From: a virus
Length of the DNA stretch: 36,052 nucleotides
Direction: 5' to 3' (one strand)
IMG/VR virus record: IMGVR_UViG_3300014808_000002
Under the pieces are notes generated by a model, which saw nothing but the letters and a program-made list of their open reading frames with translations, searched no databases and was not told where the DNA came from. Both the position numbers and the translations under genes were made by a program. Positions 1-36,052 of this stretch are shown one piece after another. How positions within the stretch are numbered: the first letter of the stretch is position 1; each line of letters opens with the position of its first letter.

Positions 1-118
1 CCATAATTACCAGCCGTGGCAGCACCACTATCACCAGCCGTGGCAGCACCACTATTACCAGCCGTGGCAGCACCACTATCACCAGCCGTGGCAGCACCTC
101 TATCACCAGCCGTGGCAG
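1..118. repeat. 24-bp tandem repeat, left part of the array (unit ccagccgtggcagcaccacNatNa)
   Basis: About 4.5 head-to-tail units are visible directly. They have no spacers and lie in frame inside the CDS, encoding AATAG(D/N)xG. Confidence 0.9.
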
Positions 119-467
119 GTTTTCCCGGTTCCGCATTACACTCGTTAGTACACCGTTCCTTGACATAAGATACAGCTGCTTTCACAAGCCCCCTTATATC
201 AAGCTCAGCACCTATTCTAATTTTTGAAGAGCAAACCTTGTCACTTTCTGAATCGTCTATTTTACCGCTCTGTTCAACCTCACAAAACCTTGACCCGGCT
301 GGCGTATAGTAACCAAAAACATCCAGAGGGTAAGGACATGCATGAAAACCTTTTTCACATGCCTTTATGTCGCCTGTTTCTTCATACTCCTTACCTACTT
401 CATACTTAAACCCTCTACAAGATAAATCCTTATCAAATGCTTTATAAGCCTTTATTTTCTGTTCCAT
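1..467 (-). CDS. Repeat-containing phage protein, 5' part (N-terminal domain plus first repeat units); continues across the window junction into 35690..36052
   Basis: Minus-strand ATG at 467..465. My translation MEQKIKAYKAFDKDLSCRGFKYEVGKEYEETGDIKACEKGFHACPYPLDVFGYYTPAGSRFCEVEQ... is stop-free to position 1 and runs into ATAG(D/N)xGA repeats. Codon phase matches 35690..36052 through the 38-nt end overlap. The N-terminal motif resembles the DUF7666 family (from memory). Confidence 0.75.
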   Translation of the reverse strand, partial: MEQKIKAYKAFDKDLSCRGFKYEVGKEYEETGDIKACEKGFHACPYPLDVFGYYTPAGSRFCEVEQSGKIDDSESDKVCSSKIRIGAELDIRGLVKAAVSYVKERCTNECNAEPGKPATAGDRGAATAGDSGAATAGNSGAATAGDSGAATAGNY

Positions 468-485
468 GATATTGTTTATTTTTCG

Positions 486-689
486 TTATTTTGATATTTC
501 GATAATTTTTTGTTCAAAGATCGGGCATTCCCTTTTGCCCAACAGATGTATTCCATGAAGCCTGTAGCATGGCTTTTCGGGAATCGAATCGTATTTACGG
601 TATATGGCACAACGGCGGCAGATGCGATGTATACCGTATTTCCCTTTTGCGCCGTAACATACCACAGGATAACCGTCAGCAGTTCTCAT
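486..689 (-). CDS. Small Cys-rich hypothetical protein
   Basis: 67-aa ORF from the track with several Cys/His (VVCYG...CRRC...C...H). It sits between neighbours on the same strand and overlaps the upstream gene by 14 nt. Confidence 0.5.
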   Translation of the reverse strand: MRTADGYPVVCYGAKGKYGIHRICRRCAIYRKYDSIPEKPCYRLHGIHLLGKRECPIFEQKIIEISK

Positions 690-1248
690 ATTCCGCCTTT
701 TTCTTCCGTTTCAGCCTTCTGATGAAAGACTTGACCTTGTTCCTCACCATCTCTGTTATTTTGTCCGCATCCTCGGCAAAGGCACACTGGTAAATCATAT
801 CCGTGCTTTTTGACATGAAGTCCACCTGAGCTTTGGCGGCTTTCCCGCATTCGGAAACCTTGTCAAACATCTCTATACGGTAATCAGGATGATATTTTTT
901 TAAAATCTCGTTACAGTCCATCGTAAAGGTCTCAACCATATCGCACAGCATGATGATACTGTTGGTAAGGACGTTTATCTCTTCCCTGTCCTCTTCCGAC
1001 ATTTCACGCATGAAATTATCCATGGATTCCGACATCCCCTCATATTCGGAAAGGTATTGGTTTATGACACGTGTTTCTATACCGTCCATAATCTGTTTGA
1101 GTTTCATTGCCTCCATATAGCGGTGTGACCTGAGAAAGGAAGCGTGCCTTTCCCTCAGCTTCAGCATCTGCCTGTCCTCATTGATCATCTTTTTCATCCG
1201 TTCCACCACATCCGCGGGGAGGTCGTTTACGGTTAGCTTATTTCTCAT
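676..1248 (-). CDS. Hypothetical phage protein
   Basis: 190-aa ORF with a charged, helical-looking composition. Its start shares an ATGA overlap with the upstream small ORF. Confidence 0.7.
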   Translation of the reverse strand: MRNKLTVNDLPADVVERMKKMINEDRQMLKLRERHASFLRSHRYMEAMKLKQIMDGIETRVINQYLSEYEGMSESMDNFMREMSEEDREEINVLTNSIIMLCDMVETFTMDCNEILKKYHPDYRIEMFDKVSECGKAAKAQVDFMSKSTDMIYQCAFAEDADKITEMVRNKVKSFIRRLKRKKKAEYENC

Positions 1249-1412
1249 GGATTGCCCCCTTTCTTGTTGTTTGTATTCTTGTTTCCGTCCTCTTTTTTCG
1301 CTCTGTCAATCCATCTTTGGAATTTGGCAGCTACAAGAGGACAGTGTATGCGCAGGTTTCTGTCGCGTTCCGCTTCCCATTCACGTATCTTTGTCTGCAT
1401 CTCGATATTCAT
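1245..1412 (-). CDS. Small hypothetical protein (55 aa)
   Basis: Hand translation gives MNIEMQTKIREWEAERDRNLRIHCPLVAAKFQRWIDRAKKEDGNKNTNNKKGGNP. AGGAGAAAATT lies upstream of the ATG, and the TGA overlaps the ATG at 1248 (ATGA). It competes with track ORF 1381..1572. Confidence 0.45.
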   Translation of the reverse strand: MNIEMQTKIREWEAERDRNLRIHCPLVAAKFQRWIDRAKKEDGNKNTNNKKGGNP

Positions 1413-1429
1413 AATTTTCTCCTATTTCG

Positions 1430-1597
1430 TTATAATTCTTTTTTTTGAAAACTATTGCATATTTGCCCATATCTGTCACAGGCACACACTCTATGTCCTT
1501 TAGCCTTACAATACGCAGAATTGTCCCCGAAGTTCGAAGCATTCTTGCAGTTCCGGCATTTGACATATACAATTTCCGATTTGACTTTTTTTGCCAT
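1430..1597 (-). CDS. Small Cys-rich (zinc-ribbon-like) protein (55 aa)
   Basis: Hand translation gives MAKKVKSEIVYVKCRNCKNASNFGDNSAYCKAKGHRVCACDRYGQICNSFQKKEL. The ATG lies 3 nt after the stop of 1600.. and it tiles with its neighbours better than track ORF 1381..1572. Confidence 0.45.
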   Translation of the reverse strand: MAKKVKSEIVYVKCRNCKNASNFGDNSAYCKAKGHRVCACDRYGQICNSFQKKEL

Positions 1598-1599
1598 AC

Positions 1600-2136
1600 T
1601 TATGGTGACATCAGCATTTTTCTGGCTTCCTCATCTCCGGATTCAGCCCGGCGTTTCAACTCTTGATATTCAGCATAAGAGATTCTGTTATTTCCACGCT
1701 CTTCTATTTCTTTTTCACGTTGGATTCTGTATTGTTCACGCTCATGCCGATCAATGTCAATCCTACGTTCCTTAACATACTCCAGAAGAGAGCATGAAAT
1801 CTTCATCGGACCAATAGCTCCATAAAATTGCCCATATTTCCCTAATTTGAATCTGGATATAAAGTTGCATATTTCAGCCAAATTCATCCAATAGTATTCA
1901 CCTAGGACAAGAATACAAAGTTCATCCAGTTGTGTGTCGGTTATACCCTTTCCCTGCTCGGCGTAATCGTTAAGGCTGTCAAACTGTACTTTCAGCCACC
2001 TAAGTGCGTTGTCTTCACCGTATACAGAACGGATGTTTGCAAGCGAAGGTATATTATCATTCAAAGCAATATCCGCAAGTGTAAGATTTGATTTTGCCAG
2101 CTTGCCTTGCAAATCAGGATTGTAATCAACCGCCAT
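1600..2136 (-). CDS. Hypothetical protein, possibly replication-associated; start uncertain
   Basis: The track ORF extends to 2307, but 2126..2307 overlaps the 3' end of 2126..2926, whose frame has the stronger coding look (GCN/GAN-rich codons). The internal Met (MAVDYNP) at 2136 leaves an 11-nt overlap. Confidence 0.55.
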   Translation of the reverse strand: MAVDYNPDLQGKLAKSNLTLADIALNDNIPSLANIRSVYGEDNALRWLKVQFDSLNDYAEQGKGITDTQLDELCILVLGEYYWMNLAEICNFISRFKLGKYGQFYGAIGPMKISCSLLEYVKERRIDIDRHEREQYRIQREKEIEERGNNRISYAEYQELKRRAESGDEEARKMLMSP

Positions 2137-2926
2137 CCGGGATGGTGTTGGGTATTTCTCCAGTAGAGCCAACTGCTTTTCGTTTAGCTTCTTGTTCTGC
2201 AAGGAATTTTGCATCCGCTTCTGCAAACTCAGCCATGAGTCTAGATTTTCTCCGCTCAGAATCAATTCGCTTCTGCTCGTAGATGTCTGTATTTTGTCTT
2301 GCTCCATAATTTTTTAATTCAAATAATCCCGCATAATTACTTGCAATCGACTGCTCAACCACAAGCCTTGCTTTATTGCAATCATTTCCACTCAATGTTA
2401 GCAATCGGTTGTAGCACATTTTTAGGGATTTTTCCGATTTATAGTTTTCTTTTCTTTCTCTCTTGTATTCAAGCCATTCCTTGAATATGCCCTTAAAATC
2501 TTCCGAAACAAAAGACAAATCAACCTCCTTGTTTTTGGGAATTGTTTTCTTATCTCCGTCAGGAGATTCTTTATCTATATCATTTTCATTATCATTTTCA
2601 TTAAGCTTGTTTTGGGTTGTTTGGGTTGAGTTTAACCCACTGGGTTGTTTGGGTTGTTTTGATTTGGCATTGCAATTCCCTATAGGAGCACCACCTTTAC
2701 GCCCGTTGTTTCGGTTTCTCTCGACAATGCCATGATATTTAGTTTCGTCTATCTCAAATTGATTGATGAAAAAACCCAATGCCATATCAATGTCCTCCTC
2801 TACCGTAACCTCCTCGCCAAGTTGATACTTGAAAATTGCACGAAATAATCGCCCAAGTTGTTTGTCTGATAATCTTGATATAGGTTTGTAGAAAGATTTA
2901 TATATGATAAAACTATCCTTTGTCAT
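2126..2926 (-). CDS. DUF6291-like replisome-organiser N-terminal domain protein
   Basis: The N-terminus KDSFIIYKSFYKPISRLSDKQLGRLFRAIFKYQLGEE matches the pattern I recall for DUF6291 phage replication proteins. A low-complexity linker and a coiled C-terminus follow. Confidence 0.6.
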   Translation of the reverse strand: MTKDSFIIYKSFYKPISRLSDKQLGRLFRAIFKYQLGEEVTVEEDIDMALGFFINQFEIDETKYHGIVERNRNNGRKGGAPIGNCNAKSKQPKQPSGLNSTQTTQNKLNENDNENDIDKESPDGDKKTIPKNKEVDLSFVSEDFKGIFKEWLEYKRERKENYKSEKSLKMCYNRLLTLSGNDCNKARLVVEQSIASNYAGLFELKNYGARQNTDIYEQKRIDSERRKSRLMAEFAEADAKFLAEQEAKRKAVGSTGEIPNTIPDGG

Positions 2927-2929
2927 TGC

Positions 2930-3064
2930 TTAATCTTTTAGGTGTTCTGTTAAGGTTTCCAATTGCCCAATGATATATGGTTTGACATCATCGCTGCAAT
3001 TGACAACGAAGTCAATAATCTGTTCTGACAACTTATGCCATTCGTTTAATTCGTTTTCTTCCAT
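2930..3064 (-). CDS. Small acidic hypothetical protein (44 aa)
   Basis: Hand translation gives MEENELNEWHKLSEQIIDFVVNCSDDVKPYIIGQLETLTEHLKD. It fills the gap between 2926 and 3077 exactly. Confidence 0.4.
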   Translation of the reverse strand: MEENELNEWHKLSEQIIDFVVNCSDDVKPYIIGQLETLTEHLKD

Positions 3065-3076
3065 AAGAGTTTAGTA

Positions 3077-3442
3077 TTATAATTCAACTTCCTCAATTAT
3101 AAATTCTATCCTTGGATTAAGCTTATCAATCAGCTTTCGTGCATGTATTTCTACGCACTGGCGGTCATTAATTATCGCCTTGCATGATTGAAGGCAGTCA
3201 AGCAATATTTTGAAGCTGCCATCCAAGTCCTTTCTGTTGTTGGCAAAATACACATCAACATCAATCTTGAAAAAGCCGCTTATCTGTTTGTCTCTCAGCG
3301 AACATTGCTTGTAGAAGTCTTTCTCATAGTCTTTCAGCACCTTTTGCTTTGCAAGCGAGCCGTGTCCGCATAGGGTAACAATCTTATATGAGTTTGATTT
3401 GCTCGGTATAGATCCGTAAATAATCTGTTTTTGATATAACAT
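3077..3442 (-). CDS. rusA: RusA-like Holliday junction resolvase
   Basis: GSIPSKSNSY near the N-terminus, then RKDLDGSFKILLDCL and INDRQCVE. These match the RusA PPSxN / DxDNxxKxxxDxL / DD motifs. Confidence 0.7.
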   Translation of the reverse strand: MLYQKQIIYGSIPSKSNSYKIVTLCGHGSLAKQKVLKDYEKDFYKQCSLRDKQISGFFKIDVDVYFANNRKDLDGSFKILLDCLQSCKAIINDRQCVEIHARKLIDKLNPRIEFIIEEVEL

Positions 3443-4334
3443 TTTTATATTCAGTTTCGTCTATTAGATATAATTTTATATTTGGATAGCGTTCTTTAAA
3501 CATAGATAACCTCTTCATACCTACTTCTGATTTCCATCCTTTTACTTCAATATAAAACACGCAATTAGGTGTTGTAACTTTGAAATCCGGGCAATAACTC
3601 CTAATTCCTTTCTTTATATCATTGAAAATAAATCTATCAGATTCATATTCCCACGATATAATATCCCCATTTGCTTTCAATTTTTGAAGTCTAATAGCAA
3701 CTTCATATTCCCAACTTGACTTAAAAACATATTTAGTCCCATCAATAACCGTAGAAACCTCTTTGCGATTAGACTTGCTCTTAATCACTCCATTTGTTCT
3801 ATACTTAAACATCCTGTCAGAAACATTTTGTCTGAATGATTCAGAATTAAACTTGCTATTAGGGTCGAGCCATGTTCTTTTAGATGATTCTGATATTTTA
3901 TTTCTTGCATTCTTGTCGTGTTTATGACCCAAATAACCTCTCGGATGTTCATGTGATAAATAATAAGTTTTGCGTATTTCAGATATTCTTGCCCTTTCTT
4001 CTTCACTCAACTTCGGAATATTTGCTCTGTCTGTTAAACCCAGATATTTTGCTTGCCTACAAATAAACTGTTTTGTTCTACCCATAATTGAGGCTAATTT
4101 ATCAAGTTTTCTTTCTTGACGATATTTCGGGTATAATTCACAAAGAATTTGTTTATCATTGTCAGTAAAATAGTTCATTTTATGTACTACTCCCAACTTC
4201 GTTAAGAGTTTATGAACATATTGTCCTTTAATGCCAAGCTCATCTCCAACTTTCCAAACATTTGATAGTCGTTTATAAGATTCGACTATTTTCATCTGTA
4301 GTTCAGAACTTATTTCTTGTTTATCGTATATCAT
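3384..4334 (-). CDS. HTH/NUMOD-like DNA-binding protein fused to a PD-(D/E)XK nuclease domain
   Basis: GHKHDKNARNKISES is a NUMOD3-like motif. The C-terminal SYCPDF...FYIEVKG is a restriction-endonuclease-like D...ExK core of DUF1064/TnsA-N type. It overlaps rusA by 59 nt. Confidence 0.6.
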   Translation of the reverse strand: MIYDKQEISSELQMKIVESYKRLSNVWKVGDELGIKGQYVHKLLTKLGVVHKMNYFTDNDKQILCELYPKYRQERKLDKLASIMGRTKQFICRQAKYLGLTDRANIPKLSEEERARISEIRKTYYLSHEHPRGYLGHKHDKNARNKISESSKRTWLDPNSKFNSESFRQNVSDRMFKYRTNGVIKSKSNRKEVSTVIDGTKYVFKSSWEYEVAIRLQKLKANGDIISWEYESDRFIFNDIKKGIRSYCPDFKVTTPNCVFYIEVKGWKSEVGMKRLSMFKERYPNIKLYLIDETEYKNVISKTDYLRIYTEQIKLI

Positions 4335-4630
4335 AATCCAAAATATCTATTTGCCGCCAGATCATCGTGTTGACGGATTGTTTCTACTATTTCCTTTTGC
4401 TGTTTACGGAAATTACGGTCATTGTCATACCTGCTATGGCATTCAGGGCAGCCAATTCGCAAGTTCCATTCTTCCGTAATGTATTCAGGATAAAGTGATC
4501 TAGGTAACAGGTGCATCAACTGTGGTGTGGATGTATATTTGTGGCAGATACAGCAATACTGCGGTAGATCCCTTTTTATCCTTGCAAGTTCACGGTTTAT
4601 TGTACTTTGTTTTTTGCTTATTTGTTTCAT
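4331..4630 (-). CDS. HNH endonuclease-like zinc protein
   Basis: CCICHK...LMHLLPRS...WNL...CPECH follows the CxxC / HH / N / CxxCH layout of HNH nucleases. The start is set at MKQISKK (4630) because 4638..4665 is a terminator hairpin. Confidence 0.55.
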   Translation of the reverse strand: MKQISKKQSTINRELARIKRDLPQYCCICHKYTSTPQLMHLLPRSLYPEYITEEWNLRIGCPECHSRYDNDRNFRKQQKEIVETIRQHDDLAANRYFGL

Positions 4631-4637
4631 TCCAATT

Positions 4638-4665
4638 AAAAGCCCCGAAGCGCATTCTCCGGGGC
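4638..4665 (-). terminator. Intrinsic terminator-like hairpin 8 nt upstream of the HNH gene start
   Basis: Minus strand reads GCCCCGGAGAAUGCGCUUCGGGGC followed by UUUUAAUUGGA and then AUG. Confidence 0.6.
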
Positions 4666-4937
4666 ACAACCATTATTTATTAACCCATGCCATTGATGTG
4701 TGGCTCACATTTATGTGTCAGCAGCAGGACTTGCACCTGCATGATAGGAGTTTTTCTTGGACTTTCACCAAGTAGTTTTGCTTTTTCACGTTGCGGTGAC
4801 ATTCAGCATTATCTGTTATTAGCTCAGTGGTTTGAATTTCTTTTTACAGCTAACCGTAACATATTGACTTGCCAACCTATCTATAAGAGCTTCACTTTAG
4901 TGTATCTCATTGTTCCACCATACTGACTGACCATTAC

Positions 4938-5036
4938 TTAATCAAAATTAAAATTATCCTCACCGTTAGGTTCTTCGTCCGGAAGGTCATTACCGAAATC
5001 CATCGGAATGAACCAGTCTGAAATATAGTCTTCCAT
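4938..5036 (-). CDS. Small acidic peptide (32 aa), tentative
   Basis: Hand translation gives MEDYISDWFIPMDFGNDLPDEEPNGEDNFNFD. The ATG lies 12 nt after the stop of 5049..5525. Confidence 0.3.
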   Translation of the reverse strand: MEDYISDWFIPMDFGNDLPDEEPNGEDNFNFD

Positions 5037-5048
5037 ATCAGTCAATTT

Positions 5049-5525
5049 TTAAGCATTAGGAAATTCTGGTTTAACATCTGAATTTGCTTCATAAGGATAA
5101 ACATCCATAATAGCAGTTTCCGCTACCGAAGCAATCACGTAGTCTGCCATTGTGCCTTTCATTCCTTCATCCAGTTTATTGACTGCATCTCTCAAGTCGG
5201 ATGCTTGAACAAGAATGTTTGTGGATGTTTTCTTTTCCGCACCAGTCTTTTCATCCAATGTGATAAAGTATAACTTGCATTTAAAATACCTGTCAGCAGA
5301 TTCTTCATCTGAGAAAAATATCTCAGAATAGTTGGCACGTTTTATGTCAGAAACAGTAAATTCACCGCTGATAAACGGTGTCATTTCCTCAATACATCTT
5401 CCTTCGCTTTCTGTAAAAGATAAAGAATCAAATAAATAAGATTCTGTGACTTTTTTATTCATCCCGTTTTCCATTACTTTCTCATAACGAATTTTACACT
5501 CAAACCATGTGTGCATCATAATCAT
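5049..5525 (-). CDS. DUF4494-like protein
   Basis: WFECKIRYEKVMENGMNKKVTESYLFDSLSFTESE resembles the Bacteroidota DUF4494 N-terminus (from memory). It shares an ATGA overlap with the upstream gene. Confidence 0.55.
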   Translation of the reverse strand: MIMMHTWFECKIRYEKVMENGMNKKVTESYLFDSLSFTESEGRCIEEMTPFISGEFTVSDIKRANYSEIFFSDEESADRYFKCKLYFITLDEKTGAEKKTSTNILVQASDLRDAVNKLDEGMKGTMADYVIASVAETAIMDVYPYEANSDVKPEFPNA

Positions 5526-5743
5526 TCCTCCTTTGTCTTGTTACGTTCCTTAATCATTGCATCAGCTATCTGATAAGCTGATTTAGCCTGTCCTTCATAG
5601 TAGTAGTTTGTAACACTAGCTTCTTTGGACGGAAAAAACAATGTTACAACTCTATTCCATAAAGTTCTTCTGCGTTTTGCTGTCATCATTATGCACTTCA
5701 TCGCTTCAAGCGCAATATGATCTCGTGATATGTTGCTTTCCAT
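5522..5743 (-). CDS. Hypothetical protein
   Basis: 73-aa track ORF, tightly tiled on the same strand. Confidence 0.55.
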   Translation of the reverse strand: MESNISRDHIALEAMKCIMMTAKRRRTLWNRVVTLFFPSKEASVTNYYYEGQAKSAYQIADAMIKERNKTKEE

Positions 5744-5747
5744 AATT

Positions 5748-5909
5748 TTATTGCTTTAATTGATTAATAACTTGTCTTTTGATTTTCTTGTACAGCTTCC
5801 CGACAAAACGTCCATGCTTCTCTGTTACGTCATCGGGCAAGTCGTTTTTATAAATATGAAGAAGTAACTGAATGAGAAGCACTTCTTGTTTTGTCAAAGT
5901 AAGTTTCAT
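5748..5909 (-). CDS. Small hypothetical protein (53 aa)
   Basis: Hand translation gives MKLTLTKQEVLLIQLLLHIYKNDLPDDVTEKHGRFVGKLYKKIKRQVINQLKQ. The ATG directly abuts the stop at 5910. Confidence 0.4.
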   Translation of the reverse strand: MKLTLTKQEVLLIQLLLHIYKNDLPDDVTEKHGRFVGKLYKKIKRQVINQLKQ

Positions 5910-6347
5910 TTAAATATGAAATTTATTTTGTTCAACCTCTATCTCCATCAACTGAATCAAACGTTCTTCGTCTGGAGATGGGATATATATACCACATTGG
6001 GCACTCGAAAAATTCCGAAACCGTTCAATAGTTAGGCTAAACTCTGTACTATCAAGGTCAGACGAACTTCTTAAGTATTTTATTCTCCCAAGAAACTTGT
6101 CTTCTCTCTCACGAACGAAAGTGTCTTTGTTGCACAGAATCTTGTAGTAGTTCCGCTTTACATATTCCATAGTTTCACCGATTTGGCAACCGAAATAAGC
6201 AAGGCAGACATGAAGGTATTTGTTGGCTTGAATACCCCTTTGGGGTTTCTTCTCAGTCAGTTCAAATACCTTCTGTTCCTTTATCAACTTCTCCAGCTTC
6301 GCTCTTGCCTGCTGGACGTGGAGAGGATTGGAACCATCGTATTTCAT
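5910..6347 (-). CDS. Hypothetical recombination-module protein
   Basis: 145-aa ORF sitting between the SSB-like gene and the small ORFs. It shows only weak resemblance to NinB-type proteins (QANKYLHVCLAYFG), which is not enough to name it. Confidence 0.6.
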   Translation of the reverse strand: MKYDGSNPLHVQQARAKLEKLIKEQKVFELTEKKPQRGIQANKYLHVCLAYFGCQIGETMEYVKRNYYKILCNKDTFVREREDKFLGRIKYLRSSSDLDSTEFSLTIERFRNFSSAQCGIYIPSPDEERLIQLMEIEVEQNKFHI

Positions 6348-6350
6348 AGG

Positions 6351-6650
6351 CTAAAATGGCAGATCATCATCCGACACGCTTGGCGCATTATTTATATCCT
6401 CTGGGCTAGGTGATGTATTCTGAGGTACAAACTCTTTGAGGTCCCCAAAAATATATCGTGTACCTTCTACCCGTTCTTCCTTTTTAGGAGAACAAGTGAT
6501 GAAATGCGTATGCCCGAACTGGGATTTCTCTTTGCGCTCGATAACAGCCACATTCACATAGATTCTTTCAACTCCGTCTTTACACTTAATTTTCTTCATC
6601 TGCTCACGAGGTATATCAGAGAGACAGATAGAACCACTTAAAATTGCCAT
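6351..6650 (-). CDS. Short SSB-like protein with a canonical acidic C-terminal tip
   Basis: It ends in SVSDDDLPF, matching the SSB interaction tip D-D-D-I/L-P-F. It lies directly downstream of the ERF and exonuclease genes. Confidence 0.55.
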   Translation of the reverse strand: MAILSGSICLSDIPREQMKKIKCKDGVERIYVNVAVIERKEKSQFGHTHFITCSPKKEERVEGTRYIFGDLKEFVPQNTSPSPEDINNAPSVSDDDLPF

Positions 6651-6652
6651 AA

Positions 6653-7549
6653 TTATATTGTTTTTAATGTTACACTTCCAACTACTGGAATCTCTTTTAA
6701 ATATTTCTTATACAAATCAGGATAATCTTTCTCAAACGCCTTTTTGTCGAAATCCTTTCTGATAGTGTCCTTTTTGCGAGTAAATGATATGATATCACCT
6801 TTCCAACTATATTCACCGGCTTCTACCATAGCCATCATAACGCCATCAGTTATTTCTTTCTTTTTATCAGACCAATATTTTGCCTGTGACACAATTTCCT
6901 GTATTGTCCTCTCCATCTTTCGGTACTCGTCAGGAAGAGTAACAGGGGATATGGAATAGGGATTCACAAACTGTCTGCCTTCCGAATCACATTTCAACAG
7001 ATTCATTACAACTTCTGATGGTATTCTCTCGACTTCTACTATCTCATGGTTTTTGCCTCTCAACCATATACCTATAAGCCTTACCGCATTGCATCCCGGA
7101 TTCTGCAACTCAAAAAGGTATGCATATATACTCAACTGCCATCTTACAGATTCCTTGTCAAGTACGTAGGTGGTCTTTATATCTCCCAAAGTAAAATCAG
7201 TTTCATTTTCGCGATAAACCTTGTCGATACAGCTTGCATAGTGCTCATTGTCAGATACAAGATATTCGGAACATTCGTACCTCAATCCCCAATCGTCTTT
7301 CAGTTCCTTGTATCCTTGTGCTTCATCGCTGTCATGAGTTATCCCCATATCATCGACAAGTTCGCAGATACTATGGATCATAGTACCTCTTTCAGCCGCT
7401 TTCCTTAACACGTCTTCGGGAACATCACGGTATTTATCGGGGAAAAGCTGTCTGCCTATCACGGAAGTAATACCACTTAGTTCCTTATCCCCTAGCATAT
7501 AAGTATGTTCATCGGGATTGAAAACGACTTGTGATTTGATTAGTTTCAT
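6653..7549 (-). CDS. PD-(D/E)XK (Cas4/RecB-like) exonuclease
   Basis: HTY...GITSV...GTMIH...D...LGDIKTT matches the phage PDDEXK exonuclease layout. It overlaps the ERF gene by 4 nt. Confidence 0.65.
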   Translation of the reverse strand: MKLIKSQVVFNPDEHTYMLGDKELSGITSVIGRQLFPDKYRDVPEDVLRKAAERGTMIHSICELVDDMGITHDSDEAQGYKELKDDWGLRYECSEYLVSDNEHYASCIDKVYRENETDFTLGDIKTTYVLDKESVRWQLSIYAYLFELQNPGCNAVRLIGIWLRGKNHEIVEVERIPSEVVMNLLKCDSEGRQFVNPYSISPVTLPDEYRKMERTIQEIVSQAKYWSDKKKEITDGVMMAMVEAGEYSWKGDIISFTRKKDTIRKDFDKKAFEKDYPDLYKKYLKEIPVVGSVTLKTI

Positions 7550-8118
7550 TTTAGTTCTCCTTTCCTTCTTGTCACCGCTTCAACAAAACGTTTGTCACTC
7601 TGTAATTCCTTATAATTTCCCCATACTACCTGTAATGTTTCGATTGACAGGCTTGACCTTACTTCCTGCAATGCCATCGCAAGGAAATCTGTTTCCTCTG
7701 GTGTCGTGCTGTCAGGGTCCTTTTGCTCTTCTGTAGGAATCAGGAACAATTGAAGCAAAGAATATTTCAACGCTATGCTCATTGCTTTATTCATTCCTTT
7801 GTCACCTGCGTCCATCGCTTCACCTACATTTACAGTCTCCACAAAGCTGCCATCAGTGGTCATATACCTAAACTTTATCGTAGCCCTTGTGAATGTGTTC
7901 GTACCGCCGGATTTCGTTATCCTATTCTCCGTTGTGAAGTTCTGCACTTCCTGTAGTATGAACACCTCATTTTTTGAGAATAATTCATGAAGTTCGTTCA
8001 TAACGTTGTCAATCCCACGGAATTTGAATCCCTGTTGCTGGTTCTTCTCCGATTTGGTGATAGCCTTTGTCTCTTTAAGGATATTGGCTATCTTACTGTA
8101 TATTAACTGTTCACTCAT
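7546..8118 (-). CDS. erf: ERF-family single-strand annealing protein
   Basis: NQQQGFKFRGIDNVMNEL...GDKGMNKAMSIALKYSLLQLF matches the ERF family core. Confidence 0.7.
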   Translation of the reverse strand: MSEQLIYSKIANILKETKAITKSEKNQQQGFKFRGIDNVMNELHELFSKNEVFILQEVQNFTTENRITKSGGTNTFTRATIKFRYMTTDGSFVETVNVGEAMDAGDKGMNKAMSIALKYSLLQLFLIPTEEQKDPDSTTPEETDFLAMALQEVRSSLSIETLQVVWGNYKELQSDKRFVEAVTRRKGELK

Positions 8119-8133
8119 TATAAAGCTATTATT

Positions 8134-8376
8134 TTACCAACACAAAAAAGGCAGGTCCGCAGTCCTTACAAAGTTCCGCTTCCTGCCATGATATCTTTCC
8201 GATTCTTCAAGCTCGTTTTCAAGAGAATCGATTTCTTCATTAAGCAAGGATATATATTTACCTTTACAGTCAGCGTTGAAGGTGAGCCTTACCGATTCCT
8301 CACTCATTGACTGGACTATATCAAGCTCTGAATATAGTTTATCCAGTTCATCGCTTATCTGTCTTACAGTTCTCAT
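8134..8376 (-). CDS. Hypothetical protein
   Basis: 80-aa track ORF with a coiled, acidic composition. Confidence 0.55.
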   Translation of the reverse strand: MRTVRQISDELDKLYSELDIVQSMSEESVRLTFNADCKGKYISLLNEEIDSLENELEESERYHGRKRNFVRTADLPFLCW

Positions 8377-8522
8377 ACCTTTTCAAGAAATTGGACCGGC
8401 AACGAGCATACACCCTTCATATTAGGATATTTGACATCAGCATACCCGTTAGCGATATAAACGATTGTACCTGTCAGCGTATCACCTATCTCACGTACTT
8501 TATCACCTTTCTTCATAACCAT
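8373..8522 (-). CDS. Small hypothetical protein (49 aa)
   Basis: Hand translation gives MVMKKGDKVREIGDTLTGTIVYIANGYADVKYPNMKGVCSLPVQFLEKV. It shares an ATGA overlap with 8376 and starts 2 nt after the stop at 8524. Confidence 0.4.
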   Translation of the reverse strand: MVMKKGDKVREIGDTLTGTIVYIANGYADVKYPNMKGVCSLPVQFLEKV

Positions 8523-8523
8523 T

Positions 8524-8985
8524 TTACTTTAAGTTATTGAACATCTGCTCCATAATACCTACTTTGGCACGTAAATCATCGTCTTTAGCTTTTTGTTCTG
8601 TAGGAACATCCCTCACATTGTACATTATCATTTTTGTACCTTTGATGCTGCTGTCAACATCCCTTATAAGCATTTTATATGCCATGCTTGCTTGATCTTT
8701 TGGGTTCACTATTGTATAACCCTCGCCACGTGAATTTTTCATGTACATTTTATATTCATTCAACATAGTGGTACGTAATGTTTCAACCATTCCCATATAC
8801 ATGAATTGCAGCCTGTCCCTCTCTCTGTCATATTCCTCCGTGGTTTCAAAATTGGAAATGTCTGTTTCTTCAATTCCAAATTTTTCTCTCAACCATGAAT
8901 GGCTAATAAGCTGACCGCTTGAAAAGTTTTCAGCAACTTCCTCACAAAGAGATTCCCACATTTCATTATTTATTCTCATATCCAT
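8524..8985 (-). CDS. Hypothetical protein
   Basis: 153-aa track ORF. Confidence 0.65.
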   Translation of the reverse strand: MDMRINNEMWESLCEEVAENFSSGQLISHSWLREKFGIEETDISNFETTEEYDRERDRLQFMYMGMVETLRTTMLNEYKMYMKNSRGEGYTIVNPKDQASMAYKMLIRDVDSSIKGTKMIMYNVRDVPTEQKAKDDDLRAKVGIMEQMFNNLK

Positions 8986-9000
8986 TTTTGTTTAAAATTA

Positions 9001-9045
9001 GGTGTCACGCAAGGAATCGAACCTTGCTAAAAACCATTGTGACAC
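9001..9045 (-). ncRNA. tRNA-like acceptor/T-arm minihelix A (no D or anticodon arm)
   Basis: Minus strand reads GUGUCAC-AAUGGUUUUUA-GCAAGG-UUCGAUU-CCUUGC-GUGACAC-C. It has a 7-bp acceptor-like stem and a 6-bp stem carrying the consensus T-loop (GGTTCGATTCC). Confidence 0.5.
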
Positions 9046-9050
9046 TGGAA

Positions 9051-9115
9051 ACTACACTAAACTTTACTATACTTTACCAGACTTCACCACACTTTATCAC
9101 ACTGGACTGGACTTT
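9051..9115. repeat. 13 phased pentamers ACTNN (plus) = NNAGT (minus)
   Basis: ACT (or ACC/ATC) occurs at 9051, 9056, 9061 ... 9111 without any phase slip. Confidence 0.85.
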
Positions 9116-9120
9116 ATTAA

Positions 9121-9164
9121 GCACCTCACGGGAGAATCGAACTCCCGAAAATCCAAATGAGGTG
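9121..9164 (-). ncRNA. tRNA-like acceptor/T-arm minihelix B
   Basis: Minus strand reads CACCUCA-UUUGGAUUUU-CGGGAG-UUCGAUU-CUCCCG-UGAGGUG-C. The architecture matches A, but the stem sequences differ. Confidence 0.5.
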
Positions 9165-9179
9165 TCGGATTACTTGATG

Positions 9180-9234
9180 ACTATACTATACTTCACTGAA
9201 CTTGACTCCACTGAACTAGACTCTACTCCACTAT
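9180..9234. repeat. 11 phased pentamers ACTNN (plus) = NNAGT (minus)
   Basis: ACT occurs at 9180, 9185 ... 9230. All 11 triplets are perfect, and the tract abuts the stop codon of 9231..9800. Confidence 0.9.
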
Positions 9235-9800
9235 TTAATTTCTTCCACTTTAAAATGCCCATACATCCTTCGATAAGTGCCCACACCGTAACGCAAACCT
9301 GCAATATCGAATATTTCAATAACTTCTGTCTCGTCAAGTTGTGTTTCATCATAATAACAATCTATCATAGAACCCCACTCACTAATGATAGCACGGGTAG
9401 TGGTAATCTTCACATTTTTGATTCCTACTGCACGGATATCAACATACTTGCCGATTTCATACAGTTGTTCGGGGCTTTTATTCTTGTCTTTAAAATCAAG
9501 AGGACAGTCGTTGAATATGTGGAAACTGCGCTCAAACTTCTTTCCTAATTTCCTTTCTTTTGCAGCATTAATAACCGAATTTTCAAAATGGCAGGATGGA
9601 ATCACATACGCCCCATTGTTCACATAAAGACATGATAGGAATTTAATACGTGATATTTCCATCAAATCTTCTTCTGTTTTTGTCCTTTTGGATGTGAGAG
9701 GTTTCAACAACTTGGAATACTCGTTGAACGGATTTACTGTTTGAGGATTGTTTAACATCAACGGAGTAGTTCCTGTAATTTTTAATTTTAATTGTTTCAT
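9231..9800 (-). CDS. Hypothetical phage protein
   Basis: 189-aa track ORF (KLKITGTTPLMLNNPQ...). I cannot assign a family with confidence. Confidence 0.7.
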   Translation of the reverse strand: MKQLKLKITGTTPLMLNNPQTVNPFNEYSKLLKPLTSKRTKTEEDLMEISRIKFLSCLYVNNGAYVIPSCHFENSVINAAKERKLGKKFERSFHIFNDCPLDFKDKNKSPEQLYEIGKYVDIRAVGIKNVKITTTRAIISEWGSMIDCYYDETQLDETEVIEIFDIAGLRYGVGTYRRMYGHFKVEEIK

Positions 9801-9810
9801 AATTATCTAA

Positions 9811-10116
9811 TTATTGTGGCAATGGTTTCCAAAAATCAATGTCCCATGCCCGGTTAGTATTTCCACATATCCAAATGTTCTTCTTATGCTCACTATCGAA
9901 TACCAACATCCCGGTATTCACAAATTTCCCGGAACTCTTCACAAGCACTCTTGTGTCTAATGGTGGAGGATCTTTTTCTGCATTCCTCCATTTTATGGAT
10001 TCCAAAACAAATCGAGCACCTTTCTCAAAATCCACCGATGCTGTTCTTTTGTGCGTAATCCCATGTATACCATTTGCATACTCTCTGGCTTTCTCCTTTA
10101 TTATATTTATATCCAT
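9811..10116 (-). CDS. DUF551-like protein
   Basis: WRNAEKDPPPLDTRVLV...FWKPLP resembles the DUF551 W..PP..VLV pattern. Compare 34612..34983. Confidence 0.6.
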   Translation of the reverse strand: MDINIIKEKAREYANGIHGITHKRTASVDFEKGARFVLESIKWRNAEKDPPPLDTRVLVKSSGKFVNTGMLVFDSEHKKNIWICGNTNRAWDIDFWKPLPQ

Positions 10117-10136
10117 AATTTAACTTGTTTCCAATT

Positions 10137-10171
10137 AAAAAGCTCCTGTTATCTTCACAGACTACAGGAGC
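10137..10171 (-). terminator. Intrinsic terminator
   Basis: Minus strand reads GCUCCUGU-(14 nt)-ACAGGAGC followed by UUUUUAAUUGGAA. It lies 25 nt upstream of the start at 10116. Confidence 0.65.
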
Positions 10172-10395
10172 AAAACCTAAACGACTTTATTATGACAACC
10201 TACAGCCACCGTCAGCGGAATCGGACCGCCATACTATCCGTTAAATAAAAGTAGAGATTAGAACAGATAATTATTTATGCTTATTTCCTTAGACAGTACC
10301 AGCCATGGACGGTGAAATTCCGTACCTATATTCACACACCGGCACGGACAAATTATGCAATTAACATTATAAACACAAAAAACTAGATGAAAAAA

Positions 10396-10578
10396 TCATT
10401 CATATTCCTTTAACTCCTTATATGTCATTGTCACCAATCTCACACACAATAATGAGATAATAGAAAATATAATCACCGATACGGATTTAATAGGACTTTC
10501 CGTAACTATCGCACCATAAATCATTCCTAAGGAACATAGGGTGGCAAATATAGACAGGATAAAATTAGCTGTTTTCAT
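10396..10578 (-). CDS. Small membrane protein (2 predicted TM segments)
   Basis: 60-aa ORF with two hydrophobic stretches. Confidence 0.5.
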   Translation of the reverse strand: MKTANFILSIFATLCSLGMIYGAIVTESPIKSVSVIIFSIISLLCVRLVTMTYKELKEYE

Positions 10579-10663
10579 AATACAAATTTTTATATTGTTC
10601 CCCTCAACGGCTTAAACCGGTTGTTACCACGAATCTTACGGGAGGGAAGAAATAGTAATCAGA

Positions 10664-10876
10664 TCAAATCACTTTATGTTTCTCTATGTACCTTTGCAAT
10701 GAATTTACATTGTACCATACCATTCTCCCATCGCGACAAAACGATACTTGCCCACTCTCCCTAACTTTGCGTAGGTAGTCATCGGCACATCCTAAAAACG
10801 CCATGGCCTCTTCTCTGCTCAGCCATATCTTATTAACAGGTTGAACTTTCCCGGAATTTATATTTACCTTTTTCAT
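10664..10876 (-). CDS. Excisionase/MerR-type HTH (HTH_17-like) DNA-binding protein
   Basis: WLSREEAMAFLGCADDYLRKVRESGQVSFCRDGRMVWYNVNSLQRYIE. The start is set at MKKVNINSG because the upstream part of the track ORF lies inside a promoter-like inverted repeat. Confidence 0.6.
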   Translation of the reverse strand: MKKVNINSGKVQPVNKIWLSREEAMAFLGCADDYLRKVRESGQVSFCRDGRMVWYNVNSLQRYIEKHKVI

Positions 10877-10888
10877 TTTACTTCCTCT

Positions 10889-10922
10889 TAATAAATTTAG
10901 GCAATTATATACTATTTTACAC
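10889..10922. repeat. Left inverted repeat
   Basis: taataaatttaggcaattatatactattttacac is the reverse complement of 14113..14146, with 23 perfect positions followed by 9 of 11. Confidence 0.85.
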
Positions 10923-10980
10923 AAAAAAATAATATACAAGTTATTAATATATAATATAACCCGAAGTTTTTAGGTAAAAT

Positions 10981-11007
10981 AAAAAAGGCACTGAAATTTC
11001 AGTGCCT
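10981..11007 (-). terminator. Intrinsic terminator
   Basis: Minus strand reads AGGCACUGAAAUUUCAGUGCCU followed by UUUUU, after the stop at 11020. Confidence 0.6.
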
Positions 11008-11019
11008 ATATCGTTCTTT

Positions 11020-11472
11020 TTATTTCCACTGGCTTAAGCAATCTGGATGATCGCTTTTCACATTAGATTGAGTAGGGTGTGTCTTTTCATTGTTTATTTT
11101 GGGTGTAAGGGAAATGTTGTTCTTTTTAATATTGATGGATATTTCCTTAATAACGATAAAAAACGAGTGAAATAAAAATGCAGACAATAACACTGCGATA
11201 GATAAAGATATATAAATCCATCCATATCCGTTAGACCTATATGAGCTTGATTCTACAATTCCCATAATAAGGAGTATTATAGACCCTAAAACATTAATGA
11301 ATAATACAACCCCAGATATTATTGATAATCTGTTTTCGTGTTTAAACTGTCCATCTTCTGATGGGATGTTGTTAGGTGATACGTTGTTTTCCATACTTAC
11401 ATGTTTTTTTCTAGTGTTAACTGCTATTACAAATGCAGTTACAAAAATTATTAATATTATAATTAATTCCAT
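11020..11472 (-). CDS. Membrane protein (multi-TM)
   Basis: 150-aa ORF with an N-terminal TM segment and two further long hydrophobic segments. Confidence 0.6.
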   Translation of the reverse strand: MELIIILIIFVTAFVIAVNTRKKHVSMENNVSPNNIPSEDGQFKHENRLSIISGVVLFINVLGSIILLIMGIVESSSYRSNGYGWIYISLSIAVLLSAFLFHSFFIVIKEISINIKKNNISLTPKINNEKTHPTQSNVKSDHPDCLSQWK

Positions 11473-11490
11473 TGTTTAGTTATTTATTTT

Positions 11491-11910
11491 CTATTCCTGT
11501 TCAATTTTTCTTCCAAACAGTTCTACTTGAAATATGAATATCATGCTCCAATTTCCAATGAAACTACTATCCTTTTTAGCCGCATTAAATACTTTGGTAG
11601 CACCATCTACAATTTGAGTCACTTTTTGTGCTTTATCTAACAAAAAATATCTTTCTTGTCCACTTCTTACATATATATATCCAAATTCACCAGAACTATA
11701 CATACCCATATTATTTTTCCCTTCTATTGTAAATGAAGTTAAATAAATAGAATCATCAGAACGTATAACTTCGTAATCACTAAACTTAATAGAACTTGGG
11801 TCAATTGCCGTATCTTCAATTATTTTATCCAAATATTGCTCCGCTTCTTTTTCAAATGATTTACCACATGATAACAAAAATAGAATGGAAATCCACAATA
11901 ACCACTTCAT
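11491..11910 (-). CDS. Lipoprotein
   Basis: The signal peptide MKWLLWISILFLLSCGKS carries a lipobox Cys. Confidence 0.65.
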   Translation of the reverse strand: MKWLLWISILFLLSCGKSFEKEAEQYLDKIIEDTAIDPSSIKFSDYEVIRSDDSIYLTSFTIEGKNNMGMYSSGEFGYIYVRSGQERYFLLDKAQKVTQIVDGATKVFNAAKKDSSFIGNWSMIFIFQVELFGRKIEQE

Positions 11911-11936
11911 AATCTAATAGATTTATAATTTTGCAA

Positions 11937-11944
11937 CAAAAGTA
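11937..11944 (-). promoter_or_regulatory. Bacteroidota-type -7 box (TACTTTTG)
   Basis: It matches TAnnTTTG and lies 27 nt upstream of the ATG at 11910. No clear -33 TTTG is present. Confidence 0.35.
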
Positions 11945-12188
11945 TAAATAATAAGCTCCAAGCATACTCAATCTAAGTTATATTTATGTAATATTAACTA
12001 CTAATCATTGATATGTAAATTTGTATTTTTATATTTGCGGAAACAAAATGGATAAACAATGTTAATGAATTTAATAATTGTCGAGGGAGGAGGTATTTTT
12101 CAGTAATAAGAAAAAAAAGTAGGGGATACAAAAATATCCATTGATGATAAAACTTTAATAGGGTCAAATGAACCCTAATTATAAGAAA

Positions 12189-12210
12189 GACCGGAGTTGT
12201 TACTCCGGTC
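12189..12210 (-). terminator. Intrinsic terminator
   Basis: Minus strand reads GACCGGAGU-AACA-ACUCCGGUC followed by UUUCUUAU, 8 nt after the stop of the KilA-N gene. Confidence 0.65.
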
Positions 12211-12217
12211 ATATATT

Positions 12218-13084
12218 TCAATTTTCTTCAAATCCTATAATCTTGTCTATGCCTTTGTCAAAATCATCATTTGATCTTATTTCTTTTATTTCACATTTCT
12301 GAGCTTTTGGTAATTGAAGTACCATTTTTTGGAGATATGGTATTGCTTTTATATCTTTTTTTAAAAAATATTGTTCAGCTTTTTGCAATAACCATTCATT
12401 GTTAAAATGTTCTCTAAAATCTGGCAATAACTCATTAGGATATAATCTTACGTTAGGAATCTTTCTTCCATCTCCATACTCATGTATATATGTTGGAAAT
12501 GTTGATGGGTCTATATTTTTCTCCTTTCTAAGCCAGTTGCAAAAAACTTTTCCTTCTGATATGTCTGGAACAAGTTTATCAGGCAGTGTATATCCCATTT
12601 CTTCTAAAGGAGCTATTAAGCTATATACAATTTCATTAAATACAGAGAAATACCCAACAGGTATTCTTCCTCTGTTTAGTAAATATCGCTGTAGATGATA
12701 AGGTATATTTTTCTTACTGAAAGAACCTTGCATCCATTCAAATACCCATTTTGTAACAAGAACAGCAAATTTAGGAGATACCCATTGAGCTAAATGAATA
12801 GCTATTTGAGGGTGTACCCAAGTTCCTTGAAACTGAGGAATACCGCCACTAACTATCTGAATTAGAGCCGATATGGGAATTCTCACCTCGGAGGATAACT
12901 CAGCATTAAACTCCGATGTAGTCTTTAATCTTTTATAATCAGCAAAATTTTTACCACATGCTTTACATAAAGATGTAGCATTTATATATCCATCTATCAG
13001 TCTTTGATTGATGTGAAAGTTGTCAACTTCTCTATCTATTACTGCAAGTTGCATTTGGAAGTTAGGTTCTTTTTTTTTATCCAT
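12218..13084 (-). CDS. KilA-N domain protein
   Basis: GYINATSLCKACGKNFADYKRLKTTSEF...GTWVHPQIAIHLAQWVSPKFAVLVTKWV is a classical KilA-N signature. It overlaps the transposase stop by 8 nt. Confidence 0.8.
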   Translation of the reverse strand: MDKKKEPNFQMQLAVIDREVDNFHINQRLIDGYINATSLCKACGKNFADYKRLKTTSEFNAELSSEVRIPISALIQIVSGGIPQFQGTWVHPQIAIHLAQWVSPKFAVLVTKWVFEWMQGSFSKKNIPYHLQRYLLNRGRIPVGYFSVFNEIVYSLIAPLEEMGYTLPDKLVPDISEGKVFCNWLRKEKNIDPSTFPTYIHEYGDGRKIPNVRLYPNELLPDFREHFNNEWLLQKAEQYFLKKDIKAIPYLQKMVLQLPKAQKCEIKEIRSNDDFDKGIDKIIGFEEN

Positions 13085-14030
13085 ATATCAATTCTTTATA
13101 AGTTAATCTACATTCAATATTCTGCAAGAATAAATCAAACCTTTCTTTGTCTGATAATAAGCGAGTGTTAAAACGATACACACACTCGTCAATATAACGT
13201 TGCATGTGTTGTTTAGACCAATGGTAGTATATACCCATAATACTTCTTTTCACTAAAGCCCAAAATCCTTCGATGTGATTTGTCGTCAGATCACCACTAC
13301 CATAAAATCCTGCTCCATGATTTACATTTCTATGGTTGTAGTAAATATTAGCCCTATCACTATAATTCCATTCGTCTGTATAAAGATTACTACCTTCTTT
13401 CACGTAATTATGAATAACAGAGAAAAGGGTATTTGATTTTGTGTCAGAAACAACTTTAGCAATAATCCTACCATTACGTTGAATCATTCCGAATACAGGT
13501 ATTTTATCTTTGAAACTTCTACCTTGACAAGCCTTTACTTTCTTGTCTGCATGACGATTTTTATTCTTCCCACCAATAAAAGTTTCATCTACCTCAATAG
13601 TACCACTCAATTTACCACCATCACTGTCATTATTGTCATCTTCATTTGACTTATCGTTTTCTATACCTAAAGCCTTTCTGATCCTGTGAAGCATAAACCA
13701 TGCAGTTTTCTGAGTTACCCCAATATCTTTACTTAATTGTATTGAAGATATACCTTTTTTGTGGGATAATACAAGCCATATAGCCATAAACCAATAAATT
13801 AAAGGTAGGGAGGTTTTATGAAAAATAAGTTTAGTCTTAACATTAAAGTATTTTCCAGTGTTTTTACAACGATATTTATTATCTTTGCATTTGTAGACTT
13901 TGGAAGTAGGATCAAAAGGGGAAACGACCTTTACACCCCACCTTCTTTCTTCCAGATAATCTATACAGTGCTGTTCTGTTGGGAAAGCATCTTGTAAATC
14001 TTTTAATGATTTGAATCTACTATTAAACAT
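13077..14030 (-). CDS. IS1595-family transposase (Zn-ribbon plus DDE)
   Basis: The N-terminal CxxYLE..RW...C..C zinc ribbon, IEVDETFIGGKNKNRH and NHIEGFWALVKRSIMGIYYHWSKQHMQRYIDECVYRFN match ISXO2-like/IS1595 transposases. Confidence 0.85.
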   Translation of the reverse strand: MFNSRFKSLKDLQDAFPTEQHCIDYLEERRWGVKVVSPFDPTSKVYKCKDNKYRCKNTGKYFNVKTKLIFHKTSLPLIYWFMAIWLVLSHKKGISSIQLSKDIGVTQKTAWFMLHRIRKALGIENDKSNEDDNNDSDGGKLSGTIEVDETFIGGKNKNRHADKKVKACQGRSFKDKIPVFGMIQRNGRIIAKVVSDTKSNTLFSVIHNYVKEGSNLYTDEWNYSDRANIYYNHRNVNHGAGFYGSGDLTTNHIEGFWALVKRSIMGIYYHWSKQHMQRYIDECVYRFNTRLLSDKERFDLFLQNIECRLTYKELIYG

Positions 14031-14112
14031 AAGGCTTAGTTTTTAATTATGCCCCTAATATAGTAACTTTTTACACAAGATGCAAATATAATGCAGTATT
14101 TTTACATAATTG

Positions 14113-14146
14113 GTGTAAATTAATATATAATTGCCTAAATTTATTA
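14113..14146. repeat. Right inverted repeat
   Basis: gtgtaaattaatatataattgcctaaatttatta. It includes the stop codon (14144..14146) of the 68-aa ORF. Confidence 0.85.
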
Positions 14147-14350
14147 TCTGATTCTTGTTACAATGGTACCGTCAACACCACTTTTAGATATAAAATTATA
14201 ACCAATCTTATTCAGTCTTGACATAGTAGCACGTACAACATTTTCTTTTATAGCTTTACTTTTAATAAGCCTTGTTTCTCCGACTGCTATACTTTTTAAT
14301 GTTTCGGCAGGTGATATTTTTTTGATAACTATCGTATTAATATTTTCCAT
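14144..14350 (-). CDS. Hypothetical protein, first gene leftward of the switch region (Cro-position)
   Basis: 68-aa track ORF, divergent from the repressor gene. Confidence 0.5.
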   Translation of the reverse strand: MENINTIVIKKISPAETLKSIAVGETRLIKSKAIKENVVRATMSRLNKIGYNFISKSGVDGTIVTRIR

Positions 14351-14400
14351 TATATTTGTTTGTTATTTTATTTTTCTTTATGTTTGCGAACGCTGCCATT

Positions 14401-14473
14401 TAGCAACTTTGTTGATATCGTTGTTTATTAACAGCATTGCAAAGATAGATATTGTTGGTAATATAGCAACAAT
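14401..14473. promoter_or_regulatory. Candidate operator cluster in the divergent switch region
   Basis: Three CAAC/GTTG-based palindromes are present: CAACtttGTTG (14404..14414), TGTTtattAACA (about 14422..14433) and ATTGTTG-N9-CAACAAT (14451..14473). Confidence 0.4.
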
Positions 14474-14503
14474 ACAGTAGATATTTAACGTATAATTAAC
14501 ATT

Positions 14504-14941
14504 ATGGAAACAAGAGAACGTATTATTTCAGCTTACAACCATCTAAAAGATGTAGGTATTATATCATCTCAACAAAATGTTGCAGATAGAATGGGGATTA
14601 GAAAAGAAAGTGTATCTAAAGCGTTTAGTGGTAATAAAAGTTACCTAACCAATACTTTTATTCTTAAATTTAATAATGCTTTTGATAATATGTTTAATAA
14701 CGACTGGCTTATGGAAGGAAAAGGAGAAATGCTAAAAAACAATCAATCCATTGGAGATATCAAAAACTCAAGTGTACATGGGGTTAACGTAAACGGTAAG
14801 GATATATATTTAGAATGCCCATTCGACAAAAACGGTATGGAAATTATTGTGAATATGATTAATCAAAACCAAAAGAATATAGAAATGTTTCAAGAACAAA
14901 TAAACAGGTTGATTACATTATTGGAAAAGAAGTATAATTAA
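14504..14941 (+). CDS. CI-like phage repressor (HTH)
   Basis: SQQNVADRMGIRKESVSKAFSG forms the HTH, followed by the NDWLMEGKGEM motif typical of Bacteroidales phage repressors. It is the only plus-strand protein gene inside the minus arm apart from the small ORF at 31076..31210. Confidence 0.65.
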   Translation: METRERIISAYNHLKDVGIISSQQNVADRMGIRKESVSKAFSGNKSYLTNTFILKFNNAFDNMFNNDWLMEGKGEMLKNNQSIGDIKNSSVHGVNVNGKDIYLECPFDKNGMEIIVNMINQNQKNIEMFQEQINRLITLLEKKYN

Positions 14942-15209
14942 GAGTAAATAATGAATTACTATTTCTATTGTCAGAAGTACAACAATCAAGGTTAATTGAT
15001 AGAATACATTTCATGAAGAAGATTAAATTTAGTTTCTTCTAGTATTTCAAAACCTTTTCTTAATTCTTCTGATTCGATATGGCGTTTAGTGATTTTTCTT
15101 TTTCCCATAATGAGTAAATTAAAAATATGAATAAAAATAAAGTCATAAATGTTTTAAATGCGGCTAAAGCCAATAATGATTAAGCCGTGAGGAAACAGAG
15201 AGGATATGC

Positions 15210-15246
15210 GGAAAAGAAACGGATGCTGTACTTGCTTTCATCCGTT
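15210..15246 (-). terminator. Intrinsic terminator
   Basis: Minus strand reads AACGGAUG-(13 nt)-CAUCCGUU followed by UCUUUUCC, downstream of 15412..15693. Confidence 0.6.
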
Positions 15247-15411
15247 CCAGCGGAGTATGTGTGATGGGATAAGAGATAGAATCATATATGTTGATGAGAA
15301 TAAATACGAATTGCTACTTGAAAAGTTTAAACAGAAAAAGAAGAAAAACGTAATTGAGGTGATAAAATATGTTATTGAGATTATCACCTCTGCGATATCC
15401 AAACTTTGATA

Positions 15412-15693
15412 TCAATAGTGTCCTCTGAACTCGTCAAGTATTTCAGGATGCTTTTCGTGGATATATCTTATAAATTCGTCCACACTTGCATAATCGTTCT
15501 CTATTTGTTTGTCAATATCAACCTCAAAATGTTCGCAATGGAACTTATTGACGTATATATTGAAAAGGGAATGTTTGATAAAAGATTCAAGAATGTCAAT
15601 CTTATGTTGCAGAGAAGCGACAAATTGAAGGTCTGACAAGTTCTGTTTCGGTTCTTGTTCAATGTGACTTGCTGATTTAAATGGATTTTTCAT
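15412..15693 (-). CDS. Hypothetical protein
   Basis: 93-aa track ORF. Confidence 0.6.
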   Translation of the reverse strand: MKNPFKSASHIEQEPKQNLSDLQFVASLQHKIDILESFIKHSLFNIYVNKFHCEHFEVDIDKQIENDYASVDEFIRYIHEKHPEILDEFRGHY

Positions 15694-15723
15694 AATTCGT
15701 TCTTTGAAATGTTGTACAATCGG

Positions 15724-16515
15724 TTAAATGATGAATTTACCAGTCAGGAAACCGTTTATGAAGTAGGATTGGCCTTTCCCGGTAACTTTGGTTGTTATAG
15801 TAGTACGCAACACTCCATCATTGCCGGATCGTGTGCCTTTCTTTAATTCAAACAGACCTTGTTCAACATATTGCTGATTAGGTATATTTCTACGTTCACC
15901 AACACTTCCTAAATAATGATTATTGCGAAGCCACTCAAACAGTCTGTTCTGCCCAACATGGAATCCATTTTGAGATATTATCTTAGCCAGTTCGCCTATA
16001 AGACATGAAGAACGACTTCCTATTACAGCATCAGCAAACAGGACTTTCGGAGCTTGTTCTTCCACCTTCTTTTCTGCTTCAATCCGTTTCTGTTTTTCTT
16101 CTTTCAGAGTAGTAGCAAGTTGAATCAGAAAGTCGGGAGATGTAAGAGCCTTTTCTATAGTATCGGATGTCATATACGCACCGTACTTACGAATGGAGGG
16201 CAATATTTCATGTGTAACCCATCTTCTATACGGTTTTACTTTCTTGCTAGAACTAAAAAGAAGAACGTCATAGAAAGCTGATTCTGTTATAAACGTAGCA
16301 AATGAGTTCCCGTTCACGTATAAATCAGGATTTAGGGCGTGTAAATCAAGCAGTTGCAAATCTTCATCGTTTAATCTTGTTTTTACTGATGAAGGATTAC
16401 TCAACTCAACTGCATTGCAAACATCAGCTAAGCAGAAAAGCGGTTCTTCACTTGTTCCAGCTACTCGTACTTCGCCAAATACATCATTCTTAAATATTTT
16501 AATCGAATTATCCAT
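15724..16515 (-). CDS. BRO-N / KilAC (ANT) antirepressor-like protein 1
   Basis: The N-terminus FKNDVFGEVRVAGTSEEPLFCLADVCNAVEL is a BRO-N signature. The C-terminus APKVLFADAVIGS...GELAKII...NRLFEWLR is a KilAC/ANT signature. Confidence 0.8.
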   Translation of the reverse strand: MDNSIKIFKNDVFGEVRVAGTSEEPLFCLADVCNAVELSNPSSVKTRLNDEDLQLLDLHALNPDLYVNGNSFATFITESAFYDVLLFSSSKKVKPYRRWVTHEILPSIRKYGAYMTSDTIEKALTSPDFLIQLATTLKEEKQKRIEAEKKVEEQAPKVLFADAVIGSRSSCLIGELAKIISQNGFHVGQNRLFEWLRNNHYLGSVGERRNIPNQQYVEQGLFELKKGTRSGNDGVLRTTITTKVTGKGQSYFINGFLTGKFII

Positions 16516-16890
16516 ATAATAATATTAAAGTTTGCTCTTGTTATTCGTTATAGTTTATACCGTACCCTATCCCTCACCTACCTAATATTTAATTAGGAAG
16601 CTGGGTTAACATTCAGACTACATAATATATAACTGAATGTTTGTGCTGATTATACAGTTCCGCCCTCACCTGCCTAAGAGTCTTATCTCTTAACTTGTAT
16701 CTCGGTCTCTTGTCAAAGTGGTAAAATCTTTGTGAGTCGCCTGTCGTTGGTACGTGGAACGGAGCAGGACATTACAAGAGTTATAATCAACAGAAGAGCC
16801 TTTTTATCTCACGGCTGTCATTGGTTTTTGCCAAAGTTCCGCTCGGTGGGCACTGATAGAACCGATTGTGGATTTAATCTAACTTATAGG

Positions 16891-16931
16891 AAAGAAAAAA
16901 TCCGTTGCTAAAGTAGAGCGGCAACGGATTT
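16891..16931 (-). terminator. Leader terminator hairpin (attenuator) in the 5' leader of antirepressor 1
   Basis: Minus strand reads AAAUCCGUUGC-(12 nt)-GCAACGGAUUU followed by UUUUCUUUCC, about 380 nt upstream of the ATG at 16515. Confidence 0.6.
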
Positions 16932-16980
16932 CCAAATATAAAGAAGGCTCACGTTTGAGCGATTGTTTAATCATGTGTCT

Positions 16981-17000
16981 GTTGCCGCTCTACTTGCAAC
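16981..17000 (-). promoter_or_regulatory. Candidate anti-terminator segment
   Basis: Minus strand AAGUAGAGCGGCAAC (16995..16981) is perfectly complementary over 15 nt to GUUGCCGCUCUACUU (16925..16911). That stretch is the 5' arm plus loop of the terminator. Confidence 0.45.
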
Positions 17001-17144
17001 GGGTACAAAGGAATATGATTAACAAGAGATATCCAAAAGTGTTAACAATCGTGCGATATTCCGTTTAAGGCGGTTATAATCCGTTTTGGGTTGTTATGGT
17101 TGGTTATTGGGATTATCATATTTAAATTATTTAATAATATTAAA

Positions 17145-17190
17145 AACAAATAAACAAAAGCACTCTACTTATCGCAAGCAAAGTGCCTTT
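17145..17190 (-). terminator. Terminator after the 76-aa gene
   Basis: Minus strand reads AAAGGCACU-(17 nt)-AGUGCUUUU (9 bp, one G.U) followed by GUUUAUUUGUUUUU. Confidence 0.5.
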
Positions 17191-17225
17191 CTAATATGGG
17201 CGTTGGTCGTAACCCCAACGTGTTC

Positions 17226-17456
17226 TTATGCTAATTGTGGCAATATATTCACTTTAATCAACGCATCACGAAGAACAGATATAGTTGATAAATCATTCTT
17301 GAATACTTCGATGTTGTCCTCGGTAACAAGAGATGCGTAGTTGAGTATCAGTTGAGCAAGATCATCAGCAAGCTGCCTAGGTGATTCCATCTCATTGAAA
17401 AGTTCTTGAATACTGGACAAATCGTATTCTTTCTTGTTGCTTTTATTTAATTCCAT
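17226..17456 (-). CDS. Hypothetical protein
   Basis: 76-aa track ORF. Its last codons lie inside the 38-nt repeat R1. Confidence 0.6.
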   Translation of the reverse strand: MELNKSNKKEYDLSSIQELFNEMESPRQLADDLAQLILNYASLVTEDNIEVFKNDLSTISVLRDALIKVNILPQLA

Positions 17457-17578
17457 ATTTTTTGTGTATTTTAAAAATTTACAATCTATTAATTAACAAT
17501 GTTGCAAAATTGAACATGAAAGATGCACCCACCTCATAAGAAAAGTGGGGAAATGAATTTATGTGGCAAAAAACAAGG

Positions 17579-18433
17579 TTACGCGGCTGGATTCAGCTCA
17601 CCTTTTATCTGCTTGATGGCTTTCTTCACATTCCAATCATTTTCATATAGAGCAATAATGAAACGCACACCTTTGGTAGTCCATACTGTATATACACTTG
17701 TTCCTGTCGAACCGTCCGAGCGTGTGTACGTCTGTGTACGGGTTGAGTGCATCCCCCATGTCGAATAAGGCGCATGTAATATCCACTGCCCGCTTTGTCG
17801 GTAAATGATTCCGATTTCTTTCAGCTTCTTGTGCAGCTTTTCAGCATCCATTCCTATCTGCTTGGCGGCTTGTGTACTCGTCTGTGTGTTCACACTCTGC
17901 AAGTGGTTGTCATAGTAGCTGACTTTGGGAGCGGATTTCTTGATTTCCTCTGTCTGAATCTCGATGGTGGCTTGCTGTTGTTCGGCTTGGGCTTCAAGTT
18001 GCTTTAACCGTTCCTCTCTCTTGGCAAGGGTGGCTTGTGCGATAGTTAGAGCACGTGCCATGATTTCTTCGGGGGTGTCGTCAGATTTAGTTGCGATATA
18101 GCCGCCAGTCTTGCGGATGGTCTTTAAAATCTCCTTTACGCCTTTCTTAAATTCTTTTGCAATTGGTTTGCGGGATTGCATTAAGACTTCGTATAAGCCA
18201 TCTTCGGTTAAGAACCAAACTTGCTGATTTCCACCGGGGGTCGGAAGATTGTTCCGAACCTTTTCATCGTCATCAACAAGGTTTACTAATTTGTTTACGC
18301 TACTTTGGTCATACTCGATACACTCTGCCACTTCTTTGGCAAGGAACAACGGATTTTCGGCAGTTCCGTAAACCGTGAATTTGTGCCCAAGCAACTCAGT
18401 TTTACTTAGGACTTGAATAGGTTGATTTGACAT
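17579..18433 (-). CDS. BRO-N / KilAC (ANT) antirepressor-like protein 2
   Basis: LLGHKFTVYGTAENPLFLAKEVAECIEY is a BRO-N signature. APKVSYYDNHLQS...AAKQIGMDAEKLHKKLKEIGIIY is a KilAC signature. The start is set at MSNQPIQ (18433) because 18447..18523 forms a leader hairpin. Confidence 0.8.
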   Translation of the reverse strand: MSNQPIQVLSKTELLGHKFTVYGTAENPLFLAKEVAECIEYDQSSVNKLVNLVDDDEKVRNNLPTPGGNQQVWFLTEDGLYEVLMQSRKPIAKEFKKGVKEILKTIRKTGGYIATKSDDTPEEIMARALTIAQATLAKREERLKQLEAQAEQQQATIEIQTEEIKKSAPKVSYYDNHLQSVNTQTSTQAAKQIGMDAEKLHKKLKEIGIIYRQSGQWILHAPYSTWGMHSTRTQTYTRSDGSTGTSVYTVWTTKGVRFIIALYENDWNVKKAIKQIKGELNPAA

Positions 18434-18523
18434 AAAATAAAAAAAATGCACCTACTACGAGCTGTCAAATCAACCATAGGGTTTATTTTGGAGGCGTTTC
18501 CGTATCTCCACTCGGTAGGTGCA
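18434..18523 (-). terminator. Long terminator-like stem-loop abutting the start codon of antirepressor 2
   Basis: Minus strand reads UGCACCUACCGAG-(49 nt)-CUCGUAGUAGGUGCA (13 bp, 2-nt bulge) followed by UUUUUUUUAUUUU and then AUG. Confidence 0.5.
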
Positions 18524-18671
18524 ATTCTTATATTATGATACTACTTGATATGTCTTGGCAAAAAAATAACTCCAATGATGAAGTCATAGGAGTTTGCCTC
18601 CCCTATAATTGATTTGACATTGCAAAGGAAAGCATTTATTTTGGAACTGCAAAACTTTGCAGCGTATTTTT

Positions 18672-18704
18672 TTCAAAAAAACCACGATAGTGTTTACCGT
18701 GGCT
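18672..18704 (-). terminator. Terminator after the lipoprotein gene
   Basis: Minus strand reads GCCACGG-(9 nt)-UCGUGGU followed by UUUUUUU. Confidence 0.5.
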
Positions 18705-18726
18705 TTATACTATAAATATGCTTTAA

Positions 18727-19131
18727 TTATTCCTTCTTAACCTTGACACGCAACGTTTCATTACTGCCATCCATCATCATTATAATAGTGGCGACATCAC
18801 CATCTATAGATACAATTTCATAGCGGAGATATTCCTCACCACCCACATAGGTGTAAATGGTATTTCCTGTAGCTTTATATGTACCTTTGCCATTCCCGAA
18901 ATAACCGCTACCACTATATGTTCCATTTGGATTGAATGTAGCAGAGAAACGATATTTTGAATAATACCAGTTTGTCAGGTCTATTTTCCCTTCCTTTAAG
19001 TCGATCTCAATACCTTCCCATGTTCCATACAACGTTTCCATTGGATAGTTGAACACATCTTCATCATCATCCGAACAAGCGGTAAACACCAACATAGGCA
19101 ACATTGCCAGTAAAAACAAAATTTTCTTCAT
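18727..19131 (-). CDS. Lipoprotein (lipocalin-like)
   Basis: MKKILFLLAMLPMLVFTACSDDDED carries a lipobox. YGTWEG and a beta-rich body resemble Bacteroidales lipocalin-like lipoproteins. Confidence 0.7.
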   Translation of the reverse strand: MKKILFLLAMLPMLVFTACSDDDEDVFNYPMETLYGTWEGIEIDLKEGKIDLTNWYYSKYRFSATFNPNGTYSGSGYFGNGKGTYKATGNTIYTYVGGEEYLRYEIVSIDGDVATIIMMMDGSNETLRVKVKKE

Positions 19132-19159
19132 GATTATATAACTTTTTATTAAAACGCTG

Positions 19160-19167
19160 CAAAATTA
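19160..19167 (-). promoter_or_regulatory. Bacteroidota-type -7 box (TAATTTTG)
   Basis: It matches TAnnTTTG and lies about 29 nt upstream of the ATG at 19131. Confidence 0.4.
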
Positions 19168-19226
19168 ATAAACTAATATATAATAATTAAGTTTCGTGTC
19201 AAGAAAAAGAATATGCTATATAACAC

Positions 19227-19257
19227 AAAAATCCCCACCAAAATAATTCGGTGGGGA
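19227..19257 (-). terminator. Intrinsic terminator after the TA pair
   Basis: Minus strand reads UCCCCACC-(10 nt)-GGUGGGGA followed by UUUUU. Confidence 0.65.
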
Positions 19258-19262
19258 AATTC

Positions 19263-19724
19263 TTATTTGATAACGCCAAATTCTTTTAGCATTTTTCTAC
19301 TTATAGTAGGACTTTCTTTTACAGTCTCAATAATCTGCTTCATCAATTCGCTTTTGTTATTGATATTTCCTCTATAAGTATTCCTGTTGAATTTATCCCT
19401 TTTAGCTCTTATAAGATTGGTACAGTTGACAAATGAATCGTATAACAGGAATGGACACTGTTTTACCGTTATGGGCAAATAATAATCAGTCAGAATATCA
19501 GGGAGATTACGGTTTATTTTAGAATTTATTACCAAACCTCCTATTATGTCTCCGTTTTCATCAAAGCCAAGCACTACGAAAAATTTATCACGTGTATTGT
19601 CTCCGTTTTTTGGGGTTATGCCATTACTACCGTCAAGTGTAAGCATATAAACATCCCCAACTTTTATATTGTTTTGTATGAGCTTGTCCCCCAAGTCACC
19701 AAGAAGATCTCCTATGCTTGTCAT
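19263..19724 (-). CDS. Candidate toxin of the Panacea pair (MazF/PemK-like pattern)
   Basis: GDVYMLTLDGSNG...RDKFFVVLG...LPITV...SFVNCTNLIRAKRDKF...GNINNKSELMKQIIETV parallels the MazF GDiy.v...G.E..g.RP.vVl...P.T...S.v.c.qi motif order. It overlaps the antitoxin gene by 4 nt. Confidence 0.55.
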   Translation of the reverse strand: MTSIGDLLGDLGDKLIQNNIKVGDVYMLTLDGSNGITPKNGDNTRDKFFVVLGFDENGDIIGGLVINSKINRNLPDILTDYYLPITVKQCPFLLYDSFVNCTNLIRAKRDKFNRNTYRGNINNKSELMKQIIETVKESPTISRKMLKEFGVIK

Positions 19725-20269
19725 AATAATGCGGATTCTATGGAGAGATTTTCTTTAATATAATCCAACATATCGTTGGTAGCCATTCCGTCTTTTGCCA
19801 TACCTAAAACGTCCATTACTTTTTTCCCTGAATTGCTATAAGCTCTGTTCCATTCTTCTCCATGTGATTTTTCTCTTAACTCCCCATATGGCAAATAGGC
19901 GTTTTTTTCTATTGACCTGTCGATTTCCTCAATATCGGCTTTTGACAGGTAATCCAAATCAGCCTCCCTTTTTGCAGTCAGCATATAATACGCATCACAG
20001 TCTCCCTTTGATACGCTTCCGTCTATCATGGCCTTAAGTTCTTTGTCGCAATAACAATCGTTCTTGATGCAGTTATATAGAATAGAAGGAACCGGACCGT
20101 CAGGCAAAGCACAAAATTCATCAGTAGTCATGCGGAAGCCATACTTTGCCAGATATGAAATATTTGCAAAATATATCACTTTGAATACGTGATAATAATC
20201 CAATCCTTTTGTCTTGTTTAGAATATACAAAACAATTTCGGTCAGCTTTTGTTTGTCAAATTTTGTCAT
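19721..20269 (-). CDS. Panacea (DUF4065, SocA-like) antitoxin domain protein
   Basis: KLTEIVLYILNK...VFKVIYFANISYLAKYGFRMTTDEFCALPDGPVPSILY matches the DUF4065 core. The start is set at MTKFDKQ. Confidence 0.75.
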   Translation of the reverse strand: MTKFDKQKLTEIVLYILNKTKGLDYYHVFKVIYFANISYLAKYGFRMTTDEFCALPDGPVPSILYNCIKNDCYCDKELKAMIDGSVSKGDCDAYYMLTAKREADLDYLSKADIEEIDRSIEKNAYLPYGELREKSHGEEWNRAYSNSGKKVMDVLGMAKDGMATNDMLDYIKENLSIESALL

Positions 20270-20343
20270 ATTATTCTTAATTATTTGGGACAAAAATAGC
20301 ATAACTTTTTGATATATCGTTCACAAATCAGTAATTCGTTTCA

Positions 20344-20369
20344 CAAAGTATGTTTTAAAGCATACTTTG
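20344..20369. promoter_or_regulatory. 26-bp palindrome upstream of the TA operon
   Basis: CAAAGTATG-ttttaaag-CATACTTTG spans the recombinase stop codon. Two TTTGTGAA direct repeats follow it toward the TA start. Confidence 0.4.
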
Positions 20370-21119
20370 GATATATTCAGTGCGTCTATTAATCTTAGTC
20401 CGTAGGGCAGTTAGGCGATTCCGGGTAAATTCTAAGCCACTGTGTGTACGGATGCCCCTTGCATTCAACCGTTCTACTACCTTGTCAATGTCTTGCGGAG
20501 TATTGCAGCCTTCCAACATGGCGGCTATCATATTATTCTTTTCATCGTTCATCGCTTCCTTTCTTCTCTTTTCCCCGTTCGCTTTACCGCCTTTTGCCTG
20601 TCCGGTGGTTGTTCCGCCCAAAGAGGTGCACCAGTTGCCGGACTTAGAATAAAATCCGCCTTCTTCCGCTATCTTTTTCTTTCTTGCTTCCAATGCAGCT
20701 TTAGTACGGTTCTTTATATTAAGCCGTTCTATCTTAGCAAAAGTTGCCATCATGGATAATTGCAGCTCTATAAGCGGATTCATGTCCGAGCAATCAATAT
20801 CAAGATTTACATTTGATATGATTAACCGCAAACCCTTTGGGGCGAAAAATTCGGCTATCATATCGCTAAGTTCGATAATTCCACCTCTTGTAAGGCGTGA
20901 AACTTCCGACACTATAATAGTATCTCCTTTATTCGTCTTTGATAACAATTCGGATAGGTTTCTTTTTTTGTATGAAACGCTTCCGCTTATCCCTTCATCG
21001 GAAATAATCTCATCAATTTGCAGCCCTTTTGATTCGGCATACTTTGCTATTATATTTCTCTGGCTTTGCGCGTCTTGTTCGTCCGTTGAAAAGCGGTGAT
21101 AAGCATATATCTTTCCCAT
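20355..21119 (-). CDS. Small serine recombinase (resolvase/invertase family)
   Basis: The N-terminus KIYAYHRFSTDEQD carries the catalytic Ser motif. Also present are DTIIVSEVSRLTRG and a C-terminal HTH-like region. Confidence 0.9.
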   Translation of the reverse strand: MGKIYAYHRFSTDEQDAQSQRNIIAKYAESKGLQIDEIISDEGISGSVSYKKRNLSELLSKTNKGDTIIVSEVSRLTRGGIIELSDMIAEFFAPKGLRLIISNVNLDIDCSDMNPLIELQLSMMATFAKIERLNIKNRTKAALEARKKKIAEEGGFYSKSGNWCTSLGGTTTGQAKGGKANGEKRRKEAMNDEKNNMIAAMLEGCNTPQDIDKVVERLNARGIRTHSGLEFTRNRLTALRTKINRRTEYIQSML

Positions 21120-21132
21120 AAATTAGCCCTCC

Positions 21133-21393
21133 TTAGATTAAATTCGCTATTATATTATTCGTTTCGTTGTTCTTGGCTTCTGTAAGCCCTAATTCGGATA
21201 TATTTTGAAGCGCAATTTCGCATTGTTGGCTAATGTATGAGATTTCATCGGCATCAATATCACGGCTATCGTATATAAACGCTTTCACCAGCTTGATGGC
21301 AAGACCTTGACACACATCCCCGGCAACTTTTTCGGCTGCTATAATGTTAGAGCAAATAATTTGCTTAATACTTAGTTGTTTGTTCGTTCCCAT
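21133..21393 (-). CDS. Hypothetical protein
   Basis: 86-aa track ORF. Confidence 0.6.
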   Translation of the reverse strand: MGTNKQLSIKQIICSNIIAAEKVAGDVCQGLAIKLVKAFIYDSRDIDADEISYISQQCEIALQNISELGLTEAKNNETNNIIANLI

Positions 21394-21480
21394 ATTCTTT
21401 TGTTTTTAAGTTAGTAATTTGCTCCGCCCGTGGAACTTGCACCACTTGCAAGGCGTTGAACCTTTGGCGGATAATTCGGC
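21394..21480 (-). promoter_or_regulatory. Intergenic element E1: GC-rich nested hairpin plus conserved UAACUUAAAAAC leader
   Basis: Stems are 21423..21428/21466..21471 and 21436..21440/21448..21452. On the minus strand, actaacttaaaaacaaaagaat then precedes the ATG. Confidence 0.4.
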
Positions 21481-21704
21481 TTAAAAACCGTTGTTTCCAG
21501 TCAGCTCCTTACCTACTCCAACAGCTAACCAAATCATAATGCAAATCATGAACATGTTATTTCCTCCTTTATTTAAATGTTCGTTTTTAATATCCTTTTT
21601 CCACAATCCCGGCAGCCGTATTACTGCCGGGGTGTCATAAGATGATATGTTGGCAAAAAAACCCAACGTGCGTCTATGCTAACATGTGGCAATATATCCT
21701 TAAT

Positions 21705-21905
21705 TTATCCGGTTATTAATTCGCCGTTTTGACCTATCCAAAGCATTGCGTCTTGTCCGTTCCAGGAAAAATCAAATGCTTTATTTACTGGGTTGTATAT
21801 ACCTTCTAAAACAGTCCCTTCTTTTAAACCTCGTATTTCAGCCAGGCACCAATATCCAAAATCGGTCGTAACTTTAACTATTGCTTTAGCTTTTATTGTT
21901 TGCAT
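21705..21905 (-). CDS. Hypothetical small protein
   Basis: 66-aa track ORF, beta-rich. Confidence 0.55.
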   Translation of the reverse strand: MQTIKAKAIVKVTTDFGYWCLAEIRGLKEGTVLEGIYNPVNKAFDFSWNGQDAMLWIGQNGELITG

Positions 21906-21918
21906 GATTATTTTTAAA

Positions 21919-22143
21919 TTAAATGATACTTACAAGTTTTTCAAATGAATACACCCCACGAAGTTTGCCTAATTCTTCTTTATGCCGTAATGTAACACGC
22001 CACGGGTGAACTATTTCATTATTTATATTCATTTCTGGATAACTTTCTTTATCCCCTTTGAACTCCATCAGTTTAACGCAATAGTTGTTGAATAGTATTT
22101 GCGCCTGTCTGTCAGTAGCTAACAACTTGAATGTACTTTCCAT
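21919..22143 (-). CDS. Hypothetical small protein
   Basis: 74-aa track ORF. Confidence 0.55.
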   Translation of the reverse strand: MESTFKLLATDRQAQILFNNYCVKLMEFKGDKESYPEMNINNEIVHPWRVTLRHKEELGKLRGVYSFEKLVSII

Positions 22144-22222
22144 GTCTTTTTATTTTTAAGTTAATAAATAGTTCCCGGCGGCGGTGTCTCTCCGCTTGTT
22201 GCCATCCACGCCGGAATAGTGG
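22144..22222 (-). promoter_or_regulatory. Intergenic element E2 (homologous to E3)
   Basis: The outer stem is 22172..22180/22209..22216 and the inner stem is GCGG-N7-CCGC. On the minus strand, attaacttaaaaataaaaagac then precedes the ATG. Confidence 0.5.
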
Positions 22223-22444
22223 TTATCTAAACACATGATCAATGAATACCGTATTTGTTTGCCATTGCCCTCTAGATTTAAAAACAAAATATCCGCGTAT
22301 GATTGCCGTTTCTTTCATTTCGTTTGCAAAATCATAAGCCGCCTGTTGGTTTTTGCCAAACTCCTTATTTATTGATCCGCTGTTATTGCTCACCCTATAA
22401 CGTAGCTTTGCAGGAGCTTTTGCCTTATTTGTAATAATATTCAT
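22223..22444 (-). CDS. Hypothetical small protein
   Basis: 73-aa track ORF. Confidence 0.55.
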   Translation of the reverse strand: MNIITNKAKAPAKLRYRVSNNSGSINKEFGKNQQAAYDFANEMKETAIIRGYFVFKSRGQWQTNTVFIDHVFR

Positions 22445-22524
22445 ATTTTTTCGTTTTTAAGTTAGTTTGTTCCCGGTGGCGGTGTCAATCCGCCTATCCA
22501 CACAGTGCCGGGATGATGCAGTTA
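22445..22524 (-). promoter_or_regulatory. Intergenic element E3
   Basis: The outer stem is CCCGG/CCGGG (22472..22476/22508..22512) and the inner stem is GGCGG-N7-CCGCC. On the minus strand, actaacttaaaaacgaaaaaat then precedes the ATG. Confidence 0.5.
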
Positions 22525-22713
22525 TTAAGCCTTGAAAACCTTGTATAATTGCCACTTGTTACCCGTGAAAATTAGTACGGTTAAACTCTTGCCTTTATTC
22601 TTTGCCCAAATTGGTACTACTTTCTCAACTTCTGAAATTGTGGCATCTATTACGGTTGATTCTATTTGAAAAGTGTGTTTTGCTTCCATATCCTTAAAAT
22701 TTATCTGATTCAT
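22525..22713 (-). CDS. Hypothetical small protein
   Basis: Track ORF with the start moved to the ATG at 22713, because the track used the GTG at 22716. Confidence 0.55.
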   Translation of the reverse strand: MNQINFKDMEAKHTFQIESTVIDATISEVEKVVPIWAKNKGKSLTVLIFTGNKWQLYKVFKA

Positions 22714-22811
22714 CACTTTTGTTTATAAATTCGCGTAGCTTATCCCTGTCGGTGCCGGAAATGAATATCACAGCACCGAATAACAAAACCAACAAAACCA
22801 TATTCAGCTAA

Positions 22812-24029
22812 TTAAATGACCGTCTTTAATCGTCCGTTACCATCCGTAAACCCGTTAAGTATTTCCGTTTCTTTTTCGGCTTCTTCCTTAGTCGGATAGC
22901 ATTCTATTATACAGTTGTCCAGATTGTCTAATATGCCGTAATATCCAAGTGTTAACGGCTTATCCTTGACGGTGTAACGCTTTCCTTTTACTTTCTTCTC
23001 ATAAAATTCCACTCCTTCAGCAAGAGGGGTATAATGTGATGAAACGCTAAGCGTGCCCGATTCTATTTTGTCGTTAAACTCAATTATACCGGGTAAATCG
23101 TTTTTTAAACTACTTTCCACGCTTACACCGTCATAGGTTACGCCGTATTTGCGTTCCTCCGCTGTATATACGTTGAAAACATCGCCCGGTTGTATGTCTG
23201 CACGTACTTTCGCGCTGGTTATGATTCCAGCCCCTTCAATGTTGTAATAGCGCACACCGTTAAAGTTGTCCGTTTCGGTTAAATGGATATTTTCAAGCGG
23301 TAACGCTTCGTCAGTGTTTTCGTCCGCTTCTTTTTCGCTCTTTGCAGGTGCGAGCAATTCCCGCACCTTGTCCGTTTGCTTCTTGCTGAATATCCATCCG
23401 GCACGCTTTTCACCGTTGTAGTTTAAAGACGGGTTAAAGCGTCCGCCTAATTCCTTTAATTGCTCTTTGATCGCCTTCGTATCGCCAAACACCGCGATAG
23501 CTTTTTCGGAGTAGTCCACGATTTCCAGACCTTCAGCCGTCACAGCTTCCATTTCTTTGGCTTCCTCAGCCTTTTCAGTCTTAATGCTGCTTTTCTTCGC
23601 TTTCGGCTCTATAACCTTATATTCATCGCTTACTTCTATATGGATGTAAAAATTAGTATCAAAATAGTCTTGCATGCCGTCCGAATCATTATAACGGAAA
23701 GAACTAGCGTAATTTGATACAGCATTTAGAGCTGCAAACACTTTTGGTGTTAACTCGTCTTCCCATGCCTTCACGCTGGACATTGTGGACATATAACCAC
23801 GTTCCGCGCTTCTTGAACCTTCAACAAAAGGAACACAAGGACCGGATTTTAATTCGATATACATTGAATCAGTGTACATGCTCCATTCAGAACGAACAGA
23901 GAATTTAAAGTCCGGGAAATTCTTCTTTGCATAAGATCTAACCTTTGCGGCGATTTCCTTAGTACTTAACTTGCTGTCATAGTTCGAACCAGCCCAACCG
24001 TTTGCAGTGTAGAAGTTCATTGCTTTCAT
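22812..24029 (-). CDS. Large multidomain hypothetical protein, first gene of the minus arm
   Basis: At 405 aa this is the largest ORF. The central module YSEKAIAVFGDTKAIKEQLKELGGRFN...GWIF recurs in Bacteroidales mobile-element proteins (from memory). No enzymatic motif is recognised. Confidence 0.75.
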   Translation of the reverse strand: MKAMNFYTANGWAGSNYDSKLSTKEIAAKVRSYAKKNFPDFKFSVRSEWSMYTDSMYIELKSGPCVPFVEGSRSAERGYMSTMSSVKAWEDELTPKVFAALNAVSNYASSFRYNDSDGMQDYFDTNFYIHIEVSDEYKVIEPKAKKSSIKTEKAEEAKEMEAVTAEGLEIVDYSEKAIAVFGDTKAIKEQLKELGGRFNPSLNYNGEKRAGWIFSKKQTDKVRELLAPAKSEKEADENTDEALPLENIHLTETDNFNGVRYYNIEGAGIITSAKVRADIQPGDVFNVYTAEERKYGVTYDGVSVESSLKNDLPGIIEFNDKIESGTLSVSSHYTPLAEGVEFYEKKVKGKRYTVKDKPLTLGYYGILDNLDNCIIECYPTKEEAEKETEILNGFTDGNGRLKTVI

Positions 24030-24164
24030 AATGCTATATTTAAATTGTTAATAATTCAACCTTATAGCGTGATTAATAGCCTACTAATACCAGATACAGA
24101 CTATACACTCAATAGCTGGATGCTATCGTAATATCAGCAAACCAAAAAAATAAATGGAAGAATA

Positions 24165-24196
24165 TTTGCAAGAATCAAAATAGAAAAGTACCTTTG
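24165..24196 (+). promoter_or_regulatory. Bacteroidota-type promoter (-33 TTTG, -7 TACCTTTG)
   Basis: TTTG lies at 24165..24168 and TAnnTTTG at 24189..24196, with a 20-nt spacer. Confidence 0.5.
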
Positions 24197-24202
24197 CCCC
24201 GT

Positions 24203-24278
24203 GTGATAGGGATAGATACTTTAGTATTTTGATCCTTTGAGAGTCTTAATACTGGAATATTAAGACTCTCTTTTTATT
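24203..24278 (+). ncRNA. Candidate sRNA of about 75 nt
   Basis: The promoter above is followed after about 40 nt by a 13-bp perfect hairpin (24239..24251/24258..24270) and TTTTTATT. No ORF is present. Confidence 0.45.
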
Positions 24279-25082
24279 CCATTTGTCAATATATCATGTA
24301 TCACGCTTGCCTAATCAATGGATCTACTACCTATATCGTAGTGTCGTATCTCTCATCTTTCAACACTGTAAAATTACAAAATTATTATCATATAAACAAA
24401 GAAAATTGCACTTTTTTGTGTTGAATTTTCACATATAAATAGAGTTTATAGCATACACTTATCACTTGATATTATGCGATATAGAAACGTTTTATTTTGA
24501 TTCTCACAATGTGCCGTACTTACCACTCTGCCTTATATCGCCCTTATTAAAGCCGTCAGCAACGAATCAAACGAGCGTTAAAAGCCGTTGTAAGCATACC
24601 CCGCCCCCTGATCAGCCAGCCAGCCGACGACAACCGTCCTCTCCCGTTTTTTTTTAAATTTTTTTCTGAATTTTCGCGTCTTGCAATGTTGCAATATTTC
24701 GCATCTACAACATAATTTATTATGTAAAATAATATTATTCATCATTATATCAATATTCATGTTTTACGTTGATGCTTTCCTATGCAGATTGCTTTTATTC
24801 CCCTTTGTTTATTTAAATAATCAAAGGGAGTGAGGTGTTCGCTGTGCTCACTCTTTCTTTATGTTACTTTCTTTCTATGTATTTTGGATTAGACATTTTT
24901 CCTTTATTTATATAGGGTATGTCTAATATGCAATGATGTAGTACTATGCAATACAAAGTACAGATATCAATATTTCAAATATGCTTTTACTTTTAAGATT
25001 AAAAACTTAATATTGAAACGGATTTAAATATATCATAGTGATAAATATTAAAGTAAAGCTTTAATATATGAATTTAATTAAT

Positions 25083-25090
25083 TATATTTG
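25083..25090 (+). promoter_or_regulatory. -7 box (TATATTTG) for the plus arm
   Basis: It matches TAnnTTTG and lies 22 nt upstream of the ATG at 25112. Confidence 0.45.
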
Positions 25091-25111
25091 CGTGTATTAT
25101 TATATTATAAT

Positions 25112-25579
25112 ATGAGTGACTATAAGTTTTATATGATGCGTTACGGTGAGCTTGGTGCCGTTTGGAAAGACTTGGAAACGGATTTCCCCGGATTGCGGTA
25201 CAAAGAATGTACAGGCCTTAATTCGTATGGAGAGCCTACAAATATGTATGCAGAGGATTTTGCCGAAACAAGCAAGGCTGAGGTGTATGTTTCCAGCACA
25301 CCGGCACACAAGCAGACAACTATAAAGCTGACATTGATATTCTTGGAGGATGATACCAAGAATGATAAGTCTTACCGTGACTTTATGGCTTTCATTACTG
25401 GCTCCAAGATTGCCTACCGTGACACGGCGAGGAAGCGGAAAGTATTGATGTATCTTTCGGGAGCTACAGAACCTAAAAGTGACACGGTGTACGGGCAGAA
25501 ATACAAGGAGGTGACGTTTACGTTCAAGAACGTGTACGGGCATTCCTTCGGATATGACGAAACTTTTCCTAACGAATAA
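25112..25579 (+). CDS. Hypothetical protein, first gene of the plus arm
   Basis: Track ORF with the start moved to the ATG (MSDYKFYMM), because the TTG at 25088 lies inside the -7 box. Confidence 0.65.
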   Translation: MSDYKFYMMRYGELGAVWKDLETDFPGLRYKECTGLNSYGEPTNMYAEDFAETSKAEVYVSSTPAHKQTTIKLTLIFLEDDTKNDKSYRDFMAFITGSKIAYRDTARKRKVLMYLSGATEPKSDTVYGQKYKEVTFTFKNVYGHSFGYDETFPNE

Positions 25580-25588
25580 ATTTGGATT

Positions 25589-26047
25589 ATGAAGAATCAG
25601 ACACTTTCTATCGAGCGGATGCGGCATCTGAAAGATTTGGGTGTTGGCACAAGCAATGCGAGCATGAGGTGGATAAATTCAAAAGAGGACGTTCCCATGC
25701 CCAAATACCCTTTTCTTTATGATGGTGATTATTACCTTTCCATGCAATGTATGGAAGCTAATAAAATATTATCATATATTGATATTGTTCCTGCATTCAC
25801 CTTGCAGGACATTATCAATATGTTACCTGAAGACGTTCCATGTAAATATGCGCGTTATCCATTAGGTAAGGCATGTCTTGAGCTAGGGAAAGATTATGCA
25901 GGATATTCCTATACTGATATGAATGATGAGCATGATTATGAGGTTTGTTTTGGAGGGCATGAAGATATTCTTGTTGAAGTCTATAATTTGCTGTGCTGGT
26001 GTATTGAGAACGGATATGTAAAAACGAATAAAAAAGAACAGCAATGA
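25589..26047 (+). CDS. Hypothetical protein, paralog of 34018..34413
   Basis: The shared motifs are L..LG....N.SM.W, FTLQDI...LP and LLCWCIENGYVK. Confidence 0.65.
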   Translation: MKNQTLSIERMRHLKDLGVGTSNASMRWINSKEDVPMPKYPFLYDGDYYLSMQCMEANKILSYIDIVPAFTLQDIINMLPEDVPCKYARYPLGKACLELGKDYAGYSYTDMNDEHDYEVCFGGHEDILVEVYNLLCWCIENGYVKTNKKEQQ

Positions 26048-26286
26048 ATCATTATATACCTATCTTATTACCAATTAGAGGGTTTAATTCAATATATCCA
26101 TTCGTTTTTAGCTGGGTGTTTCTCACCGTAATAGGAGTATTATTGCTTATGCTTGCATATATTTATAATAAATTCAATTTTGAAGATTGTAAATATTCTG
26201 ATTTATGGTTTTGGGGATGGATTGTTATTGTCTCCACGTCTATAATATTAGGTATTCCCATTTTAATTGGTTTAATAATTATATAA
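26044..26286 (+). CDS. Small membrane protein
   Basis: 80-aa ORF with 2 to 3 hydrophobic segments. It shares a 4-nt overlap with the upstream gene. Confidence 0.55.
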   Translation: MNHYIPILLPIRGFNSIYPFVFSWVFLTVIGVLLLMLAYIYNKFNFEDCKYSDLWFWGWIVIVSTSIILGIPILIGLIII

Positions 26287-26296
26287 TTTATATGAT

Positions 26297-26896
26297 ATGT
26301 TTTTAGAAACAGGAACCTTATCAGAAGCATTATCCTTTGCGAAGTGCAAGGATTTGCCCAAGAAGTTCAATCCCGAACTGGGGCTTACTTGGATATTGGC
26401 TATCGCCCTTATCAAGAAGAAGAACCTTATGAATGCCTACGCCATTGTGGAGCAGAGGGCAGACGGACTTATCCAGTACAAGAAGACATTCGGACGGCTT
26501 TCTCCCATTGACGGTCTTATCTCCATCCATCCGTATATGTACGTGGATGAGGAAGCGTTGGGAATAGCTATGAAAGCAAACAGACGAACTATCGCCATGC
26601 ACTATCCCGGTTATGCGGATGAAATCATTGATTCGGACGATGAGAAGTTCAAGGTGTACCAGTTGCAGTACGCGATGGATATGCAGAAGCTGAACATGAA
26701 CCAGGAGAAGCCGAGATTCGGGAGGTCTGTTGTGGATGAAGCGGAGGAAGCGGCTAATCCGGTTGTTGAGGAAGTGTTGAAGGAGAATGAAGCCGTAGCA
26801 ACGGTTGAGGGCGAAGGAGAGTGTATTATTGAGGTCGAGGATGCTAAGACAGCGTTCAGACCGAAGAGAGGTAGAAAGGCAAAAACGGAGGAATAA
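26297..26896 (+). CDS. Hypothetical protein with an acidic, then basic tail
   Basis: 199-aa track ORF. The antisense 250-aa ORF was rejected. Confidence 0.65.
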   Translation: MFLETGTLSEALSFAKCKDLPKKFNPELGLTWILAIALIKKKNLMNAYAIVEQRADGLIQYKKTFGRLSPIDGLISIHPYMYVDEEALGIAMKANRRTIAMHYPGYADEIIDSDDEKFKVYQLQYAMDMQKLNMNQEKPRFGRSVVDEAEEAANPVVEEVLKENEAVATVEGEGECIIEVEDAKTAFRPKRGRKAKTEE

Positions 26897-26899
26897 GGT

Positions 26900-27454
26900 A
26901 TGGCAAAGAACAAGAAACAACAAGGATTTGAGTTCATCATCAAAGAAAGTGATGTGTTGGAGAGAGAAAGCTTCGGCTCGTTTGAGATTGTAATCACGAA
27001 AGGATATGCCTGTTTTAAGAACTACACAGGATTCCGGGTGTTCACTACTCCATACGCAGTAGGATTGGACGGTGTGGCACATGAAACATCCCTGTATGCT
27101 TGGTTGAAGTACATGGTGGACTTCAAGAAGTCAATCAAAGGCAAGGAGAATGAAATGTTCGGGGAAACTACTTCCACCAACAAGGAGTTCTTGGACGGTA
27201 TGAAGGTGCTTACAGAAGCGAACCTTGTGAAGCCTATGACCGTGTTTACTGACATAAATGAAGCGCAGAAAGAGGCTGAAAACTACATGAAGTGGATGGA
27301 AGGTCAGATGAAGGATTTGGATAAGGCTATGAACACTACGCCGCCTGAAGAGGATTTGAAAACTAATGCGGAATTTGAACAGAAGGCTATCATGGCAGAA
27401 GAAACGAAGGAGATGTTTGACAATGGAACTGAAACCGAGAAAGGACAGGTATAG
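26900..27454 (+). CDS. Hypothetical protein
   Basis: 184-aa track ORF. Confidence 0.65.
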   Translation: MAKNKKQQGFEFIIKESDVLERESFGSFEIVITKGYACFKNYTGFRVFTTPYAVGLDGVAHETSLYAWLKYMVDFKKSIKGKENEMFGETTSTNKEFLDGMKVLTEANLVKPMTVFTDINEAQKEAENYMKWMEGQMKDLDKAMNTTPPEEDLKTNAEFEQKAIMAEETKEMFDNGTETEKGQV

Positions 27455-27857
27455 CCCCGATAATATCTACCGTATCTATATCAATATTGGGAACCATCCC
27501 GGTGCAAAATGGGTTTCTTTCAAGGACAAAGAAACCGGAGAGGTCACTAAGGGGGTATTCTTGCCGGATTGGGAAACTGGTGGGATACGGATAAGAAGAG
27601 GATATCTTAGATTTGAAATTAATGCGATTCCGATAAAGGGATGTATGAATACCCATATACTTATTCCTGCTGTTAATAAAGGAGTTGATTGCGGTCTTGG
27701 AATAAAGAAAAGCAGTAAGCAGACATATTTTAGTAAGAGCGTTATAGGGAATATGTATGTATGCGGAGAAATACTTAATGAAGACCAAAAGAAAATCATA
27801 GAGAAGTATGTCAGAAGAAAAAGATTGCTTAAAATCGGACGTTATAAGAAAGATTGA
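27423..27857 (+). CDS. Hypothetical protein
   Basis: Track ORF with the start moved to MELKPRKD. This leaves a 32-nt overlap with the upstream gene. Confidence 0.55.
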   Translation: MELKPRKDRYSPDNIYRIYINIGNHPGAKWVSFKDKETGEVTKGVFLPDWETGGIRIRRGYLRFEINAIPIKGCMNTHILIPAVNKGVDCGLGIKKSSKQTYFSKSVIGNMYVCGEILNEDQKKIIEKYVRRKRLLKIGRYKKD

Positions 27858-28145
27858 GCGTATCGTGTGCGATTGCGTAAATAAAGTATTCTGCAACCAG
27901 AGCCCTGTATATCCTTCAACTATCTATGAAGGAAGGACAAACATTATGCGAGGGGTGCAGTTTTTGCCGTATTGCATAACAGGTTCGGAATCTCATATGG
28001 TAATATTGCCAAACACTCAAAAATTAGCAGCAGGAACATTATACGGTCTGTAAAGACTTATAAAAGCATTCCTGATTCAGACAATGCCGTAATGATGATA
28101 AAAGAGCTTATAGAAATTGAACTAAAAAAATTTCCTATTGTATGA
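27808..28145 (+). pseudogene. DnaA-C-terminal-like HTH protein gene split by a -1 frame change near 27930
   Basis: Frame A (27808..) gives MSEEKDCLKSDVIRKIERIV... Frame B is open over 27930..28145 and gives KDKHYARGAVFAVLHNRFGISYGNIAKHSKISSRNIIRSVKTY..., an HTH like DnaA domain IV. Frame B ends in an ATGA overlap with the next gene. Confidence 0.45.
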
Positions 28146-28636
28146 ATGATTTGCTTTCTTTTAAACGTAATGCCATGATGCTCGGTCTTTGCACTGGGTA
28201 TAAGAATAAATGGGACGCAGCGACAAGTAAGGAAGCGTTAATGGATATAGCTTTGGATTCAAACGGTGTAGAGCTGTTGACAGATGCTCATAGCTTTGGG
28301 TTCGGTATGGATATTCAGTATATGAAACGGACGTTTTCTGACTATATTAATGGCAAATGGAAGCGGAGCAAGGACGGATATACTTCGTGCCTGTATGTGG
28401 ACTTTAACGGGCAAATAGAGCAGGATTGCACGCTTACTACGGTGCTTGCTTCAAAGGTTGAGTTCCATATTTCAAAAGGGAATGTGTGCAAGCTGTATGT
28501 TGGAGGTAATTCTGCTGTGAATATTACTGGTGATGGTGCGTGCTACGTGTATTCTTATGGTGAGAATAAGATTACAGGTACATTCAAGCAGTTGAAATGT
28601 ATAACTAAAAGCGAATGGACTAATAATAACATCTGA
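28142..28636 (+). CDS. Hypothetical protein
   Basis: 164-aa track ORF. Confidence 0.65.
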   Translation: MNDLLSFKRNAMMLGLCTGYKNKWDAATSKEALMDIALDSNGVELLTDAHSFGFGMDIQYMKRTFSDYINGKWKRSKDGYTSCLYVDFNGQIEQDCTLTTVLASKVEFHISKGNVCKLYVGGNSAVNITGDGACYVYSYGENKITGTFKQLKCITKSEWTNNNI

Positions 28637-28702
28637 CCTGCCAAGTGTAGGAACAGAAACGACAGCGTGGGAAACTGCGCTACCTGCTAAAAAGAATATA
28701 GT

Positions 28703-28906
28703 ATGGAAGATTTAATTAAGGCATTGCAGATATTCTTGAAGTACGAGAACAAAATGTACCCGACATATTGCGAACACGATATACTTTACGTTGATATTGA
28801 CCCAAGTATAGTTTCTGACGAAGATAAGGAAACTCTTGACGGGCTTGGCTTTTTCGTTTATGATGAATTAGATTGCTTTGCTTCGTTCAAATACGGGAGT
28901 GTGTAA
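28703..28906 (+). CDS. Hypothetical small protein
   Basis: 67-aa track ORF. Confidence 0.55.
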   Translation: MEDLIKALQIFLKYENKMYPTYCEHDILYVDIDPSIVSDEDKETLDGLGFFVYDELDCFASFKYGSV

Positions 28907-28926
28907 TCATAAATTAGTAATAAGGT

Positions 28927-30012
28927 ATGACCGAAGAAGAACAGATACAATCCGACATAGAACGGTTCGAGAACAACGCTTCTGCAATTCCTGACGATGG
29001 CGATATGGTTGAACAAATACCATTGTTCAGCTCTTCCGATATGCAGTCAGTCATTGAGAATGGGAAGAAAAAACCGCCTATCCATAGGTTGTGGGGTGAT
29101 TTTTGGTGGGAGAACGAGCTTGTTTTCTTGTTCGCTGACAGTGGTATTGGTAAGTCTATTCTTGCCACACAGATAGCCTACGAGATTGCTAAAGGGAAGA
29201 GCGAATGTACAGAAGTGGAGATGCCACCGCAAGCCGTGTTGTACTTCGATTTTGAGCTTTCGGACAGGCAGCTTGCAAGACGGTATAAAAATGCCAAGTT
29301 CCCTAAAAATCTTGTCAGATGCACCATATCTGATAACGTGGATAGCGAAGAGTTCAGCATGAACGTAATTGAAGGGATAAAGGATAAATTGCTTGACACG
29401 AAAGCAAAGATTATGATACTAGACAATCTTTCATATCTATCCACCCAGACAGCGGAAGCAGAGTATGCCGGAGTTATTATGGACGGTCTCACTAGATTGA
29501 AGCGTGAGCTAAAAATCAGTATCATGGTGATAGCACATACGCCTAAGATTGAGGAATGGAAGCCCTTGTCTAAAACCAATATGGCAGGAAGTAAGATATT
29601 GTCTAACTTTGCAGACGGGGTATTTGCCATAGGACGTACAAGGAATGGAGGACGCTATCTAAAACTACTAAAAACTCGCATGGTGAGTGAACCGGATGAG
29701 AAGTCGCTCCTGCCCTACTTCAATATTATTTCGGAGCCTTACCTTCATTTTGAAAAAGTTGGTGATGAAACGGAAAAGAAATTACTTATGGGAAAACCTG
29801 CAAAAGATTTTTTCACTTCTATTTGGGATAGAGATACGACATCCCCTATTCCTCTGAATGAGCTGGTCAAACTAATTATATCTAAGGATAATTCTAAGAA
29901 TACTATAAAGGCTAAAGACGGAAATGCTCGAAAACGTATTGACCGTGCTATAAGATACGGCTCTTTAAGGAAAGACGAATTGAAGAATGTTTTTCTGAAA
30001 ACAGAAGATTGA
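28927..30012 (+). CDS. AAA_25 / RepA-like RecA-superfamily ATPase (replicative helicase-like)
   Basis: Walker A is FADSGIGKSILATQIA and Walker B is KIMILDNLSYL. The downstream VIAHTPK is typical of the RepA/DnaB-like P-loop family. Confidence 0.75.
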   Translation: MTEEEQIQSDIERFENNASAIPDDGDMVEQIPLFSSSDMQSVIENGKKKPPIHRLWGDFWWENELVFLFADSGIGKSILATQIAYEIAKGKSECTEVEMPPQAVLYFDFELSDRQLARRYKNAKFPKNLVRCTISDNVDSEEFSMNVIEGIKDKLLDTKAKIMILDNLSYLSTQTAEAEYAGVIMDGLTRLKRELKISIMVIAHTPKIEEWKPLSKTNMAGSKILSNFADGVFAIGRTRNGGRYLKLLKTRMVSEPDEKSLLPYFNIISEPYLHFEKVGDETEKKLLMGKPAKDFFTSIWDRDTTSPIPLNELVKLIISKDNSKNTIKAKDGNARKRIDRAIRYGSLRKDELKNVFLKTED

Positions 30013-30057
30013 TTGTCAATTATCCACAAACTGTAATTTCAAACAAGTTAAAGGACT

Positions 30058-30102
30058 CTGGAAAAGCCATAAGATTGGGTAAAATATTGTGGCTTTCCCA
30101 GT
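30058..30102. terminator. Long hairpin at the convergence point of the two arms
   Basis: CTGGAAAAGCCA-(20 nt)-TGGCTTTTCCCAG. A and T tracts lie inside the stem, and there is no separate U tract. Confidence 0.4.
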
Positions 30103-30164
30103 AGTTATAAGGGCTCGCATTTGAATCCCTAAATTTTTAGTTTAGAAGTAGTTAACATTTATAT

Positions 30165-30398
30165 TCATTTCTTTTTAAGTATTTCAACACATTCCTTTAT
30201 CCCATCATCGAAACCCTGTTTATAGCCTTTAGTATATTCCCCTGTGGTATATACTGCCATTGACAGAAAAAATAGAAGGATACCTACAGGCTTATACCAA
30301 CCGGGCAACGAGATGGAAAACGGCTTAAATGTAATTGTGAGATCTCCAACCCATAATAGGGCGATAATACATATAATTGTAAGTAATATTGTTTTCAT
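30165..30398 (-). CDS. Small membrane protein
   Basis: 77-aa ORF with 2 TM segments. Confidence 0.55.
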   Translation of the reverse strand: MKTILLTIICIIALLWVGDLTITFKPFSISLPGWYKPVGILLFFLSMAVYTTGEYTKGYKQGFDDGIKECVEILKKK

Positions 30399-30592
30399 CG
30401 CTTATCATGTTTTTTAAAATGTTCGTCAAGAATAAGTTTGGATAGCTTGTACACCGATACAATCATACATGCTATCATTACAAATACTAAGACAATTCTA
30501 ACTAACAAGAACTGATCAATAGCCCAAAGTAGAGAAAAATATACGGGTAAAGACAGTGCAGCTATAATGCCGGATATTATTTTATTCTTCAT
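30395..30592 (-). CDS. Small membrane protein
   Basis: 65-aa ORF with 2 TM segments and a 4-nt overlap with its neighbour. Confidence 0.55.
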   Translation of the reverse strand: MKNKIISGIIAALSLPVYFSLLWAIDQFLLVRIVLVFVMIACMIVSVYKLSKLILDEHFKKHDKR

Positions 30593-30599
30593 AATTCAG

Positions 30600-30800
30600 T
30601 TATTTCTTTTTTAAATTAATAATCTTTGTTTCGTAATTATCAAGCCCACTTACATGAGTGCTGACAACTACTATACTGTCATTAAGATAGGTTATGCTGC
30701 TATGCCTAGTATAGTATATCTTTGGGTATTCTTTATCTTCGATAGGGTGGCTACACCCAAATACTGTGGCTATTACCACAAGAGTGGTAATATTCTTCAT
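30600..30800 (-). CDS. Small lipoprotein
   Basis: MKNITTLVVIATVFGCSHP carries a lipobox. The start is moved to the Met at 30800. Confidence 0.55.
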   Translation of the reverse strand: MKNITTLVVIATVFGCSHPIEDKEYPKIYYTRHSSITYLNDSIVVVSTHVSGLDNYETKIINLKKK

Positions 30801-30867
30801 AATTGTTCTAATTATTAACATTGTTATTAAAATAGTTAATTGTTTTCATTGTTATTACAATACAAAC

Positions 30868-30875
30868 TATATTTG
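30868..30875 (+). promoter_or_regulatory. -7 box (TATATTTG) of a plus-strand mini-cassette
   Basis: It matches TAnnTTTG. The first arm of the leader helix starts 5 nt downstream. Confidence 0.45.
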
Positions 30876-30879
30876 CATC

Positions 30880-31075
30880 GCATTTGATTTGGAAACTAAC
30901 ACCTCCAATCCAGCGAACTGTCATTCGCAAAATCTTATTCATTTCCTTGAGAAAGAATTAAGCCCATTGTCCTGCAAGCTTTGGGCTTTTTTTCTGTTAT
31001 GCTTGACAGGGTATAACAGATTATCAGCTTGCTGGTCTTGCAGCTTGGCAGGCAAAACGGAAAGGAGGTGTTAGT
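30880..31075 (+). promoter_or_regulatory. Structured 5' leader with an anti-SD arm and an internal terminator hairpin
   Basis: 30880..30890 pairs with 31081..31091 (11 bp), and 30896..30906 (CTAACACCTCC) pairs with 31064..31074 (GGAGGTGTTAG). An internal hairpin AAGCCC-N17-GGGCTT followed by T7 lies at 30960..30993. Confidence 0.5.
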
Positions 31076-31210
31076 GTGAAAAATCAAATGCAAGATGAAA
31101 GCGGCAAAACTCGTGTTTTCTGTCGATATATCGTAAAGAACGGCAAACGTATTTATCCTAAACATGGAAAATACTTTTCTTTCTTGGTAGATGACAAGAA
31201 AATTGCGTAA
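31076..31210 (+). CDS. Small basic protein (44 aa from GTG, or 40 aa from ATG 31088)
   Basis: Hand translation gives VKNQMQDESGKTRVFCRYIVKNGKRIYPKHGKYFSFLVDDKKIA. A strong AAAGGAGGTG lies 6 nt upstream, and its own terminator follows. Confidence 0.5.
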   Translation: MKNQMQDESGKTRVFCRYIVKNGKRIYPKHGKYFSFLVDDKKIA

Positions 31211-31221
31211 TGCTTCCTTTC

Positions 31222-31253
31222 AAGGGATGTTGCAGGCATCCCTTTCTCTTTTT
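31222..31253 (+). terminator. Intrinsic terminator
   Basis: AAGGGATG-ttgcagg-CATCCCTT followed by TCTCTTTTT. Confidence 0.6.
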
Positions 31254-31530
31254 AAAACCTGCCATTTCTATCTACCATTCTCTTTTCAGCATCAGTGGCT
31301 TGTCTTTTGGGAAATTTTCCATGCCACTTCCCCGGTATCATACGCGGATTTTCCCCTTTACTGTCAAATATCAATCTTCCACACTCCGAGCACAACGGTT
31401 TTCCTTCAAACTCCTTTATATTTGCATCATACTCTATGGGAAAGATTTTATGTACAACAGGCCAATAATCCGATGTGGCTGTATTCTCAACACAACCACA
31501 TTTGCTACAAATAAACAGTGGCATAATCAA
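31252..31530 (-). CDS. Zinc-ribbon protein
   Basis: Two CxxC pairs are present (CSKCGC and CSECG). Confidence 0.6.
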   Translation of the reverse strand: MIMPLFICSKCGCVENTATSDYWPVVHKIFPIEYDANIKEFEGKPLCSECGRLIFDSKGENPRMIPGKWHGKFPKRQATDAEKRMVDRNGRF

Positions 31531-32108
31531 TATCTTTTTCCATTAAACATAGGTCTTAGTTCATTGTATCTCATCTTCTGCTCCACATGCCATATAAGGT
31601 CTATGTTCATATGCTTGGCAAGCCCGATGATTGATAATAACATATGACCTATCTGACTTTCAAAAGAATAATTATATTCATAAAAATAACGAATTGGCAA
31701 TGTGGATATGGCGTATATGCTTTCAGTGAATGTTTCCCCGTTGCAGCTTTCCGTTGCCTCGTATATCATTTCCTCTGTAAAACCATTAATGTCTATCTTA
31801 CGAAGCCCACACAAGTCAAACAGGCGTATGCATGCATCAGCAAGCTCGTCCCCCACACAGTCTTTGATATATTTTTCAAAACTATACTTGAAATCGGCAT
31901 TGTAATGCGGCTCTTCATTCTCATAGGAAGACTTGAAAGATTCTCTGTCGGCACGTTTCCCTTTCCGATCCGCTTCTACCGCTTCCATAAGCTCTCCAAC
32001 GATAAGGCAAAGGCAGTGTTCGTTACTCAATTCTTTATCATGGAAACCGTGCTCACAGGCGGTCTTATAAGCACGATCCCGTAGTTCGTTCAAATTAATA
32101 TTACTCAT
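31527..32108 (-). CDS. MazG-like nucleotide pyrophosphohydrolase
   Basis: LIVGELMEAVEADRKGK...VGDELADACIRLFDLC...HVEQKMRYNELRP follows the all-alpha NTP-PPase ExxE...ExxD pattern. Confidence 0.65.
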   Translation of the reverse strand: MSNINLNELRDRAYKTACEHGFHDKELSNEHCLCLIVGELMEAVEADRKGKRADRESFKSSYENEEPHYNADFKYSFEKYIKDCVGDELADACIRLFDLCGLRKIDINGFTEEMIYEATESCNGETFTESIYAISTLPIRYFYEYNYSFESQIGHMLLSIIGLAKHMNIDLIWHVEQKMRYNELRPMFNGKRY

Positions 32109-32395
32109 TCCCTTATTCCTAATTTAATTTCTTCGTCCTTGATTATTTTCCCAATCTTGTCAGCTTCCTCATACCGTTCCTCTTTTATCAACAGTCTTTG
32201 CAATTCTGAAAGCTGGTTAATGTAAACAATATCGTTACGATCTGACACATGGCGGACATATCTTTCTATTTCATCCAGCTTATTCTCCATGCGTATATGC
32301 CACTTGCTTACCAAAATTAAAGTAAATGCCAGAGCACAAACGTTTAATGAGGCAAGGATGAATTTAAATATTGATTCTGCTATTTCCATAATCAT
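32105..32395 (-). CDS. Membrane-anchored coiled protein
   Basis: 96-aa ORF with an N-terminal TM segment. Confidence 0.55.
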   Translation of the reverse strand: MIMEIAESIFKFILASLNVCALAFTLILVSKWHIRMENKLDEIERYVRHVSDRNDIVYINQLSELQRLLIKEERYEEADKIGKIIKDEEIKLGIRE

Positions 32396-32763
32396 ATAAG
32401 TTTTAATGCTTCCTGTAAACCTGCTTCAAGTGCTTCCTCGTAGCTATCCCATTCCTCTCCATCATTTGTTCCTTTATAAGCAGAACTGATTATATGAGTT
32501 CCATTGTCAGCTTTAGATATTTCGTATCCATAACCACAGGCACAGTTATATACACATATATGAATATTTTTGGTTTCACGAAGCCACTTTTGGGCAATGG
32601 ATTGAGTAGGATGGGAACATACTTTTATTGGTAACTCGCTATTTGTTCTATTAGTACCATATTGTCTACCATCTTCAATATTCATAGCAATCATACATGG
32701 TTCATTAAACCCTTTCTCTTTCAGCAACTTTGCTGTTTCTAATGTTACAAGTTCTTCGGTCAT
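32392..32763 (-). CDS. Hypothetical phage protein
   Basis: 123-aa track ORF. Confidence 0.6.
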   Translation of the reverse strand: MTEELVTLETAKLLKEKGFNEPCMIAMNIEDGRQYGTNRTNSELPIKVCSHPTQSIAQKWLRETKNIHICVYNCACGYGYEISKADNGTHIISSAYKGTNDGEEWDSYEEALEAGLQEALKLI

Positions 32764-32765
32764 AA

Positions 32766-33110
32766 CTATTTCTTGTTTAATTCATTCAACACTTTCTTTA
32801 CCAATTCATAACGTGGTAATTGCCAATCCTTCGCAATATCATCTATTTTATCGTCATAATGATTGTCGTAAACATACTGATTAAGTCTATCAATAAATCC
32901 ATCATCGTCAAGTCCTTCATCGCAATCATCAAACATATCAAGTTCACAGGCTAACTTGGAACATTCACAGTGGGATACCCAGTCATAAACACAACCGTCA
33001 TAAACATTGGTCTGTCTGTTGTATTTTTCTCCAACGGAAATTACTCCACCGCAAAAATTGCACCTGTGCTCTTTACGAGCGACAGGAGTTTCATTTCTTA
33101 ATACTTTCAT
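32766..33110 (-). CDS. Cys-rich hypothetical protein
   Basis: 114-aa ORF (HRCNFCGG ... SHCECSKLAC). Confidence 0.6.
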   Translation of the reverse strand: MKVLRNETPVARKEHRCNFCGGVISVGEKYNRQTNVYDGCVYDWVSHCECSKLACELDMFDDCDEGLDDDGFIDRLNQYVYDNHYDDKIDDIAKDWQLPRYELVKKVLNELNKK

Positions 33111-33112
33111 AG

Positions 33113-33319
33113 TTATTCTCCTTTCTTCTTTTCACATTCTTCACAATGTAATTTATAAGCATGGGCAAACATCTTTAACGTAACAGGCTCAAAGTGAAAA
33201 TCTGCCTGTTTCCCTTCTATGACAACTGAAACACATAATTGGCCATCGCAAAAATCAATATATGCCTCACCACCTCCATCTCCGTTAATGGAAAGTGTTT
33301 GTGTCTGTACGCTATTCAT
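33113..33319 (-). CDS. Hypothetical small protein
   Basis: 68-aa track ORF. Confidence 0.5.
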   Translation of the reverse strand: MNSVQTQTLSINGDGGGEAYIDFCDGQLCVSVVIEGKQADFHFEPVTLKMFAHAYKLHCEECEKKKGE

Positions 33320-33590
33320 AATTATTCTCCTTTAATCTTTTAATTAGGGCATCAGCGCAATTAAGCGAATATTTAGCGACTACATCAGAATTAACACCAT
33401 AGTCGTTTGCTATAACAATTTTAATAATGTCTTTTGCCAATTCGTACCTACGTTGTTCCCAATCAATGTTTTCACTAAAAAAATTAAGTTCTGACACCTT
33501 GATATACATGTTTCCCACCAATGCAGTACCATCATCATATAAATCCTTAATCTCTACAATTTCTCCAGTTGATTTTATTCTTGCTTTCAT
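33312..33590 (-). CDS. Hypothetical protein
   Basis: 92-aa track ORF. Confidence 0.55.
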   Translation of the reverse strand: MKARIKSTGEIVEIKDLYDDGTALVGNMYIKVSELNFFSENIDWEQRRYELAKDIIKIVIANDYGVNSDVVAKYSLNCADALIKRLKENNYE

Positions 33591-34015
33591 TGTTCCTCCT
33601 TTGTTTTAAAGTGTTCAATCAGTTCGTCTACAGTAGCCTTGTGATAACGTCCTGAAATAATGGTTGCATTATCCCAATTTTCATCCCAAAAGAACATAAT
33701 GCCTTTTGGCTCTGTGAAATAATGATCGTTACCAATAGAATCGTCATAAGAAACGCTAAGAATGGAATCTGTTATAAACCACTGCATGTAGTTACTATCA
33801 TCCCTCAATGCAGCGATAGCCAGGAATAGTTCTTCATTCGTTCCGCAATCAATACCATTACAGTCGTTGAGCGATTTTATATCATTAACCCAATTATCGC
33901 TACATTCGAGATTGTCGTATTCTATTGAGGAAAGCATTTTATATCCAATCTCTTCTAGCTTTTTTCTAAGTGCTTCGGTATTCTTTCTTATAAAGCACGG
34001 TGTTGTAAATCCCAT
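33587..34015 (-). CDS. Hypothetical protein
   Basis: 142-aa track ORF. Confidence 0.6.
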   Translation of the reverse strand: MGFTTPCFIRKNTEALRKKLEEIGYKMLSSIEYDNLECSDNWVNDIKSLNDCNGIDCGTNEELFLAIAALRDDSNYMQWFITDSILSVSYDDSIGNDHYFTEPKGIMFFWDENWDNATIISGRYHKATVDELIEHFKTKEEQ

Positions 34016-34017
34016 AA

Positions 34018-34413
34018 TTATTCCTCCTTCCCAACTTTAACATATCCGTTTTCGATGCACCAGCACAGCATTTCGTAGGCTGCATCAATAGGCTCTTTAC
34101 TCTCTGTAATCTTTATTATTGACCTAGAATAAGGTTCCATATACAAGCACGTATAGCTATCTGCAAGTTTTTGCATGGTCAAAACTTGATTGCCGATGAA
34201 GCAAGGCAGCTTATCGAGAATGTCCTGCAAGGTGTAAGCAGGGTACACATTATCTTCACTAAATAGGCTTTCACTCCAAAACGATAAATCCCAAACTGAA
34301 TTAGGTATTCCATCAAGTATTTGTGGATGCCACAAAAGCATACTTGTATTTCTTAATTCAATTCCAATCTTCTGTAAATGTTTTATCTGTCCAACTGACA
34401 ATACCTGTTTCAT
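34018..34413 (-). CDS. Hypothetical protein, paralog of 25589..26047
   Basis: The shared YTLQDILDKLP and MLCWCIENGYVKVGKEE motifs link it to the plus-arm copy. Confidence 0.65.
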   Translation of the reverse strand: MKQVLSVGQIKHLQKIGIELRNTSMLLWHPQILDGIPNSVWDLSFWSESLFSEDNVYPAYTLQDILDKLPCFIGNQVLTMQKLADSYTCLYMEPYSRSIIKITESKEPIDAAYEMLCWCIENGYVKVGKEE

Positions 34414-34610
34414 TTCTTTTCCTCCTCCATTTTAATCTCTGTTATTTTGCCACGACTGACAAAGCACTGACCTATTCCCAAATCGAGTAAGGCACAATAG
34501 TTATCGTCTAAAAGATTAGAGCATTCCTGGCATAAGGAACATTCATTACAAAATCCTTCTGATGATTCATGCAGCACCCCATCTATTATTATTCCGTTCT
34601 TTACTTCCAT
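34410..34610 (-). CDS. Small Cys-rich protein
   Basis: 66-aa ORF (CNECSLCQEC...C). Confidence 0.5.
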   Translation of the reverse strand: MEVKNGIIIDGVLHESSEGFCNECSLCQECSNLLDDNYCALLDLGIGQCFVSRGKITEIKMEEEKK

Positions 34611-34611
34611 A

Positions 34612-34983
34612 TTAATCTCCTTTCTCTTTAATCCGTTTCAGTACATCCCTGTTGGCTTCGAGTATCTCATCGAAAGAGGGGATAGGCATCCAATAGATGG
34701 GTTTACTATTATGGCATACCCACTTCCCGTTCATTACAAAAGCTACTTCGTAATAATATCTGCCCTCGTAATTAGTCCCAACCAAAACACTTTCTAACTC
34801 TTCCGGCAACCGTTCATTAACGCTTATCCAAGGAGATTGCTTGGATTGCCATTGTGCGCCAGCTTTGAAAGCAAATCCCAAACTCACAATTCTTGTTTTA
34901 TCAGCATTAGGATTGTTTTTAAGCCAACTATCCCAATATTCTTTTGCCGCTTCTTCTACTGTTTGTTTCATATCTTTTTTCAT
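34612..34983 (-). CDS. DUF551 domain protein
   Basis: WISVNERLPEELESVLV...YWMPIP matches the DUF551 pattern. Confidence 0.65.
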   Translation of the reverse strand: MKKDMKQTVEEAAKEYWDSWLKNNPNADKTRIVSLGFAFKAGAQWQSKQSPWISVNERLPEELESVLVGTNYEGRYYYEVAFVMNGKWVCHNSKPIYWMPIPSFDEILEANRDVLKRIKEKGD

Positions 34984-35011
34984 AATTCGTCAAACTCTTT
35001 TTGTAATTCTT

Positions 35012-35332
35012 TTATCTTACTATCCAAAGCATACATATAGCACTGATCAGAGAAGGAGCCACGCCAATCATCTTACCAGCCATTTGTATCGAAGGGAATA
35101 CTCCACATAATTTCTCATCCTTTATCAAAACAACGCTCTTTTTATTCATGCCTGCACCAGTCTTATGCCAAGCCCCACGTCCTTTAGACAGATTTTTTAT
35201 ACTTCTGGCCTTGGAACGCTTTGAATGATAAACCATTTTACGCCCCTTGTTGTGAGAAACACAACCTTTTAAAAATCGTCCGGTAATAAAGTCTCTCTCA
35301 AATCGCTCAGGCGGTATATATAATTCACTCAT
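35012..35332 (-). CDS. Basic DNA-binding-like protein (NUMOD-like motifs)
   Basis: KGRKMVYHSKRSKARS...GRGAWHK is followed by VFPSIQMAGKMIGVAPSLIS, which is NUMOD1-like. The assignment is weak. Confidence 0.5.
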   Translation of the reverse strand: MSELYIPPERFERDFITGRFLKGCVSHNKGRKMVYHSKRSKARSIKNLSKGRGAWHKTGAGMNKKSVVLIKDEKLCGVFPSIQMAGKMIGVAPSLISAICMLWIVR

Positions 35333-35348
35333 ATCTGATCAGTTTAAA

Positions 35349-35603
35349 TTACTGTTTAAATTCTGGTAAAACACCGAGATATAAGTACTGATTATCATCG
35401 GTTCTGTACACTGTGATGTAATATAATACATCGCCTTCATTTTTAATGGCATCGCATCCTTGCATAAGGTCTCTTGAGCAATATGCAGGAGGTATGATAT
35501 CCGCTATGTAGTTGTATAACCTTTCGTCAATATAATCACCTGGGCACAAAAAAACATTCAAATCTTTATCCTGTTTAGCCCATTGTTTAAAAGTCTTTTT
35601 CAT
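35349..35603 (-). CDS. Hypothetical protein
   Basis: 84-aa track ORF. Confidence 0.55.
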   Translation of the reverse strand: MKKTFKQWAKQDKDLNVFLCPGDYIDERLYNYIADIIPPAYCSRDLMQGCDAIKNEGDVLYYITVYRTDDNQYLYLGVLPEFKQ

Positions 35604-35689
35604 TTCTATTCAGTTTTGAGCCATTTTCCTGATGTCAGGTAAATGGTAATTATTCGCAATTAAATTCTAATTGTATTATCAGCCAACTG

Positions 35690-36052
35690 TTAATCAACCT
35701 CCACTAATTCACCGTTTTCCAGTCTATACCATGTATCAGCCTTGACAACCTCACCATCAACTACTACAGCCTTCCAATCAACAATATCATACGTATCTTC
35801 CTTTTCCTCAGCTATGACCAAAATTGCACCTATTCCGCCTTTTACCTGAACATTGTTACCTCTTGCCACTGACAAACCATTTGATCCGGTTGAAGCCTTT
35901 CCTCTTGCCGTGGCAGCACCACAATCACCAGCCGTGGCAGCACCACAATTACCAGCCGTGGCAGCACCACAATTACCAGCCGTGGCAGCACCACAATTAC
36001 CAGCCGTGGCAGCACCATAATTACCAGCCGTGGCAGCACCACTATCACCAGC
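35690..36052 (-). CDS. Repeat-containing phage protein, 3' part (repeat units plus C-terminal domain)
   Basis: In the frame of track ORF 35690..35875, the upstream sequence reads ...GAATAGNCGAATAGNCGAATAGDCGAATARGKASTGSNGLSVARGNNVQVKGG.... There is no stop up to the window end, and the phase is continuous with 1..467. Confidence 0.75.
   Translation of the reverse strand, partial: AGDSGAATAGNYGAATAGNCGAATAGNCGAATAGNCGAATAGDCGAATARGKASTGSNGLSVARGNNVQVKGGIGAILVIAEEKEDTYDIVDWKAVVVDGEVVKADTWYRLENGELVEVD
35907..36052. repeat. 24-bp tandem repeat, right part of the array
   Basis: Six units are present. The last 38 nt are identical to window positions 1..38. Confidence 0.9.

What the first reader, a model, noticed from the sequence alone, without database searches (positions are those of the whole stretch)
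8986..9234. Two tandem modules of a phased (NNAGU)n tract followed by a tRNA-like acceptor/T-arm minihelix
Seen directly, reading the minus strand through the 245-nt gap between two genes:
- The stop of 9231..9800 is followed by 11 pentamers NNAGT with no phase slip (plus-strand ACT at 9180, 9185 ... 9230).
- Minihelix B (9121..9164) follows: a 7-bp stem CACCUCA/UGAGGUG, linker UUUGGAUUUU, and a 6-bp stem with loop UUCGAUU that runs straight into the 3' acceptor strand.
- Then come 13 more pentamers (9051..9115; 10 AGT, 3 GAT/GGT).
- Minihelix A (9001..9045) has the same geometry but different stem sequences (GUGUCAC/GUGACAC, GCAAGG/CCUUGC, linker AAUGGUUUUUA).
- 15 nt later is the ATG at 8985.

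The T-loop (GGTTCGATTCC) and a UGG in the linker are conserved while both stems differ yet still pair. That is what selection on an RNA fold looks like. Neither element has a D or anticodon arm, so neither is a decoding tRNA.

Established knowledge: acceptor/T-arm minihelices are recognised by RNase P and the CCA-adding enzyme, and the 11-mer TRAP protein binds 11 (G/U)AG triplets spaced by 2-3 nt.

Inference: this could be a pair of processed sRNAs or mRNA punctuation sites. In that case the NAG-repeat tracts would be platforms or sponges for a ring-shaped RNA-binding protein. I know of no described element with this layout.

Alternatives at the DNA level are attP-like copies of host tRNA 3' ends, or iteron or centromere-like phased repeats for a plasmid-like replicon.
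Basis: partly seen in the sequence, partly recalled or inferred. Interest (0 to 1): 0.85.

Follow-up and report, generated by a model that had tools for sequence, protein, structure and literature searches.

The report
Phage VIPR guide-RNA array with tRNA-like ends
The two repeat-plus-minihelix modules are most likely guide RNAs of a VIPR system, a phage RNA-guided DNA-silencing system first described in 2026. This version uses AGU instead of GGY as the fixed part of each repeat, ends each guide with a tRNA-like minihelix, and has one guide that matches sibling phages lacking the system.

Summary
The 245-nt gap lies between two genes. The upstream 189-aa protein is a homologue of the SUSP1 Vipr protein (PDB 36pp; profile E 2.6e-36; Cas7/Csm3-like fold). 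The downstream 153-aa protein is a homologue of SUSP1 vap1 (E 1.3e-30).

The (NNAGU)11 and (NNAGU)13 tracts fit VIPR guide RNAs (vrRNAs). In VIPR, one Vipr protomer binds each pentamer, and the NN dinucleotides read double-stranded DNA with a 1-nt skip. Three results support this here:
- AGU is fixed while NN carries almost no information.
- Near-identical phages (flanking genes 99-100% identical) have entirely different NN in tract 1.
- Guide 2 matches 22-24 of 26 NN bases, at wobble phase, in 48 sibling phage contigs. In these contigs the 1239-nt vipr-array-vap1 cassette is replaced by a 61-aa ORF. The window itself is not matched.

The published text does not describe three features: the AGU motif (with an H17→N change at a G1-contacting residue), the strongly covarying tRNA-like minihelix at each guide's 3' end, and the array sitting between vipr and vap1. 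The same minihelix type also occurs alone upstream of genes in unrelated phage contigs, which suggests host tRNA-processing enzymes are used.

Verdict: a new variant of a known kind. No expression or processing data exist.

The parts
9231..9800 (-). vipr gene: 189-aa Vipr (ancestral RAMP / Cas7-like) protein
   Evidence: The profile of 47 homologues hits PDB 36pp_D 'SUSP1 Vipr protein' over its full length, E 2.6e-36. BLASTP to SUSP1 Vipr gives 30% identity, E 4e-29. The AF2 model has pLDDT 90.5; 49 of the 50 Foldseek PDB hits shown are Csm3/Cas7-type backbone subunits of type III, III-B and VII effector complexes, and one is a Cas6. The G-loop reads GVGTYR. R136 and R177 align with the SUSP1 contact residues R138 and R179.
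9180..9233 (-). vrRNA1 guide tract: 11 AGU in 5-nt phase. The 10 bracketed NN are GG AG CU UC GG CA UC GA AU AU. The first AGU overlaps the vipr stop codon.
   Evidence: The NN are completely different in phages with 99.3-100% identical flanking genes (L240, L254), and two NN differ in L001, whose vipr is 100% identical.
9165..9179 (-). Junction CAUCAAGUAAUCCGA, containing one out-of-phase AGU unit, then a spacer to the minihelix
   Evidence: The AGUAAUCCGA part is kept in L240 and L254.
9121..9164 (-). tRNA-like minihelix B: 7-bp acceptor-like stem, 10-nt linker with UGG, 6-bp T-like stem, UUCGAUU loop, then an unpaired C at 9121
9051..9115 (-). vrRNA2 guide tract: 13 pentamers (10 AGU, 1 GAU, 2 GGU). 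NN = CC CC GU AA GU GA CU AA AU AA UU GU (UU).
   Evidence: Under the 1-nt-skip rule it matches sibling phages at 22-24 of 26 NN bases.
9001..9045 (-). tRNA-like minihelix A: same geometry as B with different stem sequences, an 11-nt linker and an unpaired C at 9001. It ends 15 nt upstream of the vap1 ATG.
8524..8985 (-). vap1-like accessory gene (153 aa)
   Evidence: An HMM of its family (alignment A2) hits SUSP1 vap1 (L268 3091-3531) at E 1.3e-30; BLASTP gives 26% identity, E 1.8e-10. The AF2 model has pLDDT 95.5. Foldseek gives only weak winged-helix DNA-binder hits, all E > 0.1.
8536..9774 (.). The VIPR cassette as a presence/absence polymorphism. In 47 sibling contigs this 1239-nt segment is replaced by 303 or 342 nt.

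Best explanation
The locus is a VIPR (Viral Interference Programmable Repeat) system of the SUSP1-like vipr+vap1 kind, carried by a Bacteroidales temperate phage.

**Proposed mechanism**
- The operon vipr - array - vap1 is transcribed on the minus strand.
- Each module (phased tract plus minihelix) gives one guide RNA (vrRNA).
- Vipr protomers polymerise along the tract, one per pentamer. Each holds the constant AGU flipped out and presents the NN dinucleotides.
- The 10-13 NN together read double-stranded DNA as NNxNNx... (1-nt skip).
- The bound filament blocks transcription of a competing phage.
- Guide 2 is aimed at the allele carried by sibling phages that lack the cassette, so the carrier discriminates self from non-self by construction.

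**The minihelices**
They occupy the position of the structured 3' tail of SUSP1 vrRNAs but are tRNA mimics. My favoured reading is that they are boundary elements recognised by host tRNA-end enzymes. RNase Z would cut after the unpaired C, and RNase P might cut at the 5' side. These cuts would dice the co-transcript into vipr mRNA, vrRNA1, vrRNA2 and vap1 mRNA. The minihelix may stay attached as a 3' cap.

**Status of each step**
- Shown here: protein homologies, repeat statistics, NN hypervariability, fold covariation, and the target match.
- Taken from the SUSP1 papers: filament formation, the 1-nt-skip rule and silencing.
- Inferred and untested: expression, processing by RNase P/Z, and silencing in this host.
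For: 1. **Vipr homology.**: E 2.6e-36 to PDB 36pp; 30% identity, E 4e-29; 49 of the 50 Foldseek hits shown are Cas7/Csm3-type backbone subunits.
2. **vap1 homology.**: E 1.3e-30.
3. **Same pentamer logic as published vrRNAs** (9-16 repeats, conserved trinucleotide alternating with hypervariable NN). Here there are 11 and 13 units. Across 381 units from 42 distinct tracts, NN carries 0.08 and 0.06 bits.
4. **NN turnover.** The flanking genes are 99.3-100% identical while tract 1 keeps only the AGU (70-74% identity). There are 2 NN changes against a phage with 100% identical vipr.
5. **Contact residues.** R138, R179 and the aromatic residue at 178 are kept. The G1-contacting H17 is N in the AGU clade, but H in a relative whose repeats are GGU (L149). 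D177 is T/S throughout.
6. **Target of guide 2.** 48 of 65 seed hits are sibling phages. Of these, 47 are collinear with the window on both sides, at about 92-95% median identity. The site lies in the segment that replaces the cassette. The first 10 NN match perfectly in most of them (41 loci at 23/26 and 2 at 24/26; the other 5 at 22/26). The skip base falls at the codon wobble position. The window's own best match is 17/26 or lower.
7. **Synteny.** All 7 loci fetched through the protein alone show vipr - spacer - vap1. Six of them have at least one minihelix in the spacer.
8. **Minihelix fold.** 96.7% of cells are paired; 12 of 13 pairs change on both sides; covariation score 0.956 against 0.215 for shuffles (0 of 500 reach it); slid controls give at most 0.245. 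The set is not biased by selection: 39 of 42 T-loop motifs inside arrays fold this way, against 0 of 600 outside.
9. **Co-transcription.** No terminator was found in 8300-10500, so processing is needed.
10. **Host recognition.** The same minihelix type occurs without tracts or vipr in 58 distinct sequences from other viral contigs. In 28 of these it lies 5-60 nt upstream of an ORF on the same strand, against 1 in the opposite-strand control. This points to recognition by the host rather than by Vipr.
Against: - The constant trinucleotide is AGU, not GGY. In SUSP1, the GGY>AGY substitution is among those that abolished silencing. Function here therefore requires a re-tuned protein, which is only inferred.
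- The H17/N17 correlation rests on few lineages. L260 has H17 but a degenerate first position.
- No convincing target was found for guide 1. There were 0 perfect 10-NN hits. The best candidate family matches only the 8-NN seed (16/22 bases).
- The guide-2 target was found with a seed built on the 1-nt-skip rule, so the other-skip controls are biased.
- The minihelix position is not uniform. Some arrays start with a minihelix that has no tract (L102). Some end with a tract that has no minihelix (L264, L269). L273 has none.
- The stem stack is 13 bp (7+6) with a mostly Y1-R72 first pair, which is not an ideal tRNA-like substrate.
- There are no transcript, processing or binding data.
Confidence: 0.82

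Rival explanations
1. The minihelix is purely a Vipr-specific 3' handle, the functional analogue of the SUSP1 pseudoknot. It would cap or nucleate the filament, and host tRNA enzymes would play no part. The tRNA likeness would be structural convergence or simply a stable fold.
For: - It occupies the same position as the SUSP1 tail, 5-16 nt after the last repeat.
- In SUSP1 the pseudoknot caps the 3' end, and protomers are seen first near it.
- The 13-bp stack and the Y1-R72 first pair depart from tRNA.
Against: - The same minihelix type is common in viral contigs that have no vipr gene and no period-5 tract, usually just upstream of ORFs.
- Some arrays have a minihelix with no tract before it, and some have tracts with no minihelix after them.
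- Stem sequences differ freely between modules of one array, whereas the SUSP1 tail is described as invariable.
- A related clade (L072) uses a quite different hairpin tail with the same AGU code.
Confidence: 0.3
2. One reading: the NAG/AGU tracts are sponges or platforms for a ring-shaped, TRAP-like RNA-binding protein. They would be released as small RNAs by tRNA-type processing, with no guide function.
For: - Tract 1 has eleven NAG triplets spaced by 2 nt, which resembles the 11 (G/U)AG sites of TRAP (established knowledge of TRAP).
- The tracts cannot readily self-pair (sequence inspection).
Against: - The conserved triplet is AGU, not (G/U)AG. Only 7 of 11 NAG in tract 1 and 3 of 13 triplets in that register in tract 2 are G/U-AG.
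- Unit number ranges from 5 to 21, which does not fit a fixed ring.
- The adjacent gene encodes a filament-forming Vipr homologue.
- The spacer dinucleotides match a sibling phage in a gapped code. A sponge model does not predict this.
Confidence: 0.04
3. DNA-level repeats: iterons, a centromere or an origin for a plasmid-like replicon, or attP-like copies of host tRNA 3' ends.
For: - Phased short repeats lie in the early/replication region, next to Erf and an exonuclease.
- The T-loop 11-mer is identical to the tRNA consensus.
Against: - Both strands of the acceptor-like stem are present and covary with free sequence change. A 3'-half tRNA copy would not do this.
- The element is strand-specific and co-oriented with the operon in all loci.
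- A 5-bp period with only 3 fixed bases, together with rapid NN turnover, is not iteron-like.
- The whole segment is a mobile cassette absent from sibling phages that share the same flanking genes, so it is not an essential origin.
Confidence: 0.03
4. A decaying or inactive VIPR remnant: the homology is real, but the AGU repeats no longer support Vipr binding.
For: - GGY>AGY is among the substitutions that abolished silencing in SUSP1.
- Some relatives have degenerate tracts (L265, L271).
- In L254, minihelix A lacks its linker.
Against: - AGU is kept at 93-97% per position across 381 units in many lineages (with the caveat that chains were defined by AGT).
- vipr and vap1 are intact and conserved across more than 160 homologues.
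- NN keep changing while AGU and the phase are preserved.
- Guide 2 has a near-perfect match in a biologically sensible target.
Confidence: 0.06

Closest known systems
Type II VIPR system of Escherichia phage SUSP1 and the P. fulva prophage (bioRxiv 10.64898/2026.04.26.720920 and 10.64898/2026.04.26.720927)
   Same: - Homologous Vipr and vap1 proteins.
- Phage-borne.
- vrRNAs made of about 10-13 pentamers, with a fixed trinucleotide alternating with hypervariable NN, followed by a ~40-nt structured 3' element.
- A predicted target in a competing phage, read with a 1-nt skip, with skip bases at codon wobble positions.
   Different: - The fixed trinucleotide is AGU rather than GGY, with N instead of H at the G1-contacting position 17.
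- The 3' element is a tRNA-like acceptor/T-arm minihelix rather than a pseudoknot, and its stems differ between guides.
- The array sits between vipr and vap1 and starts at the vipr stop codon. In SUSP1 it lies upstream of vipr and downstream of vap1.
- The host is Bacteroidales.
- The target is the alternative allele of the VIPR locus itself in sibling phages.
Hammerhead-ribozyme-interspersed vrRNA arrays (VIPR types I and V, same preprint)
   Same: A structured RNA element between adjacent guide tracts that could define guide ends.
   Different: Those arrays cleave themselves. Here the interspersed element is a tRNA mimic, which would need host RNase P or RNase Z. This is inferred, not shown.
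Class 1 CRISPR backbone filaments (Cas7/Csm3/Cmr4 on crRNA)
   Same: RAMP fold with G-loop and thumb; one protomer per fixed-length RNA segment; periodic base flipping.
   Different: - The period is 5 nt rather than 6.
- Three bases per unit are flipped out and sequence-specific.
- Only 2 of 5 guide bases pair with the target.
- There is no CRISPR array, no Cas6 and no adaptation genes.
tRNA-type punctuation and tRNA-like processing signals (mitochondrial tRNA punctuation; MALAT1-mascRNA; tRNA-flanked small RNAs)
   Same: A tRNA-like fold embedded in a longer transcript at the boundary between functional RNAs. It includes the acceptor/T-arm stack that RNase P, RNase Z and the CCA-adding enzyme recognise (established knowledge). 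The weak mascRNA hit only reflects this shape.
   Different: - No D or anticodon arm at all.
- A 13-bp rather than 12-bp stack.
- Mostly a Y-R first pair.
- No Rfam family matches.
- Processing has not been demonstrated.
TRAP (trp RNA-binding attenuation protein) binding sites
   Same: About 11 triplets at a 5-nt period in single-stranded RNA.
   Different: The triplet identity differs, the unit number varies from 5 to 21, and the spacers carry the information. The partner protein is a helical RAMP filament, not a ring.

Membership tests
VIPR system | A Vipr protein: a minimal RAMP with an RRM core, G-loop and thumb | tested here: met
   The profile hits the SUSP1 Vipr protein (PDB 36pp) at E 2.6e-36 over its full length. 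BLASTP gives 30% identity, E 4e-29. The AF2 model matches Csm3/Cas7-type subunits. The G-loop GVGTYR and the thumb Arg are conserved.
VIPR system | An adjacent vipr-accessory (vap) gene | tested here: met
   The 153-aa downstream protein is homologous to SUSP1 vap1 (HMM E 1.3e-30). It is syntenic in all 7 protein-anchored loci.
VIPR system | A vrRNA with 9-16 tandem pentamers in which a conserved trinucleotide alternates with hypervariable NN | tested here: met
   There are 11 and 13 units. NN carries 0.08 and 0.06 bits of information. NN is fully replaced between phages with 99-100% identical flanking genes.
VIPR system | The conserved trinucleotide is GGY (canonical YNNGG repeat) | tested here: not met
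   The motif is AGU in 21 of 24 units in the window and about 93% A at position 1 across the family. The preprint allows 'a related consensus' (NNNGG, YNNNG, NNNNG). UNNAG fits YNNNG, but AGU is not named there.
VIPR system | A structured, conserved 3' tail after the repeat tract | tested here: met
   A covarying 43-44-nt minihelix lies 5-16 nt after the last unit. The fold differs from the SUSP1 pseudoknot.
VIPR system | NN dinucleotides match a target in a competing mobile element under the 1-nt-skip rule, with no self-target | tested here: met
   This holds for guide 2 only: 22-24 of 26 NN bases match in 48 sibling-phage contigs, at wobble phase, and the window's own best match is 17/26 or lower. 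Guide 1 is inconclusive.
VIPR system | vrRNAs are expressed, co-purify with Vipr and silence transcription | not testable with these tools
   This needs sRNA-seq, pull-down and reporter assays.
tRNA gene | A cloverleaf with D arm and anticodon arm, and a 12-bp acceptor/T stack | tested here: not met
   ARAGORN finds 0 genes. There is no Rfam tRNA hit at E<=10. A 9-13-nt linker replaces both arms, and the stack is 7+6 bp in 36 of 41 elements.
RNase P / RNase Z substrate (tRNA-like minihelix) | A coaxial acceptor/T stem with a T-loop, an unpaired base after the 3' strand, and cleavage at its ends | tested here: inconclusive
   The shape, the UUCGAUU loop, the GG in the linker and the unpaired C/A (40 of 41) are present. 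Cleavage is not testable here.
TRAP-binding RNA | 9-11 (G/U)AG triplets separated by 2-3 nt, and a TRAP (MtrB) protein in the organism | tested here: not met
   The triplet identity is only partly met (7/11 and 3/13). The conserved triplet is AGU. Unit number ranges from 5 to 21. The presence of an MtrB gene was not examined.
attP copy of a tRNA 3' end | Identity to the 3' part of a host tRNA only, next to an integrase | tested here: not met
   The 5' acceptor strand is present and covaries. The element is repeated up to 6 or more times per array. It is not adjacent to the recombinase genes of the window. Identity to a host tRNA could not be tested.

The most novel reading that the evidence does not exclude
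Phages of Bacteroidales and other bacteria use a minimal tRNA mimic as a general transcript-punctuation signal read by host RNase P, RNase Z or the CCA-adding enzyme. The mimic has a 7-bp acceptor stem, a ~10-nt linker containing GG, and a 6-bp T stem-loop. This VIPR clade has co-opted it to cut guide RNAs out of an mRNA. If so, biogenesis of an RNA-guided DNA-targeting system would depend on the host tRNA-maturation machinery. The AGU/NN code, with N17 in Vipr, would be a natural second dialect of the VIPR code, orthogonal to GGY.
Probability: 0.4. Interest if true: 0.75.

Novelty: new variant of a known kind. Interest (0 to 1): 0.62.

Why it matters
VIPR was described only in 2026, as an RNA-guided DNA-recognition system older than CRISPR. 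How its guides are made, and how far its code can vary, are open questions. This locus offers four things:
1. A natural AGU/NN version of the code, paired with a change at a residue that contacts G1. This suggests orthogonal, re-engineerable Vipr/guide pairs.
2. A guide array punctuated by tRNA mimics. This gives a testable route for guide biogenesis through host tRNA enzymes.
3. A clear natural target. The guide hits the allele that replaces the VIPR cassette in otherwise about 92-98% identical sibling phages. This is a direct example of sibling-phage exclusion with built-in self/non-self discrimination.
4. An extension of VIPR to abundant human-gut Bacteroidales phages.

Tried and rejected
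- **BLASTN against INPHARED phages** with 8400-9900: no match.
- **Rfam, gathering and E<=10:** only chance-level hits at the locus (Plastid-ycf2 on the wrong strand; mascRNA at E 8.4).
- **ARAGORN:** no tRNA.
- **Sigma-70 promoter scan:** at chance level, and not suited to Bacteroidales.
- **Literature searches** on tRNA-like minihelices in phages found nothing relevant.
- **First local target search** (2.4 Mb, skip 0-3): chance level.
- **Exact 10-NN scans.** Guide 1 gave 0 hits. Guide 2 (NN3-12) gave one hit, L267, in a 33%-GC contig. Its flanking NN do not match and its skip base falls at codon position 1, so I judged it chance.
- **L297** matches guide 1 at 19/22 but in the wrong codon phase, so I judged it chance.
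- **The L015 guide against window 15615** (14/16) has its skip base at codon position 2, so I judged it chance.
- **Foldseek of the vap1-like protein:** only non-significant winged-helix hits.
- **Are lone minihelices hidden VIPR arrays?** They are not: they have no vipr gene and no period-5 signal.
- **Are they mis-called tRNAs?** Only a few pattern hits lie inside real tRNA genes.
- **Which of the seven VIPR types this belongs to** could not be decided. The preprint's figures and data tables are not held.
Full report
**1. The observation**

- The UAG stop of ORF 9231-9800 lies at 9233-9231 and overlaps the first of eleven AGU triplets in strict 5-nt phase (to 9182-9180).
- After a 15-nt junction comes minihelix B (9164-9122, then C9121).
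- Next come thirteen pentamers (9115-9051: 10 AGU, 1 GAU, 2 GGU).
- Then come a 5-nt spacer, minihelix A (9045-9002, then C9001), 15 nt, and the ATG at 8985.

The phase signal is unique in the window. Ten-unit windows with at least 6 AGT occur only here, and the plus strand never exceeds 3. No period-5 GT chain of 6 or more units appeared in 200 shuffles. ARAGORN finds no tRNA. Rfam finds nothing meaningful at the locus. Both minihelices appear in the MFE fold of the 251-nt spacer (z = -3.7).

**2. Relatives**

The surrounding genes are phage early genes: Erf, a RecE-like exonuclease, KilA-N and others. Two pattern scans of viral contigs were informative.
- A scan for seven phased AGT recovered near-identical contigs. 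It also recovered divergent ones (L015/L075, L043/L048/L051/L102) with the same tract-plus-minihelix layout and different stem sequences.
- A combined tract-plus-T-loop pattern found 5 viral, 22 metagenomic (mostly human gut) and 2 genomic loci.

In these loci the number of modules runs from 1 (L241) to 6 (L237; five or more are visible in the short contig L243). The array always lies between homologues of the same two genes.

Seven loci fetched through the upstream protein alone all show the same gene - spacer - gene order. Six of them carry at least one minihelix in the spacer. One (L273) has a 17-unit NGU tract and no minihelix.

**3. The key to the identification is the upstream gene**

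- Its 189-aa product has more than 160 homologues in Bacteroidales and no Pfam domain.
- Its AlphaFold model (pLDDT 90.5) matches Csm3/Cmr4/Cas7-type backbone subunits of type III and type VII CRISPR effectors in 49 of the 50 Foldseek hits shown; one hit is a Cas6.
- A profile of the family hits one PDB sequence, '36pp, SUSP1 Vipr protein', over its full length at E 2.6e-36. Pairwise BLASTP gives 30% identity, E 4e-29.

Two bioRxiv preprints of April-June 2026 describe what this protein does.
- In VIPR (Viral Interference Programmable Repeat) systems, Vipr protomers polymerise along a vrRNA made of 9-16 YNNGG repeats.
- In those repeats a constant GGY alternates with hypervariable NN.
- A structured 3' tail caps the RNA.
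- The NN dinucleotides pair with double-stranded DNA under a '1-nt skip' rule (target NNxNNx...).
- The complex silences transcription of competing phages.
- Most loci contain only vipr and an accessory gene, vap.

I fetched the SUSP1 locus. The gene after SUSP1 vipr, vap1, is homologous to the window's downstream 153-aa protein (HMM E 1.3e-30). The window therefore carries a vipr+vap1 system, and the 'finding' is its guide array.

**4. Tests of the vrRNA reading on the sequence itself**

(a) Information content. Across 42 distinct tracts (381 units) from the family, the two N positions carry 0.08 and 0.06 bits. Unit numbers are 5-21, with a median of 10. The high AGU scores are partly built into how the chains were defined.

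(b) NN turnover. Three phages have vipr and vap1 99.1-100% identical to the window. In two of them (L240, L254) tract 1 has unrelated NN and a different unit count, with AGU and the phase intact. In the third (L001), whose vipr is 100% identical, there are two substitutions in the tract, both at N positions. This is the behaviour of a reprogrammable guide.

(c) Base-contact residues. In SUSP1, G1 is read by H17 and D177, G2 by R138 and W178, and Y3 by R179 among others.
- In the window's family R136, R177 and an aromatic residue at 176 are kept.
- H17 is a nearly invariant N and D177 is an invariant T.
- A close relative whose repeats are mostly GGU (L149) has H at position 17.
- L072 (AGU) has A. 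L260 has H with a degenerate first base.
- The change of G1 to A1 is thus mirrored at a G1 contact, but in few lineages.

**5. Natural target**

Exact scans with ten NN under the 1-nt-skip rule gave nothing convincing. Eight-NN seeds were more informative.

Guide 2. The seed found 65 viral loci.
- 48 of them match 22-24 of all 26 NN bases. The first ten NN are perfect in most: 41 loci score 23/26 and 2 score 24/26, while the other 5 score 22/26.
- These 48 are sibling phages. 47 are collinear with the window on both sides, with median identities of 95% to window 4936-8535 and 92% to 9775-10646.
- Between those flanks, the 1239-nt vipr-array-vap1 segment is replaced by 303 or 342 nt encoding a 61-aa ORF. 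No vipr or vap was found in the fetched loci.
- The target is the last 13 codons of that ORF, for example L326 7749-7786. The NN fall on codon positions 1-2 and the skip base on the wobble position. The preprint reports the same phase for natural targets.
- The window's own best match to the guide is 17/26 or lower.

A random seed hit landing in the window's own phage family, exactly at the allelic locus, and extending in the right codon phase is very unlikely. I take this as good evidence that the AGU-type guide uses the same gapped code and is aimed at cassette-free siblings.

Guide 1. The seed hits 50 loci, 43 of them from one unrelated gut-phage family. The site is inside a DNA helicase gene and in wobble phase, but there is no match beyond the seed (16/22). 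I call this only a weak candidate.

Caveat. The loci were fetched with skip-1 seeds, so the local control (0, 49 and 0 hits at skip 0, 1 and 2) is biased.

**6. The minihelices**

An alignment of 28 distinct VIPR-associated minihelices supports both stems.
- 96.7% of cells are paired.
- 12 of 13 pairs show changes on both sides.
- The covariation score is 0.956, against 0.215 for shuffles (0 of 500 reach it) and at most 0.245 for slid partners.
- This is not an artefact of how I collected them. Inside arrays, 39 of 42 T-loop motifs fold this way. Outside arrays in the same loci, 0 of 600 do.

Shared features across 41 distinct elements:
- a 7-bp acceptor-like stem, mostly with a Y-R first pair;
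- a 9-13-nt linker with GG at positions 4-5 (36/41). By analogy with tRNA G18-G19, these could dock on the T-loop; this is inference;
- a 6-bp T-like stem (36/41), giving a 13-bp stack;
- a UUCGAUU loop;
- an unpaired C (28) or A (12) and then an A/U-rich stretch, never CCA.

There is no terminator in 8300-10500. The array is therefore co-transcribed with vipr and vap1 and must be cut.

**7. The minihelix is not specific to VIPR**

- A scan for AUGGU-N9-GGUUCGAUUCC in viral contigs gave 121 matches, of which 78 fold in this geometry with unrelated stems.
- Apart from three VIPR loci, these contigs have no vipr gene and no period-5 signal upstream. Most have no tRNA genes.
- Of 58 distinct free-standing elements, 28 lie 5-60 nt upstream of an ATG-initiated ORF on the same strand, against 1 in the opposite-strand control.
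- Minihelix A in the window sits 15 nt before the vap1 ATG in the same way.

This argues that host factors recognise the element. I favour tRNA-end processing (RNase Z after the unpaired base, and possibly RNase P at +1), with the minihelix possibly kept as a 3' cap. In that role it would be analogous to the hammerhead-interspersed arrays described for other VIPR types.

The alternative is that it is purely a Vipr handle like the SUSP1 pseudoknot. That is not excluded (I give it about 0.3).

Placement is irregular across relatives, which fits a boundary element better than an obligatory tail:
- a minihelix without a tract in L102;
- terminal tracts without a minihelix in L264 and L269;
- a different hairpin tail with the same AGU code in L072.

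**8. Comparison with what is known, and novelty**

- Membership of VIPR is met for the protein, the accessory gene, the repeat architecture, NN hypervariability, a structured 3' element, phage carriage and one gapped target.
- The canonical GGY motif is not met. The preprint allows 'a related consensus' (NNNGG, YNNNG, NNNNG), and UNNAG fits YNNNG.
- Neither preprint nor the held supplement mentions tRNA, AGU or Bacteroidales in its text. Their figures and data tables are not available to me, so these features may be shown there without being named.
- I therefore rate the locus a new variant of a known kind: an AGU-code, tRNA-mimic-punctuated, vipr-array-vap1 version in gut Bacteroidales phages, with an allele-directed target.
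- Expression, processing, RNP formation and silencing are all untested here.

Noticed in passing
L120-L235 (viral contigs), e.g. L218 137 and 1089 (+), L225 4792 and 5150 (-), L201 6710 and 7172 (-): Free-standing tRNA-like minihelices with the same geometry but unrelated stems occur in many viral contigs. These contigs have no vipr gene and no pentamer tract. Of 58 distinct elements, 28 lie 5-60 nt upstream of an ORF start on the same strand, against 1 in the opposite-strand control. No Rfam family covers them.
   Followed up: partly
window 18444-18524 (-): There is an Rfam c4-2 RNA (RF02944, 45.7 bits) immediately upstream of a Bro-N/ANT antirepressor gene (17579-18451). A second Bro-N/ANT paralogue lies at 15724-16515. 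The arrangement resembles a P1-type c4/ant immunity module.
   Followed up: no
window 9-118 and 35907-36052: The same 24-nt tandem repeat is present at both ends of the window. Sibling contig L367 aligns across both ends. The window therefore looks like a circularly permuted or complete element cut inside a repeat-containing gene.
   Followed up: partly
window 10898-14137: This 3.2-kb segment is absent from sibling L367, which joins window 10897 to 14138. The segment holds a KilA-N/BstA-like gene (12218-13084) and an IS1595-family transposase (13077-14030). It is a second cassette polymorphism, next to the VIPR one.
   Followed up: partly
L072 (-) 2403-4170: A more distant VIPR locus ordered vipr - vap - array. 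It has six AGU/NN guides, each ending in a conserved non-tRNA hairpin tail. So the AGU code is not tied to the minihelix.
   Followed up: partly
L149 (-) 14174-14934; L260 (-) 3839-4900; L273 2073-2196: Three relatives use other constant triplets. L149 has mostly GGU repeats, a minihelix, and H at Vipr position 17. L260 (a Draconibacterium MAG) has NGU repeats with minihelices and a very divergent Vipr. L273 has a 17-unit NGU tract and no minihelix.
   Followed up: partly
L264 4570-5395 (Muribaculaceae MAG): An 822-nt array with at least five tracts and four minihelices. It contains a ~280-nt internal duplication, a first element with an atypical loop, and a last tract that runs straight into the vap1 leader without a minihelix.
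   Followed up: no
L254 791-836: In this near-identical phage, minihelix A has lost its 11-nt linker, so GUGUCAC is joined directly to GCAAGG. What remains is a plain 13-bp hairpin with the T-loop.
   Followed up: no
L021 2590-2633, L031, L110 613-651, L112 89-122, L115 99-132, L108, L019/L109/L029: Degenerate (NNAGT)n tracts occur in other viral contigs with no T-loop and no vipr detectable with my HMM. Some follow a conserved leader and one is followed by a terminator-like hairpin. They may be guides of other VIPR types.
   Followed up: no
L276-L325, e.g. L276 10496-10518: One abundant gut-phage family (43 contigs) carries a perfect match to the eight tail-proximal NN of guide 1. The site is inside a DNA helicase gene (phrog_16) and in wobble phase, but nothing matches beyond the seed.
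   Followed up: partly

Follow-up and report, generated by a model that had tools for sequence, protein, structure and literature searches.

In phages P4 and N15, the CI and CA RNAs are released from a leader by processing and target boxes that lie apart from each other, one upstream and one downstream; a box in the leader is complementary to other leader boxes, pairing between them makes transcription end prematurely before antirepressor or early genes are reached, and the boxes differ between heteroimmune relatives. In the PR'-6S RNA-tR' arrangement of phage lambda, which operates with Q, a strong terminator lies roughly 100-200 nt past the promoter and a short RNA is produced unless the polymerase has been modified. 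Hosts of the Bacteroidota do without Shine-Dalgarno-based translation control and possess unusual promoters and, to our knowledge, gene regulation in their phages is almost unexplored. For the isrK-orf45-anrP arrangement of Gifsy-1, a promoter-proximal small RNA with a leaky terminator is reported, read-through of which gives rise to the antirepressor mRNA; IsrK is reported to work in trans, its target being the longer read-through form of the same RNA, whose translation it activates (PMC4825925).

By analogy, the leader described here appears to behave like the known leader-RNA controls of phage antirepressor and early operons, and like terminator/antiterminator switches; the element itself falls outside every Rfam family, c4-2 included. 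The reading that we favor, with a probability of about one half, is that of a kinetically controlled attenuator cassette, portable and about 150 nt long, which comprises a promoter, a two-fold leader and an intrinsic terminator. Its carriers are a group of uncultured temperate Bacteroidota gut phages.

Organization of the leader locus

An ORF survey of the 36,052-nt window (the whole stretch of DNA that was analyzed) places its largest ORF-free gap at 16516..17225 (710 nt). The first-pass annotation had described this region as a 650-nt ORF-free leader in an otherwise gap-free genome; the gap is real, and the description of the remainder as gap-free is roughly true, given that a second region of the window, 24030..25099, is ORF-poor too. 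The features of the locus, in the direction of transcription, are as follows.

17456..17226, minus strand: gene of 76 aa, part of the upstream operon together with antirepressor 2
17190..17156, minus strand: strong intrinsic terminator closing the upstream operon, to which antirepressor 2 and the 76-aa gene belong; a 16-pair stem with a T-run behind it
17037..17006, minus strand: predicted Bacteroidota sigma-A-type promoter, with the -33 TTTG at 17037..17034, a 20-nt spacer and the -7 box TTCCTTTG at 17013..17006
17005..16890, minus strand: conserved leader RNA of about 105-115 nt (H1, H2, terminator T and U-tract), scored at 135 bits by covariance model R1
17002..16981, minus strand: 5' segment, with arm A CCGUUGC at 17002..16996, patch and loop AAGUAGAGCG at 16995..16986 and arm GCAAC at 16985..16981
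16960..16947, minus strand: central hairpin H2, GCUC-AAACGU-GAGC, in which pair 52-61 covaries
16931..16891, minus strand: putative terminator T, with 5' arm AAAUCCGUUGC at 16931..16921, loop CGCUCUACUUUA at 16920..16909, 3' arm GCAACGGAUUU at 16908..16898 and a U-tract reaching to 16891
16889..16782, minus strand: conserved post-terminator block, here termed class A, containing ACAAUCGGUU as well as a hairpin of the form UUGG-loop-CCAA, the loop of which varies
16781..16516, minus strand: rest of the 5' UTR, a mosaic whose segments are swapped at points near 16782 and 16556
16676..16663 and 16584..16571, minus strand: TAGG(C/U)AGGUGAGGG boxes inside the mosaic UTR remainder
15724..16515, minus strand: cargo gene, encoding a Bro-N and ANT/KilAC antirepressor-like protein of 263 aa (ANT, 6e-32; Bro-N, 7e-13)

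The terminator at 17190..17156 isolates the leader as a separate transcription unit, and an A+T-rich stretch lies between this terminator and the promoter. The downstream gene had been read as BRO-N/KilAC from the sequence alone, and both domains were indeed detected in its product; the identical antirepressor protein is found in 1751 indexed blocks of the assembly collection, and its surroundings there are of several kinds. The only Rfam match to the c4-2 RNA (RF02944) lies at 18444..18524 and precedes the neighboring antirepressor gene of the window, which is likewise RNA-gated, by c4-2. True c4-2 copies were also observed in related loci.

The 5' segment of the leader (CCGTTGC-AAGTAGAGCG-GCAAC in the DNA) begins three bases after the -7 box and has two pairing options, a local one in hairpin H1 (GUUGC/GCAAC) and a long-range one with 16925..16902. 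Seventy-odd bases past it lies the terminator (AAATCC-GTTGC-CGCTCTACTTTA-GCAAC-GGATTT at 16931..16898, then TTTTTTCTTT). The 11-bp minus-strand hairpin with a U tract previously proposed for 16931..16891 was recovered in full: AAATCCGTTGC (16931..16921) pairs with GCAACGGATTT (16908..16898) at 100% around a 12-nt loop, and TTTTTTCTTT follows at 16900..16891. A generic terminator scanner missed this hairpin solely because its loop exceeds the limit of 8 set in the program. Among the matches listed, the T stem is 100% paired across variants, with one G-U, and a T-run of 5-10 is present in every copy. The 5' arm and loop of T (16925..16911) are the partner of the 5' segment, and the upstream complement of 15 nt that had been pointed out there, AAGTAGAGCGGCAAC at 16995..16981, is perfectly complementary to them, lengthens to 18 nt at 94% and is conserved in at least 117 other contigs; by our estimate, about 5e-6 perfect complements of 15 nt would be expected by chance within some 100 nt. 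Terminator and complement are conserved as one unit.

The class A block is common to many loci and is swapped for unrelated sequence in others. Further downstream, two direct copies of TAGG(C/T)AGGTGAGGG lie, as reported, at 16676..16663 and 16584..16571 (0.1 expected in the window), and the 9-bp hairpin placed at 16607..16641 was located at 16641..16608. The functional unit is about 150 nt rather than the 650-nt leader originally taken as the regulatory unit, the remaining 375 nt of the UTR (16885..16516) being mosaic filler in which no significant structure was found (fold z-score -1.44).

Distribution, modularity and cargo of the element

Ten compared loci that encode the identical antirepressor protein are mosaic: 17019..16782 alone is common to them whatever lies upstream, and either 16782..16556 or everything beyond 16860 is replaced by unrelated sequence in other loci. 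The possibility that the whole 650 nt constitute a large ncRNA, an intron or a recoded gene was dropped, since conservation is confined to 17019..16782 and everything else is exchanged from locus to locus.

A structural-pattern scan of IMG/VR, which specified the arm sequences and allowed any base at the inner 10 and 12 nt, identified the element in at least 117 contigs, with 26 distinct core variants among the matches listed, and covariance model R1 was built from these 26 variants. R1 reports one copy in the window and exactly one per locus in 53 related loci, its reverse-strand matches being the palindrome itself, and a search with the same model found no second copy in the window or in those 53 loci. 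Nothing relevant was found with Rfam in the window, nor in 16300..17500 even at E <= 10, and the same applies to the related loci; the best Rfam matches for 16300..17500 are chance hits to miRNA and snoRNA models, at 20-21 bits versus gathering scores of 40-84. An Rfam/Infernal scan of the leader, suggested at the outset as a check, thus matched no known family, aptamer or riboswitch. Scanning 185,579 species-representative genomes for the central motif yielded 5 matches, none of them recognized by R1 and all taken as chance, and among GenBank phages one unannotated fragment carries the element, no cultured relative being found. So far, the element is known only from uncultured human-gut viral or metagenome contigs and from one NCBI assembly.

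The first ORF after the element codes for Bro-N/ANT, a pRha fragment, RNase H, HNH, T5orf172/MUG113, DUF559, HTH-like or unknown proteins, and among the matches listed there are at least eight cargo families downstream and at least 19 promoter types upstream. It had been proposed that the leader gates antirepressor expression and hence induction, a claim that fails in its specificity, the same leader being found before RNase H, HNH, DUF559, T5orf172, pRha and HTH genes. Cargo ORFs lie 18-460 nt downstream of the element and, in two cargo classes, the ORF starts 18-29 nt past the GCAACGG arm of the terminator and about 10-20 nt past the T-run. ORF starts this near to the terminator imply that those genes are expressed through read-through only, and such dependence in turn suggests that the terminator is a gate and not the mere end of an sRNA gene.

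The promoter of the element

The promoter at 17037..17006 is assigned by its agreement with the published Bacteroidota consensus, for which the -7 box is TAnnTTTG (PMC7366714) and occupies positions -12..-5 relative to the start (PMC9723704). Among the matches listed, the 60 nt located 5' of the element fall into 19 unrelated sequence types; in all 19 of them the -7 box ends exactly 3 nt before CCGTTGC (16 of the 19 with a perfect TAnnTTTG), and in all 19 a -33 TTTG or a 3-of-4 match to it is present, nearly always with a spacer of 18-20 nt in a scan that covered spacers of 16-23 nt. Transcription is predicted to start somewhere in 17004..17000, and the published position of the -7 box would set the start at about 17001..17000. 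Lying directly behind a good promoter, the element would sit in the 5' leader and have to be read through to reach the antirepressor gene.

Many promoter types harbor a perfect palindrome inside the promoter spacer, and these type-specific palindromes are found again 1.3-2.7 kb downstream in 46 of 128 loci among the matches listed. In 49 of 104 loci, again among the matches listed, an XRE-type repressor gene (motif NANYILTGxG) is divergent and starts 20-80 nt upstream, and there the transcript of the operon that faces away from the repressor gene begins with the element. Given the divergent XRE repressor and the recurring palindromes, it seems reasonable to regard the element as the leader of a repressor-controlled early operon in those phages. 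In contrast to these other promoter types, no operator common to the leader promoter of the window and its immunity region was found above chance; the promoter type of the window is one in which the cassette has been placed behind another operon.

Two alternative folds and covariation of the long-range pairing

The leader can be drawn in two folds. Fold T is composed of H1, H2 and the 11-bp terminator hairpin, and the H1 loop is an exact complement of the T loop. In fold E, CCGUUGC-AAGUAGAGCGGCAAC pairs with GUUGCCGCUCUACUU-UA-GCAACGG to form a helix of about 24 bp (17-24), at the tip of which sits an apical domain that is about 50 nt long and conserved. The computed energies are -47.3 kcal/mol for fold E and -27.7 kcal/mol for fold T, and E is the minimum-energy fold of every growing prefix.

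Across the 26 variants, among the matches listed, 99.3% of the cells of the fold E pairing are paired, and pairs 15-95, 16-94, 17-93 and 19-91 of this fold change on both sides (A-U to C-G, G-C to A-U and others). At pair 52-61 of H2, 16 variants have CG and the other 10 have UA (GCCC...GGGC versus GCUC...GAGC). The covariation score of E is 0.129, compared with 0.045 +/- 0.007 in shuffles, none of which (0 of 500) reaches it, and with at most 0.042 in slid controls. The comparison of homologous leaders therefore bears out the competing pairing, which is kept by four compensatory pair changes, and H2, which is kept by one.

The arms having been fixed in the first pattern, a rescan was anchored on the central loop alone and matched at least 117 contigs; among the matches listed from it, six complete copies present arm changes, each of them single and uncompensated. 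Two of these are C-to-U changes that produce G-U in the outermost pairs of the A:A' helix and, together with the G-U in the T stem, they fit pairing at the RNA level. The patch of 5-6 nt between the arms, on the other hand, occurs in nine types among the matches listed, almost all of them matched on both sides and shuffled relative to promoter type, and patch types switch inside otherwise identical backgrounds. The near-invariance of the arms can be ascribed to each arm nucleotide having two partners (H1 or T, and E), and the combination of frozen arms and a covarying patch would fit selection on both folds. The compensated patch changes are all Watson-Crick on both DNA strands, without G-U intermediates, and the element is a quasi-palindrome at the DNA level, so that template switching or gene conversion may also yield matched changes without RNA-level selection.

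Possible effect of fold E on termination

Fold E frees the 5'-most CCGUUGC, which pairs with the GCAACGG adjoining AUUUUUU, and the resulting helix ends one base before U6. The two structures had been presented as mutually exclusive, following the logic of a classic attenuator; the competing pairing is real and conserved, and the exclusivity is possible without being secure, because the 24-bp helix of E may still abut the U-tract. With a start at 17004..17002, the full 7-bp closing helix CCGUUGC:GCAACGG is kept, and in the folding model E would itself look like a terminator, with no ON state in cis. With a start at about 17001..17000, the closing helix is reduced to 5-6 bp, GGA is left between the stem and the U-tract, and the modeled fold E would be a poor terminator.

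Direct-path barriers amount to about 10 kcal/mol for the passage from H1 to E on the nascent RNA and to about 18 kcal/mol for that from T to E afterwards. By our estimate, crossing the barrier of 10 kcal/mol needs at least about 1 s, which is no shorter than the time in which the polymerase adds the final 15 nt or so, and these two barriers make a kinetic competition plausible. Judged by its modeled stability, fold E seems too stable for ligand control, and a ligand-type input is implausible. The search for an input to the switch found no conserved leader ORF, no Rfam aptamer and no trans partner.

Proposed mechanism and alternative explanations

According to the attenuator reading, any transcript directed toward the downstream gene (here antirepressor 1) would have to cross terminator T. 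H1 would fold first and slow the formation of E; the local terminator T would then usually win, and the short leader RNA thereby released could later relax into the stable E hairpin. Where E forms co-transcriptionally, it would sequester the 5' arm of T, and some polymerases could then continue past T and transcribe the cargo gene. E might be favored if the polymerase slows or pauses, if H1 is opened or if a factor binds; polymerase speed, pausing, elongation factors and a conserved factor acting on the invariant apical domain are candidate inputs.

An element with its own promoter and terminator, and with 5' and 3' ends paired as in stable sRNAs, might also be a stand-alone sRNA gene, the product of which, a stable hairpin RNA of about 110 nt, would act in trans like P1 c4, P4 CI, N15 CA or Gifsy-1 IsrK. 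Its targets would be the read-through transcript or, by loop-loop kissing, nascent leaders of the same patch type, leading to type-specific RNA immunity or cross-talk. Such a role is in line with the exact complementarity of the H1 and T loops, with the nine matched patch types in otherwise identical sequences, which resemble antisense specificity determinants, and with the precedents before antirepressor genes offered by c4-2 in the window and by IsrK (PMC4825925). Nonetheless, no third copy or complement of the patch was found in the flanks of 129 element copies, where a 1-mismatch threshold gave 3 stray matches, and the interaction of the leader with the UTR and start of antirepressor 1 (-18.0 kcal/mol) is reached by 14 of 30 shuffles, the shuffle mean being -18.4; pairing of the c4-2 RNA with the antirepressor 1 UTR is at chance level as well. 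Moreover, both loops are buried in the duplex of the relaxed fold E, and the terminator is not simply the end of a gene, inasmuch as genes located about 20 nt past it need read-through. We consider a stand-alone sRNA gene rather unlikely on this evidence, and distinctly unlikely a self-recognizing RNA switch, in which nascent leaders would form kissing contacts, by way of the H1 and T loops, with terminated leaders or with those of a co-resident phage, and termination would be decided according to patch type; if the latter were true, heteroimmune Bacteroidota phages would have in the rapidly co-varying patch of 5-6 nt a code of immunity or compatibility at the RNA level, atop their protein repressors. 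It is also rather doubtful that the element is a constitutive and unregulated damper, a leaky terminator that, together with an RNase III site or with a stable stem at the 5' end, would hold expression low and fixed, the two folds being a by-product of the palindrome. Cargo nucleases and antirepressor-like proteins are plausibly harmful at high dose, no sensor, ligand pocket or partner was found, and fold E is a near-perfect 24-bp duplex of a kind that we would expect to be an RNase III-type substrate; a plain terminator, however, requires neither a 5' complement nor a strictly conserved 50-nt apical domain, and the frozen arms and covarying patch point to selection on both folds.

The symmetry of the element could instead operate on DNA. 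Each of its two sites, of 22-24 bp, has inverted repeats of 7 bp on either side of an asymmetric spacer, the two are mutually inverted copies, the compensated changes are all perfectly Watson-Crick, as expected of DNA symmetry, and a serine recombinase gene lies 3.4 kb away, so that the sites might be operators, recombinase core sites of an invertible switch or a quasi-palindrome born of template switching, RNA folding being irrelevant. This is nevertheless very unlikely, since the element is always flanked by a promoter and a T-run, and on a single strand, the two sites have spacers of unequal length (a difference of 2 nt), H2 covaries, single changes compatible with G-U exist, and variation falls at the site centers, whereas dimeric DNA binders usually read the arms of their sites. 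An invertible DNA switch in particular was rejected: the inverted repeats do flank a short segment, but the flipped central segment occurs in no IMG/VR contig, against at least 117 with the native orientation. Close to negligible, finally, is ribosome-coupled attenuation, in which translation of a leader peptide through the terminator would choose the fold. The 31-codon leader ORF put forward for this purpose does exist (16974..16879), its ATG at 16974 opening a frame that crosses the terminator, but it is not conserved: among the matches listed, the frame ends after 6 codons in 45 of 129 copies and has another start and frame in 9, indels of 3-4 nt occur within it and no codon-level conservation is visible.

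Significance and comparison with known systems

Should the attenuator reading be correct, a cassette placed at the head of early and accessory operons, often opposite a repressor gene, would be a general control point, with some of its cargo being antirepressor-like. Two short complementary boxes with natural matched variants offer a mutable test system for kinetic RNA switches and for termination by Bacteroides RNA polymerase, and the cassette could serve as a part for the engineering of gut commensals. If recognition in trans were true, an RNA layer would be added to phage heteroimmunity in the gut.

The closest parallels are found among the RNAs that control ant. Like the c4 RNA of P1 and P7 and the Rfam c4-2 family (RF02944), the element is a small structured RNA directly upstream of a Bro-N/ANT gene and in the same direction, and it shares with them short complementary boxes of variable, matched specificity. 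The covariance models of the c4 clan (CL00128: C4, c4-2), however, give no match in 16300..17500 at E <= 10, and R1 scores 10.8 bits on c4-2. Both boxes lie here inside the leader RNA, whereas those of the c4 type lie at the start region of the target gene, and the element differs further from c4 in having its own promoter and intrinsic terminator and in preceding cargo other than antirepressors. The succession of promoter-proximal RNA, terminator and antirepressor read-through resembles that of Gifsy-1 IsrK; unlike IsrK, the leader has no detectable pairing with its read-through transcript, and the two bear no sequence relationship. With respect to P4 CI and N15 CA, the element differs in having just two boxes, both of them inside one leader RNA of some 110 nt, and in its coexistence with a protein repressor.

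In the trp, pyr and pbuE-type attenuators and ON-riboswitches, as here, the 5' arm of the terminator is contested by a segment that lies upstream of it, and H1 can be likened to an anti-antiterminator; in contrast to these systems, there is here no conserved leader peptide and no known aptamer, and the competing helix, of 17-24 bp and -47 kcal/mol, may rebuild a stem beside the U-tract. The promoter-terminator layout is that of lambda PR'-tR', where a conserved leader is likewise accompanied by varying neighboring regulatory specificity; no Q-like protein or binding element was identified here, and the two-fold RNA design is absent from tR'. What is distinctive about the element is that one arm sequence is reused four-fold to build two complete folds, that its loop patch co-varies and that, as a module, it has spread in front of at least eight cargo families and behind at least 19 promoter types.

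Sites around the leader promoters

In the window, the -33 element of the leader promoter is directly preceded by a pair of repeats that may constitute a regulator binding site:

17056-17095, two direct 20-bp repeats in tandem with 75% identity (minus-strand sequence AACnnCCnnAAACGGAnTAT)

Among the related gut-phage loci that carry copies of the leader (the conserved RNA with two alternative folds that precedes antirepressor 1 in the window), perfect, type-specific palindromes (e.g. ATACAGTA-AAA-TACTGTAT) overlap the leader promoter in the spacers of L014-L125, and the same palindromes recur near a second early promoter, 1.3-2.7 kb downstream within the same loci. In 49 of 104 loci, the leader promoter is adjoined by a divergently oriented gene for an XRE-like repressor (motif NANYILTGxG). 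The arrangement has the look of operator sets in heteroimmune phages.

Further repeats and a second candidate structured RNA

The untranslated region of antirepressor 1 contains two copies of a short box, spaced 92 nt apart:

16663-16676, minus strand, TAGG(C/U)AGGUGAGGG
16571-16584, minus strand, TAGG(C/U)AGGUGAGGG

Neither further copies of the box nor its complement were found in the window, nor was any pairing of the boxes with the leader or with the c4-2 RNA of antirepressor 2. In other loci (L028 2766-3180; also L015, L020 and L003), a different stretch of 330-400 nt takes over behind the leader; it is higher in G+C, contains long hairpins and GNRA-like loops and lies before RNase H or HNH genes. 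Its fold z-score is -3.3 and Rfam gives no match; the stretch may represent a second structured RNA, so far uncharacterised.

Other genes and the window ends

Several genes and further regions of the window deserve mention:

13077-14030, minus strand, IS1595-family transposase gene (DDE_Tnp_IS1595, 5e-45)
14504-14941, plus strand, gene of 145 aa with a C-terminal repressor-like WLMEGKG motif
20355-21119, minus strand, serine recombinase/DNA invertase-like gene (phrog_125, 3e-30)
24030-25099, second ORF-poor stretch, about 1 kb long and containing numerous short palindromes
24170-24237, imperfect 29-nt inverted repeat inside that stretch
9-118 and 35907-36052, 24-nt tandem repeat, 4.6 and 6.1 copies

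The transposase gene, which probably inserted itself into the early region, lies between a KilA-N gene and the region's only plus-strand gene, the product of which has no Pfam match. Since a search of IMG/VR for inverted forms of the leader found none, the serine recombinase gene is probably unrelated to the leader. The ORF-poor stretch may serve as a control region or as an origin. The tandem repeat, whose unit is roughly GCCGTGGCAGCACCAC with 8 nt more, is common to both ends, and the window may represent a circular contig of some 36 kb that was opened within a repeat-bearing gene.

The c4-2 RNA of antirepressor 2

Upstream of antirepressor 2, the neighbouring antirepressor gene, lies an RNA of a known family:

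18444-18524, minus strand, c4-2 RNA (RF02944, 45.7 bits)
18525-18726, minus strand, region directly upstream, containing a box with strong complementarity to the c4-2 loops

The predicted duplex between loops and box reaches -55 kcal/mol, versus -30.7 +/- 4 for shuffled sequences, an arrangement resembling that in P1, where the a1/b1 boxes lie upstream of c4.
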